Shown here piece after piece: positions 1 to 64,000 of a stretch of DNA of 64,000 nt. Under the pieces are notes generated by a model. The model saw only the letters and a list, made by a program, of their open reading frames with translations. It did no database searches and had not been told where the DNA came from. The translations under genes were made by a program, and so were the position numbers. Positions within the stretch are counted from its first letter, which is position 1, and each line of letters opens with the position of its first letter. Source of the DNA: an uncultured Bacillota bacterium (GTDB taxonomy: Bacteria; Sysuimicrobiota; Sysuimicrobiia; Sysuimicrobiales; Segetimicrobiaceae); assembly GCA_963804645.1 (NCBI GenBank), contig CAWDRG010000009.1, forward strand, positions 192,001-256,000, written 5' to 3'.

Positions 1-91
1 GCCGGGGTTCGGTCCCCAGCGCCGCAAACATCTCGGCGTACCGAAGGACGTCCTCCGTTTCTGGAGCGGACCGCGCCTCGCCGCCAGTCAT
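1..91 (-). CDS. ArsR/SmtB family transcriptional regulator, N-terminal part (runs off the window)
   Basis: Manual translation gives MTGGEARSAPETEDVLRYAEMFAALGTEPR, the typical ArsR helix-1 F-x-A-L-G-x-x-x-R pattern; GGGAG RBS upstream. Confidence 0.7.
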   Translation of the reverse strand, partial: MTGGEARSAPETEDVLRYAEMFAALGTEPR

Positions 92-124
92 GATTCTCCC
101 CCGTCGATGTCGTGAGGTCTTTAG

Positions 125-165
125 TTCGATAATTCGAGGATATCGGAAATATCGAAGATTGTCAA
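125..165 (-). promoter_or_regulatory. Sigma70 promoter overlapping an inverted-repeat operator
   Basis: TTGACA (165-160), 17-bp spacer, TATCCT (142-137); TTCGATA...TATCGAA inverted repeat overlaps it, as expected for ArsR autoregulation. Confidence 0.65.
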
Positions 166-264
166 GGCCGAACTGAGAGCTGCTCCGTGAAGGTCGTGCC
201 TTGCAGAAAGAAAGAGTCGAAGGGGGGCTGCTCCTCCTCGTCACCAATGCCGCCCCCTGGTTTC

Positions 265-672
265 CGGACCGCATCATTCGCACTTACAATCACCGCTGGA
301 CGATTGAGACGTTTTATCGAAACGGGAAGCAGAACCTGGGGCTATAGACGTATATGCTGCGGAGCGCCGAGGGCGCGAAGCGACACCTCTGCCTGGCCTT
401 GGTAAGCATTCACCCTCTTTCAACTGGGCGCTCAGCATCCGCGCCTCGGACGTCTGATTCGCGACCACGTCGCGAGCGTTGGGGAGATGTGCCAGCGGAC
501 AATCACGGAGACGACACGCATGTTCCTGGTTTGGCCATGAAGTGGGCGACCGGCGGATGCGATGTCGACACGGCCGTATCCCTTGCCTTCATGTCTCGGC
601 GTCAACCCCAGCCCGTCCTCACGTTCCTATGAACGCTTGGTCGTCGTAATTTCGCAACTTGCGCAAGTCCGG
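265..672 (+). pseudogene. C-terminal remnant of a DDE transposase (IS701/IS4-like)
   Basis: Frame reads RIIRTYNHRWTIETFYRNGKQNLGL*TYMLRSAEGAKRHLCL, with the RWxIExxxRxxKQxLGL motif and an in-frame TAG. Confidence 0.65.
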
Positions 673-801
673 TTGTGACTGCAAAACACGTGATTGCCGA
701 GATCGCAAAGATGACAGTTGATCGCAAAGTGTCCTTTCGGGTGCGTGCTCAGTGAAACGAGAGGATCACGCGGAGATTTTTGTGCTGCAAGGGTTTACGT
801 G

Positions 802-876
802 TGGTGGAGACGACGGGATTCGAACCCGTGACCCCCTGCTTGCAAAGCAGGTGCTCTCCCGCTGAGCTACGTCCCC
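802..876 (-). tRNA. tRNA-Ala(UGC)
   Basis: GGGGACGTAGCTCAGCGGGAGAGCACCTGCTTTGCAAGCAGGGGGTCACGGGTTCGAATCCCGTCGTCTCCACCA folds as a cloverleaf with TGC anticodon and encoded CCA. Confidence 0.97.
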
Positions 877-886
877 ACGCGAGTCA

Positions 887-916
887 AGTATATCCGCCGC
901 CTCTCCCGGCTGTCAA
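887..916 (-). promoter_or_regulatory. Sigma70 promoter of tRNA-Ala
   Basis: TTGACA, 18-bp spacer, TATACT directly upstream of the tRNA. Confidence 0.75.
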
Positions 917-1857
917 AATGCGGGCGGGGCCAACGGTCCTGAGTGTGCCGAAGGACTGACCCCGGGCGGCTTTCGCTCCAGAAACGCGCCGATCACCGCG
1001 ACGATCCGCGCAGGCGCGTCCTCCTGGAGGAAGTGGCTCGCGTCCTCGATCTCGTGCGCCTCCGCGTGCGGGTACCGGCGTTCCCACCAGCGGAGGACTG
1101 CAGGCGGCAACACAGGATCCAGCATCCCCCAGACCAGCAGTACGGGGATCGACGCAAACCTGGCCAGGTTATCCTCGATATGCTTCATGTCCCGGTACGA
1201 CGGGTCGCTCTCGCCCACCGGGATGTCCCGCGACCAGCAGAGCAGCGCTCGGCGAGACGCGGGGGTGGGAAACGGCGCCTGATACACGCCGAGGACCTCG
1301 GGGGTCAGCAGCGCCCGATAATGCGTCGTCCCGATGAGGGCTGGCTCGACGTATCCGTTTCGCTCGAGCACAAATCGCTCCCCTCTTGGCGAGCGGATGA
1401 TCTCGATCAGACGGGGAAACGGCGCGCCCGGCCATGGCGCGGACGCCCATGTATTCATGAGCACCAGTTTCGAGATCCGATCGGGGTGTCGCACCGCGAC
1501 GCCGAGCCCGACCGGACCACCCCAGTCGTGCAACACCAGTGTCGCGCGACGGAGGTCGAGATCGAGCAGCAGCGCCTCCAGGTTGTCGATGTGGTGGCGC
1601 AGGCGATAGGGGTACGGCGCGGCCGGCGTCTCGGACTTGCCCATACCCATGTGGTCCGGCACGATGCAGCGATGCCGTGCGGCCAGTGCTGGAACGAAGT
1701 TGCGGTACAAGAAGCCCCACGTCGGATCCCCGTGCACCAGGACGACAGGGTCGCCGCGCCCTTCGTCGACAAAATGCAGCCGCACACCGTTGACGGTCCG
1801 GAACTGTGCCGCAAACGGATACAGGCCCCCGAACGTCTCACGCTCGATCCCAAGCAT
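913..1857 (-). CDS. Alpha/beta hydrolase, haloalkane dehalogenase/OleB-like
   Basis: HGDPTW, PDHMGMGKS, HDWGG nucleophile elbow, HFLQED. Confidence 0.88.
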   Translation of the reverse strand: MLGIERETFGGLYPFAAQFRTVNGVRLHFVDEGRGDPVVLVHGDPTWGFLYRNFVPALAARHRCIVPDHMGMGKSETPAAPYPYRLRHHIDNLEALLLDLDLRRATLVLHDWGGPVGLGVAVRHPDRISKLVLMNTWASAPWPGAPFPRLIEIIRSPRGERFVLERNGYVEPALIGTTHYRALLTPEVLGVYQAPFPTPASRRALLCWSRDIPVGESDPSYRDMKHIEDNLARFASIPVLLVWGMLDPVLPPAVLRWWERRYPHAEAHEIEDASHFLQEDAPARIVAVIGAFLERKPPGVSPSAHSGPLAPPAF

Positions 1858-2086
1858 CGCTCGGCCCCCGCGTCGCCGCCGCCGCGCGACGCTCCATACC
1901 GTCCACGCACCATACTGGCCAGGTCGGCCGACGCCGTCCCGACTCCTTCGCCGCGTGCGAGTCGTGCCCTATCGTGGGACCGTCGATGCGACCGTCGGCT
2001 GCGGGACGGAAACGAGCACCGCGCCCGTCGGGACGATTTGGGGCCCCAGGACTTAGAGCGCGGTCGTGCGAACGTTACTTCACTGA

Positions 2087-3334
2087 ATGGACGACCCCAT
2101 CGCTTCCACGCCTTCTCCCGGGGTGGGCCCCGAACTCGCCGCATCGGCGACGGCGACCGGCCGGCCACCCGTCGCGCCGGTTCTCAACCTCCGGATCGCG
2201 CTCTTGGGCGCCGCCGGATTTCTGGTCGCGGTATCCTGGCAGTTTGTCACGCCCGTCCTGCCGGTCTATCTCTCCACCATCGGCTACAGCGCTGCGGCGA
2301 TTGGTATTCTTGCCAGCCTGCTGAGCCTGACGATGGGCCTCGTCGAGTCCGAGATCGGACGCATCACGGCCGCGTTCGGGCAGCGGTCGGCCCTGATCGC
2401 GGGGCTCGTGGTCAATGCCGCGGCGATGGCGTGGATCGTCCTCGCGCGGGCCACTTGGGGTGTCGCCGGAGGTCTGATCGGTGTCGGAGCGGCGCGCGCG
2501 ACCATCTGGTCCCCGCTCCACGCCAGCGTCGCCGCCACCGCATCCGAGGAAACGCGCGGCAGGGCGTTCGGAGTCTTCTGGACCCTCACCTCGGTCGCAT
2601 TTCTCACCGGGCCGGCGATCGGCGCGTACGTCGCGGAGCGGTTCGGCGTGCGCGCCGCGTTCTACCTCGGGAGCGCGGTCAGTCTCATCACCGTGGGGAT
2701 CGTGTTCGCCATCACCGAACCCCGCGCCCCGGCCACCAAGGAGCCCGCGGCGGCGGGGTGGGCCGTCCTGCGCAACCCGGTCGTGCTTCGGGTATGCCTG
2801 GTGAACCACTTCTACAACGCGATCTCGGCGATCTGGTCAACATTCCTGCCGCTGTACATGGTGCACCAGGGGTTGTCGGTCGTCACGATCGGCTGGCTGT
2901 TTGCGGTCCAGGGGCTGACGTACGCGTTGGTGCAGATTCCGACAGGCCGCCTCGCGGACAGGATCGGACCCGAGCGTCTGCTGCTGCCTGGCCTCGTGGG
3001 ACGGGCCTCCATGGTCCTTGTGGTTCCGCTGATGCACAGCGCGGGCCCGCTGCTGATCGCGGCGGCGGTCTTTGGGCTGACCGGCGGCACTGTTCCCGTG
3101 ACATTCACGATGCTGGTGGCGCGCTTCACATCGCGTGATCAGTACACGAGCGCCATGGGCGTCTACAACAGCTCGAGCGACCTAGGATTCTTCGTGGGCC
3201 CGCTGGTTGGCGGTGCGGCGGCCCTGCTTGGCATCGTGGCCCCGTTCCTCCTAGCACTGCCGATGGCGCTCGCCGGGATCTACATTGCGCGAAGCGGTCG
3301 TGCCGCGATCATGCGGGCGCAGCAGAACGCGTAG
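2087..3334 (+). CDS. MFS transporter
   Basis: About 12 hydrophobic segments; GRLADRIG motif A; RGRAFG. Confidence 0.9.
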   Translation: MDDPIASTPSPGVGPELAASATATGRPPVAPVLNLRIALLGAAGFLVAVSWQFVTPVLPVYLSTIGYSAAAIGILASLLSLTMGLVESEIGRITAAFGQRSALIAGLVVNAAAMAWIVLARATWGVAGGLIGVGAARATIWSPLHASVAATASEETRGRAFGVFWTLTSVAFLTGPAIGAYVAERFGVRAAFYLGSAVSLITVGIVFAITEPRAPATKEPAAAGWAVLRNPVVLRVCLVNHFYNAISAIWSTFLPLYMVHQGLSVVTIGWLFAVQGLTYALVQIPTGRLADRIGPERLLLPGLVGRASMVLVVPLMHSAGPLLIAAAVFGLTGGTVPVTFTMLVARFTSRDQYTSAMGVYNSSSDLGFFVGPLVGGAAALLGIVAPFLLALPMALAGIYIARSGRAAIMRAQQNA

Positions 3335-3498
3335 CCCGGGCCGGAGCTTGCAGCCTGGCCGTGCACCGCCACCCATGGCGAGGCCGTCTGCATGCCTCGC
3401 CCCCGTCGCATCGCTCGCTCTGACGCACATCGTCCGACACGCGCACAACGCGCTGTCCTGTGTTGTGACCGTCAAACCGTGAATGTTATACTGGCCGC

Positions 3499-3586
3499 GG
3501 AGGGATGGCAGAGTGGCCGATTGCGGCGGTCTTGAAAACCGCTAGGGGGAGACCCCTCGGGAGTTCGAATCTCCCTCCCTCCGCCA
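3499..3586 (+). tRNA. tRNA-Ser(UGA)
   Basis: GGAGGGATGGCAGAGTGG...GCGGT-CTTGAAA-ACCGC, long variable arm, GTTCGAATC, ends CCGCCA; TGTTATACT extended -10 upstream. Confidence 0.96.
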
Positions 3587-4150
3587 AGAACCCATGAACG
3601 ACATGGGTTAGCGCACAAGGCCTACAGTCCTGGTCCAGCCGTTTAGCCGAGAATTTGCTTCCTTGTACTACTTCGTACTACTCAGCGCTGAATCAATCTG
3701 AGACTGACGCAACGTCACGCACGACTTTGGATTGAAGAACACGAAGCACAGTTGGCGGCGCAAGCACCAGCTGAAACCGCTGCTGCCTCTGCTCGTCCGG
3801 ACGTGCGACAGATGAGTCGGAAAGAGTACAAGAAGCACAGAGAGGAAGCGATGCGCGACCTACGGCGAGCGCGCTAGGCCAGCGCAAATGGCGGATCAGG
3901 GACAGAGCCAGCGCCGGACGGGAGCCCGCCGACCGATGTCCGCAAGATGCCCAAGCAAGATTATGCCACCCACAAGCGCGCGGTGCTCACGGCTTTTCGG
4001 CGCGGGGCGGGCGGTTTTATCTGACGCGCTGTCGCTCCGCTCTTAAACATTTCGGCCCCCAGTCCAACACGGGCGAATCGGGACTAGGCTGGAAAGCCTA
4101 TGGGCGCACGGTACCGCACTGTGTAGAGTACGGACTAGGGGGAGACGCTA

Positions 4151-4261
4151 TTGACCACGTTCGACAGTTTCTTCGCCCACACTGAGGCGCTGACGTGGAG
4201 TATCGTCACGCTTGCGATCCTAGGTCTAATCGTGTACCTGTACACCCTCGTGCGCGGATAG
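4151..4261 (+). CDS. Putative 36-aa single-TM small protein
   Basis: TTG start after AGGGGGAG; MTTFDSFFAHTEALTWSIVTLAILGLIVYLYTLVRG; ends 17 bp before the response regulator. Confidence 0.45.
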   Translation: MTTFDSFFAHTEALTWSIVTLAILGLIVYLYTLVRG

Positions 4262-4277
4262 TCATGGCGGCTGCAGG

Positions 4278-4952
4278 ATGATCCGCCTCTTGATCGCCGA
4301 CGATCATGCCGTTTTTCGAGGAGCGCTCTCAACGGTGTTCCAGCGTCGCGCGGGCACACAGGATATCGAGATTGTCGGCGAGGCAAGCAGTGGACGTGAG
4401 GCCATCGCCTGCGCGCTCGAACTTCATCCGCACGTCGTTCTGCTTGACATTAGAATGCCCGACGGCAACGGATTGGAGGCTGCGAGAGCCATCCGGAAGG
4501 AATGCCCCGATACGCAGATCGTGATTCTGAGTGCGTACAGCAATCAGGAGTTCCTTCAGACAGCTGTTGCCGCCGGTGCCGTGGGATATCTGACGAAGGA
4601 CATCGATGCCGAGAGTCTCATCGCGGCCATCCATGCCGCGCACGAGGGCAAGACGACGATCAGTCCCGAGATCGCCCAGCAACTGTTCCGTAACATGGCG
4701 CACACCGATCCGAGAACTCTGTCGGCGCACTCGAAAATCTTGAGCACCCGAGAGTTAGAAATCCTCACCGCCGTTGCCAGCGGACTCGGTGACAAAGAGA
4801 TCGCCGCAAAGTTGGGCCTCTCAGAATCTACAGTCAAGACCCACCTACGAACAATTTTTCACAAGTTGGGCGCTCGGAACCGTTCTCAAGCGTCGGCTAT
4901 CGCCATCGAAAAATCGCTGATAGGTCGTCCCCCGCAGGGCGACTGGAATTGA
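4278..4952 (+). CDS. NarL/LuxR family response regulator (orphan)
   Basis: Receiver domain (ADDH, LLDIRMP, K) plus LuxR HTH (LSTRELEIL...KEIA...TVKTH). Confidence 0.93.
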   Translation: MIRLLIADDHAVFRGALSTVFQRRAGTQDIEIVGEASSGREAIACALELHPHVVLLDIRMPDGNGLEAARAIRKECPDTQIVILSAYSNQEFLQTAVAAGAVGYLTKDIDAESLIAAIHAAHEGKTTISPEIAQQLFRNMAHTDPRTLSAHSKILSTRELEILTAVASGLGDKEIAAKLGLSESTVKTHLRTIFHKLGARNRSQASAIAIEKSLIGRPPQGDWN

Positions 4953-5012
4953 GAGCGGACGCGGAGTCAGCCCACGCGCGCAATGAATCCCACCTCGCCC
5001 ACCTTATTTCAT

Positions 5013-6508
5013 CCTGAATCCGGCGTCATTTCTCCGGATCACGCAAGTGCTTCCGACGGCAGATCAGCGCCTAGCATAGCGTAGCGCACGTCGCAGAGGG
5101 ATTATGGGCCTTTGCCAATAACCCTGCTTTGGTAGGTATTATTGGCAAGTACCATTTTCGCGCGATTTCCGACGCCCAATGCGCCATCGGCGTGGTCCCA
5201 AACGCGTTCGCGTGGTCTTCACGCAAGACCACCTCACTCGCTTTGGCGGCGTCTACTTGTTGCATCGATTCTGTCAACAACTGCATCTGCGCCGACGGTT
5301 TCACCGCGAGGTCTCTTTCGCGCAGCGCAACAATTCGTACAGCATCCCGGAAATGCTGCTGGCGCTCCTGTATCCAATGATCCTGGGCCTTGGGCGCGTC
5401 GAGACCACAGAACTCCTTCGCCACAACGGCGTCTTCCAGGCGCTCACGGGCTTGCCAGCGTATCCGGATCCCACCGCACTGCGTCGATTCCTCCGCCGCT
5501 TCGCGTTGCGCGGCTTACCGAAATTTCGTCGGTTGCACGATCGCTTGCTCAGCGAGTTATGCCAGCGCCCGCGGCCACTCCGTCGCGTGTTGTTCGACTT
5601 AGACTCCACCGTACTCACGCTGTACGGGCATCAGGAGAAAGCTCGCATCGGGTACAATCCGCGCAAGTGGGGCCGCCCTTCTTATCACCCGCTCGTCTGC
5701 TTTGAGGCCCAAACCAAGGACTTTTGGCACGGAGAACTACGCGCCGGCGACGTGCATACGGCTGTGGGGGCGGTCTGGTTGCTGAAGGCATGTTTCGCCA
5801 AGCTGCCCGCTACAGTGCATCAAATAAGGGTGCGCGCCGATGCTGGCTTCTTCGACTATAAAGTCATCCGCGCCATTGAGGCGCACCGCGGAAAGTTCGT
5901 CATCGTGGCGCGGCTCACGCGGCCCCTGCAACGGATTGTCCCGGGGTTGCGCTACACGGAGGTCCGTCCCGGGCTCGCGATGGCGGAGTGCCGGTACCAG
6001 CCGCATGGATGGCCGGAGCCGTACCGTTTCGTCATTGTGCGCAAAGCACTGCCGGTGGAGGAGAGTGCCCAGACGACCCTATTCAATCTGGGGCGCTTCT
6101 CGTACCATGCGTTCGTCACCAACCTCCGTCTTCGCCCCCGCGCCGTGTATCGTTTCTACAATGCGCGCGCGGCCGTCGAACTGATCATCAAGGAACTACG
6201 CGCGGACTATCCGCTGGCCAAGATCCCCACCGGGCAGTTCGCCGCCAACGAAGCGTACTTTCATCTCCTGTTCCTCGGTTACAATATCGTGAACTGGTTC
6301 CAGCGCTTGTGCCTGCCTACCGACTATCACGCGATGACCCTCGGGACTCTCCGCCCTCGGCTACTCATGATTCCCGGAGAGTTCGTGCACACCCGGGAAG
6401 GACCGACCCTGCGGTTGCCCTCCTCCCCCTCGGAACAGAAGGCGATCAGGTACGCCCTCTCCCACATAGACCGACTCCGGTTCTGACCACTTTCACGCCG
6501 GATTCAGG
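5013..6508 (+). mobile_element. Complete IS1380-family insertion sequence
   Basis: Perfect 14-bp terminal IRs CCTGAATCCGGCGT / ACGCCGGATTCAGG; 5-bp target duplication TTCAT at 5008-5012 and 6509-6513. Confidence 0.93.
5179..6486 (+). CDS. IS1380-family transposase
   Basis: DLDST, GYNP..SYHP, RADAGF, FVTN, FYNARAAVELIIKE motifs. Confidence 0.92.
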   Translation: MRHRRGPKRVRVVFTQDHLTRFGGVYLLHRFCQQLHLRRRFHREVSFAQRNNSYSIPEMLLALLYPMILGLGRVETTELLRHNGVFQALTGLPAYPDPTALRRFLRRFALRGLPKFRRLHDRLLSELCQRPRPLRRVLFDLDSTVLTLYGHQEKARIGYNPRKWGRPSYHPLVCFEAQTKDFWHGELRAGDVHTAVGAVWLLKACFAKLPATVHQIRVRADAGFFDYKVIRAIEAHRGKFVIVARLTRPLQRIVPGLRYTEVRPGLAMAECRYQPHGWPEPYRFVIVRKALPVEESAQTTLFNLGRFSYHAFVTNLRLRPRAVYRFYNARAAVELIIKELRADYPLAKIPTGQFAANEAYFHLLFLGYNIVNWFQRLCLPTDYHAMTLGTLRPRLLMIPGEFVHTREGPTLRLPSSPSEQKAIRYALSHIDRLRF

Positions 6509-6624
6509 TTCATTGGAGTTTCCACCCGGACGTGAGACGGGGCGCTTCGACAGTTCACTCTGACAGGGGCTTGTCACGATCGGCCGCAGAATCGAGGGCA
6601 CAAACGCACGGTGAAGGATCCCAT

Positions 6625-6882
6625 ATGCCACTCTATACGCTGAGGCTATACTTCGGGGATAGCGCCCTGGAAGCAGAATTGGCAGAGCATGAAGCTGTGC
6701 CCGAGAGCATCCGGCGGAACATCTGGACGAGGAAGCGTTACGCTGATGATGATGCGGGTATCGTGGCGTTCGTCCAGAGCCTGGAGCGTCGGGACGAAGG
6801 TAGGATTCGCAAGGTCCTGGAGATTCGCGACGAGAGCGGTCGAGTTGTCGAAAGACCGGTGCGTACGGCAGCGAACCTGTGA
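6625..6882 (+). CDS. Hypothetical protein (85 aa)
   Basis: ATG after GAAGGA; globular-looking composition MPLYTLRLYFGD... Confidence 0.55.
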   Translation: MPLYTLRLYFGDSALEAELAEHEAVPESIRRNIWTRKRYADDDAGIVAFVQSLERRDEGRIRKVLEIRDESGRVVERPVRTAANL

Positions 6883-7636
6883 AGGCAACGGGCCTCTTAT
6901 TCTGCCCGCCGCCATCATGGTGCGTGGAGCGTTACTTCTTGCCGTCGGTCCCCAACACGCTATAGATCACGCGCCCGTCCTTCCGAGCGCCACGACTGCC
7001 ACGCGAAACCTCGAAGCCTTTGGCTGAAAGCGCCGAGACGGGCGCGGTGAACTGCTGACCCTTCTCATCGCTCGCCAACACGATGAGTTCCACGAGCCGC
7101 CGTGCCGCCGTTCCCTTCTCCGTCGTCTTCGCCTTGGTCTTCCCAGCCTTCGTCGCTGTGATCGTGCGATGCGTAGGTGGCAAGACGGCTTGGTAAGATG
7201 CGAGACACAACTCGTTGACGTGGAATACTCTCGTGGTGCTGGAAGAGTTCCAGGGTGACAAGACGGTTCAAGTTTGGAGTGATAATAGGGATAGCACGGT
7301 GACGATGATAAGAGTTAGGCAAGTCGTCCCTTTTTTGTTCATTAGGATTCGCCGAGACACAAGATCCACCTCGCTAACCCGGATAATTCACGTTGTTGAG
7401 GGCAAGAGGTGCCCTTGGTGCTAGAAACGCCTTGGTAGATCGGCATTTGAGGCCGGTCAGAAGGCGTCATCTTGCTGAAGAATATCACGACACCGTGTTT
7501 GTAATCATGCGCCCGCTCCGCCGATCTCCGCCGATAACTCCTGATCGACCGTGCCCTGGGGCTCTCCGCCATCGCTCGTTCCATCCTCGCCCGTCGGTTC
7601 ACAGGCATCACCAGCGGATGAGAATCGAACACCGCG

Positions 7637-8113
7637 TCACTCAGGCCGGAATAGATCGAGTTGCCCCTTGGGTAAACGACGGAGGCGGCGGCCAAAGGTC
7701 CGGATCCTTGCGCGGAGGCGGTGGCCTACACGGGGTGGCTTGTCGATCTGTCCTCTGCGAACGATCCGCAGCTTCTGCTCCCAACGGGCCCGGAAGCGCA
7801 GTGCCTCTGGGATACGTGGAAGGATATCCTGCCCAGCACGTGCGTTTCCCTCACGAACCGCTCTTGAAAGGGCGGCTGCGACGAGATCACGCGCCGTCTC
7901 GGTATCTTCTCGTGTGGCACCAAGCGCCTCCAAGTCCGTGTACCAGTCGAGAAAAATGCGGTCAGACAATTCTGCAATGGGCGTGAAGCCAATGTACGGC
8001 GACACATAGGACCGCACGAGTCCCCGATAGGGGACGTCTTCAAACGGTCTGGCAGCCGCTACGCTGCGAAGCCAGTTGTCGACACAGTCATTAATGCTCA
8101 AGTGTTGGCTCAT
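7637..8113 (-). CDS. Hypothetical protein resembling an isolated tyrosine-integrase core-binding (SAM-like) domain
   Basis: xxxWL...Y...VRSYVSPYIGFTPIAELS....DWY..L......A...VAAALSRAVREG pattern; no catalytic domain follows. Confidence 0.5.
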   Translation of the reverse strand: MSQHLSINDCVDNWLRSVAAARPFEDVPYRGLVRSYVSPYIGFTPIAELSDRIFLDWYTDLEALGATREDTETARDLVAAALSRAVREGNARAGQDILPRIPEALRFRARWEQKLRIVRRGQIDKPPRVGHRLRARIRTFGRRLRRLPKGQLDLFRPE

Positions 8114-8258
8114 GGCACGACGACCACACTCAGCCGAATAATTCATTTTTTCCGGCCAGAAACCCGCTTCCCGCGAGAAACGTACAGGGATCGAGGCCAA
8201 GGGTGTCGTAATAATGATAGCGTATACGCTATCACTATAGCACGCCACGGAGGCCTGC

Positions 8259-8576
8259 ATGCCGTCGTCTCGGACGTCGACCACCCCCGCGCTCCTCTTA
8301 CGTGGTTCCCTCATCACGCTGAAACGGAAGTGCGGGCGGCCCGGGTGCCGCTGTGCCCGGGGCGAGCTCCATACGACGCTAGCGCTCTCGTACAGCACGG
8401 GCGGGGTGACCCAGATGGTGATGCTGCACGACGCGGTGCTCCCGGTGGTGCAGGCGGCGCTGGCCCGCTACCACCGCGCGCAAGGGCTCCTCGAGCGGCA
8501 AGTGCAGGCCAGTGTGATGACGCTGCGGGCCCAGATCGCACGCGAGAAGGCCGCGACGCGGCGTGGACGGCGATGA
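8259..8576 (+). CDS. DUF6788-like IS-associated small protein
   Basis: LLRGSL...KCGRPGCRCARGELH motif; GGAGG RBS; stop overlaps the transposase start (ATGA). Confidence 0.75.
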   Translation: MPSSRTSTTPALLLRGSLITLKRKCGRPGCRCARGELHTTLALSYSTGGVTQMVMLHDAVLPVVQAALARYHRAQGLLERQVQASVMTLRAQIAREKAATRRGRR

Positions 8577-9983
8577 TGCCGATGCCCGTGCTCACCGCGC
8601 GCGCGACGCCGACGGCCGGACTGCTGTTTCCGGGGCTGTTCCCGAAACCGATCGTCGTCGAGTGCGATCAGGCCCAGGGCAGTTCGGACGGCGGGGCCAT
8701 TCTGCTCCGGGCCGCCGATGTCCGGCTCAGCTTGACCGCGTTGCTGGCCGGTTGTGTGAAGGATCCGCGCCAACCCGGGAAAGTGGAACACGACTTTGAG
8801 GCCCTGCTGGCGCAACGCGTGTACAGCATTGCGTGTGGCTACGCGGATGCCAATGACGCGGCGCGCTTGGCGCACGATCCCATCCACAAATTGCTCTTGG
8901 GGCGGGATCCACTGGCGGGCGCGGCCTTGGCCTCGCAACCGACGCTCTCGCGGTTCGAGAATGCCGTCGACACCAAGGACCTATACCGGATGGGCGAAGC
9001 GCTGGCGGCGCGGGTGATCGAGCGCCATCGGCGCCGCCTGCACGGCCGGGCGAAGCGCATCACGATCGACCTCGACCCGACCGATGACCCCACCCACGGT
9101 GCGCAGCAATTGACCTTTTGGAATGGGCATTACGACACGTGGTGCTATCTGCCCCTCGTCGCCTTTCTGACCTTCAACAATGAGCCAGAGCAATATCTGG
9201 TCGCCGCGGTGTTGCGGCCGGGCAATGCGTCGGCAAAGGACGGGGCGCTCGGGATCTTGCGGCGCCTCCTGGCCCGGGTGCGGGAGGCGTTTCCCCTGGC
9301 CTGCATTCGGGTGCGGTTGGACGGCGGGTTCGCCGGGCCGGAGGTGTTGACGTTCCTCGAGGCCCAGCCGGGGGTCGCGTATGTGGTGGCGATGGCCAAG
9401 AATGACGTGCTGCTTCGCATTGCGGAGCGCGCGATGCGGCAGGCGCGGAAGCAGTCGAAAACGAGTGGGCAGACCGAGCACATCTACGGCGAGGGCCGCT
9501 ATGCGGCCAAGAGTTGGAAGGGGACGCTGCGGCGGGTGATTTTCAAGGCCGAGGTCGTCCGGCTCGCCGGCCGCGCGCCCAAAGACAACCCGCGGTTCCT
9601 CATCACCAATCTCAAACGGAGCCCGCGGTGGATCTATGCGCACGTGTACTGTGAGCGGGGCGACATCGAGAACCGCATCAAAGAACTCCATGAGGGCCTG
9701 CAGATCGATCGCACCGAGCTGCTCCACGTTCCTCGCCAACCAGTTCCGCGTCCTGCTGACGGCGGCGGCCTACGTGTTACTGCAGGAGGTGCGGCTGCGG
9801 GCGGCGGGCACGGCGTGTGCGCGCGCCCAGGTCGGGACCTTGCGCGAACGGCTGCTGAAGCTCGGCGCGCAGGTGGAAGTCTCCGTGCGCCGCGTGGTCA
9901 TTCATTTCCCCGTCGCGTTCCCGTTCCGGAGCAGCTTCGACAAGATCGCCTTGGCCTTCGGCGGGCTGCTCAGATTCAGATAG
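8573..9983 (+). pseudogene. IS1380-family transposase with a +1 frameshift near 9716
   Basis: SSDGG, LASQPTLSRFEN, IDLDPTDD, RLDGGF, RGDIENRIKE; continues as (T)SCSTFLANQFRVLL in another frame. Confidence 0.85.
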
Positions 9984-10234
9984 CACCACTCAGCCACATT
10001 TCGTAGGTCGTGCCCGCAGCACATCCGCACGGGATAGCTATCTTCCGATGCGGTCTCAAATTGGCATTGCGCCACTGAACACCCGTTCGAATGCACCCGC
10101 TCGGCTCGTATCGACCTCTCAATGCACATCCAGTACACTGAGATCGCCCGTCGCAGTCGGTTCATGAATAATCCGGGCTAAGGACATGCTGGAAGGGTAA
10201 CCTAGACCAGCGAGGACCGGTGGGAGGATACCGT

Positions 10235-11236
10235 ATGCGCGGGCGCCTTCTAGGATTGCTGGGAGCAATGTTGTTGACGATCCAGATTGGGGTACTCGGT
10301 GGATCTGCGCAGACGCCTCCCTCTCCAGGCACATCTTCTCCACCTTCTTTTCAAATCTATGCCACTGATTTCACCAACGCTCGGGTTGTTCGGATGGACG
10401 ACATGACCGGAGCGGGCTGGACCACATTGGGGACCGAGGGCAGTGGGACGAACCAGTTCCACGAACCGCGAGGGGTTTTCGTCGACGCAGCCCGACGGAT
10501 CTACGTGGCGGATAGCTGGAACGACCGGATCGTCCGGATGGACGATATGACGGGCAAAGGATGGAGGCGGATCGGCGAACACTCAAGTTACTTGTTCACA
10601 AGTCCGTTTAATGCTCCCGACGGTATCGCGGCTGACGAAGGAGGGAACGTCTATGTGGCGGATGCCGCCTGCATCACGCATGTGAACAGTAATCGGATGT
10701 CGCAGGGTGAGCTGGGCGGGCTCTCGTGCCTAAGCTTTCGGGGCGCTCTCTTCAGCGCGAGGACTCCGGCACCGGTGTCGCCTGGAGGATTAGCCCTCGA
10801 TGCAATGGGCCGAATCTACGTGACGGACGATGACAGTTTCCGCATTATTCGCATGGATGACATGAAAGCAGCCGGCTGGACACCGATGGGCGGACCGGGG
10901 AATGGTGCAGGGCAATTCCGCTATCCTCGGGGGATTGCCGTCGATTCTGGGGGCCACATCTACGTGGCTGATTCTGCAAACGACCGGATCGTACGAATCG
11001 ACGACATGACAGGTGCCGGATGGAGGTCCTTGGGGACCCACGGCAATGGCACAAATCAGTTCAGCGCGCCAATAGGGATCGCTGTAGATGAGCGCAGTCG
11101 AATCTATGTGGCCGATTCCGGTAATCACCGCATCGTGCGAATCGACGACATGACGGGGGCCGGATGGACGACCCTGGGCACTCTGGGTGACGGCACCGAT
11201 CAATTCGGCGAGCCCTTTGGGATCTACGTTCGCTGA
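10235..11236 (+). CDS. Secreted NHL-repeat beta-propeller protein
   Basis: Signal peptide; repeated QFxxPxGIAVD...IYVADSxNxRIVRxDDMTGAGW units. Confidence 0.88.
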   Translation: MRGRLLGLLGAMLLTIQIGVLGGSAQTPPSPGTSSPPSFQIYATDFTNARVVRMDDMTGAGWTTLGTEGSGTNQFHEPRGVFVDAARRIYVADSWNDRIVRMDDMTGKGWRRIGEHSSYLFTSPFNAPDGIAADEGGNVYVADAACITHVNSNRMSQGELGGLSCLSFRGALFSARTPAPVSPGGLALDAMGRIYVTDDDSFRIIRMDDMKAAGWTPMGGPGNGAGQFRYPRGIAVDSGGHIYVADSANDRIVRIDDMTGAGWRSLGTHGNGTNQFSAPIGIAVDERSRIYVADSGNHRIVRIDDMTGAGWTTLGTLGDGTDQFGEPFGIYVR

Positions 11237-11410
11237 CCGTTTGACGTCAACGAGGAAACGTGCGTGCACCGGGCAATGGTGAAGCACACGGAAGGGTGTT
11301 CCAATTGGAGGACCATTTCGCCGTCCAGTTCGCAGTGCCGCTCGTAGTGTTTGCTCTGATGGCGATCGTCGGGACTGACATTTGAAAGTAGCGAAGGGAG
11401 ATGATCGCTC

Positions 11411-12013
11411 ATGAAACTGTTGCGGAAACTCACGATTGGGGCAATGTTCCTGGCGATGGGAAGCCTGCTGGTTGCGGGGGGCATGCATGCAATTCCGGCC
11501 AACGCGGCGGCGCAGGGAAGCTACATGACACCCGTGGATCTCTTCAACACCCCGACCCCGGCCATGGACAACCCGAAGGAGGCCTTTACTACGCTCAAGA
11601 AGGCGATCGACTACGCCGGCCTGACGGGCACACTGCAGAACGCAGGCCCGCTGACCATGTTCGCGCCCGATGACCGCGCGTTTGCGGCGCTGCCGACCGG
11701 CACGCTCGACGCGCTGATCAAGAACAAGGCCGAGCTGGCGACGGTGCTCAAGTACCACGTGATCGTCGGGCAGGCCATCTTGGCGTCGGACCTCCCGAAG
11801 ATGAAGACCGCCAAGACGCTCGAGGGAGGCATACTCACGTTCGCGACGTCCAACGCGGCCATGGGCCAGACAATGCTGTCCGGCAACCGGGGCAACACCG
11901 CGCCCGGCGGACAGGTGATCACGGTCAACGGCGCGACGATCATCTGGGCCGACATCAAGGTCTCGAATGGGATCGTCCACGCGATCGACAAGGTGCTCAT
12001 GCCCAAGATGTAG
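11411..12013 (+). CDS. Secreted fasciclin (FAS1) domain protein
   Basis: TMFAPDDRAF, LKYHV, DIKVSNGIVHAIDKVLMP motifs; signal peptide. Confidence 0.92.
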   Translation: MKLLRKLTIGAMFLAMGSLLVAGGMHAIPANAAAQGSYMTPVDLFNTPTPAMDNPKEAFTTLKKAIDYAGLTGTLQNAGPLTMFAPDDRAFAALPTGTLDALIKNKAELATVLKYHVIVGQAILASDLPKMKTAKTLEGGILTFATSNAAMGQTMLSGNRGNTAPGGQVITVNGATIIWADIKVSNGIVHAIDKVLMPKM

Positions 12014-12475
12014 GCATACGCCGCGCGGGAAATGACGGGCGCAATCGTGTGTCAGTCTCGCCGTCTCATCGAAGCGCTGGAAGGATGGCCGAGCAGCGAT
12101 CGTCCCGCGCCCCCTCGCGCTGTCGCGCGGGACGAGACGACGCAATTCCGGCCCGTCGTGGCGGTTCTGCTTCCTCTGATCACCGGAATGCTGAGCGGTC
12201 CGGCCGCGGACGTGCTCAGGAATCTAGCCGGGCGATCACCGCCGTGTGACCATCCAGTTCGAAACGACACACTCCTGCTCTCGGACACCGGCGGCACACA
12301 AGAATTACCGGCTGCTGGCAGAACGTACGCACTCGTTGTGAACTGACGCAGGCACGCCGTGCCCTCGCTGTATCCGTCTCCTGACGCTGCACGCGCGTAC
12401 ATGCGCCGGCGAGCCGCACTGCTCGATTCGGAGCGCGGCTCGCCGGGTCGTCCGTATTCTAGGGCTTGTCGCGGC

Positions 12476-12937
12476 TCAACCAAGCCCCGCAAGACGCTTG
12501 CGGTACTCGTCCTGATCGATCTCTCCCCTGGCGTACCGCTCACGCAGGATCTCGGCCCCGGGATCTTGACGGCGCCCCAATCGGTCCCAGAAACCCCGCG
12601 CGGTAAGGAGCCGCCAGATCAGCACGAGCAGTCCCACGACCAGCAGCAGGTGCAGCAGGATGAACACGCCGCGGACCAACATCCCGCCGCCGAAGCGACG
12701 CGATCCAAAGCGGTGGGATCCGGAGCCACGGGGTCCATAACCCGCGCCCGGTCCGAAACCGCCCCGCCTATAGAAGAAAGGCCCCCCGCCGCCCGGAGGC
12801 GCCCCCACTCCCGGACCCGAGGGCGCTCCAATGCCAGGACCGGGAGGAGGAGTGCCCACTCCCTGGGCCAGCACGGGCATTGCGAGACCCAAGACCAGGA
12901 TACCGATCAGGCATACGGTTCGTACCTGCGTTCCCAC
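12476..12937 (-). CDS. SHOCT-domain membrane protein
   Basis: Signal peptide, Gly/Pro-rich linker, TM helix, C-terminal AEILRERYARGEIDQDEY. Confidence 0.85.
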   Translation of the reverse strand: MGTQVRTVCLIGILVLGLAMPVLAQGVGTPPPGPGIGAPSGPGVGAPPGGGGPFFYRRGGFGPGAGYGPRGSGSHRFGSRRFGGGMLVRGVFILLHLLLVVGLLVLIWRLLTARGFWDRLGRRQDPGAEILRERYARGEIDQDEYRKRLAGLG

Positions 12938-13180
12938 GAATTCACCCCCTCAGTACACTGCCGCGCATTTTGATCGACTCAAACCGATCGATCCCCCAAG
13001 TCCCGGGAACCCAACTTCAGCCTACGCGGGAGTTTCGAAGAAGTGATGAAGGTATGAATTTGCAAGAGCGGTTGAGGATCGCAGCCCGGCGGCGGTGCCG
13101 GCACCGGAGCACGGGCGGTGCTCCTTACCGGTCACAGCTCTCCTCATCGGGAACCGCCCAACACCGCTCCCGCTGGCCGA

Positions 13181-13504
13181 CTAGCGCCCGGGCCGCGGTG
13201 TCGCGCTCCGATGCGTCGATTGCTCTCGCCGTCCCTTGGGGACGTAATCGAAGAACCGCTCCGTGGTGCTCCCAGCCGTCCATTCGGCGCGGAGCCGGGT
13301 CTTTCTCACCACACGGCGACATTCGGAAAGAAGCGCCCGGTTGAGATCCCGCGCGCTCATACCGGCCATCTCGCATTCCACATGAAACCCGTCCGCTCGC
13401 CGAGCGAGATTCGCGGCTCCGACCAGCCGCACGAGAATCGGCCGCAGCGCGGCAGGGTCGTCGGTACTCACGTCAGCGACAAGTCGGAAGCGTGTGTGGG
13501 CCAA
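13181..13504 (-). CDS. Hypothetical protein
   Basis: TTG start after GAGGGG; SARDLNRALLSECRRV...RLRAEW...ERFFDYVPKG looks like a real conserved sequence. Confidence 0.55.
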   Translation of the reverse strand: MAHTRFRLVADVSTDDPAALRPILVRLVGAANLARRADGFHVECEMAGMSARDLNRALLSECRRVVRKTRLRAEWTAGSTTERFFDYVPKGRREQSTHRSATPRPGR

Positions 13505-13626
13505 CTGGCTCCCCTCCGCGCGGAGAAACGTTGCCGCCAGGTCTCGGTCGCGACACTCGACGTGCATGGCCGAGGTTGCCGGTGTCCTCGATGTCCCGCA
13601 TGCGGACGTCTTGCATCCCCGCCCCG

Positions 13627-14436
13627 TCAGTCGCGGATCGCTCTGAGGTACCGTTCCACCGACCGTTCCACCGCGCCGCGCCCGCCGGACCCAATCACGC
13701 GCCCCGCAAAGGCTCCGTAGACACGATCAAAGCGAAATCCCGCGACCGCGTTCGCGATCTGTCGGACCGCGGCGCCGTTCAGAGGAATCAAGTTGGGATA
13801 GCTGTACATGAAGCTCACGTGACGGCGATCGGGCACGACCTGCAACGTGTCGCCGGTCAGGAGCGCTCCGCGGCCGTCCGCGCCCTCCGGCCAATGCAGC
13901 ACCACGGCGCCGGTGAAATGTCCACCACACCGGACCAGCGTGACGCCACCGAGCAGCGGGCGGGTCTCCCCTTCCCAGAACACGATCGACGGGCTGGCGC
14001 GCATCACCCACGCCCTATCCGCGGCATGCACGTACACGGGAGCCCCGGCGAACACCCGGCTCCACTCGACCATCGACGAGTAATAGTGGGGGTGGGAGAT
14101 CGCGATCGCCGCGATGCCGCCGAGCGCACGCACCCCGCGCTCGGTCTCCTCGTCGATCAGGCTGACGCAGTCCCACAGCACGTTGCCGCTCGATGTCTGA
14201 ATGAGCAGGGCGCGCTGTCCGATCGCGAAGCTGGGCTCGGTCCTGATGCCGGTCAGCCGGGACTCTTCTTCGACCAACACGTTGCGCCGATCACGGCAGA
14301 GGTCGTCGATCGTCGTCCATGCCTGACCCCGCGGGTTCACGTATTGACGCGCTTCATCGCAGATGGGACACCGATCCGGCGGTCGTGCCGATTCCTCAAA
14401 CTGCGTGCCGCAGGTCACGCAAATGAACTGTGGCAT
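13627..14436 (-). CDS. MBL-fold metallo-hydrolase with N-terminal Cys motifs
   Basis: ICVTCG..CPICDEARQY, FAIGQRA, SHPHYY, GGHF, SYPNLIPL. Confidence 0.85.
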   Translation of the reverse strand: MPQFICVTCGTQFEESARPPDRCPICDEARQYVNPRGQAWTTIDDLCRDRRNVLVEEESRLTGIRTEPSFAIGQRALLIQTSSGNVLWDCVSLIDEETERGVRALGGIAAIAISHPHYYSSMVEWSRVFAGAPVYVHAADRAWVMRASPSIVFWEGETRPLLGGVTLVRCGGHFTGAVVLHWPEGADGRGALLTGDTLQVVPDRRHVSFMYSYPNLIPLNGAAVRQIANAVAGFRFDRVYGAFAGRVIGSGGRGAVERSVERYLRAIRD

Positions 14437-14889
14437 TCGAGCCTCCACGAGACGGACTCCCCGCATGCTGGTTCCGGGCGCGCGCTCCACAGCCCTGTTC
14501 GCTGCGAGCAGCGACCATGCATCGGGCGTGTGCATCCGAACACGAGTGCGCGGCGAACACCACACGCGAGATCGAGGATATTTACCGGTCTTGGTCGCTA
14601 TTCAGGTCGAATAGGGTATACGAGATGTTGGCTGTACCCTTACAGCCGCTCCCGGTGACCGGGGCGCGGGGCCGTCGCGACTCCCCCTTGCGGCGGTCCA
14701 CGCGCTCGGCGCCGGGCGCGTGCACACTATCAGCGCACAACCCCGCACCGGCCTTCCCGCAGGGTTCCGCCGCGGACGTTGATGCCTCGGTACGCGAGAG
14801 CCCGCGCGCGTGAGAGGGACCCGTCGCCGATAGCGTCGAACCCCCACACGCCGCATCGCCAATAACACGCACCCGGGAGCGCATGGAGC

Positions 14890-15888
14890 ATGAGCACGCA
14901 TCGCTTCGAGCCCGCACACTACTTCAACACCCTCGGATCGCACCCGCCGGTCCTACGAATCGACCACGGCGACACGGTCGTGACCACGACGCTCGACGCG
15001 CGCGGCCTTGACCGAAACGGCACGCCCGCGGGGCCGGCGGGCAATCCACAGACGGGCCCCTTCTATATAGAAGGCGCCGAACCAGGCGACACCTTGGAGG
15101 TGCACCTGGATCGCCTCACGCCGAACCGCCCGCTGGGATGGGCGAGCACCGTCATCGCTCCGAATGTGGTCGAGCCGGAGTTCGTGAGAGAACTGCCCGC
15201 GGCGGCGGCCACCGCGTGGCGGATCGACCTGGCGCAGCGCACCGTCACGCTGGCCGAGGCTGCGCCCCGCCACGGAGAGCCGCCCTCCCCGCTCGACGCG
15301 CTGCGTCACGACCGCCGCACGATCGGGCGCGACGACATGCCCGCCCTCGCAAGACTGTCGCTCCCGTACGCGCCGATGGTGGGCTGTTTCGGCGTCGCGC
15401 CCGCCCGCGGGCAGGCGATCTCGACCGCGACGTCCGGCAATCACGGGGGCAACATGGATTATCGTGGGTTCACCGAGGGCGCCACCGCGTTCTTCCCCGT
15501 GTTCGTCCCGGGCGCGCTGTTTCACCTCGGCGATTGTCACGCCGTGCAGGGCGACGGCGAGATCGTGGGCACCGGGGCCGAAACATCCTTCGACGTCCAG
15601 TTCACGGTGCGCGTCCACAAGGGCAAGGCCATCGCGTGGCCGCGAGGGGAGAACGGCACCTACATCTTCGCGCTCGGCAACGCGCGGCCGCTCGACGAAG
15701 CGCTGCAGCATGCGACGACCGAAATGATCAGGTGGCTCGGCACCGAGTACGGACTCGAGGCCCGGGCGGCGTGCACGCTGCTCGGGCAGTGCGTCGAATA
15801 CGAGATCGGGAACGTGTACAACCCCGCCTACACGGTCGTGTGCAAGGTCGCGAAGCGGATCCTGCGCGGCCTGCGGGACCAGGCGTGA
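14890..15888 (+). CDS. Acetamidase/formamidase family protein
   Basis: TGPFYIEGAEPGD, HGGNMD, GDCHAVQGDGE. Confidence 0.92.
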   Translation: MSTHRFEPAHYFNTLGSHPPVLRIDHGDTVVTTTLDARGLDRNGTPAGPAGNPQTGPFYIEGAEPGDTLEVHLDRLTPNRPLGWASTVIAPNVVEPEFVRELPAAAATAWRIDLAQRTVTLAEAAPRHGEPPSPLDALRHDRRTIGRDDMPALARLSLPYAPMVGCFGVAPARGQAISTATSGNHGGNMDYRGFTEGATAFFPVFVPGALFHLGDCHAVQGDGEIVGTGAETSFDVQFTVRVHKGKAIAWPRGENGTYIFALGNARPLDEALQHATTEMIRWLGTEYGLEARAACTLLGQCVEYEIGNVYNPAYTVVCKVAKRILRGLRDQA

Positions 15889-16451
15889 ACGCGCTGAAAG
15901 ACCGGATCCTGCGCGATGGGCGCAATCTCGGGAACAGCATCCTCAGCGTCGACGGCTTCATCAACCACCAGATCGACCCCGCGTTGATGGACGCGTGCGG
16001 GCGTGCGCTGGCCGCCCGGTTTGCGCCCGCGCACGCGTCCCGGGTGCTGACCGCCGAGGTCTCGGGCATCGCGCCCGCCCTTGTCACCGCGCTCCACCTC
16101 GGCGTCCCGGCGGTCTACGCACGCCGAGAGCGACCCGTCACGATGGCGGACCCGGTGGTGACGGCCGTCGCCCCGTCCCACACAAAGCACCGCGGGACGG
16201 AGCTGATCGTCGCCCCCGCGTACCTGCCGCCGGGAGCACGCGTGCTGATCATCGACGACTTCCTCGCCACGGGGCAGACGATCTTGGGCCTGGCACGCCT
16301 GGCGGCCGCCGCGGGTGCCGCGCTCGTGGGCATCGGGGTGCTGATCGAAAAATCGTTCGAAGCAGGACGCGCGGCACTTGCCGGATTGGACGTGCCGATC
16401 GAAGCGCTGGTGACAATCACCGATATGACCGGCGGCCGGATCATCATCTAA
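15885..16451 (+). CDS. xpt: Xanthine phosphoribosyltransferase
   Basis: ILSVDGFINHQIDP, TAEVSGIAP, IIDDFLATG, IEKSF; GTGA overlap with the upstream stop. Confidence 0.9.
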   Translation: MNALKDRILRDGRNLGNSILSVDGFINHQIDPALMDACGRALAARFAPAHASRVLTAEVSGIAPALVTALHLGVPAVYARRERPVTMADPVVTAVAPSHTKHRGTELIVAPAYLPPGARVLIIDDFLATGQTILGLARLAAAAGAALVGIGVLIEKSFEAGRAALAGLDVPIEALVTITDMTGGRIII

Positions 16452-16543
16452 CGCTGCCGCAAAGGAGCTTCACTCCACCTCGCCAGAAGGGCCCGCTCGC
16501 GACCGAGACGAAGGCGCCGACATCTCGTTGGGAGGTGCTGCCG

Positions 16544-16867
16544 GTGCTGTACGAACTGCGCATCTACCGCTGCATGCCTGGACGCAAAGCCGACGTCATG
16601 GCCCGATTCCGAGACCACACGATGAGGCTGTTCAAGAAGCACGGCATCGAGGTCACCGGATTCTGGGAAACCGCGGTCGGCGAGGTGGACGAGCTCGTCT
16701 ACATCTGCCGGTTCGCATCGTGGGACGCCCGGGAAGCCGCGTGGGCGGCGTTCGGCGCCGATCCCGCGTGGCAGAAGGCGCGCGAGGACTCGCACAAGAC
16801 CGGGATGATCGTGGAACACATCCGGACAGCGCTGCTCAAGGCGACCGACTTCTCGCCCGCCGTGTAG
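16544..16867 (+). CDS. NIPSNAP family protein
   Basis: LYELRIY...PG...RF...LFKKHGI...W...W.AF.ADP.W...L.ATDFSP. Confidence 0.88.
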   Translation: MLYELRIYRCMPGRKADVMARFRDHTMRLFKKHGIEVTGFWETAVGEVDELVYICRFASWDAREAAWAAFGADPAWQKAREDSHKTGMIVEHIRTALLKATDFSPAV

Positions 16868-16924
16868 GTCGACCGGCCGGTCCCGGTCGTGACTTTCGGC
16901 CGGGGATCGGCTACCCTTAAGCAC

Positions 16925-17884
16925 GTGGACCTCAGAGAGACGCTCCAAGCAGAGATCCGCGAGACGACCCGCGGCGAGCCGGTGGTGGTGGCGTTCAGCG
17001 GCGGGCTCGACAGCACGGTCACGGCCGCGCTGGCGCGGGACGCCCTCGGGCCGGAGCACGTACGGCTGGTCACCGTGAACATGGGCCAGTACGCGTACAC
17101 GCGGGGCAACGAGATCGTCCTGGAAATGGCCGAGCGGCTCGGCCTGCAGCAGCGGTGCCTGCTCGGACAGTTCAAGCAGCATCGCGTCCAGGCGGCCGGA
17201 CCCGCGTGTAACCGCTGCACTCGGGAGATCAAGCTCGGGATGGTCAAGGCCGTGTCGGGAGGGCACCTAGTCCTGACCGGCGCCAACCGCAGCGACACCT
17301 GGGGGAAGCTCGGGCTCAAGGTCTGCAACGGCTACTACGCGCCGCTGCTCGAACTCGAGAAACCGGAGATTCTCGGGCTGGCCGACGCGATGGACGTACG
17401 GCCTCCGCGGATCGGGGAAAACCCGGGCCGCGAGGGATGCAAGTTGAAGCATCTCCTCAAGCCGCTGGCCGTGCCCGATTATCACGGGCGCGCCGTGGCG
17501 CGCGCCAACGAGGTGGTCCTCAACGTGATCCGCCAGGCCGGGGTCGTACCCGAGCTCGCGAACGTCAAGATCATCGGTCCGCTGGGGCGCAACATCGGGC
17601 TGGTGAACGTCCGGCCGCGCCTGGCCGGCGAGGTGCGAGACCGGCTGCGCGACGCGCTCTTGGCGATCCCCGAGCTCGACGAGGTCCACTTCGTCGACGG
17701 ACCGCTCGTGCTCACCGCGAAAGCAAGCCCGGCGATTTTCAACGACCCGCACGCACGCTACTGGCTGGAGCACGGCCGGATGGCGCCGGATTTCGCGGCG
17801 CCGATCACGGTGGACTGGCAGCCCACCACGAACAACCGCCTCGGCACATTCCAGATCGTCGGGTTCCGCACCGCGTCCGCCTAA
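16925..17884 (+). CDS. PP-loop ATPase (ExsB/QueC/LarE-like superfamily), function unknown
   Basis: VAFSGGLDS PP-loop, CNRC, TGANRSD, GCKLKHL. Confidence 0.8.
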   Translation: MDLRETLQAEIRETTRGEPVVVAFSGGLDSTVTAALARDALGPEHVRLVTVNMGQYAYTRGNEIVLEMAERLGLQQRCLLGQFKQHRVQAAGPACNRCTREIKLGMVKAVSGGHLVLTGANRSDTWGKLGLKVCNGYYAPLLELEKPEILGLADAMDVRPPRIGENPGREGCKLKHLLKPLAVPDYHGRAVARANEVVLNVIRQAGVVPELANVKIIGPLGRNIGLVNVRPRLAGEVRDRLRDALLAIPELDEVHFVDGPLVLTAKASPAIFNDPHARYWLEHGRMAPDFAAPITVDWQPTTNNRLGTFQIVGFRTASA

Positions 17885-17964
17885 CGGCACATGACGCGCC
17901 GCACGATCCGCCGGCCCCGCATCGGCTCGCGCCGTCCCGACGGCGTCGCGGCGTGAGGACGGGA

Positions 17965-19167
17965 ATGGTCCCCGCGCTCGATGCGATCGCCGCCGGCGTC
18001 AAAACGGAGGCGCGGGACGCGGGGTTCGACCTGTGCGGTATCACCACGGCGGAACCGTTCGTGCGCGAAGGGACCGCCCTCGCGAGTTGGGTCGACGCCG
18101 GCTACCACGGCGGCATGGCGTACATGGCACGAAACGCAACGCGGTCCCCGGATCCGCGCACGGTCGAACCGGGTGCGCAGGCGCTCATCGTCGTCGGCCT
18201 GTACTACGGCGAGGCGGCGCCGCTGGGACGCCACGACCCTTCTCGGGAGACCGCGGGCGAACACGCGGAACACGACGCGGCCGACGGCCCCGACCGCGGG
18301 CCACGCGGACAGATCAGCCGGTATGCCTGGGGTGATGATTACCACGACGTGATGGCGCCGCGGCTCAAGCGCCTCGCTCGGTACCTCATCGATCACGGGG
18401 CGCAGGTCGCCCGCTACTACGTGGACACGGGTCCGACCATCGACCGCGCCGCCGCCCGACGAGCCGGGCTCGGATGGTACGGTAAGAACACGCTGATCAT
18501 TACACGCCGCGGCCACGGGTCGTGGGTGTTTCTCGGCGAGATCCTCACCGATCTCGCGCTGCCCCCCGACGCGCCGGCGGAGGGAGACTGCGGCCGGTGC
18601 CACCTGTGCCTCGATGCCTGTCCCACCGCGGCGATCGTGGCGCCGTATACGGTGGACGCCCGCCGGTGCATCTCGTACCTCACGATCGAACACCGGGGCG
18701 CGATTCCGGTGGAGATGCGTTCCCTGATCGGCGACCGCATCTTCGGATGCGATATCTGCCAGGCCGTCTGTCCGCACAACGCCAAGACCCTCGCCCGGGC
18801 CCACCCCGAGTTCGCGCCGCGGCCCGGCACCGGCGCACGCCCGGAACTGATTCCGCTACTTAACATCGGAGAGGCCGAGTTCCGACGGCGGTTCAAGGGC
18901 TCGGCAGTCACACGGACAAAGCGGCGCGGTCTCCGCCGGAACGTCGCGGTGGCCCTCGGCAATCTGCGCGACCCAGCGGCCGTGCCGGCGCTCGCCGAGG
19001 CGTTGGGAGACGAGGACGACCCGGTCGTACGGGCGCACGCCGCGTGGGCGCTCGGGCAGATCGCGGACACCCCGGCCCTCAACGCGCTCCGCGCGAGGCT
19101 CTCGCGGGAGCACGATCCGGAGGTGCGCGGCGAGATCACCGGGGCCCTCGCCGCCGCGGCTCCGTGA
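17965..19167 (+). CDS. queG: Epoxyqueuosine reductase
   Basis: ISRYAWGDDYH, AGLGWYGKN, GSWVFLGEI, CGRCHLCLDACPT, CISYLTIE, GCDICQAVCP; C-terminal HEAT repeats. Confidence 0.95.
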   Translation: MVPALDAIAAGVKTEARDAGFDLCGITTAEPFVREGTALASWVDAGYHGGMAYMARNATRSPDPRTVEPGAQALIVVGLYYGEAAPLGRHDPSRETAGEHAEHDAADGPDRGPRGQISRYAWGDDYHDVMAPRLKRLARYLIDHGAQVARYYVDTGPTIDRAAARRAGLGWYGKNTLIITRRGHGSWVFLGEILTDLALPPDAPAEGDCGRCHLCLDACPTAAIVAPYTVDARRCISYLTIEHRGAIPVEMRSLIGDRIFGCDICQAVCPHNAKTLARAHPEFAPRPGTGARPELIPLLNIGEAEFRRRFKGSAVTRTKRRGLRRNVAVALGNLRDPAAVPALAEALGDEDDPVVRAHAAWALGQIADTPALNALRARLSREHDPEVRGEITGALAAAAP

Positions 19168-19838
19168 GCCTGCGGGACCGCCAGATTCTGATCACATCGG
19201 GCCCGACGCGGGCGCCGCTCGATGCCGTCCGCTACCTGACAAACAAATCCACCGGCCGACTCGGGTCGCTGATCGCGGAGGGCGCGCTCGATGCGGGCGC
19301 CGACGTCACGTTCGTGTACGGCCGAGGCAGCGCCCTCCCGGCGGTTCGCGGAGGCGCAGCCGACCATCTCCGGCTCTTGCCGATCGATACCGTGGAGGAC
19401 CTCGTCGCGGTGTTCGATCACGAGCTCCCGCGGGGAGTGGATGCGGTCATTCACGCGATGGCAGTCCTCGACTTCGAGCCCGCGCAGGTCAGCGAGGAAA
19501 AAGTGACCAGCACGCTCCACGAGTGGGTGATCCGCCTGGTGCCGACCCCCAAGGCCGCCGCGCGCGTCCGGGACCTGGCGCCTCGGACGTTGTTCATCGG
19601 GTTCAAACTCGAGGTCGGGAAGGACAAGACGGCACTGGTAGAAATCGCGCGCGACTGGGCGCAACGCAACCGCGCCGATCTGGTGGTCGCAAACGACATG
19701 CGCGACATTGAGCGCGGCATCCATATCGGCTATCTCGTCACGCCTGAGGGCTCAATCGAGACAATGGCGGAGGGCAAAGAAGCCATCGCCCGCGCGCTGG
19801 TTGACCTGCTGAACCGGCGTCTCGGCGGCCGACCTTAG
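19164..19838 (+). CDS. coaB: Stand-alone phosphopantothenate-cysteine ligase (CoaB-type)
   Basis: LITSGPTRAPLDAVRYLTNKSTG, HAMAVLDF, GFKLE, VVAND; no CoaC domain. Confidence 0.8.
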   Translation: MSLRDRQILITSGPTRAPLDAVRYLTNKSTGRLGSLIAEGALDAGADVTFVYGRGSALPAVRGGAADHLRLLPIDTVEDLVAVFDHELPRGVDAVIHAMAVLDFEPAQVSEEKVTSTLHEWVIRLVPTPKAAARVRDLAPRTLFIGFKLEVGKDKTALVEIARDWAQRNRADLVVANDMRDIERGIHIGYLVTPEGSIETMAEGKEAIARALVDLLNRRLGGRP

Positions 19839-19907
19839 CGATGTGATCAACGGCGTTGCACGACGGTCGATAGGACGACGCGCGGGCCTCGGTCGAAGAG
19901 TTGAAGC

Positions 19908-20100
19908 GTTGACAGCAGCTGTTGATTTAGTGGACAAATGGCCCCAAACGGGTATTGAGTGTGCCATACCTTTGGCATGAAACTCACGGCTTGGCCCCGC
20001 CGCTCGCTTCGCGAGGTTGACTGCAGCTGTTGACTGAGTGGACACATGGCGTCAAACGAGTGTGCTATACCTTTGGCATGATGTTCACGGCTTGGCCCCG
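19908..20100 (+). repeat. Tandem imperfect duplication (about 90 bp x2) of an IS607 left end plus tnpA start
   Basis: GTTGAC(A/T)GCAGCTGTTGA..AGTGGACA.ATGGC..CAAACG...AGTGTGC.ATACCTTTGGCATGA...TCACGGCTTGGCCCCG at 19908-19999 and 20016-20100. Confidence 0.88.
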
Positions 20101-20362
20101 GCGCGCCGGGATCCACTTCCAGACCGCCCGGCCATGGTTTCATCAGCGCGTGCGCGCGGTGCCGGCGCGGCAACGGTCGACCGGGACCCTCCTGATCGAT
20201 GGGCCGCTGGCGCCGAACGGAACCACGGCGGCGCTGTCCGCGCGTATCGCCTCTTGGGAGCCGCACGTGGATCTCGACCGCCACGTGACCGCCACCAAAA
20301 CGGCCCCGCCGCACCGGTCACGGCGGCGGCGCCGGACTCCGCCGGGCGGCATCCGACGCTGA
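20078..20362 (+). pseudogene. tnpA: Degenerate, internally deleted IS607 TnpA serine recombinase
   Basis: MMFTAWPRRAGIHFQTA..WF....AVPARQ..TGTLLID...ALSARIAS....DLDRHV matches the IS607 HTH plus YARVSS..DLDRQ pattern, with the catalytic motif decayed. Confidence 0.75.
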
Positions 20363-21092
20363 TGCAGCGCACCTTCGCGACCCGGCTCCCGCCGGATGCG
20401 GCGCGGGATTCCGTGCTGGCAGCGTACGCCGCGCTCTACGGGCGCGCGGAACGGACGCTCTTTGCCCGGTTGCGCGCCGGGAGGGCGCTCGCCGCGACCA
20501 AGCGCGAGTTTCTCGTGCGCTTCGGCCTCACGGCCCGCCAGTTCAACGCCCTCGCGGCGTCTCTGCGCGGCAACATCCAGTCGATTCAAGCACGGCGGCC
20601 GGGGCTCATCAACACGCTGGAGCGCCGGATCGACCGGGCGCGGCGCGTGCTGGCGACGGTGCCCCAGGGCACCCGCACGTATCACCAGAAACAGCGGCGT
20701 CTTGGGGCCCTCCAGCGGCGCCTCACCGTGCTGCAGACCGAGGCGGCCGTGGGGAGCGTGCGCCTCTGCTTTGGTTCCCGGACGTTGTTCCGCCGGCAGT
20801 TCGCGCTGGCGGCGAATGGCTACGCGTCACACGATGCCTGGCGCCGCGAGTGGCGCGCCGCCCGCGCCAGCCAGTTTTTCGTGCTCGGCTCGAAGGATGA
20901 GACGGCCGGCTGCCAGGGGTGCGTCGCTACGGTCGAGCCGGACGGCACGATCGTGCTCCGGCTGCGCCTGCCGAATGCGTGCGCCAGCCGCGGCAAGCAC
21001 CTGGTGCTCGCCGGGCTGCGCTTCCGGTACGGGCACCAGGCGGTCGTCGCCGCGCTCGGGCGCAACCTGTCCCCCGACACGCATCATTGGGA

Positions 21093-22551
21093 GGCTCTTC
21101 GGGAAGTTGTGTGGGTGAAATAGCGTAGACCAGTAGAAACCAACGCCTGCCGACCAGCTCAAAGCCAGACACCTACCCCCGCCGGCCGTCAAGAACATGG
21201 CCTTCGGCGCGCTGCGCGCTTCTTGACCGCCGTCGGGGGCGGGTGCACCCCTGCCACTATGGTCGGCAGGCGCAATCTGACCCGCGGGGCGGGAACGCTT
21301 CGTGAGGAGGCTGGTCTGGTGCGCGATGTCGAGTTATACGCTACGATCCTGGGGCTCACGCCACCGTGGAAGGTGGTCGGGGTGGAGGTGGATATCCCCG
21401 GCGAGCAAGTGACGGTGAAAGTCGAGGCGGGCCCGGGCCCGTTTCCGTGTCCGGAATGTCAGACGCCGTCGCCGGGCTATGATCGCCGTCCGCGGCGGTG
21501 GCGGCATCTGGACACGCTCCAGCTGCGCACGTGGATTGAAGCCGATGTCCCGCGGGTGCAGTGCGCTCAGCACGGGATCAAGCAGATCACCATCCCGTGG
21601 GCCGAGCCGGGCAGCCAGTTCACGCAGTTGTTTGAGCGGTTGGCGATCGACTTTCTGCGGGAATGCTCGGTCACCGGCGCGGCGGCCCTACTCCGGATCA
21701 CCTGGGATGAAGCGTGGGGGATTAAGAGCCGGGCGGTGAAGCGCGGGCTGGCGCGCCGGACAGCGGAACCGATCCCGTACGTCGGCGTGGACGAGAAGGC
21801 AATCACCAAAGGCCACCGGTACTTGACCGTGGTGGCGGACCTGCAACGCCACCGGGTGCTGTTCGTCAACGAGGATCGCAAAGCGGAAAGCCTCGACGCC
21901 TTCTGGCCCACCTGCACGCCGGCCCAGCGCGAGAGCATCGCCGCCGTCGCGATGGACATGTGGGAGCCTACATACACTCGGTCACCAGTCACGTGCCCGA
22001 CGGGGTGGACAAGATTGTGTTTGATAAGTTCCATGTCGTGAAGCATCTCCACACGGCCGTGGACAAGGTGCGGCGGACCGAACACCGGGAGTTGTCCCGC
22101 TCCTCCGATCGTCGGTTGACGGGGACGAAATACCTTTGGCTACGCCGGCCGAGCGAGCTCAAGCCCGAACAGCGGCGCACCTTCCGGCTCTTGCTCGGCG
22201 ATGACCTGAAAGTGGGACGCGCCTGGGCACTCAAGGAGCGCTTCCGACATTTCTGGGAGTACAGTTACCGCCGGTCCGCGGAGACGTTCTTCGCGCGCTG
22301 GTTCTGGCGCGCCACGCACAGCCGGCTCAAGCCTATGGCGCAGGTCGCGTGGCTGATCCGCAGGCACCTACCGAACGTGCTGACCTACCATCGCCACCGC
22401 ATCACGAATGCCGGGCTCGAGGCTGTCAACGCCACGATCCAGTGGGTCAGGAAGACCGCACGCGGCTTCCGGAACGTCGACAATTTCAAGACGGCCATCT
22501 ACTTTCACTGCGGAGGGCTGGACCTGTACCCACTCGAAAGCCGGTAGAGGC
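21093..22551 (+). mobile_element. ISL3-family insertion sequence
   Basis: Ends GGCTCT... / ...AGAGGC; 8-bp target duplication CATTGGGA at 21085-21092 and 22552-22559. Confidence 0.92.
21319..22547 (+). pseudogene. ISL3 transposase with a -1 frameshift near 21967
   Basis: CPEC..RWRHLD zinc finger, GVDEK, AMDMW, then FDKFHV, TNAGLEAVN, ARGFRN in the next frame. Confidence 0.88.
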
Positions 22552-23521
22552 CATTGGGAAGCCCTCTCCTGGCGGTTTGTACAGGACCGCAAGGGATGGC
22601 GCGTGCTCGCCACCGTGTCGGTGCCGGCCGGACCGAGGCGGAGCATGGAGCACCTCGGCGTGGTCGGCGTGGATCTCAACGCGGATCACCTCGCGGTGAC
22701 GGACGTGGACCGGTTCGGCAATCCGATCGCCGCCTTCCGCGTGCCGTGCCCGACGCGCGGCAAGCGCCATCACCAAGTGCGCGCGATCATTGGCGACGCG
22801 GTGGGCCAAGTCGTCACGTATGCCTGTCTCCAGCAGAAGCCCATCATCGTGGAACGCCTGCAGTTTGATGACAAGAAGGCGGCCCTGGAGCAGCGCGGCG
22901 CACGTTGCGCCCGGATGCTGTCGGGCTTCGCCTACGCGGCGCTCCACGCGATCATCGCAGCGCGCTGCGACGACGCGGGCATCGCCCTCCGGCGCGTCAA
23001 CCCCGCGTTCACGTCCGTGATCGGCGCGCACACCGTCGCCGCGCGCTACGGTCTCTCCCGGCACCACGCCGCCGCCTGCGCCATTGGGCGGCGGGGCATG
23101 CACCTCGCCGAGCGGCCTCCCCGCCGACTGGGCGACCACGTCACCGTCCCCCTACCCGTGCGGAATCGGGGGACGCATGTATGGTCGTTCTGGCGGCAGG
23201 TCGCGCGGCGGGACGCGGCGCTTCGAGCGCACGGACGGCCGGGCCCCCCCGGGGCCCGATCCTCGCTGGCACCGGCTCCGGGATCTCGACGGAGCGCGGC
23301 TCAGCGTGGGATCCATCGCACCAGCGGGTCGTCTGCTCCATCTGCCGGTGGAACTCCGGCACGCGAATCGCCAGCAGCACTGTTCGGCTGGCGTCTGGGG
23401 ACAGGTCCCATATGTCCGCAGAATAAGGAACGGTGGAGCGCCACTACCCGATGTTGTGATGTCCAGACATCGGGGCGCCCGTCGGGTGTCCACCCGGGTC
23501 GCGCGGGTATCCCGCGCGCCT

Positions 23522-23550
23522 TTGACTAGGGGCGGCGCAGGTCCTATAAT
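23522..23550 (+). promoter_or_regulatory. Sigma70 promoter of tRNA-Gly
   Basis: TTGACT, 17-bp spacer, TATAAT. Confidence 0.85.
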
Positions 23551-23580
23551 GTGCGGTAGTCGGTGATCGGGAGGACGCGA

Positions 23581-23657
23581 GCGGGAATAGCTCAGTCTGG
23601 TAGAGCATCTGCTTCCCAAGCAGAGGGTCGTGGGTTCGAATCCCATTTCCCGCTCCA
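23581..23657 (+). tRNA. tRNA-Gly(CCC)
   Basis: GCGGGAATAGCTCAGTCTGGTAGAGCATCTGCTTCCCAAGCAGAGGGTCGTGGGTTCGAATCCCATTTCCCGCTCCA. Confidence 0.97.
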
Positions 23658-24475
23658 ACATTGATCTAAAGCCGCGAGACTTTCAGGCCGCGCCCGGATC
23701 CTCACCATCATTCGCATTGCGGCATTTCGCTACCGCCTGCTGCCCGAAACATCGCAGCAGCATCGGCAGTTGGCCGGACGCGATGCGCTCGCTGTTCGGA
23801 TGGCATGCGTGGAGCCGCAACCTCGTCGATGCGCTACTGGACTACGGAATCAACCGTCACCTCACTTCCGCGTCCCAGCCCCGTGATTGGTGCCCAGGGC
23901 GTCGCGCCGGTCTCGAGTCGTCGCGTCGCGCCAATGAGCGGCGAACAAGTTTGCCCAGTCCAAGCGGGGTCCCTCGTCGACGACGGCGCCTCGAATGGCG
24001 GCCCTTGTGCTACGGCATGCGTGGCGGTGGTCGGCTGGAACCGCGCAAGCTTTCGTCATCGATCGGCTGGCATCGAGGAGAGATGCCACGCCGTCACGAC
24101 TCCATCTCGGTAAGGAGCATGCTACGCTGGCCGCCGGGCCTGCGTGATCCTACCGGTACGGCGAGCGAGCTGACGACCGTAGCGGACCCCGATCGCCACG
24201 CTCAACCGATCACGGTGTTGACCCTGGAGCGAACTGATTCGTTCGCGAAGACACATGCGCCAAGCGGCAGCCACTCATGCAGGGAATCTATACAAAAAGC
24301 CGTCGTTGACTAACCCACCATCTAATCCATCATCCGGATGAGGAACAGATGTTGGGTCTGTAAGGAGCTTCTTCGAGCTGCTACGGTGGGCTAGTCGTAG
24401 TCTTCGCTCCCTTCAGTCCAATCGTCTCTCGTCCACGATGGGCATGTCCCAATCAAAGAGGGGGCGCCTGCGACT

Positions 24476-25339
24476 ATGAACAGCATCTGGCCCTGGATGA
24501 GATATGCCGGCCTTGTGCTAGCGTTCACGCTCGTGCCGTCCGCCGCCAGCGCCGTCACTATGGCTCCCACGGCCACCGGATTTGGAGTGGATGACAGCAA
24601 TACCAGCACCCTCATGCCGTTTGGTGCTCAGTACATTACCTCGTCCAACTTTTTGAACAATGCGATAGCTAATTCGGCTTTCAACAACGCCAACTGGGTG
24701 TTCCAATTCGTCAACGGCACCACCACCCCATTCGTCCCGGCCAGCGACTTCACCGTCGCCCCCTATTCTGCATGGGTGGTGACCAACGATCCGGTCGCGG
24801 ATCCGGGCGGGACCATGCATAACAGGCCCGTCAGCGGTGCCGATGGCGGCGGCGCGGATTTCGCGTTGACGTATACGCCGCGGGCGAACAGCACGGATCC
24901 AGCAGCGGCGTCCATCGACTTTCTTCAGATCTACCAAGAGAGCCTCAATGGTCAAGCCGCGACCTTCCATGTGGACAACGGGCAGGCGGGAACGCCTTTT
25001 TACAACCCTGGGTTTGTGAGCAGCATCGGGGCGAATAGCAGCTGGATGTTCGATATCTCATACGATTGTGAGAATGGCCTGACCGGAGAAACGCAGAACA
25101 ATCAACCCACATGCGCGGGCGGAACGGACGAGTCGCTTCTCAGCTCCGCGCTCAACTTCCAAACGTTCATCGCGGTCGACACTGTGGTTGGCACCACGAA
25201 TACGGTGAATTTGTATGGCGGTGAGGCGTGGGGATATCTCTATAGCAACTTGGATCCTGTGCCGAAGCCTTCATCGCTCGTCCTCCTCGGCTCTGGGCTG
25301 ATGGGGTTATTCCTGTATGGGAGAAGAAGGTTCGCGTAA
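24476..25339 (+). CDS. PEP-CTERM-type sorted surface protein (VPKP variant)
   Basis: Signal peptide; Asn/Thr/Gly-rich body; C-terminus VPKPSSLVLLGSGLMGLFLYGRRRFA. Confidence 0.8.
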   Translation: MNSIWPWMRYAGLVLAFTLVPSAASAVTMAPTATGFGVDDSNTSTLMPFGAQYITSSNFLNNAIANSAFNNANWVFQFVNGTTTPFVPASDFTVAPYSAWVVTNDPVADPGGTMHNRPVSGADGGGADFALTYTPRANSTDPAAASIDFLQIYQESLNGQAATFHVDNGQAGTPFYNPGFVSSIGANSSWMFDISYDCENGLTGETQNNQPTCAGGTDESLLSSALNFQTFIAVDTVVGTTNTVNLYGGEAWGYLYSNLDPVPKPSSLVLLGSGLMGLFLYGRRRFA

Positions 25340-25622
25340 GACACCCAACAGCCTCTCCACATCACCGGTGCGCCGTCAACGTCTACTGGAACGCGGAATG
25401 CGAGCGCTGGGCTGGGGCACAGGGTGGGCGTTGCCCCAAACAACCGCCGTCGATCGTGCAGTGACAACGTGGGCAGTTGGGCGGTGATTGCATTCCCTGT
25501 CCCGCAGGAGCATCAAGACGGGTTGGCAAACGGAGGGGGCGCGCACTCCGGACCCACGCCCCCCTTTGCGGACCTCTCGCTAGTCCGCCCAAAAAAATCG
25601 TCACCGAACCGGGTGAATTCCT

Positions 25623-25997
25623 TCAACCTTGAATGACCCACCCCGTAGTCGAACTAGCGAATCGGCGCCGCCGTCGCGCGCCGTAGCCGATCATGCCGGC
25701 AAGGGCAGTGCCAAGAAGCATGAGGCTAGAAGGTTCAGGCACGACCATCAGCGAGATCCGGTCGCTCGTCACTGAACTGCCGGGAGACGGAAAGTCGCCG
25801 TCATTAAGTACGGCAACACTCAGATTCATCGGCGCCGTGGCCACAGGGAAATTCGTTGTGGCTGCGGTGGTTCGGGCGGACGTCAACGTCTCGACCGTCT
25901 CGCGGTCGGTTGCTGCGGCATCATGCCCGTCCGCGCTGCGCGGGACGGATGCCGGCTCATCAGTGAACGGCCGCCGGCGAGCCGCAGCCAAGCGCAC
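25623..25997 (-). pseudogene. C-terminal fragment of a PEP-CTERM protein
   Basis: VVPEPSSLMLLGTALAGMIGYGARRRRR; no signal peptide or credible start upstream. Confidence 0.65.
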
Positions 25998-26023
25998 CGC
26001 GTGCGGCGCCGCACGCGGTGCGC
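25992..26023. terminator. Perfect 32-bp palindrome, probable terminator of the FAD oxidase gene
   Basis: GCGCACCGCGTGCGGC|GCCGCACGCGGTGCGC, about 40 bp after the stop codon. Confidence 0.6.
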
Positions 26024-26060
26024 CCTTACTCCCCTCGGGTGAGAGATCGATCGCCCGCGA

Positions 26061-27446
26061 CTACGCCCTCGCCGGCTTGATGTTCTGGTTCACGCTGAAG
26101 ACGTTGTCTGGATCGTACTGCCGCTTAATCGAGGCCAACCGCGCGTAGTTGCCGCGGTAGGTCGCCTTCACGCGATCCTCGCCCTCGTCCATCATGAAGT
26201 TTACGTAGGCGCCGCCGGCCGAGTACGGGTGCAGGGCGTTCCAGTAATCCTTGGCCCACCGGGTGATGCGGTCCTTGTTCGCCGGATCGGGATCCACGCC
26301 GATCATCACCATCGCCCACTTCGCGTCGCGGTAGCCCCAGGCGGTGTCGCGCTCCCCGACCCGGCTGGCCGCACCATCGATCGGGTACAGGTGCATCGTG
26401 GACAGCATCGTGGGCATTGCCGGCCCGTACGATGCGTGCTGCGCGATCGCCGCGTTGCTGAGGTCCTTGACGAAGTCGGCACGCCAGTACCATTGGAGGC
26501 CGGGCGGATAGAGCGGGTCGAACAGGCTCTGGAGCGCGGGATGCGGCACCGGCCCCACGTGCTCGAGCGCGGGCTTTTTGAACCGGCGTACCGGTGCCAG
26601 GACCGCCGCCTCCAGCCGTTCGGCGGGCCCCGTGTAGCACCACAGGACCCCGCACATCTTCTTCAGATGGAGGTGCTCGGGGAACAGCGGCGCGGGCGGG
26701 ATTGTGAGAAATGCAAAGAAGCCCGCCACGTCGTCCGGCGCGGCGGGCAGGAACTCGCGGTACCACTGCAAGACCTCGCTCGCATCCTCGACGGGCCACA
26801 ACGTCGGGCCGGCGCACACCGTGCTGACCGGATGCAGCCGGAAAAGGAACGACGTCACGATCCCGAAGTTGCCGCCGCCGCCACGGATCGCCCAGAACAG
26901 GTCGGGGTGCGACTCCGGGCTCGCGGTGACGAACTGGCCGTCGGCCAGCACCATGTCGGCCTCGAGCAGGCTGTCAATGGAAAGCCCGTACTTTCGCGTG
27001 AGGTGCCCCAATCCGCCTCCAAGCGTCAGCCCCCCGACGCCGGTCGTCGACACTATTCCGCTCGGGACCGCCATCCCGAAGGCGTGCGTCGCGTGATCCA
27101 CGTCACCTAGTGTGGTGCCACCTCCGACCTGGACCGTCCGCTGCGCCGGGTCGACCCGCACGTACCGGATCGGCGACAGATCGATGACCAGCCCGTCGTC
27201 GCAAACGCCGAGCCCGGCCGCGTTGTGCCCCCCGCACCGCACCGCGATCGGCAGCCGCTGCTCGCGGCCGAACCGCAGAGCGGCCATCACGTCGCCCGTG
27301 TCCGTACAGCGCGCAATCAGCGCGGGATGCCGGTTGATCATCCCGTTGTGGACCTTTCGGGCCGCCTCGTAGTCGGCATCGTCCCGCCCCACGACCTGCC
27401 CCCGAAAACCGGTCTTCAATGCGGCCACCGCCGCCTGCTCTGGCAT
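26061..27446 (-). CDS. FAD-binding oxidoreductase (berberine-bridge-enzyme-like)
   Basis: RCGGHN, TGVGGLTLGGG, DLFWAIRGGGGNFG, YVNF, KRQYDPDNVF. Confidence 0.93.
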   Translation of the reverse strand: MPEQAAVAALKTGFRGQVVGRDDADYEAARKVHNGMINRHPALIARCTDTGDVMAALRFGREQRLPIAVRCGGHNAAGLGVCDDGLVIDLSPIRYVRVDPAQRTVQVGGGTTLGDVDHATHAFGMAVPSGIVSTTGVGGLTLGGGLGHLTRKYGLSIDSLLEADMVLADGQFVTASPESHPDLFWAIRGGGGNFGIVTSFLFRLHPVSTVCAGPTLWPVEDASEVLQWYREFLPAAPDDVAGFFAFLTIPPAPLFPEHLHLKKMCGVLWCYTGPAERLEAAVLAPVRRFKKPALEHVGPVPHPALQSLFDPLYPPGLQWYWRADFVKDLSNAAIAQHASYGPAMPTMLSTMHLYPIDGAASRVGERDTAWGYRDAKWAMVMIGVDPDPANKDRITRWAKDYWNALHPYSAGGAYVNFMMDEGEDRVKATYRGNYARLASIKRQYDPDNVFSVNQNIKPARA

Positions 27447-27614
27447 GACGCCCCTCCCTTCGGACGTGTCGGCATCAGTGCTCCTACCCACCCGGACGGC
27501 CCGTGGTACGCCTGCCTCCTTCCCCCCCACCGCGGAACGGGGGCGTCCGGTGGAGGCATCCTACGGGATGCGGCGTTCGGAAAGCGTTCGCCCGAGGAGG
27601 CGCCGCCGGCCTGG

Positions 27615-30600
27615 CTACGGACGGAGGCGCGCCCCGGCGTCGAGGAGATCGGGGGTGTCGAGCCCCTCGGTAAACCACCCGTGGATCGGCCCGAGCAGGG
27701 CCTGCGCGTCGTCCCGCCGGCCGTGCGCGATCCAGCGGTCGGCGAGGCTGATCGCGGCGCGGAGCTCGAGCGACTTGCTGCCCTGCGTGCGGGCGACGTC
27801 CAGCGCCTTGGACAGCTCCGGCTCCCCCATCCCGTTGCCCAGGATCCCCTTCAACCGGTGCAGCTCGGCGCTCCACCAGACATCGTGGTTGGCGGCGGCG
27901 GTGGCGAGCGCCGCGTCCAGCACGGCGTGCGCGACGTTGCGCCGTCCCGCACGCGCGTGAATCTCCGCCAGCAGCGACAGAAAGTACGGACGCCGCGACT
28001 CGGCCCCCATGGCCCGAAGGCGGTCGAGCGCCTGCTCGGCCTCCGCGACGGCGTCGCCGCTCGGATCGTCGGCGGAGCGCGCCCAGGCCCGGATGATGGC
28101 GCCCCACTCGCCGTAGTACGCGAACCCGTACCGCAGGCTGAGCATATGGGCCTCTTCCGCACACAGCCGGCACTCTGCCGAATCTCGCGCCAGCTGGAAG
28201 AGGATCGCCCCGTAGGCGCGCGCCAACACCTGGCTGTGGGGATGCGCGATGGCGTCCGCAACGCGCATGGCGCGACGCGCACGCTCCCGTGCCTGATCGA
28301 GATAGCCCTCAAGCCAGAGGCCGTGCGACGACCACGCCAGCAGAAACACCCGGAGGTCCGTTCCGTACAGCGTCGAGCGCGGACGCCCAAAATCCTGGAG
28401 CCGCATGGCCTCGTCGAAGCACGCGCGCGCACGCGCAAAGGCTCCGGCGCTCGCCAGGCCGCCGCCCAACACGTGCAGGCTCTCGACCAGAAACGCGCCG
28501 AGCCGTTTGGCCATTCGATGGAACTCTTCCGCGAGCGCCGTCTCCGTCCGGATGTTGCCTCGCACGAAATGCAGCCCGCACAGCCCCCACAGGATGCGCA
28601 GGACCGCTTCATCCTCACCGAGGCGCTCCGCCAGGGTCCGCGCACGCTCCAAGCTCTGCTCCATGTCCGGTGTCGCATACCCGGAAGTCGCATTGAGCGG
28701 GGCGGTGAGCGCGAGCTGTAGCGCGAGCTCCTGCCGGTCTCGCTGGAGGGTCTCCGGTGCCTGGTCCAGCAGCGCAAGCGCCTTGCGCAGATGCCGAATG
28801 GCCTCTTCGTTCGCGCAGACTCGTGTGGCCTGCCGGGCAGCCCGCTCGTACCATTCGATGGCGCGGTCGTGGACGCCGGCCTGGTCGTACTGCGCGGCGA
28901 CGTGCGCGCTCACGCCGTCGAGGTCGGACGCGTGCAGTCGTTCCAGCGCCTGCGCGATGCGTCGATGGAGGAGCCGCCGCGTCGGGGGGCTCAGCTCCGC
29001 GTAGGTCGCGTCGCGGAGTCGGTCGTGGCTGAAGTCGTAGGCATCATCCGCGCGTTCGCGCAGGATGCGGCGGCGCCACAATTCATCCAGCGCGCGAACG
29101 AGCTCCGGCTCCGCGAGAGTGCCAGCGTCGCGAACCAGGTCGAGACGGAAGTCCCGGCCAATCGCCGCGGCAATGCCGGAGACCTCCCGCGCCGCCGGCG
29201 ACAGCTGCGCCAACCGGGCGCCGATCACCGCCTGGACCTTCGCCGGGAGGACGGCCACCTCGGCGCCGGAGCCGCCGGGCGCGTGCAGCGGGAGACCCGA
29301 CCGGACCGTTTCGATCACGAAGAGCGGATGGCCCTGGGTGCGGTGGTACAGCGCTGCGAGTTCGTGCGGATCGAGACGCCGGTCCGCCACGTGCTGCGCG
29401 AGTTCGGCAGTGTCGGAATCGCTCAACGCCCCCAACTCGATGTCCTCGATCTGGCCGGATTGGCGCAGGGCCAGCAGCAGCGCAGCGAGCGCGCGGTTGT
29501 CGACCTGCTCCTCGGTGCGAACGGTGCCAACCACCAAAACGCGCGCTGTGGGGTGGGAGCGGAGCAGAAACCCGAGCCACTCAAGCGTGTCCTCGTCACA
29601 CCACTGAAGGTCGTCGAGCAGCAGGAGGATAGGGCTGGCGGCGAGCACTCCGCGCGCCACCGCATCAAACAAGCGGCGCCGCTGCCAGCCGTCCGCCGGG
29701 AGGGACGGGACGGCGACGCCGGGGTGCGCCTCCGCGAGTTCGGGCAGGAGCCGGACGAGGTCCTGAAGCCAGACGGCGTCCAGCCGCCGTACGGCGGCGT
29801 TGATTGCCGGCGACCGCAGCCACTCGACGATCGGACCAAATGCCAGCCGGCCCTCAGCAGCGTAGGACCGGGTACGCGCAATTGGCAGGTGCTGCGCCGC
29901 GCACCACGCCAGCAGTTCCTCCGCGAGTCGCGTCTTGCCGATTCCCGCCTCTCCGTGAACCACCGCGCACAGCGCGCGCCCTCCGGCCGCCCGGTGCCAT
30001 GCCGCAAGCAGGCGCTGCCACTCCGGGGCCCGGCCGACCAAGGTGGGCGCGGTCTCGAGGGGCGCCTGCGGCGGTGCGGCCGCCTCCAGATCCAGGAGGC
30101 GCCGATACGACTCCCGCGTCTCGGCGTCCGGCTCGACATCGAGGCCGCGCCGCAGCGCGGTGGCGCACGCATGGTAGGCCTGTACGGCCGATGCGCGGTC
30201 GCCGCTGAGCATCAGTAGCCGCATGAGACGGCGATAGGCACCTTCGCTCAAGGGGTCGAGCTGGAGGAGCTGTCGGACGCGCCCGATGGCCTCGCCGTAT
30301 ACGCGCCGCAGTTCGAGGAGGTCTGCAAGATCCTCCAGCGCCTTGAGGCACCGGTGCCGCAGACGGTCGCGCTCTGGCACGATCCACTCTTCGTAGCAGT
30401 CCGGCAGCAGATCGCCCCGGTACAGCCCCAGGGCCTCCTCGAGCGCGTCTCGCGCCGGCTGAAGACCATCGCCGTACGCCCGGGCCAGCGCCTCCTCGAA
30501 CTCGCGCACGTCCGCCTCGTACGGAGCATCCGCGCGCCACTCGAGGACCTTGTCATCGATCCGGAGGCACCGCTCGATGTCGGGTACGACGCGCCGCAGA

Positions 30601-30845
30601 TGATGGAGCTCCCGCCGCAGGTTCGTGAGCGCCTGCGCCTCCTCGGAGTCGGGCCAGAACAGGAACGCGAGCCGCTGACGGGGCTGGGGGTGCTGGCGAT
30701 GAAGAATCAAATAGGCAAGCAGCGACCGCTGGCGCCCCGACCGCACGCCCGTGAGTGGGCCACCGCCGTACGTGACACGAAATCCGCCCAACAACTCGAT
30801 ACGCAGGCCGGATTCGACCACGCTGATTCCCGCCCTTCGGGCCAA
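27615..30845 (-). CDS. SARP/BTAD plus AAA ATPase plus TPR transcriptional regulator
   Basis: N-terminal wHTH/BTAD (LYRGDLL, DPLSE), Walker A GEAGIGKT, LLDDLQW, FSHD, C-terminal TPR-like helices. Confidence 0.92.
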   Translation of the reverse strand: MARRAGISVVESGLRIELLGGFRVTYGGGPLTGVRSGRQRSLLAYLILHRQHPQPRQRLAFLFWPDSEEAQALTNLRRELHHLRRVVPDIERCLRIDDKVLEWRADAPYEADVREFEEALARAYGDGLQPARDALEEALGLYRGDLLPDCYEEWIVPERDRLRHRCLKALEDLADLLELRRVYGEAIGRVRQLLQLDPLSEGAYRRLMRLLMLSGDRASAVQAYHACATALRRGLDVEPDAETRESYRRLLDLEAAAPPQAPLETAPTLVGRAPEWQRLLAAWHRAAGGRALCAVVHGEAGIGKTRLAEELLAWCAAQHLPIARTRSYAAEGRLAFGPIVEWLRSPAINAAVRRLDAVWLQDLVRLLPELAEAHPGVAVPSLPADGWQRRRLFDAVARGVLAASPILLLLDDLQWCDEDTLEWLGFLLRSHPTARVLVVGTVRTEEQVDNRALAALLLALRQSGQIEDIELGALSDSDTAELAQHVADRRLDPHELAALYHRTQGHPLFVIETVRSGLPLHAPGGSGAEVAVLPAKVQAVIGARLAQLSPAAREVSGIAAAIGRDFRLDLVRDAGTLAEPELVRALDELWRRRILRERADDAYDFSHDRLRDATYAELSPPTRRLLHRRIAQALERLHASDLDGVSAHVAAQYDQAGVHDRAIEWYERAARQATRVCANEEAIRHLRKALALLDQAPETLQRDRQELALQLALTAPLNATSGYATPDMEQSLERARTLAERLGEDEAVLRILWGLCGLHFVRGNIRTETALAEEFHRMAKRLGAFLVESLHVLGGGLASAGAFARARACFDEAMRLQDFGRPRSTLYGTDLRVFLLAWSSHGLWLEGYLDQARERARRAMRVADAIAHPHSQVLARAYGAILFQLARDSAECRLCAEEAHMLSLRYGFAYYGEWGAIIRAWARSADDPSGDAVAEAEQALDRLRAMGAESRRPYFLSLLAEIHARAGRRNVAHAVLDAALATAAANHDVWWSAELHRLKGILGNGMGEPELSKALDVARTQGSKSLELRAAISLADRWIAHGRRDDAQALLGPIHGWFTEGLDTPDLLDAGARLRP

Positions 30846-30857
30846 CGCCCCTCCGCG

Positions 30858-31324
30858 TCAGCACCGCAGTCCTGGAGAGCGCCGTCGATGATCCCTCGAC
30901 CGTTCGCCGCCCCGGCACAGTGGTCCTGTCGCCGCACTCGCGCGTGCGCCTTTCGCGCGTTCCCCCCAACCTTCACGGGACGAACTACATCCGACAGCTA
31001 CGACCTTGACTCGCCCGGTAGACAGCCCACGCCTCTTAGGCTTCACGACGATCTCAATGTCTCGGTCGAGAGCGACGAGAAACCGAAGTAAGCGATCAAT
31101 GGAGAAGCCCTGAAGGCGGCCACGGATAAGCGCGGACACCTTGGGTTGATCAACGCCGAGACGCCGGGCGGCCTCGGCTTGGGCCAAACGCCGAGTTCCA
31201 ATAATCATGCTAATCGTCGGGCTAGCTCTGCTTTCGCCAACGCCTCTTCGGCCCCCTCGACTCGCAGATCCGAGAACACGTTGCGAGTGCTCGTGGTCAA
31301 TGGGATAGTCTTCTTCGGACTCAT
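30858..31324 (-). pseudogene. HigA-like XRE antitoxin/regulator, frameshifted near 31210
   Basis: RNVFSDL...AKAELA in one frame, then QAEAARRLGVDQPKVSALIRGRLQGFSIDRLLRFL..LDRDIEIVV in another. Confidence 0.75.
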
Positions 31325-31913
31325 GGCTTGGTTGCCCCCTCCCGCTCGAAGTGCGGGCGCGATACAAACGGTCTCGGATAAGGTGGCACGGTTTGCGGGA
31401 AAGGTGCCGGGCACTGTAGCCAAACTGTAGCCGGGGGTCCGATCCAGGGGTGCGGACCTCCGTATCCGCGCTTCGCTTCCCATGATTGCCGTTCGCCAAA
31501 GAGCCTTAGATACGCTCACGCCGGGTTTTTCCGCGACCTGCCAGAGGGCTACCGCCGTCCCTAGCCGCGCTCCGCCGCACCCTGTGGCGCCTGCGGATTG
31601 CCGTGAACCCCTGTTCGGAGCGGGCTCGGCGGATCAAAACGGCCGGGAGGACGAAAATGCGGCTGCCTGTCGGCCAGACCCCCCAAAAAATGGCCACATT
31701 GACGGGAAGTCGCAAAAATCGTTCATTGGCATGATATTCGAGGTCGTTTCAAACAGGTTACCTTAAACATAATAAGATATGGCGATTTTACCTCCGTAAC
31801 TGGGGGGGTTATAGCACCGTTCGTTACTCAAGAACACCCAGGACTCGCTGCAAAAGGGGGGGTGATCGTCGCAAGCGGGTTGGGCAAGGTCAATCTTCGC
31901 GAGGAGGTAGCGC

Positions 31914-32621
31914 ATGAAGATTGGACGATGTTTCGGTGTTGTTCTTGGTATTACCGCAGCGCTCGGGTTCGGCGTCATGGCCACGGGCGTCGGGATGCCG
32001 CAGGCAGACGCTGCGCCATCGCCGGTCGCAGGTGTGTGTCCGAACACGTTTAATCTCGCCAATAGCGGACAGTGCAACGTTGAGCTCATTCTCGATGCGG
32101 GCGGCACGCTGAACACGGTCGTCGTGGACTCGACGCACCCGTACGATGGGTCCGAAGACCAGTTGGTCGGCGTCATCAACGAAGATCCCAATGCCAACAT
32201 CTCCAGCATCGGCCTGACCGGGTCGGGTATCTTCGGGCTCGATGGCGACGGTATCTGCACGTACCAGAGTGCTTCTACCCCATCGGGGATCCTGGGCTAC
32301 TGCACCTCGAGCCAGGTGGCCGGGACGGATCCTCAAGACTACCAGGGGCCCGACAACACCTTCGCCGTCACTAACGCCAACAGCGGAACAGTGAACTTCA
32401 ATTCCGCAATCACGGACGCCTCGGGCACCGGAATTGCCGGCACTCCCAACAACAGCACGTTCTTCTCCCTCGAGGAGGCGCCTTCGCAGACTGGATTCGG
32501 GTCGACGTCGGTCGGCACGACCCCCATTAACGCGACCCCTGAGCCTGGCAGCTTGGCGCTCCTCGGCACGGTTGGGCTGGGAATGCTCCCGATGCTTCGG
32601 AAGCGCACGTTGCGGAAGTAG
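31914..32621 (+). CDS. PEP-CTERM sorted surface protein
   Basis: GAGGAGG RBS; signal peptide; C-terminus ATPEPGSLALLGTVGLGMLPMLRKRTLRK. Confidence 0.88.
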   Translation: MKIGRCFGVVLGITAALGFGVMATGVGMPQADAAPSPVAGVCPNTFNLANSGQCNVELILDAGGTLNTVVVDSTHPYDGSEDQLVGVINEDPNANISSIGLTGSGIFGLDGDGICTYQSASTPSGILGYCTSSQVAGTDPQDYQGPDNTFAVTNANSGTVNFNSAITDASGTGIAGTPNNSTFFSLEEAPSQTGFGSTSVGTTPINATPEPGSLALLGTVGLGMLPMLRKRTLRK

Positions 32622-32673
32622 AGCGAAGAACTAACGTCGCAAGGCTGCGAGCGGTTACCCGCAAGGCAGGAAC

Positions 32674-32712
32674 AGAGAAGGCGGCCCCCCCCGGCCGCCT
32701 TCTCTCATTTTT
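32674..32712 (+). terminator. Intrinsic terminator
   Basis: 13-bp stem AGAGAAGGCGGCC / GGCCGCCTTCTCT followed by CATTTTT. Confidence 0.75.
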
Positions 32713-33128
32713 CGCGGCGGGAACCGACCGGGTCCCTGCGCACGGCCTGGCGCACGCTTGAGGACTGCGGCTACGTTCTGCCTATCGCAACGCTTCTCCC
32801 GAACGCCAGCGGTCGAGAACGACCCGCGGTGGCGTCCGCGCGGACGCCTCATCGGCCCTGTCGTTGGCGACTTCTTCCCCACCAAAGGTGGCACCAAACG
32901 CGGCGACGGCGACTTTCCTCATGTCTGCCGGGAGTGTCTCTGTCCACGCAAGCAACCCAGCCTTGAACTCCCCGCCGCCGCTCGCTGTTGCCCCCATCGT
33001 CGCCCAGTAGAAGCCACAGCACAGTCGAGGAGGTGATGGTCGTGTCAACAGGATGCGCAAAGGAAGATGCTCCCTCGGCTGGACCGATTGAATTGCAAGG
33101 GCTACAGAAGGCGGTTAGAACATCTGCG

Positions 33129-33171
33129 TCCCAAGCAGAGGGTCGTGGGTTCGAATCCCATTTCCCGCTCC
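33129..33171 (+). repeat. att site: copy of the tRNA-Gly 3' half
   Basis: TCCCAAGCAGAGGGTCGTGGGTTCGAATCCCATTTCCCGCTCC is identical to 23614-23656. Confidence 0.93.
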
Positions 33172-33484
33172 GGCTACAACCTACGCACCACTAGGATCTC
33201 CCCGCGCACCGGTAATCGGTAAACGCTCTTGCGCCGGCATTTTGCTACCACCTGCTACCATCGGGATCGTCACCGGTACCCTGGAGATGCTCGGCCGAGC
33301 GGGCTGCTGCGCTAGGCTCGTTGTCCGGGATGACTTGGTCTCGTGCGGTCGTCGAGACAATGCGGTGCTAGGACGACGTGGATCGGGTTGGTGACGACAA
33401 GCGGCCTCGGCGGCGCGGCGGTCAGATGACCGGGCCGCGGGCGCGTTGGAGGATTGCCGGTGCCCGCGCGGAAGTTCTGCAGCC

Positions 33485-34444
33485 ATGGGGCCGTGTGTCC
33501 TTCATACGGAGCGGGCAGCGGGCGAGAAGCGGCGACCTTCCTCGATGCCCCGCCATACGCGTCCGAGCGCTGAACGGCCGTTTGCGCGTCCCGCGGATGG
33601 ATGCCAGGCGGCTCACAGGGGCCAAGACAGGCAGGCATCTGTTGCGAATCAAGGCGTCGAGAACGTCCCGTGCGCCGGGTTCGCGCGGCCGAACAGTTTA
33701 GACGTTCCGCACTTACGCGGTCCGGACACCCCTGCACCCGTTCTTCAGCGCGGCGGTCATGACTTCAGCCGCGTTCGGGTGCAGGCGATCGGACCTGCCG
33801 CGCGGTCCGGATCTCTGCCGCTCGGAGCCGGGGGCGCCGCCAGTCCCTCCGCCGGCACGCCGACCTCCGCCAAAAGCGAAGGGACGGAAGCGGGCACGGC
33901 CCCCGCACTCTCATTTGACATTCCCGCCCTCTGCCCCGTGACGGCGAAATTCCTTCAGGTTCCCCACACACGGCTGCAGGCGCACGCCGCACACGGAATG
34001 TTTGGCGCGCCGGTCTCCATCGTCGCGCAGTTCTCGGTGCCGTTGCCGATTCTCTGCGATTGCCGATGCGGTGAGTACCGTCAATTCGTGAGGGGCATCT
34101 TCCGGGTGGACGGAAGGGACGCGTTAGAGACGTGCACCGGGCCGCTGGATCGCACTACTTTTCAGGAAGACTGCGCCCTGGGTGTCCCCATGTCGGGCGG
34201 CAAGAGCGTGATGGGCCACCGGGATACGCCGTTGCCGGGACTCAGCGTGTACAGCGACCCTGATCAAGAGACCGGCTGCCGGTTTGAGGGAAGTGATTTT
34301 CCCGGTGCTGTGGACGTCGAGAAACCGGTGTTCGTCGAAATGCACGTCGAGTTCAAGAGCCAGCTCGTGGACACGTGCAACGGCAACGCCGTCCTCGCGC
34401 AGTCCTTGTGGGGCGTCGATGGGGAGGATACCGTGCAGCCCTGA
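33485..34444 (+). CDS. Hypothetical protein with a DUF4157 (eCIS core)-like stub and a Cys-rich C-terminal domain
   Basis: VANQGV, PVLQR, GHDFSRVRV motifs, then CDCRCGEYRQFVRG; start codon uncertain. Confidence 0.55.
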   Translation: MGPCVLHTERAAGEKRRPSSMPRHTRPSAERPFARPADGCQAAHRGQDRQASVANQGVENVPCAGFARPNSLDVPHLRGPDTPAPVLQRGGHDFSRVRVQAIGPAARSGSLPLGAGGAASPSAGTPTSAKSEGTEAGTAPALSFDIPALCPVTAKFLQVPHTRLQAHAAHGMFGAPVSIVAQFSVPLPILCDCRCGEYRQFVRGIFRVDGRDALETCTGPLDRTTFQEDCALGVPMSGGKSVMGHRDTPLPGLSVYSDPDQETGCRFEGSDFPGAVDVEKPVFVEMHVEFKSQLVDTCNGNAVLAQSLWGVDGEDTVQP

Positions 34445-34535
34445 GGGGCGGCGGCATGGGTACCGGCAGCTCCGTCGACAGTCTCCTTCCCACGAGGCAG
34501 CCGCAACCCCGGTAGACAGTCAGAGGGAGGCGTCC

Positions 34536-34991
34536 GTGAGCACTCCGGAGGAAAAGTTACGGCAGTTGGCCGCTCAACTCGAAGCCGAGCGGGAAGCCAA
34601 GGCGCAGCGCGATCAAGAGCAGGCGTCCCAAACGCGCGACAGTCTCACACAGCGCGTGAACATTGCCAGGCAAGAGGCGCTGGCGTGGCGCGATCGCGCG
34701 GCAGCCTTGGTGGCCGCAACCGGGAAGCGCATTCCGTTCTCGATGAAGGTGTCCCGCGCGGACCCGGGCTTTGAAATCACGGTGGGCGCGGCAGCCATTC
34801 AGTTCGACCTCCGTCTTGATGGATGGCACGTCGTGAAGTCTGCCCCACCGGACCTGCATCCGACGGGCACCCTGCCCGCAGATGCGCCGCAGCTTCGAGA
34901 TGAGCTGTTGCATCGTATGGTTGAGCAGGGCCTGCGGGATCTGTATGCCGGAAAGATCACAGCCGACCCCGATCCCTACGGCCGCGAATAG
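34536..34991 (+). CDS. Hypothetical protein with N-terminal coiled coil
   Basis: GGGAGG RBS and GTG start; EEKLRQLAAQLEAEREAKAQRDQEQ. Confidence 0.65.
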   Translation: MSTPEEKLRQLAAQLEAEREAKAQRDQEQASQTRDSLTQRVNIARQEALAWRDRAAALVAATGKRIPFSMKVSRADPGFEITVGAAAIQFDLRLDGWHVVKSAPPDLHPTGTLPADAPQLRDELLHRMVEQGLRDLYAGKITADPDPYGRE

Positions 34992-35046
34992 GGAACCAGC
35001 CTCCCCGCTCCGCGCTCGCCGAACCGGCCCCACGCCATCGAACCGC

Positions 35047-36642
35047 CTATCGAAGCCCGAACGCCTCGACACGATCGCCGGCGCCGACGTACACGCGTCC
35101 GCCGACGACGGCGGGCGTGACAGACGGCTGCGCCCGTCCGACCGCATCCGCACCGCCCGACCGGTACAGCATCGCCCCCGTGCGCGCGTCAAGCGCGTAG
35201 AGCGTGGGGTCGTCTCCACTGTCCAACACCCACGCTACCCCGCCGTCAGGGGCCTCGCCCGAGACCGATGGGGCGCCGGGGTCGGGCATCGACGCGCTGC
35301 ACCACGCGACGTCCAACTTTGGGGAGTGCGCCACCGGCGTCGCAAGCCGGAGGGCGACCACGCCGCCGGTTCCCTGGCACGGAGCCGGCTGGCGCCCGAG
35401 GCCCGCGACGAGCACGACTCGCCCGACGCTGCCCCCATCCCAGTAGGCTGCGGCCGGCGGTGCCTGCGGCACGTCGCGATCGCATGCGCCGAAGACGCAG
35501 CGGCTCGATCCCTCTTCCCCGACGCTGCCGTTTCCACGGCTCACGCCGCCCATGTCGTCGCGGTTGACGACATGCGCCACACCGCGCCCGTCCTCGAAAA
35601 ACACAAGGCGCGGCGACGCCAGATCAGGCCGGTCGGGCACAACGAGTGGAGTCGATGAACCCGGACCGTCACCGGTCCCATTCAAGCCACCGGCGCCGCC
35701 GGGCGTGAAGAAGTCGCGGGGCGTGCCGGAAACCTGGAGTGTCGGCGACGTGGTGAGACGGATCAGCGCGTCACGCGGGCCCGCCGCGTCACCGCCGCGT
35801 ATGACGGCGTACAGATCCGAACGGGAATCGGCCGCGATCCCGCCGGCGGTCCAGATGCCCCGCGATGGACCCCCGGGCGCGGCGAACGCCTGCTGCGGTC
35901 CTTGCGGCGCCGTCACGCGCACCGCAACCACCCCGCCAGATGCAGCACCGCAGCCGTCCCGATTCCCGCCCAGGGGCACGTACACGACGCCGCTCATCAA
36001 CAGCAGAGCGCCTCGCTGCTGCCCGACGCGACCGTCGACCGTAAAGCCGGAGGACGGCGCGGGTGCGACCGGCACGGGCCAGCCCGGCCTCGCCATGCCG
36101 CTCTTGATGTCGACGGCGGCGATTAGGTATGCCGGCGCGCGCTCCCCGGGGGATGCCGTGAGCCCGACGACGTAGAGCGTACCCGCTCCGCGGTCCAACA
36201 CCGGCGTGCTCGCGATGCCGACCGGAGCGTCGTGGCCGCACGAGCGCGATGTGCGCGGCACGGGAGTTCCGAGGGAAACCGGCCCCCATAGGAGCCCGCC
36301 GTCTGCGGCATCGAAAGCGTAGATGAAGTCGCGCTCGGTCACCACGTACACGACGGTGCGGACGCGTCCCAGCACGGCCACCCCGGACACGACCAGCGGT
36401 TCCGCATCAATCTCGCCGTCGACCTGGGACGCCCACAGCAGTCCGAAGGGACCGGTGCGAAGCGCGGCCGGCGTCAGCGTGTGCTCGTCTCGCGTCCAGC
36501 CGGTTCGCCCCGGGTCGCCGTGAAACGTGAGAATCGCCGGACCCTCTGCGGGAATAGCCGTGGCCGGGAGACCGGGCCCCGCGGACAATATCGCGGCGAG
36601 GAGCAAGAGGGCTCCCGCCGACATGGGAAGACGGTGTATCAC
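35047..36642 (-). CDS. Secreted PQQ-like beta-propeller repeat protein
   Basis: Signal peptide; TFHGDPGRTG, IYAFDAADG..LW, GIASTPVLD, LYALDARTG, TPAVVGGRVYV. Confidence 0.82.
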   Translation of the reverse strand: MIHRLPMSAGALLLLAAILSAGPGLPATAIPAEGPAILTFHGDPGRTGWTRDEHTLTPAALRTGPFGLLWASQVDGEIDAEPLVVSGVAVLGRVRTVVYVVTERDFIYAFDAADGGLLWGPVSLGTPVPRTSRSCGHDAPVGIASTPVLDRGAGTLYVVGLTASPGERAPAYLIAAVDIKSGMARPGWPVPVAPAPSSGFTVDGRVGQQRGALLLMSGVVYVPLGGNRDGCGAASGGVVAVRVTAPQGPQQAFAAPGGPSRGIWTAGGIAADSRSDLYAVIRGGDAAGPRDALIRLTTSPTLQVSGTPRDFFTPGGAGGLNGTGDGPGSSTPLVVPDRPDLASPRLVFFEDGRGVAHVVNRDDMGGVSRGNGSVGEEGSSRCVFGACDRDVPQAPPAAAYWDGGSVGRVVLVAGLGRQPAPCQGTGGVVALRLATPVAHSPKLDVAWCSASMPDPGAPSVSGEAPDGGVAWVLDSGDDPTLYALDARTGAMLYRSGGADAVGRAQPSVTPAVVGGRVYVGAGDRVEAFGLR

Positions 36643-37543
36643 GCTTGTGCGATTCGGGCGGACGAGTCCCGAACCTGCCGTCTACGCGTGACGTGTCAGC
36701 GCGGCACCCCGCCCCGGTCTGGCTGTGTCGGCGGATCCATCAGTGGAACAATTTCTGGTGCGGACGGGCCGGGTTCAGTCGGCGGATGCGTCGGCGGCGA
36801 AATCTCGGGCCCAACAGACGGATACGTGGGCGGCTCGTGCGGCGGCTCGATCTCCGACCGTCGCGGCCGGCGACCGACCTCCGGAGGAACGGGCCCCTTC
36901 GCTCGCAAGGCAGCGCGTATGGGATCTGGACTCCTCAAAACGGCACCTCCCGATCCTCGGGCGGGCGGTGCCCCGGCGGCCGGAGCATCTACGCGTGCGG
37001 CCGCAGGAGCCCACTGCCACGGCGCCGGGCCGAGGACTCCCACGGCCCCTATGGTTGGGAAGTTGATGGACGAGGCAGCAATCATACATCCGGCGACAGA
37101 CGGGCGCGGCACCGCGGTGCGTCTCGTCAAGAACCTTCGTGCATCGGCCTCTCCTGAGGACGACAAGGCAGACAAGCCCTCCGACGCCAACTGACAGGCC
37201 CAGATTCGGCTCCGCCCGGAGTTTGCGCAGGTAGTTGTGGAGCCGAGGAGGCCACCCGGCCGCCCCGGCTCTCGCTCACATGCGGCGAGTTCAGCTACCG
37301 ACGGCCGCCTTGACTGCCGCCGTGCCCCTGCCCGCCACCGTGGCTGCCCGATTGACCCTGCTTGTCGTCCTTCCGTTCCGGCTCCATCGCTTCACCTCCA
37401 TGTCATTGCCGATCCCACTATGTGTTCCTCGCAGCGCGGGGATCAAACCGACCCGCGAACCCAGAATTTGTTACGAACCCGCACGTTTGGAAAAAGTATC
37501 TGTGAGGGTGAGCCGAGGGAACGTCAGCGAGGAGGAGAGGAGA

Positions 37544-37750
37544 ATGGCGAGGTACGGAAAGACGGCGCAGGCGAAAGTCGAACGCGCGCTGCACGAAGAA
37601 AAGCGTGGCGAACTCCGTAGCGGCCGAACCGGCCGAAAAGTCACGAGCCGCAAGCAGGCGATCGCCATCGGACTGTCTGAGGCCCGCAAGGCGGGGGGTA
37701 AGGTCCCGGCCGCCCCGAAGCCGCGCCGGCCCCGTGGAAAATCCCGCTAA
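37544..37750 (+). CDS. DUF6496-like small basic protein
   Basis: KVERALHE.KRGELRSG..G.KVTSRKQAIAIGLSEARK.G.KVP; strong RBS. Confidence 0.85.
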   Translation: MARYGKTAQAKVERALHEEKRGELRSGRTGRKVTSRKQAIAIGLSEARKAGGKVPAAPKPRRPRGKSR

Positions 37751-38030
37751 TCTCGCAGCGGCGAATCCGCCAGACATCCAAACGAATCCAAGATGGCCCG
37801 ATAGCGGCCGTTCAGCAGGGACTCTCCGCCCCGCAGCGTAAGTGGGTGCCCGGGCGTTCCGGCAGCGGCACCGTAACGCGCGCCCAACGTCTCGACGGCA
37901 CTGCCGGCCCGAAGCCGAGCCATCGGCCCTCGTGCGCGACGGCTCATCGCTGCGTTGATGGAGCGTGCGTGATGTCCTCGCACACGGTCCTTGGGTTGAT
38001 GCGTCACAGATCGTGGCGCCCGTAGCCGCG

Positions 38031-39311
38031 ATGTTTGTGCGCGCGCGCAGGTCCCAACTGCCGAGCTGGGGGATCCCCCTGGCCTACGCGGTCGCCGCGG
38101 TCGTGGTCGGGCTGACCCTGCCGCGATTCGAGGCCACCCTGTTCCCGGGACTGTCGGCCAAGCTGAGCATCCAGTCGGCCATCGCGATCTATTCCACCGT
38201 CGGATCCGGGATGCTCGCATTCACGGGCATCGTGTTTTCATTGACGTTCGTCATGGTCCAGTTCAGCGCCACCGCGTATTCACCCCGCCTGGTCCTGTGG
38301 GTCGCCCGTGACCCCGTCATCTCGCACGCGATTGGCGTCTTCACCGCGACGTTTCTGTATTCGATCACCGCGCTCTCGTGGGTGGACCGGGCCGGATCGG
38401 GTACGGTGCTGTTCTACAGCGCGGGCGTGGCCGGGGCACTGCTCCTGGCGAGCATCGGCATGTTCGTCGCGCTCATTCAGCGGGTCGCCAGCCTGCAGGT
38501 CAATTACATGCTGGCGTTCACCGGCGACCAAGGACGCCGCGTCATTGAGAAAATGTACCTCCCGCTGGACGCGCCGATCGAGCGCGTCGACCCGGCGCAC
38601 GAGCACGGCGCCGCGGTCACGCAGACGGTGCGGTACGCAGGACGGCCGCAGGTGCTGCAGGCGATCCGCGTGCCGCGCCTGCTGGCGCTCGCCGAACGCT
38701 GCGGCGGCACGGCGGAGATCATGTCGTGCGTCGGAGACACGCTGGTCGAAGGCAGAACGGTCGTGCGCGTCTTCGGCGGGACGCAGCCGGTCCCGGAGCA
38801 AGACTGGAGCACGGCGTTCGAGGTTGGGGACGAGCGGACCTTCGAGCAAGATCCGAAATACGCCATTCGCCTGCTAGTGGACATCGCGATCAAAGCCCTG
38901 TCTCCGGCGATCAACGACCCGACGACGGCGGTGCAGACGCTGGATCAGATCGAAGACCTGCTGCGGCGGCTCGGCTGGAAGCGGCTGGAGATCGGCGCGT
39001 ACCGGGATGACGCACAGCGGCTCCGGCTGGTCATCCAGTTTCCGGCCTGGGCAGATTTCTTGACCCTGGGGCTTGAGGAGATCCGGTTCTGCGGGGCCAC
39101 GAGCATCCAGGTCATGCGGCGCATGGAAGCGATGATCGCCGACCTGATGGCCACCCTGCCCCCCGAGCGCCAGGCCGCGCTGCGGTATTGTCAGCAGCGG
39201 CTCGATGCGACAATCGCGCGGTCGTTTGCCGACGACGCGGACAGGCGGGAAGCCTCGATCGAAGACCGGCAGGGACTGGGGGCGCCGCGCGAGCGCCGGG
39301 ACAGCACGTAG
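38031..39311 (+). CDS. DUF2254 family membrane protein
   Basis: VQFSATAYSPRL, RTFEQDP..AIRLLVDIAIKALSPAINDPTTAVQ. Confidence 0.9.
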   Translation: MFVRARRSQLPSWGIPLAYAVAAVVVGLTLPRFEATLFPGLSAKLSIQSAIAIYSTVGSGMLAFTGIVFSLTFVMVQFSATAYSPRLVLWVARDPVISHAIGVFTATFLYSITALSWVDRAGSGTVLFYSAGVAGALLLASIGMFVALIQRVASLQVNYMLAFTGDQGRRVIEKMYLPLDAPIERVDPAHEHGAAVTQTVRYAGRPQVLQAIRVPRLLALAERCGGTAEIMSCVGDTLVEGRTVVRVFGGTQPVPEQDWSTAFEVGDERTFEQDPKYAIRLLVDIAIKALSPAINDPTTAVQTLDQIEDLLRRLGWKRLEIGAYRDDAQRLRLVIQFPAWADFLTLGLEEIRFCGATSIQVMRRMEAMIADLMATLPPERQAALRYCQQRLDATIARSFADDADRREASIEDRQGLGAPRERRDST

Positions 39312-39335
39312 CCGGCGGCGCGACGCGACGGTCGA

Positions 39336-40949
39336 TCATCTCATCGCCTGGACATTCCATGGAATGATCGCATACGACGGCTGAAACCCGAGCAGCCCGC
39401 TCCGCGCGATCATCAGGTTGTTGAACCCCCCGGGTCGGATCATGGGCACTTCCTCGTACATCATCGTCTGGAGCCGGGCCCACATCCGCACGCGCGTCCC
39501 CGGATCCGACGCAGCGTTGAACTGCGCGAACAACGCGTTCTTCTCGGGCGTGTCCCACCATCCCGGATAGGCCGCGCTGAACAGCGTGAGCAGCGCGGGG
39601 TCCGGGACGAAGGTGCCCGAGGTGACGAAGATGTCCCACTCGGCCGGCCGGGTGCGGCGGTCGAGCAGCGTCGCCCACTCCATCACCTGCATGTCGACCT
39701 CGAACCCGGCCTGCTGCAGCTGCGAGACGGCGACGACGGTGCTCTTGAACATGTAGTCGTACTCCTGCGTCGTCAGCCACCGGATCGGCTGGCCGGAGTA
39801 GCCCGCGGCCTTGGCGAGCGACTTCGCCTGGACCGCATTGTGGACGTCGTACCAGGTCGCGCCTGCCGTCGTGTACCAGGGGGTCCCTTTCGGGTACATG
39901 CTCGCGTCGAGGAGATACAGTTTGGGATCGCCGAACGTCGCCTGCATGATCGGCTGCATGTCGAGCGCCACCTCGACGGCCTGGCGCATCGCCTGGCTGG
40001 TCATGATCCCCTGCTTCTTGTTCATGAAGAAGGCCAGATAGTAGCCCGGGAGCAGGCCGACGGCGACGCGCGGGTCCGCCCGGAGCGTCGCGTAGGCGTC
40101 CTGGTTGATCCCATCCGCGATGTCGTAGTCCCCGCTCTGGACCCCGGCGATCCGGGCGGCGACCTGCGACACGGGATAGTAGAAGACGTCATCCGCAAGC
40201 GCGACCTTCTGCCCGGCGTACCGGCTCGCCGGCTCGCTGCGCGCCGCGTACTGGTCGAACCGGGTCAGATGCACGTACCGGTCGGGCGCCCACTCCACGA
40301 ACCGATAGGGCCCCGTCCCGACGTACTCCTTCAGGGTCCCGGCCCCAATCCCGTCCACGATCTCCTTCGGCATCATCGCGCCGGAAGACGGCAGCGCAAG
40401 AAACGCGATGAGCGGCGCGAACGGGGTCTTCAGCTTGATGATGACTGTGCTGCTCCCGGCCGCCGTCACCGAGTCGATCGCTCGATACGGCACCGCCCCG
40501 TAGGGGCTCAGCCGGCCCCAGCGGTTCAGCGACGCGATCACATCGTCCGCGGTCAGGGTCTTGCCGTTGTGAAAGGAGACGCCGGTGCGCAGCGTGATCG
40601 TGTACGTTAGCGCGTCCTTACTGACGGTGTACCCCGTGGCCAGATCCGGCTGTATGCGCCATCCGGCGTCGAACGCGAACAACCCCTCGAAGATCGGCAG
40701 CGTGATGGTGCTGGTCAGAGTCGCGGTCGTGGCTTGGGTATCGAGGGTCAGCGGCTCGCCGATCTCGGCGATCTTCAGCGTCCCGCCGCGGCGGAGCGGC
40801 GTCGCCGCACGCGCCGCGGGATCCGCGCCCGATCGGGCCGCCGGCAGCCACCCGGACGCGGCGGCGCCCAGGCCGGCTGCCGCCGTCCGGAGGAACGACC
40901 GTCGCGTCGCCTGGCCCGGCGTCGCGCATCCGTGCTTCGCCACGCGCAT
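39336..40949 (-). CDS. ABC transporter substrate-binding protein, family 5 (peptide/nickel), Tat-exported, orphan
   Basis: TRRSFL twin-arginine signal; LRTGVSFHNG..LTADDV, GTGPYRF. Confidence 0.9.
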   Translation of the reverse strand: MRVAKHGCATPGQATRRSFLRTAAAGLGAAASGWLPAARSGADPAARAATPLRRGGTLKIAEIGEPLTLDTQATTATLTSTITLPIFEGLFAFDAGWRIQPDLATGYTVSKDALTYTITLRTGVSFHNGKTLTADDVIASLNRWGRLSPYGAVPYRAIDSVTAAGSSTVIIKLKTPFAPLIAFLALPSSGAMMPKEIVDGIGAGTLKEYVGTGPYRFVEWAPDRYVHLTRFDQYAARSEPASRYAGQKVALADDVFYYPVSQVAARIAGVQSGDYDIADGINQDAYATLRADPRVAVGLLPGYYLAFFMNKKQGIMTSQAMRQAVEVALDMQPIMQATFGDPKLYLLDASMYPKGTPWYTTAGATWYDVHNAVQAKSLAKAAGYSGQPIRWLTTQEYDYMFKSTVVAVSQLQQAGFEVDMQVMEWATLLDRRTRPAEWDIFVTSGTFVPDPALLTLFSAAYPGWWDTPEKNALFAQFNAASDPGTRVRMWARLQTMMYEEVPMIRPGGFNNLMIARSGLLGFQPSYAIIPWNVQAMR

Positions 40950-41147
40950 CCCTCCCGCGACGACTTCGCACCGCACACATGCCCATTCCGCGTTCGCCCG
41001 CGGCACCCCTGTGCCGCCGGGGCGGCATCCCGCCCCCCGGACCCCATTCTCCGCGCCGGTCGGGGGGCGGACCGGACACGATGTCGAAGGACGTGCGAGC
41101 CGGCCCGGATGCGCGCGCTGAAGACACGGACGACGAGGAGGCACGAC

Positions 41148-43142
41148 GTGACCACTGACGAGCACGCGTATCCGGTCGAGGTCGCGCGCGACGTCTTAAT
41201 CCCCATGCCGGACGGGGCGCATCTCGCCGCCACGCTCCATCGGCCGGCAGCCGATGGGCGCTGGCCCGCCATCATCACGCTGATGCCGTACCACAAGGAC
41301 GGTCGCGGGGGGCGGGGCTCCACCGAGGCGGTCCATCACCATTTCGCGCACCGCGGCTATGCGGCGCTGACGGTGGACCTGCGAGGCCTCGGAGGCTCCG
41401 AGGGGCTCAACGCGTATCCGTTCGACCCACAGGAACGCCGTGACGGGCACGCGGCGGTCGAGTGGGCCGCCGGACAGCCGTGGTGCACCGGGAACGTCGG
41501 CATGTGGGGCACCTCCTACGGCGGCATCACTGCGCTCAGCGTCGCCTCCACCCGGCCCCCGCACCTCCGTACGATTATCCCGGTGCATGCGTGCTCGGAT
41601 ATCTATGAGGACTTCCTCCGGCCGGGCGGCTGCCGCGGCGGATCATGGTCGGAGGGGGACTGGGGCGCCCGCATGATCGCCTATAATCTGACCCCGCCGC
41701 TGCGTCAGGATCCCGACGGCCGCTGGGCGCGCCAGTGGCTCGAGCGCCTGGAGCACGCGCGGCCCTGGATCCTCAGCTGGCACGAGCACCCGTCGCACGA
41801 CGATTTCTGGCGCACGAGGGCGATCCCGTACGATCAGATCGAGGTGCCAGTGTTCGCCGTCTGCGGCTGGCGCGATCTGTATCCCGACGCCACCGTGACG
41901 TACTATGAGGGGATCAACGCGCCGAAGCGCCTGCTCATGGGACCGTGGAAACACGTGTTCCCCGATCTCTCGCCGGAGGAGCCGGTCGGGTTCCTGCGCG
42001 AGATGGACCGCTGGTGGGATCGGTGGCTCAAGGGCGCGGTCAACGGGATCGGGGACGCGCCGCCGGTCACGTTGTACGTCCAGGGCGCGCGGCGCTGGCG
42101 CGAGACCTCGGCGTGGCCTCCGCCCGGCACGGCGCTGTACACCCTGTACTGCACTCCGGCGCGCACGCTCGAGACCCGACCGCCCGCCGGGGACGCCGAC
42201 CCTCTGGTGTGGCACCACGATCCGACCGTGGGCCTCGCCTCCATCCCGTGGGATCCGTGGGCGGCGCACGTCACCCGGCCGGCGGATCACTCGCCGGACG
42301 ACCACCGGTCGCTCACGTACGACACGAGCCCGCTGGCACGCCCGCTCGAGGTGATCGGCACCCCCACGGCCGCGCTCCATCTCGCCGCAGGGGGCACGGA
42401 CCCTCGCGTCGTGGTTAGGCTCTGCGACGTGGCGCCTGACGGGAGCTCCACGCTCGTGACGACCGGCTGGGCGAGCGGGATCCAGACACGGGATACCCTC
42501 CCCACCAAGATCAGCCTGCGCCCCACCGCGTACGTCTTTCAGGCCGGCCACCGCCTCCGGTTGAGCATCTCCGGGGCCGATTTTCCCCGGCTGTGGCCCG
42601 ATCCCCGCGCGCAGGATCTCGGCGTCTACAGTTCTTCACGATGCCCGTCGCGCGTGGACCTCCCAGTCGCGCCCCACGACCCCGGTGCGGCGCACGTCTT
42701 CGGGCCGCCCGCGTCGGACCTCCACGCCCCGGCGGTGATCGACGGCAGCGAGGAGTGGACGACCCAGCGGACCCTGCAGTCCGCGGTGGCGGCGCTGGAC
42801 GGGGTCAAGGACGAGGCGTTTCGGATCGACGAAGGGGCGCGTCTGCACATCCGCCATCGGTATCGCGCCGCCGTGGAGCAGGACCATCCGCAGACCGCCT
42901 GCGTGACGGCGTCGACCACGGTCCGCGTCGAGCGCCCGGTGGGTGCGGCCACGGTCTCCGTCGAGCTGATCGAGACCACCACCGCGCTGCGCATCGCCGT
43001 AGAGATCACGCTCGAGGGTCAGCCATATTTCGCCCGGCAGTGGGACGTGTCCATCGGTGCCTCCGCATCGGACGACCGCCCGGCCGATGCGGCGAGAGCG
43101 CGCGGCGACCATCCACGCGCGGACGTTCGGCGACCCCGTTAA
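41148..43142 (+). CDS. CocE/NonD family serine hydrolase
   Basis: IPMPDG, PYHK, GTSYGG, GWRD, GPWKH; PepX-like C-terminal domain. Confidence 0.9.
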   Translation: MTTDEHAYPVEVARDVLIPMPDGAHLAATLHRPAADGRWPAIITLMPYHKDGRGGRGSTEAVHHHFAHRGYAALTVDLRGLGGSEGLNAYPFDPQERRDGHAAVEWAAGQPWCTGNVGMWGTSYGGITALSVASTRPPHLRTIIPVHACSDIYEDFLRPGGCRGGSWSEGDWGARMIAYNLTPPLRQDPDGRWARQWLERLEHARPWILSWHEHPSHDDFWRTRAIPYDQIEVPVFAVCGWRDLYPDATVTYYEGINAPKRLLMGPWKHVFPDLSPEEPVGFLREMDRWWDRWLKGAVNGIGDAPPVTLYVQGARRWRETSAWPPPGTALYTLYCTPARTLETRPPAGDADPLVWHHDPTVGLASIPWDPWAAHVTRPADHSPDDHRSLTYDTSPLARPLEVIGTPTAALHLAAGGTDPRVVVRLCDVAPDGSSTLVTTGWASGIQTRDTLPTKISLRPTAYVFQAGHRLRLSISGADFPRLWPDPRAQDLGVYSSSRCPSRVDLPVAPHDPGAAHVFGPPASDLHAPAVIDGSEEWTTQRTLQSAVAALDGVKDEAFRIDEGARLHIRHRYRAAVEQDHPQTACVTASTTVRVERPVGAATVSVELIETTTALRIAVEITLEGQPYFARQWDVSIGASASDDRPADAARARGDHPRADVRRPR

Positions 43143-43227
43143 GCCAATGCGAAGGTTGGGCAAAAACTCGGTCGGACGCCGTGGGCCGGTGGAGGAGCCT
43201 GGGCGAAAATGCCGCACTTCTATAAGT

Positions 43228-44268
43228 ATGGCATTCTCGATTCCGAGTTCGGCGAGCCCCCCCATACGGCGGCAGTCGGCCTATCGGGGAGACGACGCGA
43301 ATCAGCGCGCCGCGGTCATCGACATCGGCAGCAACACCATCCATCTCCTCGTCGCGGACTGCCGCCCCAACGCGATCTGGCCGATCCGCGATCTCCGCGT
43401 GCGCGCCAGGCTCGGGATCGCGGTGGCGGACACGGGCGTGCTCGGCACGATGCGGATTCGGGCGGCGGCGTCGGTGGTCCGCACGTTCGCCGCCGAAGCG
43501 CGCGCGTGGCGGGCCGGCGAGATTATGGTCCTGGGGACCCACGCGGTCCGCGCCGCCGCCGACCGCGGTGCGCTCGCCGACGCGGTTGAGACCGCGACCG
43601 GCCTCCGGGTGCACGTGCTGACGCCCGAGCAGGAGGCCACGCTGTGTCTGGCCGGCGCCTCGCTCGGGCCCCTGCCGGCGGCGCCGTTTCTGAGTGTCGA
43701 TATCGGCGGAGGCAGCTGCGACGTGGCCGCGGTCGGCGCGTCCGGCGTCCGGGGCATTACGTCGGTACCCGTCGGATCCGGGGTCCTGGCGGCTCGGGAT
43801 TTCGACGGCGATCCACCGTCCGCGGCCAAAGTGGACCGTGCCTCCGAGCGGCTCGCCGCCCTGTTCGAGGCGGCGCTGCCCGGCCACGCGGAGTTCCCCG
43901 AAGCGGTGGCGACGGGGGGCGCCGCGAGGCGCGTGGGGCGTCAGTTGACCGATCAGCAGGGCACGGCCGCAGGAGAGGCGTCCCAGTTGCTGAATGTGGT
44001 CGCACGGCTGCTGCACTCTCCTTCGACGCGCTGGCCGCACCCCGTGAAGCCCGCACGGGCCGCGACCGCGCGCGCGGGCGGCGCGATTTTGCGGACGATC
44101 ATGATCCGGTGGCGCATCCCGCAGTGGCGCATCAGCCCGTACGGACTGCGCGAAGGAGCGCTGGCGCTCCGGGCGCGCGGGCAGAGCCTGGACGCGGCGT
44201 CGGCGCCCCCCACGCGCGCGCGGCATCCCCACGTCCTGGAGGGATCGAGTGGGCATCATCGAGCCTGA
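43228..44268 (+). CDS. ppx: Ppx/GppA family phosphatase (short form, divergent)
   Basis: DIGSNT, EQEA, DIGGGS, GLREG; overlaps the ppk start. Confidence 0.85.
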   Translation: MAFSIPSSASPPIRRQSAYRGDDANQRAAVIDIGSNTIHLLVADCRPNAIWPIRDLRVRARLGIAVADTGVLGTMRIRAAASVVRTFAAEARAWRAGEIMVLGTHAVRAAADRGALADAVETATGLRVHVLTPEQEATLCLAGASLGPLPAAPFLSVDIGGGSCDVAAVGASGVRGITSVPVGSGVLAARDFDGDPPSAAKVDRASERLAALFEAALPGHAEFPEAVATGGAARRVGRQLTDQQGTAAGEASQLLNVVARLLHSPSTRWPHPVKPARAATARAGGAILRTIMIRWRIPQWRISPYGLREGALALRARGQSLDAASAPPTRARHPHVLEGSSGHHRA

Positions 44269-46324
44269 GCACCAGGTAGCGACGACCGAGGCACACCGGT
44301 TCTTCAACCGGGAGTTGTCGCAGCTCCAATTCAACGAGCGCGTCCTCGATCAGGCGCGGCCGGGCGCGCACCCGCTGTTGGAGCGGCTCAAGTTCCTGGC
44401 GATCTCCGATTCGAATCTCGACGAATTCCTCTCGATCAACTTCTCGCTCCTGCTGGATCGCGTGGACGTGGGCGATACCACGCTGGCGGAGGACGGGTAC
44501 ACCGCGACCGAAGAGGCGCGCCGCGTCCGGGACGCGCTGCGGCGGTTCATGCACGAGCAGCGGCGGATCTTCCACCAAGAACTCACCCCCGAACTGGATG
44601 CCGCGGGCATTCACGCGCGTGCGTACCGCGCGCTCACGCCCACCCAGCAGGCCACGCTGCGGCAGTGGTTTCTCGATGAGGTGTTTCCGGTCTGCACGCC
44701 GCTCGCGGTGGATCCGGCGCATCCGTTTCCCTTTATCTCCAACTTCAGCCTCAACCTCGGCCTCATGCTGCGGGGTGACGACGGCGACGCATGGTTCGCG
44801 CGGATCAAGGTGCCGACCGTGCTCCCCCGCCTAGTGAAGGTGCCCGAGACCCCCGAGGGGCGGGACGCGTCGTTCGTCTGGCTGGAAGACATCATGGCCA
44901 ACAACCTGGACGCCTTCTATCCCGGCGTGGAGATCCGCGACGCCTTTCTCTTCCGGCTGATCCGCGACGCCGAGATGGACCTGACCGAGATCGAATCGGC
45001 GACCCTGCGCGAGACGGTGCAGGCCGGCATTCGCCGCCGCCGATTCGGCGAAGCGGTGTGCATCCAGCTCGAGCGCGAGATTCCCGACAGCGCGGCCCGA
45101 GAGCTGGCGGCGCGGCTGGACCTGTACCCCGAGGACCTGTACGTCGTCGGCCACCCCCTGGGGCTCACGGATCTCATGCAGCTGATGGAGCTGGACCGGC
45201 CCGATCTGAAGGACCCCGTGCTGGTCCCGCGGCTGCCGGCCGCGGTGACCGCCCCCGCCGATCTCTTTACCGCCATCCGCCGAGAGGACATCTTGCTCTA
45301 TCACCCGTACGAGTCGTTTGCGCCGGTGCTGGACTTCATCGCGCGGGCCTCCGTGGATCCCGACGTCCTGACCATCAAACAGACCCTGTATCGGGTCGGA
45401 CGCGCGTCGCCGCTGGTGCAGTCCCTGCTGCAGGCGGTGGACCACGGCAAGCAAGTCGCGGTGGTCCTCGAGCTGCAGGCGCGCGGGGATGAGGAGAACA
45501 ACATCGATTGGGCTCAGACGTTGGAACGGGCCGGCGCGCACGTCAGCTACGGGGTGATCGGCCTCAAGACCCACGCGAAGATCTCGCTCGTGGTCCGGCG
45601 CGAGGGGCGGCGGCTCCGCCGGTACGTGCACATCGGCACCGGCAACTACAGCGCGAACCCCTACGCGGATCTCAGCCTCTTCACGTGCCATCCGGGCATC
45701 GGCGCCGACGCGACGGCCCTCTTCAACGTGCTCACCGGCCGCGGCCGGAAGGACCGGTACGAACATCTCCTGGTGGCGCCCGCCTCGCTGCGGCGGGGCA
45801 TCCTGAGCCGGATCGGCCGGGAGATCGAGCGGCACCGCGTGCACCACGACGGGCACCTGATCCTCAAGACCAACGCCCTGGTGGATCCCGAGATGATCGA
45901 CGCCCTCTACGAAGCCTCGCGGGCGGGCGTGCGCGTGGACCTGCTCGTGCGGGGCATGTGCAGCCTCCGACCCGGCGTGCCGGGCCTGAGCGAGACGATC
46001 CGCGTCATCAGCCTCGTCGGCCGCTTCTTGGAGCACAGCCGCATCTACTACTTCCACAACGGCGGCGAAGAAGAAGTCTTGGTGGGGAGCGCCGACCTGA
46101 TGGAGCGCAATCTCGACCGGCGCGTGGAGATCCTGACGCCCGTCCTCCACCCAGGACTGAGACACGCGCTGAAGACCCGCATCCTGGATCTGCAGCTGCG
46201 CGACAACATCTCCGTCACCGAGTTGGACGCGGAGGGCGTGTACCGGCCGGTCCGGCGCGGCGACGCGCCCGTCGTCGACGCCCAGCTCGAGTGGGCCACC
46301 AAAGATCTCTCGCTGATGGGGTGA
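44249..46324 (+). CDS. ppk1: Polyphosphate kinase 1 (divergent)
   Basis: FNRELS, NLDEF, HPFP, HPYESF, IKQTLYR, KTHAK, RFLEHSR, SADLMERNLDRRVE. Confidence 0.93.
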   Translation: MGIIEPEHQVATTEAHRFFNRELSQLQFNERVLDQARPGAHPLLERLKFLAISDSNLDEFLSINFSLLLDRVDVGDTTLAEDGYTATEEARRVRDALRRFMHEQRRIFHQELTPELDAAGIHARAYRALTPTQQATLRQWFLDEVFPVCTPLAVDPAHPFPFISNFSLNLGLMLRGDDGDAWFARIKVPTVLPRLVKVPETPEGRDASFVWLEDIMANNLDAFYPGVEIRDAFLFRLIRDAEMDLTEIESATLRETVQAGIRRRRFGEAVCIQLEREIPDSAARELAARLDLYPEDLYVVGHPLGLTDLMQLMELDRPDLKDPVLVPRLPAAVTAPADLFTAIRREDILLYHPYESFAPVLDFIARASVDPDVLTIKQTLYRVGRASPLVQSLLQAVDHGKQVAVVLELQARGDEENNIDWAQTLERAGAHVSYGVIGLKTHAKISLVVRREGRRLRRYVHIGTGNYSANPYADLSLFTCHPGIGADATALFNVLTGRGRKDRYEHLLVAPASLRRGILSRIGREIERHRVHHDGHLILKTNALVDPEMIDALYEASRAGVRVDLLVRGMCSLRPGVPGLSETIRVISLVGRFLEHSRIYYFHNGGEEEVLVGSADLMERNLDRRVEILTPVLHPGLRHALKTRILDLQLRDNISVTELDAEGVYRPVRRGDAPVVDAQLEWATKDLSLMG

Positions 46325-46343
46325 TCCCGGCGGCGCCGGCCGC

Positions 46344-47426
46344 TCAGACGCGCGGCCAGAGGACCAGCGCGTTCGGCACCTGCCGTCCCGGGCCGATCAG
46401 GTAGCGTCCTCCGCACACCAGGCCGGTCGATCCGTTGTCGTCGAGGTTCATCGCGTCCGCCGCGCCGAGCACCTGCATGACCGACGCCGCCTGCGTGATC
46501 GTAGCGCCGCCGATCACGGCCAGCATCACATCGCCGGCGGCCGTCGTCCCCACCACCGATCGCGTGCCGCTCCACGACACGATCTTCGGATCGCGAAACC
46601 CCTCGGCGGCGGCGTGGACGCTGACCTGTCCGTCGCGGACCAGCGTGGGACCGGCGCCGAGGCTGAAGCGGGTGTTGAGCACGCGCCCGTCCTCGATGGC
46701 GGCGTACGCGATGCGCTGCCCCGGACGAAACTTCCACCCCAACACGGCGACCTCCCGGCCCTGCAGCGCGAGGACGAACCCATCGGAGGGAATCGCCACG
46801 TCCGCGTCTGCGACGACATCACTGACGATCCCCCGGCGCGCCACGATCGCGAGGTCGGCCCGAAACCCCAGCGTCGGCCCGCGTTCCGGCGTGAAGACGT
46901 ACGCGCTGCTGCCGCCGGGCGTCGGCGTCTGGTTGAGGTTGTAGGCGTACCAGTCGGACGGATACGCGTCGCTGCCGTCGAGCTCCCCCTGAATCTGCAG
47001 GTGGTCGGGTACGATCCGCACCGTTCCGTCGTCGAGCACGTCGAGGCGCGATCCCAGGCCGCCGAGATGCAGCAGCTTCTTGTCGATCACGAGCGTGCCG
47101 TAGGGTTCGTGCGTCTCCCCCGCATACGCGGCGAAGAACGTGCCGTTGATCGCGCACTGCGCGCCGGCCCCGCGGGCGATCTCCACGAGCGGCGCGTTGT
47201 CGCCGACGCGGCGGCCGGCGAGCGCGACCCCCAGCTGATAGCGGGACAGCGGGACGCGGACGAGCGTCACGGGAAACCGGTCTCCGCCCACCGCGACCAC
47301 GAGCCGCTCCGGCGCCGCGCCGGCGCTGCTCGACGCGATGAGACACGCGGCCAGCACGAACGCGACCAGCCCGCATCCGAGAGTCCACCGCACCCCGGCG
47401 GTGCGCCACCGCGGCTGTCTTCGCAT
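46344..47426 (-). CDS. Secreted phosphodiester glycosidase (NAGPA) family protein
   Basis: Signal peptide; AINGTFF, GAGPTLVRDG, RSVVG, AMNLDDNGS, RQVPNAL. Confidence 0.82.
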   Translation of the reverse strand: MRRQPRWRTAGVRWTLGCGLVAFVLAACLIASSSAGAAPERLVVAVGGDRFPVTLVRVPLSRYQLGVALAGRRVGDNAPLVEIARGAGAQCAINGTFFAAYAGETHEPYGTLVIDKKLLHLGGLGSRLDVLDDGTVRIVPDHLQIQGELDGSDAYPSDWYAYNLNQTPTPGGSSAYVFTPERGPTLGFRADLAIVARRGIVSDVVADADVAIPSDGFVLALQGREVAVLGWKFRPGQRIAYAAIEDGRVLNTRFSLGAGPTLVRDGQVSVHAAAEGFRDPKIVSWSGTRSVVGTTAAGDVMLAVIGGATITQAASVMQVLGAADAMNLDDNGSTGLVCGGRYLIGPGRQVPNALVLWPRV

Positions 47427-47716
47427 CTCTCCCCCTTCCGCGCGCGCGGGCACGCCGCGTGCGGGACCGGTGCCCGACACCCTCTAAGCGACGTCGCGCA
47501 ACCGGCAGTTCCCGGCGCCGCCGGGGCGAGACGAACCGGTCCGACCCGAGCCCCGTGTCGCGGGGGCGCGAGGCGGCATGAAGGACCCGCACCGTCCTCG
47601 CCGAAGGTCGCCTCTGAACACGCCCCATTCCGCCGCGGCGCGGTGCGACGCGGACCAGACGAGGCCTGACGACAACGCCGACACCGCAGCAGATCGCCGA
47701 GGCCGCCCGGGACGCG

Positions 47717-48139
47717 ATGTGGGCGGAGGACAAGGCCAGCCGTGCACTCGGCATGGCCGTCGTCGCCATCGGACCGGGCCGCGCCACGCTCCGGATGACG
47801 GTGCGGGCAGACATGTGCAACGGGCACCACGTCTGCCACGGGGGCATGATCTTCAGCCTCGCCGATTCAGCCTTCGCGTTCGCATGCAACTCCCACAACA
47901 AGATCACGGTCGCGGGCAACTGCGCGGTCACGTTCATCGCGCCGGCCCGCGAGGGCGACCTCCTGATCGCCGAAGCGGAGGAGCGACATCGGGGCGGGCG
48001 GTCCGGCGTCTGCGACGTGACGGTCTCCGACGCGCACGGCAAGCTCATCGCGATCTTCCGCGGCCACTCGATCCAGATCCAGGGAGAGTTGGTGCCGGGT
48101 CTCACCGCCGGCAGCTCCAACCCCGAACCGGGCCGCTAG
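47717..48139 (+). CDS. paaI: PaaI-family hot-dog thioesterase
   Basis: MCNGHHVCHGGMIFSLADSAFAFACNS; start may lie up to about 50 bp upstream. Confidence 0.88.
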   Translation: MWAEDKASRALGMAVVAIGPGRATLRMTVRADMCNGHHVCHGGMIFSLADSAFAFACNSHNKITVAGNCAVTFIAPAREGDLLIAEAEERHRGGRSGVCDVTVSDAHGKLIAIFRGHSIQIQGELVPGLTAGSSNPEPGR

Positions 48140-48190
48140 GGCCCCGGCATATCCGCGCAGCGCATCCTGGAGAGGATGCACGAAGGACAG

Positions 48191-49261
48191 TCAAGAATCG
48201 CCGGCGTCCCGCGGCGGAGCGATGCGCTCGAGGATGAACGCCACGAGCCGGTCGACGTCGGTCCGTCCGCTCACCACGTACACCGAGATCGCCTCAGCGG
48301 CCTTGAGCAGCGCCGCCTGCCTGGCAGCCTGATCCGGCGCCGTGATGTCGTAGACGCCGACGGCCTTCACCACCTGCCCCAACGCCGCGGCGCTTTCGTC
48401 GGGCGACGCCGGCTGCACGCTCCACCCCCGGCCGCTCGGGCTCCATCGAAGCAGGAACAATACGCGCAGGGGGCCGCGCAGACGGACCGTGCCGGCTCCG
48501 TAGATCGCGTCGACGTCGACGTCGTGCTTCCGCTCGAGCGTCCAGAGCTGGTCCGCCGTGAGGGGCGAATAATTCCGCCGCTCGTCCGGAGTCAGCAGGG
48601 CCGTCAGACGGGGGATGTGCAGGAGCGTCCCGGGGTTGACGCGCGGACGCTTCGGCACCCCGACCATCTCCGTGCCGCCGGGGGCCGCCCGGATGAACAA
48701 CCGATCGTTGGTCACCAGGTGCTGGTGGCGGTCCACCAGCATGAGCGCCAGCGTGGACTTCCCGGACCCGGACGACGACGCGAAGGCGATCCCCCCGGTC
48801 TCACCGAGGATGGCGGAGGCGTGCAGCATCACAAAACCGCGCCGCACCATCGCCTTCGCGAATACCATCGCGACCGCGTTGACCGCCTGGTTGAAGTTCG
48901 CGTCCAGGTCGCCCACCACGTAGTGCTCGGGCTCCGCAACGTAGATCACGACGCCGGTCCGCCGCTTCAGGATCACGCGCGCATCGGCCGCATCGTAGAA
49001 CGCCTCCTTGATCCCGGCAGCGCTCGCGCGGCGGGGGATGTCGACGAGGCGCGCCGCATCGTACACCGGCGTGCCCATGAAGAGGGACACGCGGCCCGCC
49101 GGGTCCGGCGGCTCCGCGACGACGTAGGGGGCAAAGTAACTCCGCAGCCGGGTATCGAGGAGGGCCGCATTCGTCTGAACCCGAAGCGCGACGCCCGCGA
49201 TCTCGAGCCCGAACGTGGTCTCAGGTCGAGAGGCTTGGAGAACCGATTCCAGTTCGGTCAT
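48191..49261 (-). CDS. HprK-related kinase B (GAK-type)
   Basis: IKEAFYD, KRRTG, NQAVN, LHAS, SGSGKST, VTNDRLF, GVPKRPRVNPGT, LWTLERKHDV. Confidence 0.85.
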   Translation of the reverse strand: MTELESVLQASRPETTFGLEIAGVALRVQTNAALLDTRLRSYFAPYVVAEPPDPAGRVSLFMGTPVYDAARLVDIPRRASAAGIKEAFYDAADARVILKRRTGVVIYVAEPEHYVVGDLDANFNQAVNAVAMVFAKAMVRRGFVMLHASAILGETGGIAFASSSGSGKSTLALMLVDRHQHLVTNDRLFIRAAPGGTEMVGVPKRPRVNPGTLLHIPRLTALLTPDERRNYSPLTADQLWTLERKHDVDVDAIYGAGTVRLRGPLRVLFLLRWSPSGRGWSVQPASPDESAAALGQVVKAVGVYDITAPDQAARQAALLKAAEAISVYVVSGRTDVDRLVAFILERIAPPRDAGDS

Positions 49262-50151
49262 GAGGGGGCCGTCCCGTCACCACACCGACGACGTGCTCCG
49301 CGTAGAGGCGCGCGGCATCGATGCCTTGAGTGTGCCAGAGTCCGCCGAAGCCGCCAAACGCGCTCACCTCATAGGCCAGGTACCCGTCCGGCCCCTCGAC
49401 AAGGTCGACGCCGGTGAAGGTGAGCCCAAACACGTCCGCGGCCCGCAGGGCCAGCTGCTCGATCTCCGGCGTGACGCGGACACGTCTCATAGTGGCCGCC
49501 CGCCGCGGTCGTGGTCAGCCACGTATCCGGCCGCGCGACGCGGTAGTACGCGCCTAGCACGCGCCCCGCCAGCACCGCCACGCCGATGTCCCACCCGGCG
49601 TGCGGCACGTACTCCTGGACGTAAAACGGCATCTGCCACGCGCGCTGCCACTCGCGGAGCGCCGTCGGGAGCGACGCGTCGGCGGTCAGCACCACCATGC
49701 CTTTCCCCTTCGACGTGAACAGGGGCTTAAGAACCGCGCGGCCCCAGCGCCGCACCGCCCCCGCCGCATCCTCCGCGGTCTCGGCCACGACCGTGCGCGG
49801 GATCGGAATATTCCCCGCGCTCAGCCGCTGCGTCATGCGGTACCGGTCCTGGGCGTCGGCGATCGCCCGGGCGGGGCTGAACACGGACACGCCGCGGATC
49901 TCGAGCTGGCCGAGCAGATGCACCCGGCTCGGCGCCAGCGGATCTGTCGTCGATCCCAGCTTCTTAACGATCACCGCGTCGAGCTGCCCAAGATCGACGC
50001 CGCGGCACCACACGCCGCCGGACGGCAAGTCGATCACGCAGTCGGCGGCGGCGAACACGACGGTCTCGCATCCGCACGTCTCCAGCGCGCCGCGGAGTTG
50101 GTCCGTGGACCGTGCACCCGGGATCCCGCAGACCCCGACGCGCAGGGTCAC
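49221..50151 (-). pseudogene. GAK-type RimK-like ATP-grasp enzyme with a +1 frameshift near 49477 (possibly an assembly error)
   Basis: GIPGARST, IVKKLG, KPLFTSKGKGM, YVQEY, WLTTTAAGGHY, then FTGVDLVE..YEVSAFGGF in another frame; GTGA-coupled to the upstream gene. Confidence 0.85.
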
Positions 50152-51776
50152 GGCTGCGCCGCCTGCCGCAGCAGCCGCACGCCGCGCCGGAGCAGCGCGG
50201 CGGCGTGCACCGCTTCGATGACCACCCGCACCGAGGTGATGCACGACCGAGCGAGGCTGAGGGCGAGCCGCGGCTCAAACGCCGCGTCGGCGCGCTCCGT
50301 GGCGAACTCCCGCGCAAACTCCTCGACCATTTGGTTGACGCGGGCGATGTCGTCGCGAAGCGTCGCCGACAGGTCCGGGCGACGGACCATCGACAGCAGA
50401 AACACGCTGACGTCCTGCAGGTAGTCGCCCAGGCGCGAGCGGTGCACGTCGATGAACTTCACCTGTCCGGTGCGGTCGTTGTACAGCACGTTGTTGGCGT
50501 TAAAGTCGCCGTGCAGCCAGACCGAGCACGGCGGCGCGAGCGACGGCTCCAACGTTTCCGCGTGCGCGAGCAGGTCGTCGAGCCGCACCACGGCGCCGTC
50601 CACGGAGGTGCCGGCTTCCGCCTCGGCCCGCAGCTCCGGGTGCAGCGCGAACACCTCCGGAAGGCGGCGCCGGATCTGCGCCACGTAGTCGACGGCGGGC
50701 GGCGTGGGCACGAGCGTGATCTGCCATACCTGCCGGACCGCGTCCAGCACCCGCTGCGTCGCCGCGAGCTTCGCGTCTCGCGAGGCATCCGAGAGGTACA
50801 GCTCGGAAAGCAGCGTGCTGTCAACGAACTCGCGCAGCAGCGCCTGCCGGTCCTTGACCGTGACCGAGCCGAGGACGCGCGGTGTGAGATCCCCGGGGAT
50901 GCGCTCCCACACCTTGAGCTTCTCGGTCTCCTCTTGAATCTTGCGCCGCGACCCCTCTTTGTACAGCACGGTGCCGTGCCGACCGGCGACGCGCGCCACG
51001 ACGGCGCCGCTGATCCCGTCCCAATACGGGCGAAACTCCAGCCCGCCCCCGGCGGCCTCCGGCATGAGCAGCCCGAGCTGCTGGTACTGCGAAAACTTGA
51101 GCCGCCGGCCGGTCATCAGGAAGATCGCCTGCTCTCCTACGTTGAGCACATAGTCCGCGACTTTCTCGAGGTATTTCATCACCGCGAGGGTGTGGAGGAG
51201 GTACGGCACCTCGGCCGGCGATGCCTGCATCTGCCGGCGCGCCTCGGTGAGGCACGCGACGTAGTGCGTGTCGAACTCCGACTCCCGCAGGCAGGCCCGC
51301 CGGGCCTGCTCCAGATCCCGCCGGACGACCGCGTCGATCACCTCCGAGACCGCCGTCAGCGCACAGGTCTCGAGCGGCTCGAACGTGAAGTTCCCCGGGG
51401 CGATCCCCTCGCGCACGAGCAGCCGCACGCGCTTCGCGATGTGGGTGCCGGCGTCGCCGATCCGCTCGAGATTCAGCGCGATCTTCACGGTGGCCCGCAC
51501 GGTGCGGAGCCCGTCCTCGGACAGGCCCCCGGTCGCGGCAAGCGCGAAGCACCGCTCCTCGAGCTCGAGGTTGAGGTTGTCGACGGCGTCGTCCCGTTCG
51601 ATGATCTCTTCGGCGAGGGTCAGGTCGCGGGTGTGGTAGCAGCGCAGCGCTCGCTCGAGCTGGTCGACGACAAGCCGACCGAGCTTCGTCACTTCACTTT
51701 GCAGCCCGCTGAGCAGCGTGTCGCTGGCCAAGGATGGCGTTCCCGATTCGACGTCCGCCGGGATCGCGCGGCGCAT
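50148..51776 (-). CDS. PhoU-domain plus aminoglycoside-phosphotransferase-like kinase fusion
   Basis: Two PhoU repeats (ERDDAVD...LERIGD; EFD...LEKVADYVLNVGE), then GISG, KEG, WLHGDFNANN, FIDVHRS. Confidence 0.88.
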   Translation of the reverse strand: MRRAIPADVESGTPSLASDTLLSGLQSEVTKLGRLVVDQLERALRCYHTRDLTLAEEIIERDDAVDNLNLELEERCFALAATGGLSEDGLRTVRATVKIALNLERIGDAGTHIAKRVRLLVREGIAPGNFTFEPLETCALTAVSEVIDAVVRRDLEQARRACLRESEFDTHYVACLTEARRQMQASPAEVPYLLHTLAVMKYLEKVADYVLNVGEQAIFLMTGRRLKFSQYQQLGLLMPEAAGGGLEFRPYWDGISGAVVARVAGRHGTVLYKEGSRRKIQEETEKLKVWERIPGDLTPRVLGSVTVKDRQALLREFVDSTLLSELYLSDASRDAKLAATQRVLDAVRQVWQITLVPTPPAVDYVAQIRRRLPEVFALHPELRAEAEAGTSVDGAVVRLDDLLAHAETLEPSLAPPCSVWLHGDFNANNVLYNDRTGQVKFIDVHRSRLGDYLQDVSVFLLSMVRRPDLSATLRDDIARVNQMVEEFAREFATERADAAFEPRLALSLARSCITSVRVVIEAVHAAALLRRGVRLLRQAAQP

Positions 51777-51818
51777 TCCGCGACCCCGGCGGCGGTAGGA
51801 GGATTGGAAAAAGTAGGC

Positions 51819-52139
51819 TTAGTCTCGCGTGCCCGCCCGCACGTGACGATCTTCCATTTCGCGCGGATCGACGGTGATCTCCAACGTCTCCGCCGCCGCC
51901 GCGTACTCGGGTGTCCATGACAGCTCCACCGCGAGGTGTCCCGCCGCCTTGTCCCTCTTCCCCTCGGCCTGGATCTCCACCGCCAACATCGCGGTCGGCG
52001 TCAGCTGGAGCGTCTCGCCGCCGGCCGACAGCCTGACGACGCCGCGGCGCAGCCCGTCCGCGATACGCACAAGACACTCGGCCGCCTGCGTCGCTTCGAG
52101 CGTGGCCGAGAACGCGAACTTGCGGGTGCGCTTACCCAT
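51819..52139 (-). CDS. amphi-Trp domain protein
   Basis: A..L..IADGL..G.V.L..G...L.L.P....VEI.A.......L.VELSW pattern. Confidence 0.85.
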   Translation of the reverse strand: MGKRTRKFAFSATLEATQAAECLVRIADGLRRGVVRLSAGGETLQLTPTAMLAVEIQAEGKRDKAAGHLAVELSWTPEYAAAAETLEITVDPREMEDRHVRAGTRD

Positions 52140-52178
52140 CGTCAAGCCTCCTTGGCTGTGCGAGCGGCGCGGCCGCCG

Positions 52179-52445
52179 TCAGGGCACGGTCGTCACGCTC
52201 AGCGGCAGACGCCAGCGCAGGTCGATCTGCATCGACCCTTCTTCGCTGCCTTCCTTCGCGCGGATCTCCAGTTGGATCACCTGACCGATGTGGTAGGCGT
52301 ACCGCCGGCCGCTCGACCGGATGACCAGCGTCCCGTGCATCAGGCCGAGCGAGAGCTGGTTCATCAACTCGGCCGCGTCGGTGTTCGGCAGCGACGTGGC
52401 CACCTTCAGCGGTTCTTGTACGCGCTCGCGAATCTTCGAGCTCAC
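52179..52445 (-). CDS. Second, divergent amphi-Trp-like protein
   Basis: AAELMNQLSLGLMHGTLVI...IQLEIRAKE....SMQIDLRW; GTGA-coupled to the PHP gene. Confidence 0.7.
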   Translation of the reverse strand: MSSKIRERVQEPLKVATSLPNTDAAELMNQLSLGLMHGTLVIRSSGRRYAYHIGQVIQLEIRAKEGSEEGSMQIDLRWRLPLSVTTVP

Positions 52446-53254
52446 TGCGCACGCCCCGCCATTTCGGACACCGGTACCTCCGTGACCGGGAGATCGCGAT
52501 AGGCGGCGCGGGCCGCTCTCGCCTTGGCGATGCGCTTGTACGCCCCGCTGATCTGCACCGCGATCGGTCCGTAACTCTGGCTCTCGACCGCGGCGCGGCC
52601 CGTACGGATCTCCGAAGCCACTGAAGTCTGCGTGAGCTCGTCGACCGCCAGCACCGTCGCCTTGATGCCGACCTGCGCCCAGAAATGGGCGTCGCTTCCA
52701 CCCACGACGGGCACGCGCAGCTTCGCGGCCACCGTCCGCACCCGATCGTCCGACACAAAATCCTTGCCGTTCAGTTCCAGCGCGTCGAGCGCGCCGAGCT
52801 TGTCTTTGCCCACCTTCGCCAGCTCCTTGCCGGGCCGGACCATGTGCGCGCCGATCACGAACGCCCCGACCGCGTGGGCCACCGCGACCGCCTCGGCAAA
52901 CGGAGGCCGGTACCCGTGCGTGGCAGGCTTCGTCAGCGCCCCGTCCAGTTCCCGTAACTGGCCGACGGTCGCCAACACGATCAGGTCGCATCCCTGTGCG
53001 ATGCTCAGCTCCGCGCCCGACAGAAGCCGGAATCCATCCAGCCCCTCGTACGCCCCCGCCGCCTCACTGTATCGAAACTCGCGCCCCAAGCAGTCGTGGA
53101 TTTCCCAATACTGCACCGCGTGCATATGCTCGACGAGTGCCAACCCGTCCAGCCCGAGGCGCCGCGCTTGGGCAACGAACTGGTGTACCGTTCTGATTGC
53201 GAAGGGGAACGTCTTCGAGAGCTTAGCGTGGGTGTGCAGGTCGATGCGCTTCAC
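52442..53254 (-). CDS. PHP-family metal-dependent phosphoesterase
   Basis: DLHTH, EH, GAE, AH, GGSDAH; GAGGAG RBS with GTG start. Confidence 0.88.
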   Translation of the reverse strand: MKRIDLHTHAKLSKTFPFAIRTVHQFVAQARRLGLDGLALVEHMHAVQYWEIHDCLGREFRYSEAAGAYEGLDGFRLLSGAELSIAQGCDLIVLATVGQLRELDGALTKPATHGYRPPFAEAVAVAHAVGAFVIGAHMVRPGKELAKVGKDKLGALDALELNGKDFVSDDRVRTVAAKLRVPVVGGSDAHFWAQVGIKATVLAVDELTQTSVASEIRTGRAAVESQSYGPIAVQISGAYKRIAKARAARAAYRDLPVTEVPVSEMAGRAQ

Positions 53255-53383
53255 GGCCTCGTCTCCTCGATGTCGGCTGCGAATATGCGGCAACTGTTGG
53301 CAGACCCGGACGGGTTTCCAACCCGCCAGGGCCGTTCAAGTGTTCGCCACGAACGTACCAGCCCACCTTCATCTCTCAATAAC

Positions 53384-53460
53384 ACTCTAGGCGCTGGTAC
53401 TTAAACAAAAGTGAAGACTTTCGTAATGGGAGGCAAAGATAACGTTAATACACGGTTAAG
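53384..53460 (-). promoter_or_regulatory. Putative Pho-box array (6 x 11 bp) plus -10 element for the PHP-GAK operon
   Basis: Coding strand CTTAAC, ATTAAC, CTTTGC, ATTACG, CTTCAC, TTTAAG at exact 11-bp period, then TAGAGT (53389-53384). Confidence 0.72.
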
Positions 53461-53647
53461 GGCATTCCGAAGAAGAACCTTCCGCGGCGGGTCTCGGGGA
53501 CCCCGGGCGTCCACAAGTCATCCGGGGATGCCGATCGCGGCGACCCCGGATGACTCGTGCCGGGAAGCGGGGCTCCGAGCGGAGGCGCGTCCTTACAGCG
53601 ACGCCGATCTTGCCGCCGACCGCTGGGATTCCGCTGGCGATCTCCCC

Positions 53648-54884
53648 CTATTTCTTCGCGAGCAGCGTATCGATCTGCTGTGCCATCGCATCCGCCGCCT
53701 GCTGGGGCGACAGCTCACCGACCAGAATCTTCTGCCCGTTCGTGATGATCACGGTCTGGATGCCGGCCCAGTCTCCGACGGTCGGCAGTGCTCTTCGCGT
53801 CCTTCAGCGCCTGACCGAAGATGGCGTACTCCGGGTTGTTCCACGGCGGCGCCTTGTACACGGACAACCGGGCCGGGGTGCGGTTCATGATCTTCCCCAT
53901 GTTCTCCGGCCTGGCGAGCCACTGGAGAAACACGCGAGCCGCGGCCACGTTCTGCGCGCCGACCGGCACGCCCATCGCCCAGCCTCCGGAGACGTTGACC
54001 TTGTCGGGGGAGAGCACCATCCCCCACCTGAGGTCCTTGTGCTGCGAGAACTCGTCGAACGCGGTCGACGTGCTCGTGAGCATCCCGACCTTGTTCGCCT
54101 CAAACAGGGGGATGACGTCCCGGGTCGTCGTGAAGTTCGGGGTGCCGTCCGGCACGACGTGGTACTTCGTGTAGAGGTCTGACCAGAACGTCAGGCCCGC
54201 GACGCTCTTTGGGGAGTTGATCGTCGCTTTGGTGCCGTCCGCACTGAGGAAATCCCCGCCGTTCGCCCAGATCATCGCGGCGAGGAGGCCCATGACGTTG
54301 GACGGGTCGCTCAGGTCCGCGGCGATCCCGATCCCGAACTGCCCCGGAATCGTCAGCTTGCGCGCGATCTGCAGCATCTCGGGGTACGTCCAGTTGTCGG
54401 TGGGATACGGCACCCCCGCCTTGTCGAAGACGGTCTTGTTGTAGTAGAAGACGTAGGACGCCGCCCGGTTCGGGATCGCGTACTGGTGACCGTTGTAGCG
54501 GCTGGAGGCCCACACCCCCGGGGAGTAGTCCTTGACGTCCAGCGTCTTCGCGACGTCGTCGAGCGGCTGCAGGAGGCCCTTGGCGGAGACCGTCGACGCC
54601 CACGAGACGTCGAGGTCGATCACGTCCGGCGGGGTGCCGCCGAGCGCGGACGCGCTGAACTTGTCGAGGTATCCGTTGATCGGCAGCGGTTCGATCTTGA
54701 GCGTGATCCCCGGATAATCTTTCGCCCACAGCTGCATGGCGATCGGGACCTGCGTGTCCCACCAGCTCCCGACCCACACGGTCACCGTCCCGCCCGCCGT
54801 GGCGGCGAACGTCGACACGTTCATGGTGAGCACTCCCACCAGCGCGAGCAGCAGGGCAATACGACGCAGCGGTGCGGTGCGCAT
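53648..54884 (-). pseudogene. Carbohydrate-type ABC substrate-binding protein (family 1), frameshift near 53792, orphan
   Basis: Signal peptide, PPDV, YNKTVFDKAGV.YP..W; C-terminus ALPTVGDWAGIQ...SPQQAADAMAQQIDTLLAKK lies in another frame. Confidence 0.82.
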
Positions 54885-55257
54885 ACGCGGTCTCCTCTCG
54901 AATCAGCGCCGGACGGTCGCCGCGCGGACGGCGTGCCTCCGCGTCGCGGCGTGCGGCAGCGGTCCAGTGTTGTTCGAGTTCCGGGGTCCCGTGTCCTATC
55001 GACGCGCGCAGACGCCCCGCGCACCCCGTCGGCGTCCCGCATCGCCGAAGGGCCCGGCCCCGCCACACGCGAAATGGCCTACGGCCAGCGCGCCGCCGCC
55101 GCGCGGGCCCTGGGCACCCGGGTTCGTGCGCAGGCCGGACTCAGCGGACGACTCTTGCGCCACGGAGGGAATGGATGACAGTAGTGCAGACGCCGCGCGA
55201 CCCCGGGAGGTCCCCGTGACTCCCAGCCCCGTGTCGGGATGCGACACCGCCGTAAAC

Positions 55258-56112
55258 ATGAGCTTCGTGCAGCTCGGGGCGTTCAAGATCGTGGTGCTCG
55301 GGATCGTGCAGGGCATCACGGAGCTGCTGCCGATCAGCAGCACCGCCCATCTCCGCATCATCCCGGCGCTGCTCCACTGGCCCGATCCGGGCGCCGCGTT
55401 TTCCGCCGCGATGCAGCTCGCGAGCCTCGCGGCGGTCGTCGCGTTCTTCGAGCGGGACATCGTCATGATCACGCGGCAGTCGCTGACGGCCCTGCGCACC
55501 GGCGACACCCGCGACCACTCGTTCCGGATGGCCGTGGGGTTCGTGCTCGCGACGATCCCGATCGGCATCGCAGGGCTGGCGCTGCGCCGCGTGCTCAACG
55601 CGTGCGACTCGCCGCTGCGCAGCATCGCCGTGATCGGGTGGGCCTGCATCGTGATGGGCGCGCTGCTCGCCCTCGCCGAGATCTACGGGCAGCACGGACG
55701 CGGGGGCAAGCGCCGCTGGGACGAGCTCACGATTCGGGACTGCCTGTACGTGGGCGTCGCGCAGGCGTTTTCGCTGGTGCCCGGCGTGTCCCGGTCCGGG
55801 TCGACGCTGACTGCCGCGCTGGGGCTCGACATCGAGCGCGCCACGGCCGCCCGGTTCTCATTCCTGCTCGGCGTGCCGGCGATCGTGCTGGCCGGGCTGT
55901 TCGAGCTGTGGATCCTCCATAAGGCCGGTCTGACCGCCCACGGATGGGAGCTGCTCGCGATCGGCCTCATCGCCGGGAGCGCCGCGTCGTACCTGGCGAT
56001 CCGGTGGCTGCTGCGCTACCTCGAGCACCACACCGCGTGGGTCTTCGCATGGTACCGGGTCGCGCTCGGGGTGGTGCTCCTGCTGGGCGCCGGCGCCGGG
56101 TGGTTGCGGTAG
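55258..56112 (+). CDS. uppP: Undecaprenyl-diphosphate phosphatase
   Basis: GIVQGITELLPISSTAH, PGVSRSGST, AARFSFLL. Confidence 0.93.
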   Translation: MSFVQLGAFKIVVLGIVQGITELLPISSTAHLRIIPALLHWPDPGAAFSAAMQLASLAAVVAFFERDIVMITRQSLTALRTGDTRDHSFRMAVGFVLATIPIGIAGLALRRVLNACDSPLRSIAVIGWACIVMGALLALAEIYGQHGRGGKRRWDELTIRDCLYVGVAQAFSLVPGVSRSGSTLTAALGLDIERATAARFSFLLGVPAIVLAGLFELWILHKAGLTAHGWELLAIGLIAGSAASYLAIRWLLRYLEHHTAWVFAWYRVALGVVLLLGAGAGWLR

Positions 56113-56279
56113 CCTCGGGAGATCCCGCTGAGTCGTGAGCGCGCGCTGCTCCGCGCGCATCATCCGAACAGCCGCGCGAGGCACACGCGCAGAAGCATGC
56201 GAGTCCGGGGAACGCCGCGGGGCCGGACGGGACAGTATCCGTGCGGGCGAGGTGCGCGGCCCGACGTGCCGGACCGTGC

Positions 56280-56939
56280 CTAGACGTTCAGTTCCTTGAG
56301 CGTGCCGGTCACCATGTAGATGACGCGCTCGGCGATGTTGGTCGCGTGGTCGCCCATGCGCTCCACCGCCTGCGCCGCCATCAACAGATGAGTCGCGCGC
56401 TCAATGCTCCTGGGATCCTCGATCATGTAGGTCAGCAACTCGCGGAACACCTGGCTGTAGAGGTGATCGACGTCGTCGTCCCGGGCCGCCATCCGCGCGG
56501 CCAGCCCAACGTCGTGGCGCACAAACGCATCGAGGCCGTCCCGCAGCATCTCGCGGACGATCTCTGACATCCGCGGGATGTCAATCAGCGGCTTGAGCAG
56601 CGGCTCAGAGGCGATGCGCAGCACCATGCGGGCGATGTCCTCGGAGTGGTCCGCGATGCGCTCCAGGTCGATCGTCATCGCCCAGATCGAGGCGATCGTC
56701 CGGAGGTCCTTCGCCATCGGCTGCTGGGTCGCCATCAGGCGCACGCACCGTTCCTCGAGCTCGAGGTGCAGGGCGTCGATGACGTTGTCGGAGGCGACGA
56801 TCTCTTGGGCGAGCACCGTGCTGCGCGCCCGCAGCGCGTCGATCGACCGGCGCACCGAGTCCTCGACCAGGGTGCCCATGCGCAGGAGGTCGTCGCTGAG
56901 CTGCCGCAGATCCTGATCAAACGACTCACGCGTCGGCAT
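56280..56939 (-). CDS. phoU: Phosphate signalling protein PhoU
   Basis: QQPMAKDLR, DLERIADH, LKPLIDIP, DDDVD, ERMGDHATNIAE. Confidence 0.95.
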   Translation of the reverse strand: MPTRESFDQDLRQLSDDLLRMGTLVEDSVRRSIDALRARSTVLAQEIVASDNVIDALHLELEERCVRLMATQQPMAKDLRTIASIWAMTIDLERIADHSEDIARMVLRIASEPLLKPLIDIPRMSEIVREMLRDGLDAFVRHDVGLAARMAARDDDVDHLYSQVFRELLTYMIEDPRSIERATHLLMAAQAVERMGDHATNIAERVIYMVTGTLKELNV

Positions 56940-57025
56940 ATTAGCCCTCTGTTTTTCGCGCACGGCGCAACAGATCCTGCCCTTGGGCCGCGGAGGACCC
57001 AGACCGCGGGGGCCAGTCGGACCGA

Positions 57026-57856
57026 TCAGCCAAACCGGCCGGTGATGTAGTCCTCGGTGCGCTTGTCCTGCGGACGCGTGAACATCTCGGACGTCGGGCC
57101 CGATTCGACCAACTCGCCCGAGAGCATGAACGCGGTGGTGTCGGAGACACGGGCCGCCTGCTGCATGTTGTGCGTGACGATCACGACCGTCAGGGTTTCC
57201 CGCAGCGTCTTCGCCAGTTCCTCGATCTTCAGCGTCGAGATCGGGTCGAGGGCGGACGCCGGTTCGTCCATCAGCAGAACCTCCGGCTCCACCGCGAGCG
57301 CCCGTGCGATGCACAGCCGCTGCTGCTGCCCGCCGGACAGGCTGGTGCCCGCCTTCCCGAGCGAGTCCTTGACCTCGTTCCACAACGCGGCGCCGATCAG
57401 GCTGCGCTCGACGACCTCGTCGAGCCGCCGGCGGTCGCGAACGCCGGACAGCCGCAGGCCCGACACCACGTTGCCGTAGATCGACATCGTCGGGAACGGG
57501 TTGGGGCGCTGGAACACCATGCCGATCCGGCGCCGCACCGCCACGGGGTCGACGTTCGGCGCGTAAATGTCCTCGCTGTCCAGCATCACCTTGCCGTCGA
57601 CCCGAGCGCCCGGCACGACCTCGTGCATCCGGTTGAGACAGCGAAGAAAGGTGGACTTGCCGCACCCCGACGGGCCGATGATCGCCGTGATCCGGTTCGT
57701 CAGGATGCCGATCGACAGCGCCTTCACGGCGTGGTTCTTGCCGAAGTGGGCGTTTAGGCTCTCGATCTTGAGGCGTATCGTGGAGGTCCCGCCGGCTTCC
57801 GCCGAGGGCGCATACGCCGGAAGGACGCGACTCATGCTTGCTGATTCTACACCCAT
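57026..57856 (-). CDS. pstB: Phosphate ABC transporter ATP-binding protein
   Basis: [43 protein letters not shown]. Confidence 0.96.
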
Positions 57857-57862
57857 CGACCC

Positions 57863-58732
57863 TTACCTCCCCTTAGAGAATCGCTTGTGCGTGGCGACGC
57901 GTGCCGAGACGTTGAGCACGAGTGTCAGCGTCATCAAAAGTAGCGCGGCTCCCCACGCCTGGCGGTGCCAATCGCTATATGGCGCGATCGCATAGTTATA
58001 CAGCTGCACGGTCAGTGAGGCCATCGGCTGATCCAAACGCAGAGACCAGAACTGGTTGTTGAACGCTGTGAACAGGAGCGGCGCCGTCTCGCCTCCGATG
58101 CGGGCAACGGCGAGCATGACGCCTGTGATGACGCCGGCCATCGCACTGGGCAGGGTCACGCGCAGCGTGGTGACCCACCACGGGATGCCGAGCGCGAGCG
58201 AAGCTTCACGCAGTGACTGGGGAACGAGCCGCACCATCTCCTCCGTCGTTCGCATCACGATTGGAATCATCATCAGCCCGAGCGCGATCCCGCCGGCGTA
58301 GCCTGAGAAATGGTGCGTCGGTATGACGATCAGCGTGTACACGAACACGCCGATCACGATGCTCGGGACGCCGTTCAGGACATCCGCGGTAAACCGGATC
58401 CACCACCCGAGCTTGCCGTGGCCCGCGAGCTCGGAGAGAAACAGACCCCCCAGGATCCCAACCGGGATCCCGACACAGGAGCCGAGCACCATCAGGATCA
58501 GGGTGCCGACAAGCGCGTTCGCCATGCCCCCACCGAGCTCACCGGTCGGAGCGGGCGTCTGCGTGAAGAACGCCCAGTTGAGGGAGGTCGCACCCTGCAG
58601 GATGACGTATCCGAGGACGCTCGCCAGGGGTGCGATCGCGATGAGCACCGCGACAAAGCAGAGCGACGTCATCACGACGTCGACGATCCGACGTCGCCGA
58701 ATTTCCGCTGTCGGGAGCGCGATGGTGCTCAT
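57863..58732 (-). CDS. pstA: Phosphate ABC transporter permease PstA
   Basis: GVPSIVIG, LREASLALG, ARIGGETAPLL. Confidence 0.95.
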   Translation of the reverse strand: MSTIALPTAEIRRRRIVDVVMTSLCFVAVLIAIAPLASVLGYVILQGATSLNWAFFTQTPAPTGELGGGMANALVGTLILMVLGSCVGIPVGILGGLFLSELAGHGKLGWWIRFTADVLNGVPSIVIGVFVYTLIVIPTHHFSGYAGGIALGLMMIPIVMRTTEEMVRLVPQSLREASLALGIPWWVTTLRVTLPSAMAGVITGVMLAVARIGGETAPLLFTAFNNQFWSLRLDQPMASLTVQLYNYAIAPYSDWHRQAWGAALLLMTLTLVLNVSARVATHKRFSKGR

Positions 58733-59721
58733 ATCAACCCCACCGGCCGTGCGACATGGGACACGAGCCAGCGCGCGGCCGCGTTCACGATGAGCGACAC
58801 GATGAACAACACCAGGGCCATCTCGATGAGCGAGGACAGGTAGAGATCGGTCGTCGCCTCGGAGAATTCGTTTGCGAGGGCGGCGGCGATTGTGTAGGCG
58901 GGCTGGAACAGGGACGCCGAGATCTGCGGCCGGTTGCCGATCACCATCGTCACGGCCATCGTCTCACCGAACGCGCGCCCGAGGCCGAGGATGATCGCCC
59001 CGATGATCCCGGTCCGTCCGAACGGCAGCACGGCGCGCCGGATCACTTCCCACCGTGTCGCACCGAGCGCGTACATCGCTTCGCGCTGGTCTTGCGGCAC
59101 GGCCCGCAACACGTCGCGCGACACCGACGAAATGATCGGGATCACCATGATCGCCAAGATGATGCCTGCGGCGAGCATGCCGATCCCATATGGCGGCCCG
59201 CTGAACAGCGGCGACCACCCGAACGCGGTTGAGAGCGCCGGCTCGACCGCAAACCGCACCCACGGTGCGAGCACGAAAATGCCCCACAGCCCTAGGATCA
59301 CGCTCGGGACCGCAGCCAAGAGTTCAACCACGAACGACAAGATCACCGACGTACCGGAGATCGAGAGTTCTGCCAGGTAGATGGCCACGCCGAGGCTGAT
59401 CGGGACGCCAATGATCAGCGCGATCGTCGACGAAACGATCGTGCCGTACACGAACGGTAGCGCCCCGAAGATACCATGGACCGGATCCCAGCGCGATGTC
59501 CACAAGAACGCGGGCCCGAACTTCTGAATCGCGATTTGAGAGGCAAGAACGAGATTCAGCGCGATCGCCGCCACGAACACAATGACGACGAGGCCGAACG
59601 CTGTGAGGACCCCCCGAAATAGGCCATCCGCCCAGCGGGCCCTGCCCCGGCGGTCGGCGCTCGCCCGGGGCGGCCCGCCGGTCTGACCCGCCTCCTGCTG
59701 GCGCACCGCTTGATCACCCAC
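58729..59721 (-). CDS. pstC: Phosphate ABC transporter permease PstC
   Basis: WDP, ELLAAVPSV, ALGATRWE, GRAFGETMAV. Confidence 0.95.
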   Translation of the reverse strand: MGDQAVRQQEAGQTGGPPRASADRRGRARWADGLFRGVLTAFGLVVIVFVAAIALNLVLASQIAIQKFGPAFLWTSRWDPVHGIFGALPFVYGTIVSSTIALIIGVPISLGVAIYLAELSISGTSVILSFVVELLAAVPSVILGLWGIFVLAPWVRFAVEPALSTAFGWSPLFSGPPYGIGMLAAGIILAIMVIPIISSVSRDVLRAVPQDQREAMYALGATRWEVIRRAVLPFGRTGIIGAIILGLGRAFGETMAVTMVIGNRPQISASLFQPAYTIAAALANEFSEATTDLYLSSLIEMALVLFIVSLIVNAAARWLVSHVARPVGLI

Positions 59722-59781
59722 TATCTGACCACTCCCTCGAACGGGGCGCAGCTACCGGGTGGCGCCCTCCCCGCTCATACC

Positions 59782-59847
59782 ACGATACCGGTCGGCGGCG
59801 AATCGCAGGTGACTGAAGTGTTATGCGATTATTAACGCCCCGTTAAA
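59782..59847 (-). promoter_or_regulatory. Putative Pho-box array (5 x 11 bp) plus -10 element for pstCAB-phoU
   Basis: Coding strand TTTAAC, GTTAAT, CATAAC, AGTCAC, ATTCGC at 11-bp period, then TATCGT (59787-59782). Confidence 0.72.
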
Positions 59848-59890
59848 GCAACTCCGAACGGCTCATTTCACCGCTCGTGGAGTATCGTGC

Positions 59891-60034
59891 TCAGATGCCG
59901 ACAAGCCGCACGAAAAGAAACGCCGCCACGACGACGCAGCCCAGCCACAGCGCCACGATCGCCGCAATCCGAAGGTCAACCGGCCAATCTTCCGGCTGTA
60001 AAAACGTCGGATCGTGATCGTCGTCGTCCTGCAT
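59891..60034 (-). CDS. Putative 47-aa single-TM small protein
   Basis: GGGAGGG RBS; MQDDDDHDPTFLQPEDWPVDLRIAAIVALWLGCVVVAAFLFVRLVGI. Confidence 0.55.
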   Translation of the reverse strand: MQDDDDHDPTFLQPEDWPVDLRIAAIVALWLGCVVVAAFLFVRLVGI

Positions 60035-60166
60035 CGGCGCCCTCCCAGCAGCGGCACCCGCGTACCCCGATCCGGCGGTGGGACGAGTCTATGCATCCGC
60101 AGTTAATCTTGATCGTCGCGCACCGGCAAGAATATGTTAAGAGACGCGCAAGAATTGCGCATGCCG

Positions 60167-61561
60167 TCATACCGAGGACCGAACCGGGGTTCGCGGGATC
60201 AGCAGGGTAAACTGGCTCCCGCGCCCCTCGGTGCTCTGCACCTCGACCCGTCCTCCGTGCGACGTCACGATGTGTTTCACGATGCTCAGACCGAGCCCGG
60301 TGCCCCCGAGCAACCGGGACCGGGACGGGTCGACCCGATAGAACCGTTCGAAGATTCGGGGCAGATGCTCAGGCGCGATGCCCAAACCGGTGTCGGCCAC
60401 GGTCACCGCCACGAGATCGCCCTCGACGCGGGCGGAGAGGCGCACCACGCCACCCGCCGGCGTGTACTTGAGCGCGTTGTCGACCAGGTTGACGAACGCC
60501 TGCACGAGCCGCGCCTCGTCGCCCCAGACGTCCGGGAGATCGTCGAGCGCGTCGATGCGCAGCTCGACCTGGCGCTGCTCGGCCACGGGCCGGAATTTCG
60601 TGGTCACGTCGCGCGCGACGACCCCGAGCGCGACCGGCGTCATCTCCATCTTGGCGCTCCCGGACTCGATCGCCGACAGATCGAGAAGATCGTTCACCAG
60701 CAGCGTCAGCCGGTCGATCTCGGAGACGATGCGGCCCAGAAAGCGCGGCCCGGCGTCCCGATCGCGCAGCGCGCCGTCGAGCAGGGTCTCCGCGAGGGCC
60801 CGGAGCGAGGCGAGCGGCGTGCGGAGCTCATGGGACACGTTCGCGATGAACTCCTGGCGGATCAGGTCGGTGCGGCGCAGATCCGTGATGTCCTGGACGG
60901 CAACCACCGTGCCCGCAAACTCTCCATGCCCGCCCCAGACCGGGTTCGCCTGGACCCTGAGCGCCCTCCGCTGCGGCTGATGCACCTCGAGCTCCCGGGC
61001 CAGCGGGACGCGCTCGCGATCGGCCTGGCGAACCAGCGTGTCCAGCTCGAAATGATGCACGACCTCGATCAGTCGGCGCCCCATCGCGAACTGTGCTTCG
61101 ACACCGAAGATGCGCTCGGCGGCGGGATTGACCAGCACCAGCGTCCCGGCGGCATCGAGGATCAGCAGCCCGTCGCTCATGTGTGCCATCACCGCTTCAA
61201 GCGTGCCCTTCCCGCGATCGAGGTCCCCGATCGTCCGGCCGGACTGCGCGACCATCGCGTTGAACGCGGCGATCGTCTCACGCACCTCGACGAACGACTC
61301 CTCGCGGACGGGCCGCAGCCTCCCGTCTGCACTGGCGGCGGCGGCGGCCGCGATCTCGCGAAGCGGGCGGCGGAGCCCCGAGGCAGCGCGCGCGCTGAGC
61401 ACGTACGCGAAGGCGGCCGCGATTACGATCGTCCCGGCCGCCCACAGGGCCATGTTCCGCCCCACCGGCCAGCCGAGCACGATCAGCAAGGTCCCGGCGG
61501 CGACCACGGTAATCCCGATCTCAAGCGCAAGCAGGCGCGCGAGGCCGGGCCGGAGCCGCAT
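60167..61561 (-). CDS. phoR: PhoR-like sensor histidine kinase (TM, HAMP-like, PAS, HisKA, HATPase)
   Basis: FIANVSHELRTPL, NLVDNALKYT, DTGLGI, FERFYRVD.SRS...GGTGLGL; pst context. Confidence 0.9.
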   Translation of the reverse strand: MRLRPGLARLLALEIGITVVAAGTLLIVLGWPVGRNMALWAAGTIVIAAAFAYVLSARAASGLRRPLREIAAAAAASADGRLRPVREESFVEVRETIAAFNAMVAQSGRTIGDLDRGKGTLEAVMAHMSDGLLILDAAGTLVLVNPAAERIFGVEAQFAMGRRLIEVVHHFELDTLVRQADRERVPLARELEVHQPQRRALRVQANPVWGGHGEFAGTVVAVQDITDLRRTDLIRQEFIANVSHELRTPLASLRALAETLLDGALRDRDAGPRFLGRIVSEIDRLTLLVNDLLDLSAIESGSAKMEMTPVALGVVARDVTTKFRPVAEQRQVELRIDALDDLPDVWGDEARLVQAFVNLVDNALKYTPAGGVVRLSARVEGDLVAVTVADTGLGIAPEHLPRIFERFYRVDPSRSRLLGGTGLGLSIVKHIVTSHGGRVEVQSTEGRGSQFTLLIPRTPVRSSV

Positions 61562-61563
61562 GC

Positions 61564-62244
61564 TCAGCCCTCGAGCTTGTAACCGACGCCGCGGATGGTC
61601 TCGATGGACGTCCGGCCGCCCGCCTCCTGCAGCTTGTGGCGGAGCCAGCGCACGTGGACGTCGACCGTACGGTCGTCACCGTCGTACTCGTAGCCCCACA
61701 CCTGCTGCAGGAGCAGCGCCCGCGTCAATACGCGGCCGGGGTTGGACAGAAACGCCCGGAGGAGATCGAACTGCCTCGGGGGCAGCACGACCATCTGGTC
61801 CCCGACCCGGACGATATGCCTCGCGACGTCCAGCGTGATCTCCGCGACCTGCAGCACCTCGTCCCGCGACGGTGAGGCGGCCTGCGCCCGGCGAAGGGCG
61901 GCACGCACCCGGGCGAGCACCTCGCGCACGCTGAACGGCTTGACGATGTAGTCGTCGGCCCCGAGGTCGAGGCCAACCACGCGGTCCGGCTCGTCCGCGC
62001 GTGCGGTGATCATCAGAATCGGCACCGTCGACTCATTCCGCAGCACACGGCAGACCTCGAAGCCGCTCATACCCGGCAGCATCACGTCGAGCAGCACGAC
62101 GTCAGGCTTCTTCGTCTTGGCGAGATCCAGAGCTTCCCCGCCGTCGGAGGCCTCCAGGACCTCGTAGCCCTCCTTTTCAAGCGCGTAGCGCAGGGATTCG
62201 ACGATCGCATGCTCGTCGTCCACGAGCAGGATCCGAGGTTTCAC
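61564..62244 (-). CDS. phoP: PhoP/PhoB-like OmpR-family response regulator
   Basis: LVDDE, LDVMLP, GADDYIVKPF, RTVDVHVRWLR, TIRGVGY; directly upstream of phoR. Confidence 0.88.
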   Translation of the reverse strand: MKPRILLVDDEHAIVESLRYALEKEGYEVLEASDGGEALDLAKTKKPDVVLLDVMLPGMSGFEVCRVLRNESTVPILMITARADEPDRVVGLDLGADDYIVKPFSVREVLARVRAALRRAQAASPSRDEVLQVAEITLDVARHIVRVGDQMVVLPPRQFDLLRAFLSNPGRVLTRALLLQQVWGYEYDGDDRTVDVHVRWLRHKLQEAGGRTSIETIRGVGYKLEG

Positions 62245-62320
62245 ACTCACCTCCGGGCCCCCCGGCGCGCTTGGCGCGTCTGAGAGGTTTTTCCGATCTT
62301 TCGGCCCTTGCACGGTCGCG

Positions 62321-62337
62321 GTTAATGCCGGGTTAAT
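62321..62337 (-). promoter_or_regulatory. Putative Pho box (2 x ATTAAC, 11-bp period) upstream of phoPR
   Basis: GTTAAT at 62321 and 62332 on the + strand. Confidence 0.65.
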
Positions 62338-62667
62338 CCGCATCGGTTATGCTCCTCCTTGGATGGCGGTCCGCCGGGGTACGACCGGCGGCGTCACGGA
62401 GGGTGCGTGGACACCACGCTCCGCCTCAGACGGACGAACAGGCGATGGCCGGCGGGACCTCCCAAGGACCCGAAGCGATCCGCCGGTACAAGATTCGCCG
62501 GACTCGTTCCCAAGGACGGAGCGCCACGCGCCACCTCGTTCGCCTGGATCGCCGCCATCCCCCAATATGTGCACTCGGAGCCGCGCGGAGCAGGAAGCGC
62601 GCCTGCGGCTCCGACGTTTCTGCCCGCTGCCCATCACACGTGGCCCCCGCGCGCCGGTGCGCGGGCG

Positions 62668-62853
62668 ATGCGCCGGCGGCCGCCGGCGGGACGCGGCGCC
62701 ACTCGATCCGCGACGCCTGCCGGGTCTCCCGCGCGAGCGATCCGGGCCGTTCTGGAGCGAATCGACGACGATCGCGAGCTCACGGCGCTCAAAATCGGCC
62801 TCCTCGGCCTGTTGGTCCTCGCGGCCGCAGCGCTGGAATATCTGTGGACATGA
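62668..62853 (+). CDS. Putative small membrane protein
   Basis: C-terminal TM LKIGLLGLLVLAAAALEYLWT; ATGA overlap with the next gene; start uncertain. Confidence 0.5.
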   Translation: MRRRPPAGRGATRSATPAGSPARAIRAVLERIDDDRELTALKIGLLGLLVLAAAALEYLWT

Positions 62854-63302
62854 CCCTCCGGCGGCGGACCGTCCTGTACGCCTACGTCGCCGAAGACGCC
62901 GACGGCACGCTCTCCCTGGTCTTCGTGGACGGAAACGGACGCACCCACCAGCTGATCACGCTCACGCCGGTCGGCGCGCGCACGGCCTGCGAACGGGCCC
63001 TGCGGGGCATCGTGTACGCGCTGTGGAACGCCCGCACGCTGGGGTATCGCCGGGTAGTCGTCCACAGCGACCATCCGGGAGCCGTAGCCCAGATCAACGG
63101 CGACTGTCGAGTGGACCCCGTGTTGATCGGACCGTACCTCGAGGCTCGCGCGCTCATGCACGCGTATCGCTGGGCTCGGATCAAGGTCGGAGAGATTCGG
63201 TGGCAACAACTCGGGGCACGACCCGCACAGCAGCAGCAACTCTCCGTACTCGGGCAGCGTACCGAATCGGGTCCTGAACCCGTGGCGGCCGGCTCGCGCT
63301 AG
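62850..63302 (+). CDS. RNase H-like fold protein, probably catalytically inactive
   Basis: A...ALWNARTLGYRRVVVHSD...VAQING...V...L..Y..AR.L resembles RNase HI; the first Asp/Glu and last Asp are not evident. Confidence 0.65.
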   Translation: MTLRRRTVLYAYVAEDADGTLSLVFVDGNGRTHQLITLTPVGARTACERALRGIVYALWNARTLGYRRVVVHSDHPGAVAQINGDCRVDPVLIGPYLEARALMHAYRWARIKVGEIRWQQLGARPAQQQQLSVLGQRTESGPEPVAAGSR

Positions 63303-63428
63303 GCCGGACCGCGCGCACGCCCCGCCCAATTCTGGGATGGGGCTAGGTCTTTCGGCGTCATTTCGCTCGATGATCATCCCCCCGCGCACCGCGTCACATG
63401 ATCGCCGGACCCGGGGTCAGACGCGCCT

Positions 63429-63464
63429 CCGCCGGGCGAAGGAACTGTACACCTCGCCCGGCGG
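63429..63464 (-). terminator. Stem-loop after pstS
   Basis: CCGCCGGGCGA / TCGCCCGGCGG stem about 30 bp downstream of the pstS stop. Confidence 0.6.
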
Positions 63465-63492
63465 GACGCATCTGCATCGTAACACTAACCAA

Positions 63493-64000
63493 TTACGGCA
63501 TCAGCGACTTGCCCTGATAGGTCACCTGCTTGATGATCCCCGCGTCGATCGAGAGAACCGGCGCGGGAAGCGGCGCGTAGAGCAGGAGCGGCGCGTCGTT
63601 CTGCCCATCGTGAGTCGCCCACGACAAAAACTGCACGAGCGCCTGACCCTTCGCCTGATCGGTCTGCTCTTGCGGGATCAACAGGTAGGTGAATCCGCAG
63701 ATCGGGTACGCTGTGGCGGCCGGCGAGTTCGAGATCGCCACCCGCACGTCCTTCGTCTGCACCATCTGGGTGGCGCCTCCTGCCGCGGCCGAGACCGTTG
63801 CGCTCAGCGACGGCGCGACCCAATGGCCGGCCGGGTTCTGCACCAGCGCGTACGAGAGGTGGTTCTGCATGACATACGCCAGCTCGACGTAGCCGATTGC
63901 ACCCGGCGTCTGCTGCACTGCTCCCGCGACGCCTTCGTTCCCCTTCCCGCCGATCCCGACCGGCCACTCGACGGAGGTGCCGGCACCGACCTTGGACTTC
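63493..64000 (-). CDS. pstS: Phosphate-binding protein PstS, C-terminal part
   Basis: WPVGIGGKGNEGVAG, GAIGYVELAY, YPICGFTYLL, YAPLP. Confidence 0.95.
   Translation of the reverse strand, partial: KSKVGAGTSVEWPVGIGGKGNEGVAGAVQQTPGAIGYVELAYVMQNHLSYALVQNPAGHWVAPSLSATVSAAAGGATQMVQTKDVRVAISNSPAATAYPICGFTYLLIPQEQTDQAKGQALVQFLSWATHDGQNDAPLLLYAPLPAPVLSIDAGIIKQVTYQGKSLMP

Follow-up and report, generated by a model that had tools for sequence, protein, structure and literature searches.

A putative Pho box of six tandem repeats ahead of the GAK operon in an uncultured bacterium of the Segetimicrobiaceae

The GAK operon of the bacterium analyzed here is preceded by an array of hexamers which matches the repeats in front of phosphate-uptake genes, and the operon is therefore likely induced by phosphate starvation. 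The array is probably a conserved operator of the Pho-box type that stands in for the -35 element at the GAK promoter. It would be bound by the phosphorylated form of a PhoP/PhoB-like regulator whose gene lies 8 kb away, and this would activate the operon at low phosphate. Judged from the sequences compared, it is very likely that the GAK operon is a member of the Pho regulon. The window (the whole stretch of 64,000 nucleotides that was analyzed) corresponds to G000:C9:192001-256000 in G000, a genome of 5.3 Mb with 69% G+C. All four features of a Pho box that can be checked in a sequence were found, namely 11-bp repeats, a distance of 10 bp to a TAN3T hexamer without a -35 element, occurrence in common with pstS and phosphate-scavenging genes, and conservation at orthologous promoters.

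Structure and conservation of the GAK promoter

The array (53400..53460, minus strand) consists of six hexamers with an exact period of 11 bp, which can be read directly in the sequence and had been reported in a preliminary description of this DNA. On the minus strand the units are, from distal to proximal, CTTAAC, ATTAAC, CTTTGC, ATTACG, CTTCAC and TTTAAG, with plus-strand starts at 53455, 53444, 53433, 53422, 53411 and 53400; three of the six are degenerate in spelling. The -10 hexamer TAGAGT (53384..53389, minus strand) follows 10 nt past the proximal unit. The preliminary description had placed it at an offset of 11 nt, identical to that at pstC; the common layout was recovered, but the true spacer is 10 nt, since the figure of 11 includes the first base of the -10. 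No -35/-10 pair with a TTGACA-like element was found in 53200-53800, and the transcript is predicted to start near 53377. The array is located 140 nt ahead of a six-gene operon on the minus strand, in a region with 59% A+T in contrast to the 69% G+C of the genome.

Between the gene of a sugar-binding protein upstream and the array, a strong G+C-rich hairpin was predicted by RNAfold (53516..53555). It was not called as a terminator because a T run is lacking, and it is a possible end of the upstream transcript. The leader contains the motif GCCGCAYA-TCGCAGC (53276..53291, minus strand), just 5' of the ribosome site of the first gene (PHP) and about 30 nt before its start, which is kept in all seven species of the genus and partly in G010 and G015. 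Rfam gave no match within 47000-64000.

The PHP gene was detected in 10 of the 23 family genomes, and all ten carry a Pho-type array at the PHP/GAK promoter. The seven species of the genus have six units in register, the 10-nt gap and a -10 of the form TA[GC]A[GA]T, while G010 and G015 (genus g5) and G007 (genus g2) have four or five units in an unchanged layout. Among the seven species, the hexamers have a mean pairwise identity of 0.82 and the -10 one of 0.90, whereas the linkers reach 0.57, the 10-nt spacer 0.49 and the flanks 0.31-0.32. Counted from the proximal end, units 6, 5 and 1 are always of the TTAA type, with unit 6 being CATAAC in three species; unit 4 is CTTTGC in 6/7.

An A+T-rich region (59%) in which half of the units are degenerate might also be a repressor site, or an intrinsically bent element upstream of a promoter that is constitutively active; passages of PMC4415409 describe PhoP proteins as able to repress. 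However, conservation is concentrated in the hexamers, and a -35 is lacking. Moreover, the units end 10 nt before the -10, which leaves the -10 and the start uncovered, and the same layout is found at pstS, a classic activated target. We therefore regard a repressor site or a bent element as very improbable, the least probable of the explanations considered.

Genes of the GAK operon

The first gene of the operon encodes a PHP-type phosphoesterase (52442..53245; PF13263, with NF038032 below cut-off). It is followed by the genes of two amphi-Trp proteins, the first of which does not reach the TIGR04354 cut-off of 31 (52179..52445; 26.6 bits) while the second exceeds it (51819..52145; 48.7 bits). 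Then follow a fusion of a PhoU domain with an APH-like phosphotransferase (50148..51776; TIGR02135, PF01895 twice and PF01636), the GAK ATP-grasp enzyme (49221..50151) and HprK-related kinase B (48191..49261; TIGR04355, 226 bits, over cut-off), all on the minus strand. ATP-grasp enzyme, amphi-Trp protein and HprK-related kinase B, by which a GAK system is recognized, are thus present in one cluster. The ATP-grasp gene matches TIGR04356 at positions 1-221 and 223-284 in different frames, each part being below cut-off, with a break near 49480. It is unbroken in 6/6 related loci and shows a 1-base gap against a 97%-identical copy; the frame break is probably an assembly indel.

In the alphaproteobacterial GAK copies the PhoU/APH-like phosphotransferase precedes the ATP-grasp gene, as it does here. 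The alphaproteobacterial clusters H1 and H2 have a CofD-like gene, whereas the loci of the genus are led by the PHP gene; these loci, L113-L121, yielded neither a CofD-like gene (tblastn) nor a histidine-phosphatase or metallophosphoesterase gene of the kind seen in the Alphaproteobacteria. HprK/P reverses its own reaction with inorganic phosphate. The gene content suggests that GAK may be a phosphate-sensing protein-modification relay, built from a PhoU-fused kinase, an HprK-like kinase, a RimK-like ligase, a phosphoesterase and two small amphi-Trp proteins, the latter being candidate substrates. In two peat metatranscriptome runs of one study, short contigs nearly identical to 52833-53030 (PHP) and 52081-52246 (amphi-Trp) were found, with 2 differences each; as contigs without strand, start or level they were not counted as support.

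Promoters of the neighbouring phosphate genes

The genes pstCAB-phoU, phoR-like, phoB-like and pstS are located on one side of the GAK operon and ppx-ppk1 on the other. On this other flank, ppx-ppk1 (plus strand) is accompanied by a phosphodiester glycosidase gene (PF09992, minus strand), together covering 43057-47480.

The genes pstC-pstA-pstB-phoU (56280..59721, minus strand; NCBIfam models over cut-offs) are preceded by a promoter at 59782..59847 (minus strand). It consists of TTTAAC, GTTAAT, CATAAC, AGTCAC and ATTCGC (59842-59798), 10 nt and TATCGT (59787-59782), so that the geometry previously said to be shared with the GAK promoter is indeed present, with five units, 10 bases and the -10. 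The array was found in 6/6 genus genomes with pstC data. An ORF of 50 codons (59887-60039, minus strand), acidic and then hydrophobic (membrane), lies before pstC in six genus genomes, and a similar ORF is located ahead of PHP in G007. A site at 60102 ahead of this ORF (ATTAAC, 10 nt, TAGACT) reached only 10.8 bits and no claim is made for it.

The 3' part of pstS is located at 63493..64000 (minus strand), and its promoter falls shortly beyond the edge of the window, near position 64660 if the numbering is continued. It reads GCTAAC, AATCAC, GTTAAT, 10 nt and TACGGT. To the right of the window, an 890-bp IS remnant (G000:C9:256710-257599), presumably IS4-like and bounded by inverted ends of 39 bp, lies inside this array next to a target duplication of 11 bp, leaving the three units and TACGGT, while the form in G004 is undisturbed. 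Further copies of the remnant are present on C11, C13 and C19 of G000. In the family as a whole, chains of units were found upstream of pstS in 19 of the 20 regions counted. Four pstS promoters of genus g5 contain one 12-bp step, and in G016 and G020 of genus g2 the -10 is shifted by one; these promoters are therefore misplaced by a rigid anchor, and they stayed in the set used for training the unit matrix described below.

A perfect pair of ATTAAC units 11 bp apart had been described upstream of phoP. The pair is present (62321 and 62332), but the promoter to which it belongs points away from phoP; the former strand assignment is explained by TTAA being palindromic. The promoter (62321..62353, plus strand) reads GTTAAT-N5-GTTAAT-N10-TATGCT, with the -10 at 62348, scores 24.4 bits and is located ahead of the ORFs 62411-62853 and 62849-63277. 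In 8/14 phoP loci the pair is followed 10 nt on by a TA...T -10 on the strand opposite to phoP, and in none of these eight does a TA...T -10 occur at +10 of the pair on the phoP strand. Autoregulation of phoP via this pair was therefore rejected as the main reading. Separate arrays that do face phoP were observed in G001, in G003 and, at a distance of 1-1.3 kb upstream, in G002 and G006. Neither of the two ORFs showed a family match; the second looks RNase-H-like. The transcript leader (62355-62600, plus strand) contains blocks of DNA that are conserved across 8 genomes from two genera although the reading frames differ, and is therefore possibly an RNA element.

Genome-wide distribution of Pho-type sites

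The genome scan used two matrices, one for the units (70 units) and one for the -10 (13 sites), both trained on 19 regions upstream of pstS from 18 further genomes. Neither G000 nor G004, the closest relative, was among these genomes, and every GAK and pstC promoter was likewise left out, while the seed core and the geometry of the model were taken from the finding under test. When both strands were scanned, 14 sites in G000 reached at least 20 bits and 6 at least 24 bits, and the GAK array ranked fourth with 31.1 bits. The strongest site precedes a PF04185 phosphoesterase gene (34.2 bits). The second-best (33.8 bits; G000:C9:531308, plus strand) is located ahead of a gene for a 70-aa CxxC...CxxC protein and a trypsin-like gene. 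Further sites were found ahead of pstC (31.3 bits), a second phosphoesterase (27.3 bits) and a ugpBAE-like operon (20.9 bits), in addition to the promoter pointing away from phoP. Among the upstream regions of 2519 G000 genes with free upstream DNA, as predicted by a simple gene finder, the top five belong to a phosphoesterase, pstC, GAK, a phosphoesterase and a ugpB-like gene, all of which are phosphate-related. The matrix scan that had been proposed to recover pstS did so at rank 13 of 2519 (17.7 bits), despite the IS remnant.

With a period of 11, six sites reach at least 24 bits, in comparison to 0-1 for each of the periods 9, 10, 12 and 13. At the same threshold, a gap of 10 gives 6 sites and all other gaps 0-4, with 2 for a gap of 11 and 4 for a gap of 12; the scan is only moderately specific for the gap, and the -10 distance is less sharply fixed than the 11-bp period. 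Period 9 still yields 13 sites of at least 20 bits, one of them at least 32, and specificity is therefore confined to the upper score tail.

Base composition does not account for the GAK score. In dinucleotide shuffles of the whole GAK intergenic region 0/2000 reached 31.1 bits, and in shuffles of its AT-rich 105-nt core 0/5000 did so, the best one scoring 28.2. Only one of the 88 AT-rich upstream regions of G000 reaches at least 20 bits, and this is GAK. The motif is thus not a general property of AT-rich DNA, a result by which the preliminary description would have been refuted. Two of the three PF04185 genes of G000 have a site and the third phosphoesterase scores 4.7 bits; in relatives, 6/6 homologues carry sites of the same geometry with 21.5-26.2 bits. 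No Pho-type site was found in G000 upstream of ppx-ppk (5.0 bits) or uppP (4.2 bits).

Candidate regulators

The PhoP/PhoB-like response regulator of the window (61564-62244, minus strand) consists of a receiver and a winged helix with the recognition helix RTVDVHVRWLR. Its best family match is TIGR02154, with 251 bits against a cut-off of 296, and every other PhoB model is likewise below cut-off. The gene of a phoR-like kinase lies alongside (60167-61561, minus strand; best matches NF046044 and TIGR02966, below cut-off) and pst-phoU adjoins, which is the context expected of a phoP orthologue. The closest solved structure is RegX3. Where this regulator has R-W in the recognition helix, PhoB of E. 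coli has R-R. Orthologues with at least 74% identity are present in 13 of the 22 other family genomes and in 14 of the 94 phylum genomes, in this family alone, and regulators about 50-55% identical to PhoP were found across the phylum.

G000 encodes nine OmpR-type DNA-binding domains. A tryptophan is present in the recognition helix of two of them, the regulator of the window and the fusion protein described below. The 11-bp tandem mode of binding is common to the OmpR family, and boxes of the WalR type are also 11-bp direct repeats. Another member, e.g., that of the conserved pair C1:8199-8867 (helix RTVDMHISRLR), might therefore bind the repeats, with an indirect link to phosphate. Against this stand the sites at pstS, pstC, phosphoesterases and ugp-like genes, and the fact that regulators about 50-55% identical to PhoP also occur in families which have no TTAAC units at pstS (0/34, see below). 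We consider such a regulator very improbable.

A second candidate reader is a protein of 314 aa in which DUF47 is fused to a winged helix (G000:C17:240279-241223; L219:6280-7224). It contains PF01865 and PF00486, lacks a receiver and has the helix RTLDTHIAWLR. The fusion is found in 49 of the 94 phylum genomes, in many of which its gene immediately precedes pstS, and the associated pstS arrays have the 11-bp period and the same 10-nt gap. Downstream of the fusion gene in G000 lies a weaker array, followed by a methylglyoxal-synthase gene (mgsA). The array could be a genuine phosphate operator that is read mainly or only by this protein, which is likely a one-component phosphate regulator, with PhoP in a secondary role. 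This would agree with the presence of fusion-type units (CTTCAC, CTTTGC) in the GAK array, and with the helix THIAWLRKK of the family's fusion version, which is shared with genus g2. There, 10/15 strong units of the pstS arrays are TTAAC, although PhoP was not found in 7/7 genomes. In G001 (L220:10109-10560) the DNA-binding domain of PhoP and phoR have been lost by a deletion of about 1.8 kb, and perfect arrays at pstS, pstC and GAK are nevertheless kept.

The distribution of the two proteins speaks against the fusion protein as the main reader. Genera g3-g6 have PhoP and the fusion in 0/9 genomes, genus g2 has the fusion in 6/7 and PhoP in 0/7, and the genus of the window has both. The nine g3-g6 genomes nevertheless carry TTAAC arrays at pstS, and two of them, G010 and G015, also at GAK; we counted these two, with GAK array and PhoP but without the fusion protein, in favour of PhoP. 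Strong units with A at position 4 make up 30/30 at pstS of the 9 PhoP-only genomes and 0/34 in 13 fusion-to-pstS gaps of families f2 and f5, a contrast between two related groups, each one lineage, so that the cases are not independent. These 13 were counted out of 30 fusion loci, the rest belonging to this family, being a duplicate or lying away from pstS. On a score for the PhoP spelling, the GAK arrays of the genus reach +19.6 to +24.0 bits, with +24.0 in G000, whereas the fusion's own neighbouring array in G000 (CTTCAC/CTTGAG/CCTCAC) has -6.4 bits. Elsewhere, the GAK array scores 13.2 in G015, 2.2 in G010 and -2.1 in the fusion-only G007. Finally, the loss in G001 looks recent, as its copy retains 85% DNA identity to the intact one of G003. 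We therefore hold it for unlikely that the fusion protein is the main or only reader.

PhoP is favoured as reader in G000 because the spelling of the units tracks the regulator between families. Genus g2 and G001 break this rule. Taken together, PhoP appears to be the likelier main reader, and a share for the fusion protein is possible. The preliminary claim that these sites define the Pho box of the lineage holds for this family, in which the core is TTAAC, but not for other families of the phylum, which spell TT[CG]AC. It is conceivable, though we regard it as doubtful, that the phylum has one layout with two interchangeable readers, a kinase-free DUF47-winged-helix protein (TT[CG]AC) and PhoR-PhoP (TTAAC), both of them present in this genus. 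With its TTAAC ends and its conserved middle units of the fusion type, the GAK array of six units would then integrate outside phosphate via PhoR and cytoplasmic phosphate via DUF47, and thereby time an undescribed protein-modification system of phosphate starvation.

Comparison with known Pho boxes

The SphR box of Synechocystis PCC 6803 and other cyanobacteria is described in passages of PMC1906773 as at least three tandem CTTAACCT units with 3-bp linkers and an 11-bp period, located at pst and phosphatase genes. Units such as CTTTACTA, CATAAGTT and GTTAATCC from the same passages resemble the degenerate GAK units, and CTTAAC, ATTAAC and GTTAAC dominate the sites of the family studied here. 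Unlike the SphR box, the GAK array belongs to a different, uncultured phylum, has six units with less conserved octamer positions 7-8, faces a second candidate reader and has the GAK operon as target.

The PhoB box of E. coli consists of 11-nt direct repeats, separated by 10 bp from the TAN3T -10 that follows them, and its targets include pst and ugp, as stated in parts of PMC4415409 and PMC1906773. Its core is CTGTCAT, compared to xTTAAC here, in the alignment of the 7-mer and 6-mer registers that we infer. For Streptomyces, a high-GC organism, passages of PMC4415409 give the PHO box of PhoP as GTTCACC, in operators that can be complex and differ in their number of 11-nt units. Units of this kind (CTTCAC/GTTCAC) also occur here and dominate beside the fusion protein in other families, whereas the PhoP-associated sites of the window's family are mostly TTAAC. 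According to the same passages, 11-nt units with species-specific cores are general (PMC4415409). As far as its letters can tell, the GAK array is by its spelling (CTTAAC) an SphR-type Pho box, and its spacing is that of E. coli.

GAK and phosphate genes in other bacteria

A metagenome scan gave 80 GAK loci, 34 of which are at least 7 kb long; 26 of these have an HprK-B of at most 50% identity and form 18 clusters. In these distant clusters pst or ppk genes are present in 13/18, and either those or phoB/phoR-like genes in 16/18, a count which left out stand-alone phoU matches. One further distant locus holds phoU. Clear TTAAC arrays with the 10-nt gap were found at two of 12 distant GAK promoters (54.9 and 39.2 bits; 0/100 shuffles each), one of the two having four perfect GTTAACACTCT repeats before TATAAT. 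The other ten do not beat all of their shuffles under the pstS-trained model. These ten, probably one clade, show another 11-bp-periodic spelling (GCAAC, GTAA[CT]), with TA...T 11 nt further in 8/10, a pattern that was picked by eye and without a null; similar units were seen by eye in the phoB-pstS gaps of the same loci. In a distant clade (L136-L182), GAK, phoB, pstSCAB and phoU lie in a row, the GCAAC/GTAA[CT] spelling occurs at GAK and pstS promoters alike, and the helix of the regulator is RTVDVHVARLR. Three alphaproteobacterial plasmid GAK clusters have no pst neighbours, and GTCAT half-sites were seen by eye in them.

Our literature search, which was thin on subscription journals, found no link between GAK and phosphate control and no description of the fusion. 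In the literature searched, the GAK cluster appears by its family names and in little beyond a table mention. No GAK-type gene is named in the portions consulted of the articles on fitness of D. alaskensis (PMC5193443) and on PhoB targets of D. vulgaris (PMC3333781), whose supplements list targets by locus tag. The operator itself is of a known kind; its interest lies in the likely assignment of the GAK operon to phosphate control.

Proposed mechanism and implications

Following the model of PhoB, the signal of low phosphate would pass from PstSCAB-PhoU to PhoR. Phosphorylated PhoP would then bind the array head-to-tail, with one winged-helix domain per 11 bp and up to three dimers, and the proximal pair of units would take over the role of a -35 element by recruiting sigma region 4. 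More tentatively, the perfect distal pair may nucleate binding and the degenerate middle units may raise the threshold of PhoP~P, which could make GAK a later or deeper response to starvation than pst.

The split between the PhoP and fusion spellings offers a simple and directly testable case of recognition-helix specificity. For the uncultured phylum, which is likely Sysuimicrobiota/CSP1-3 as judged by its one-order structure, by source labels and by PMC11604079, the sites would represent a first Pho box and a first Pho regulon, comprising pstS, pstCAB-phoU, GAK, two phosphoesterases, a ugp-like operon and two small unknown operons. For GAK itself, a conserved Pho box would provide an inducing condition and thereby a route to its phenotype and substrates.
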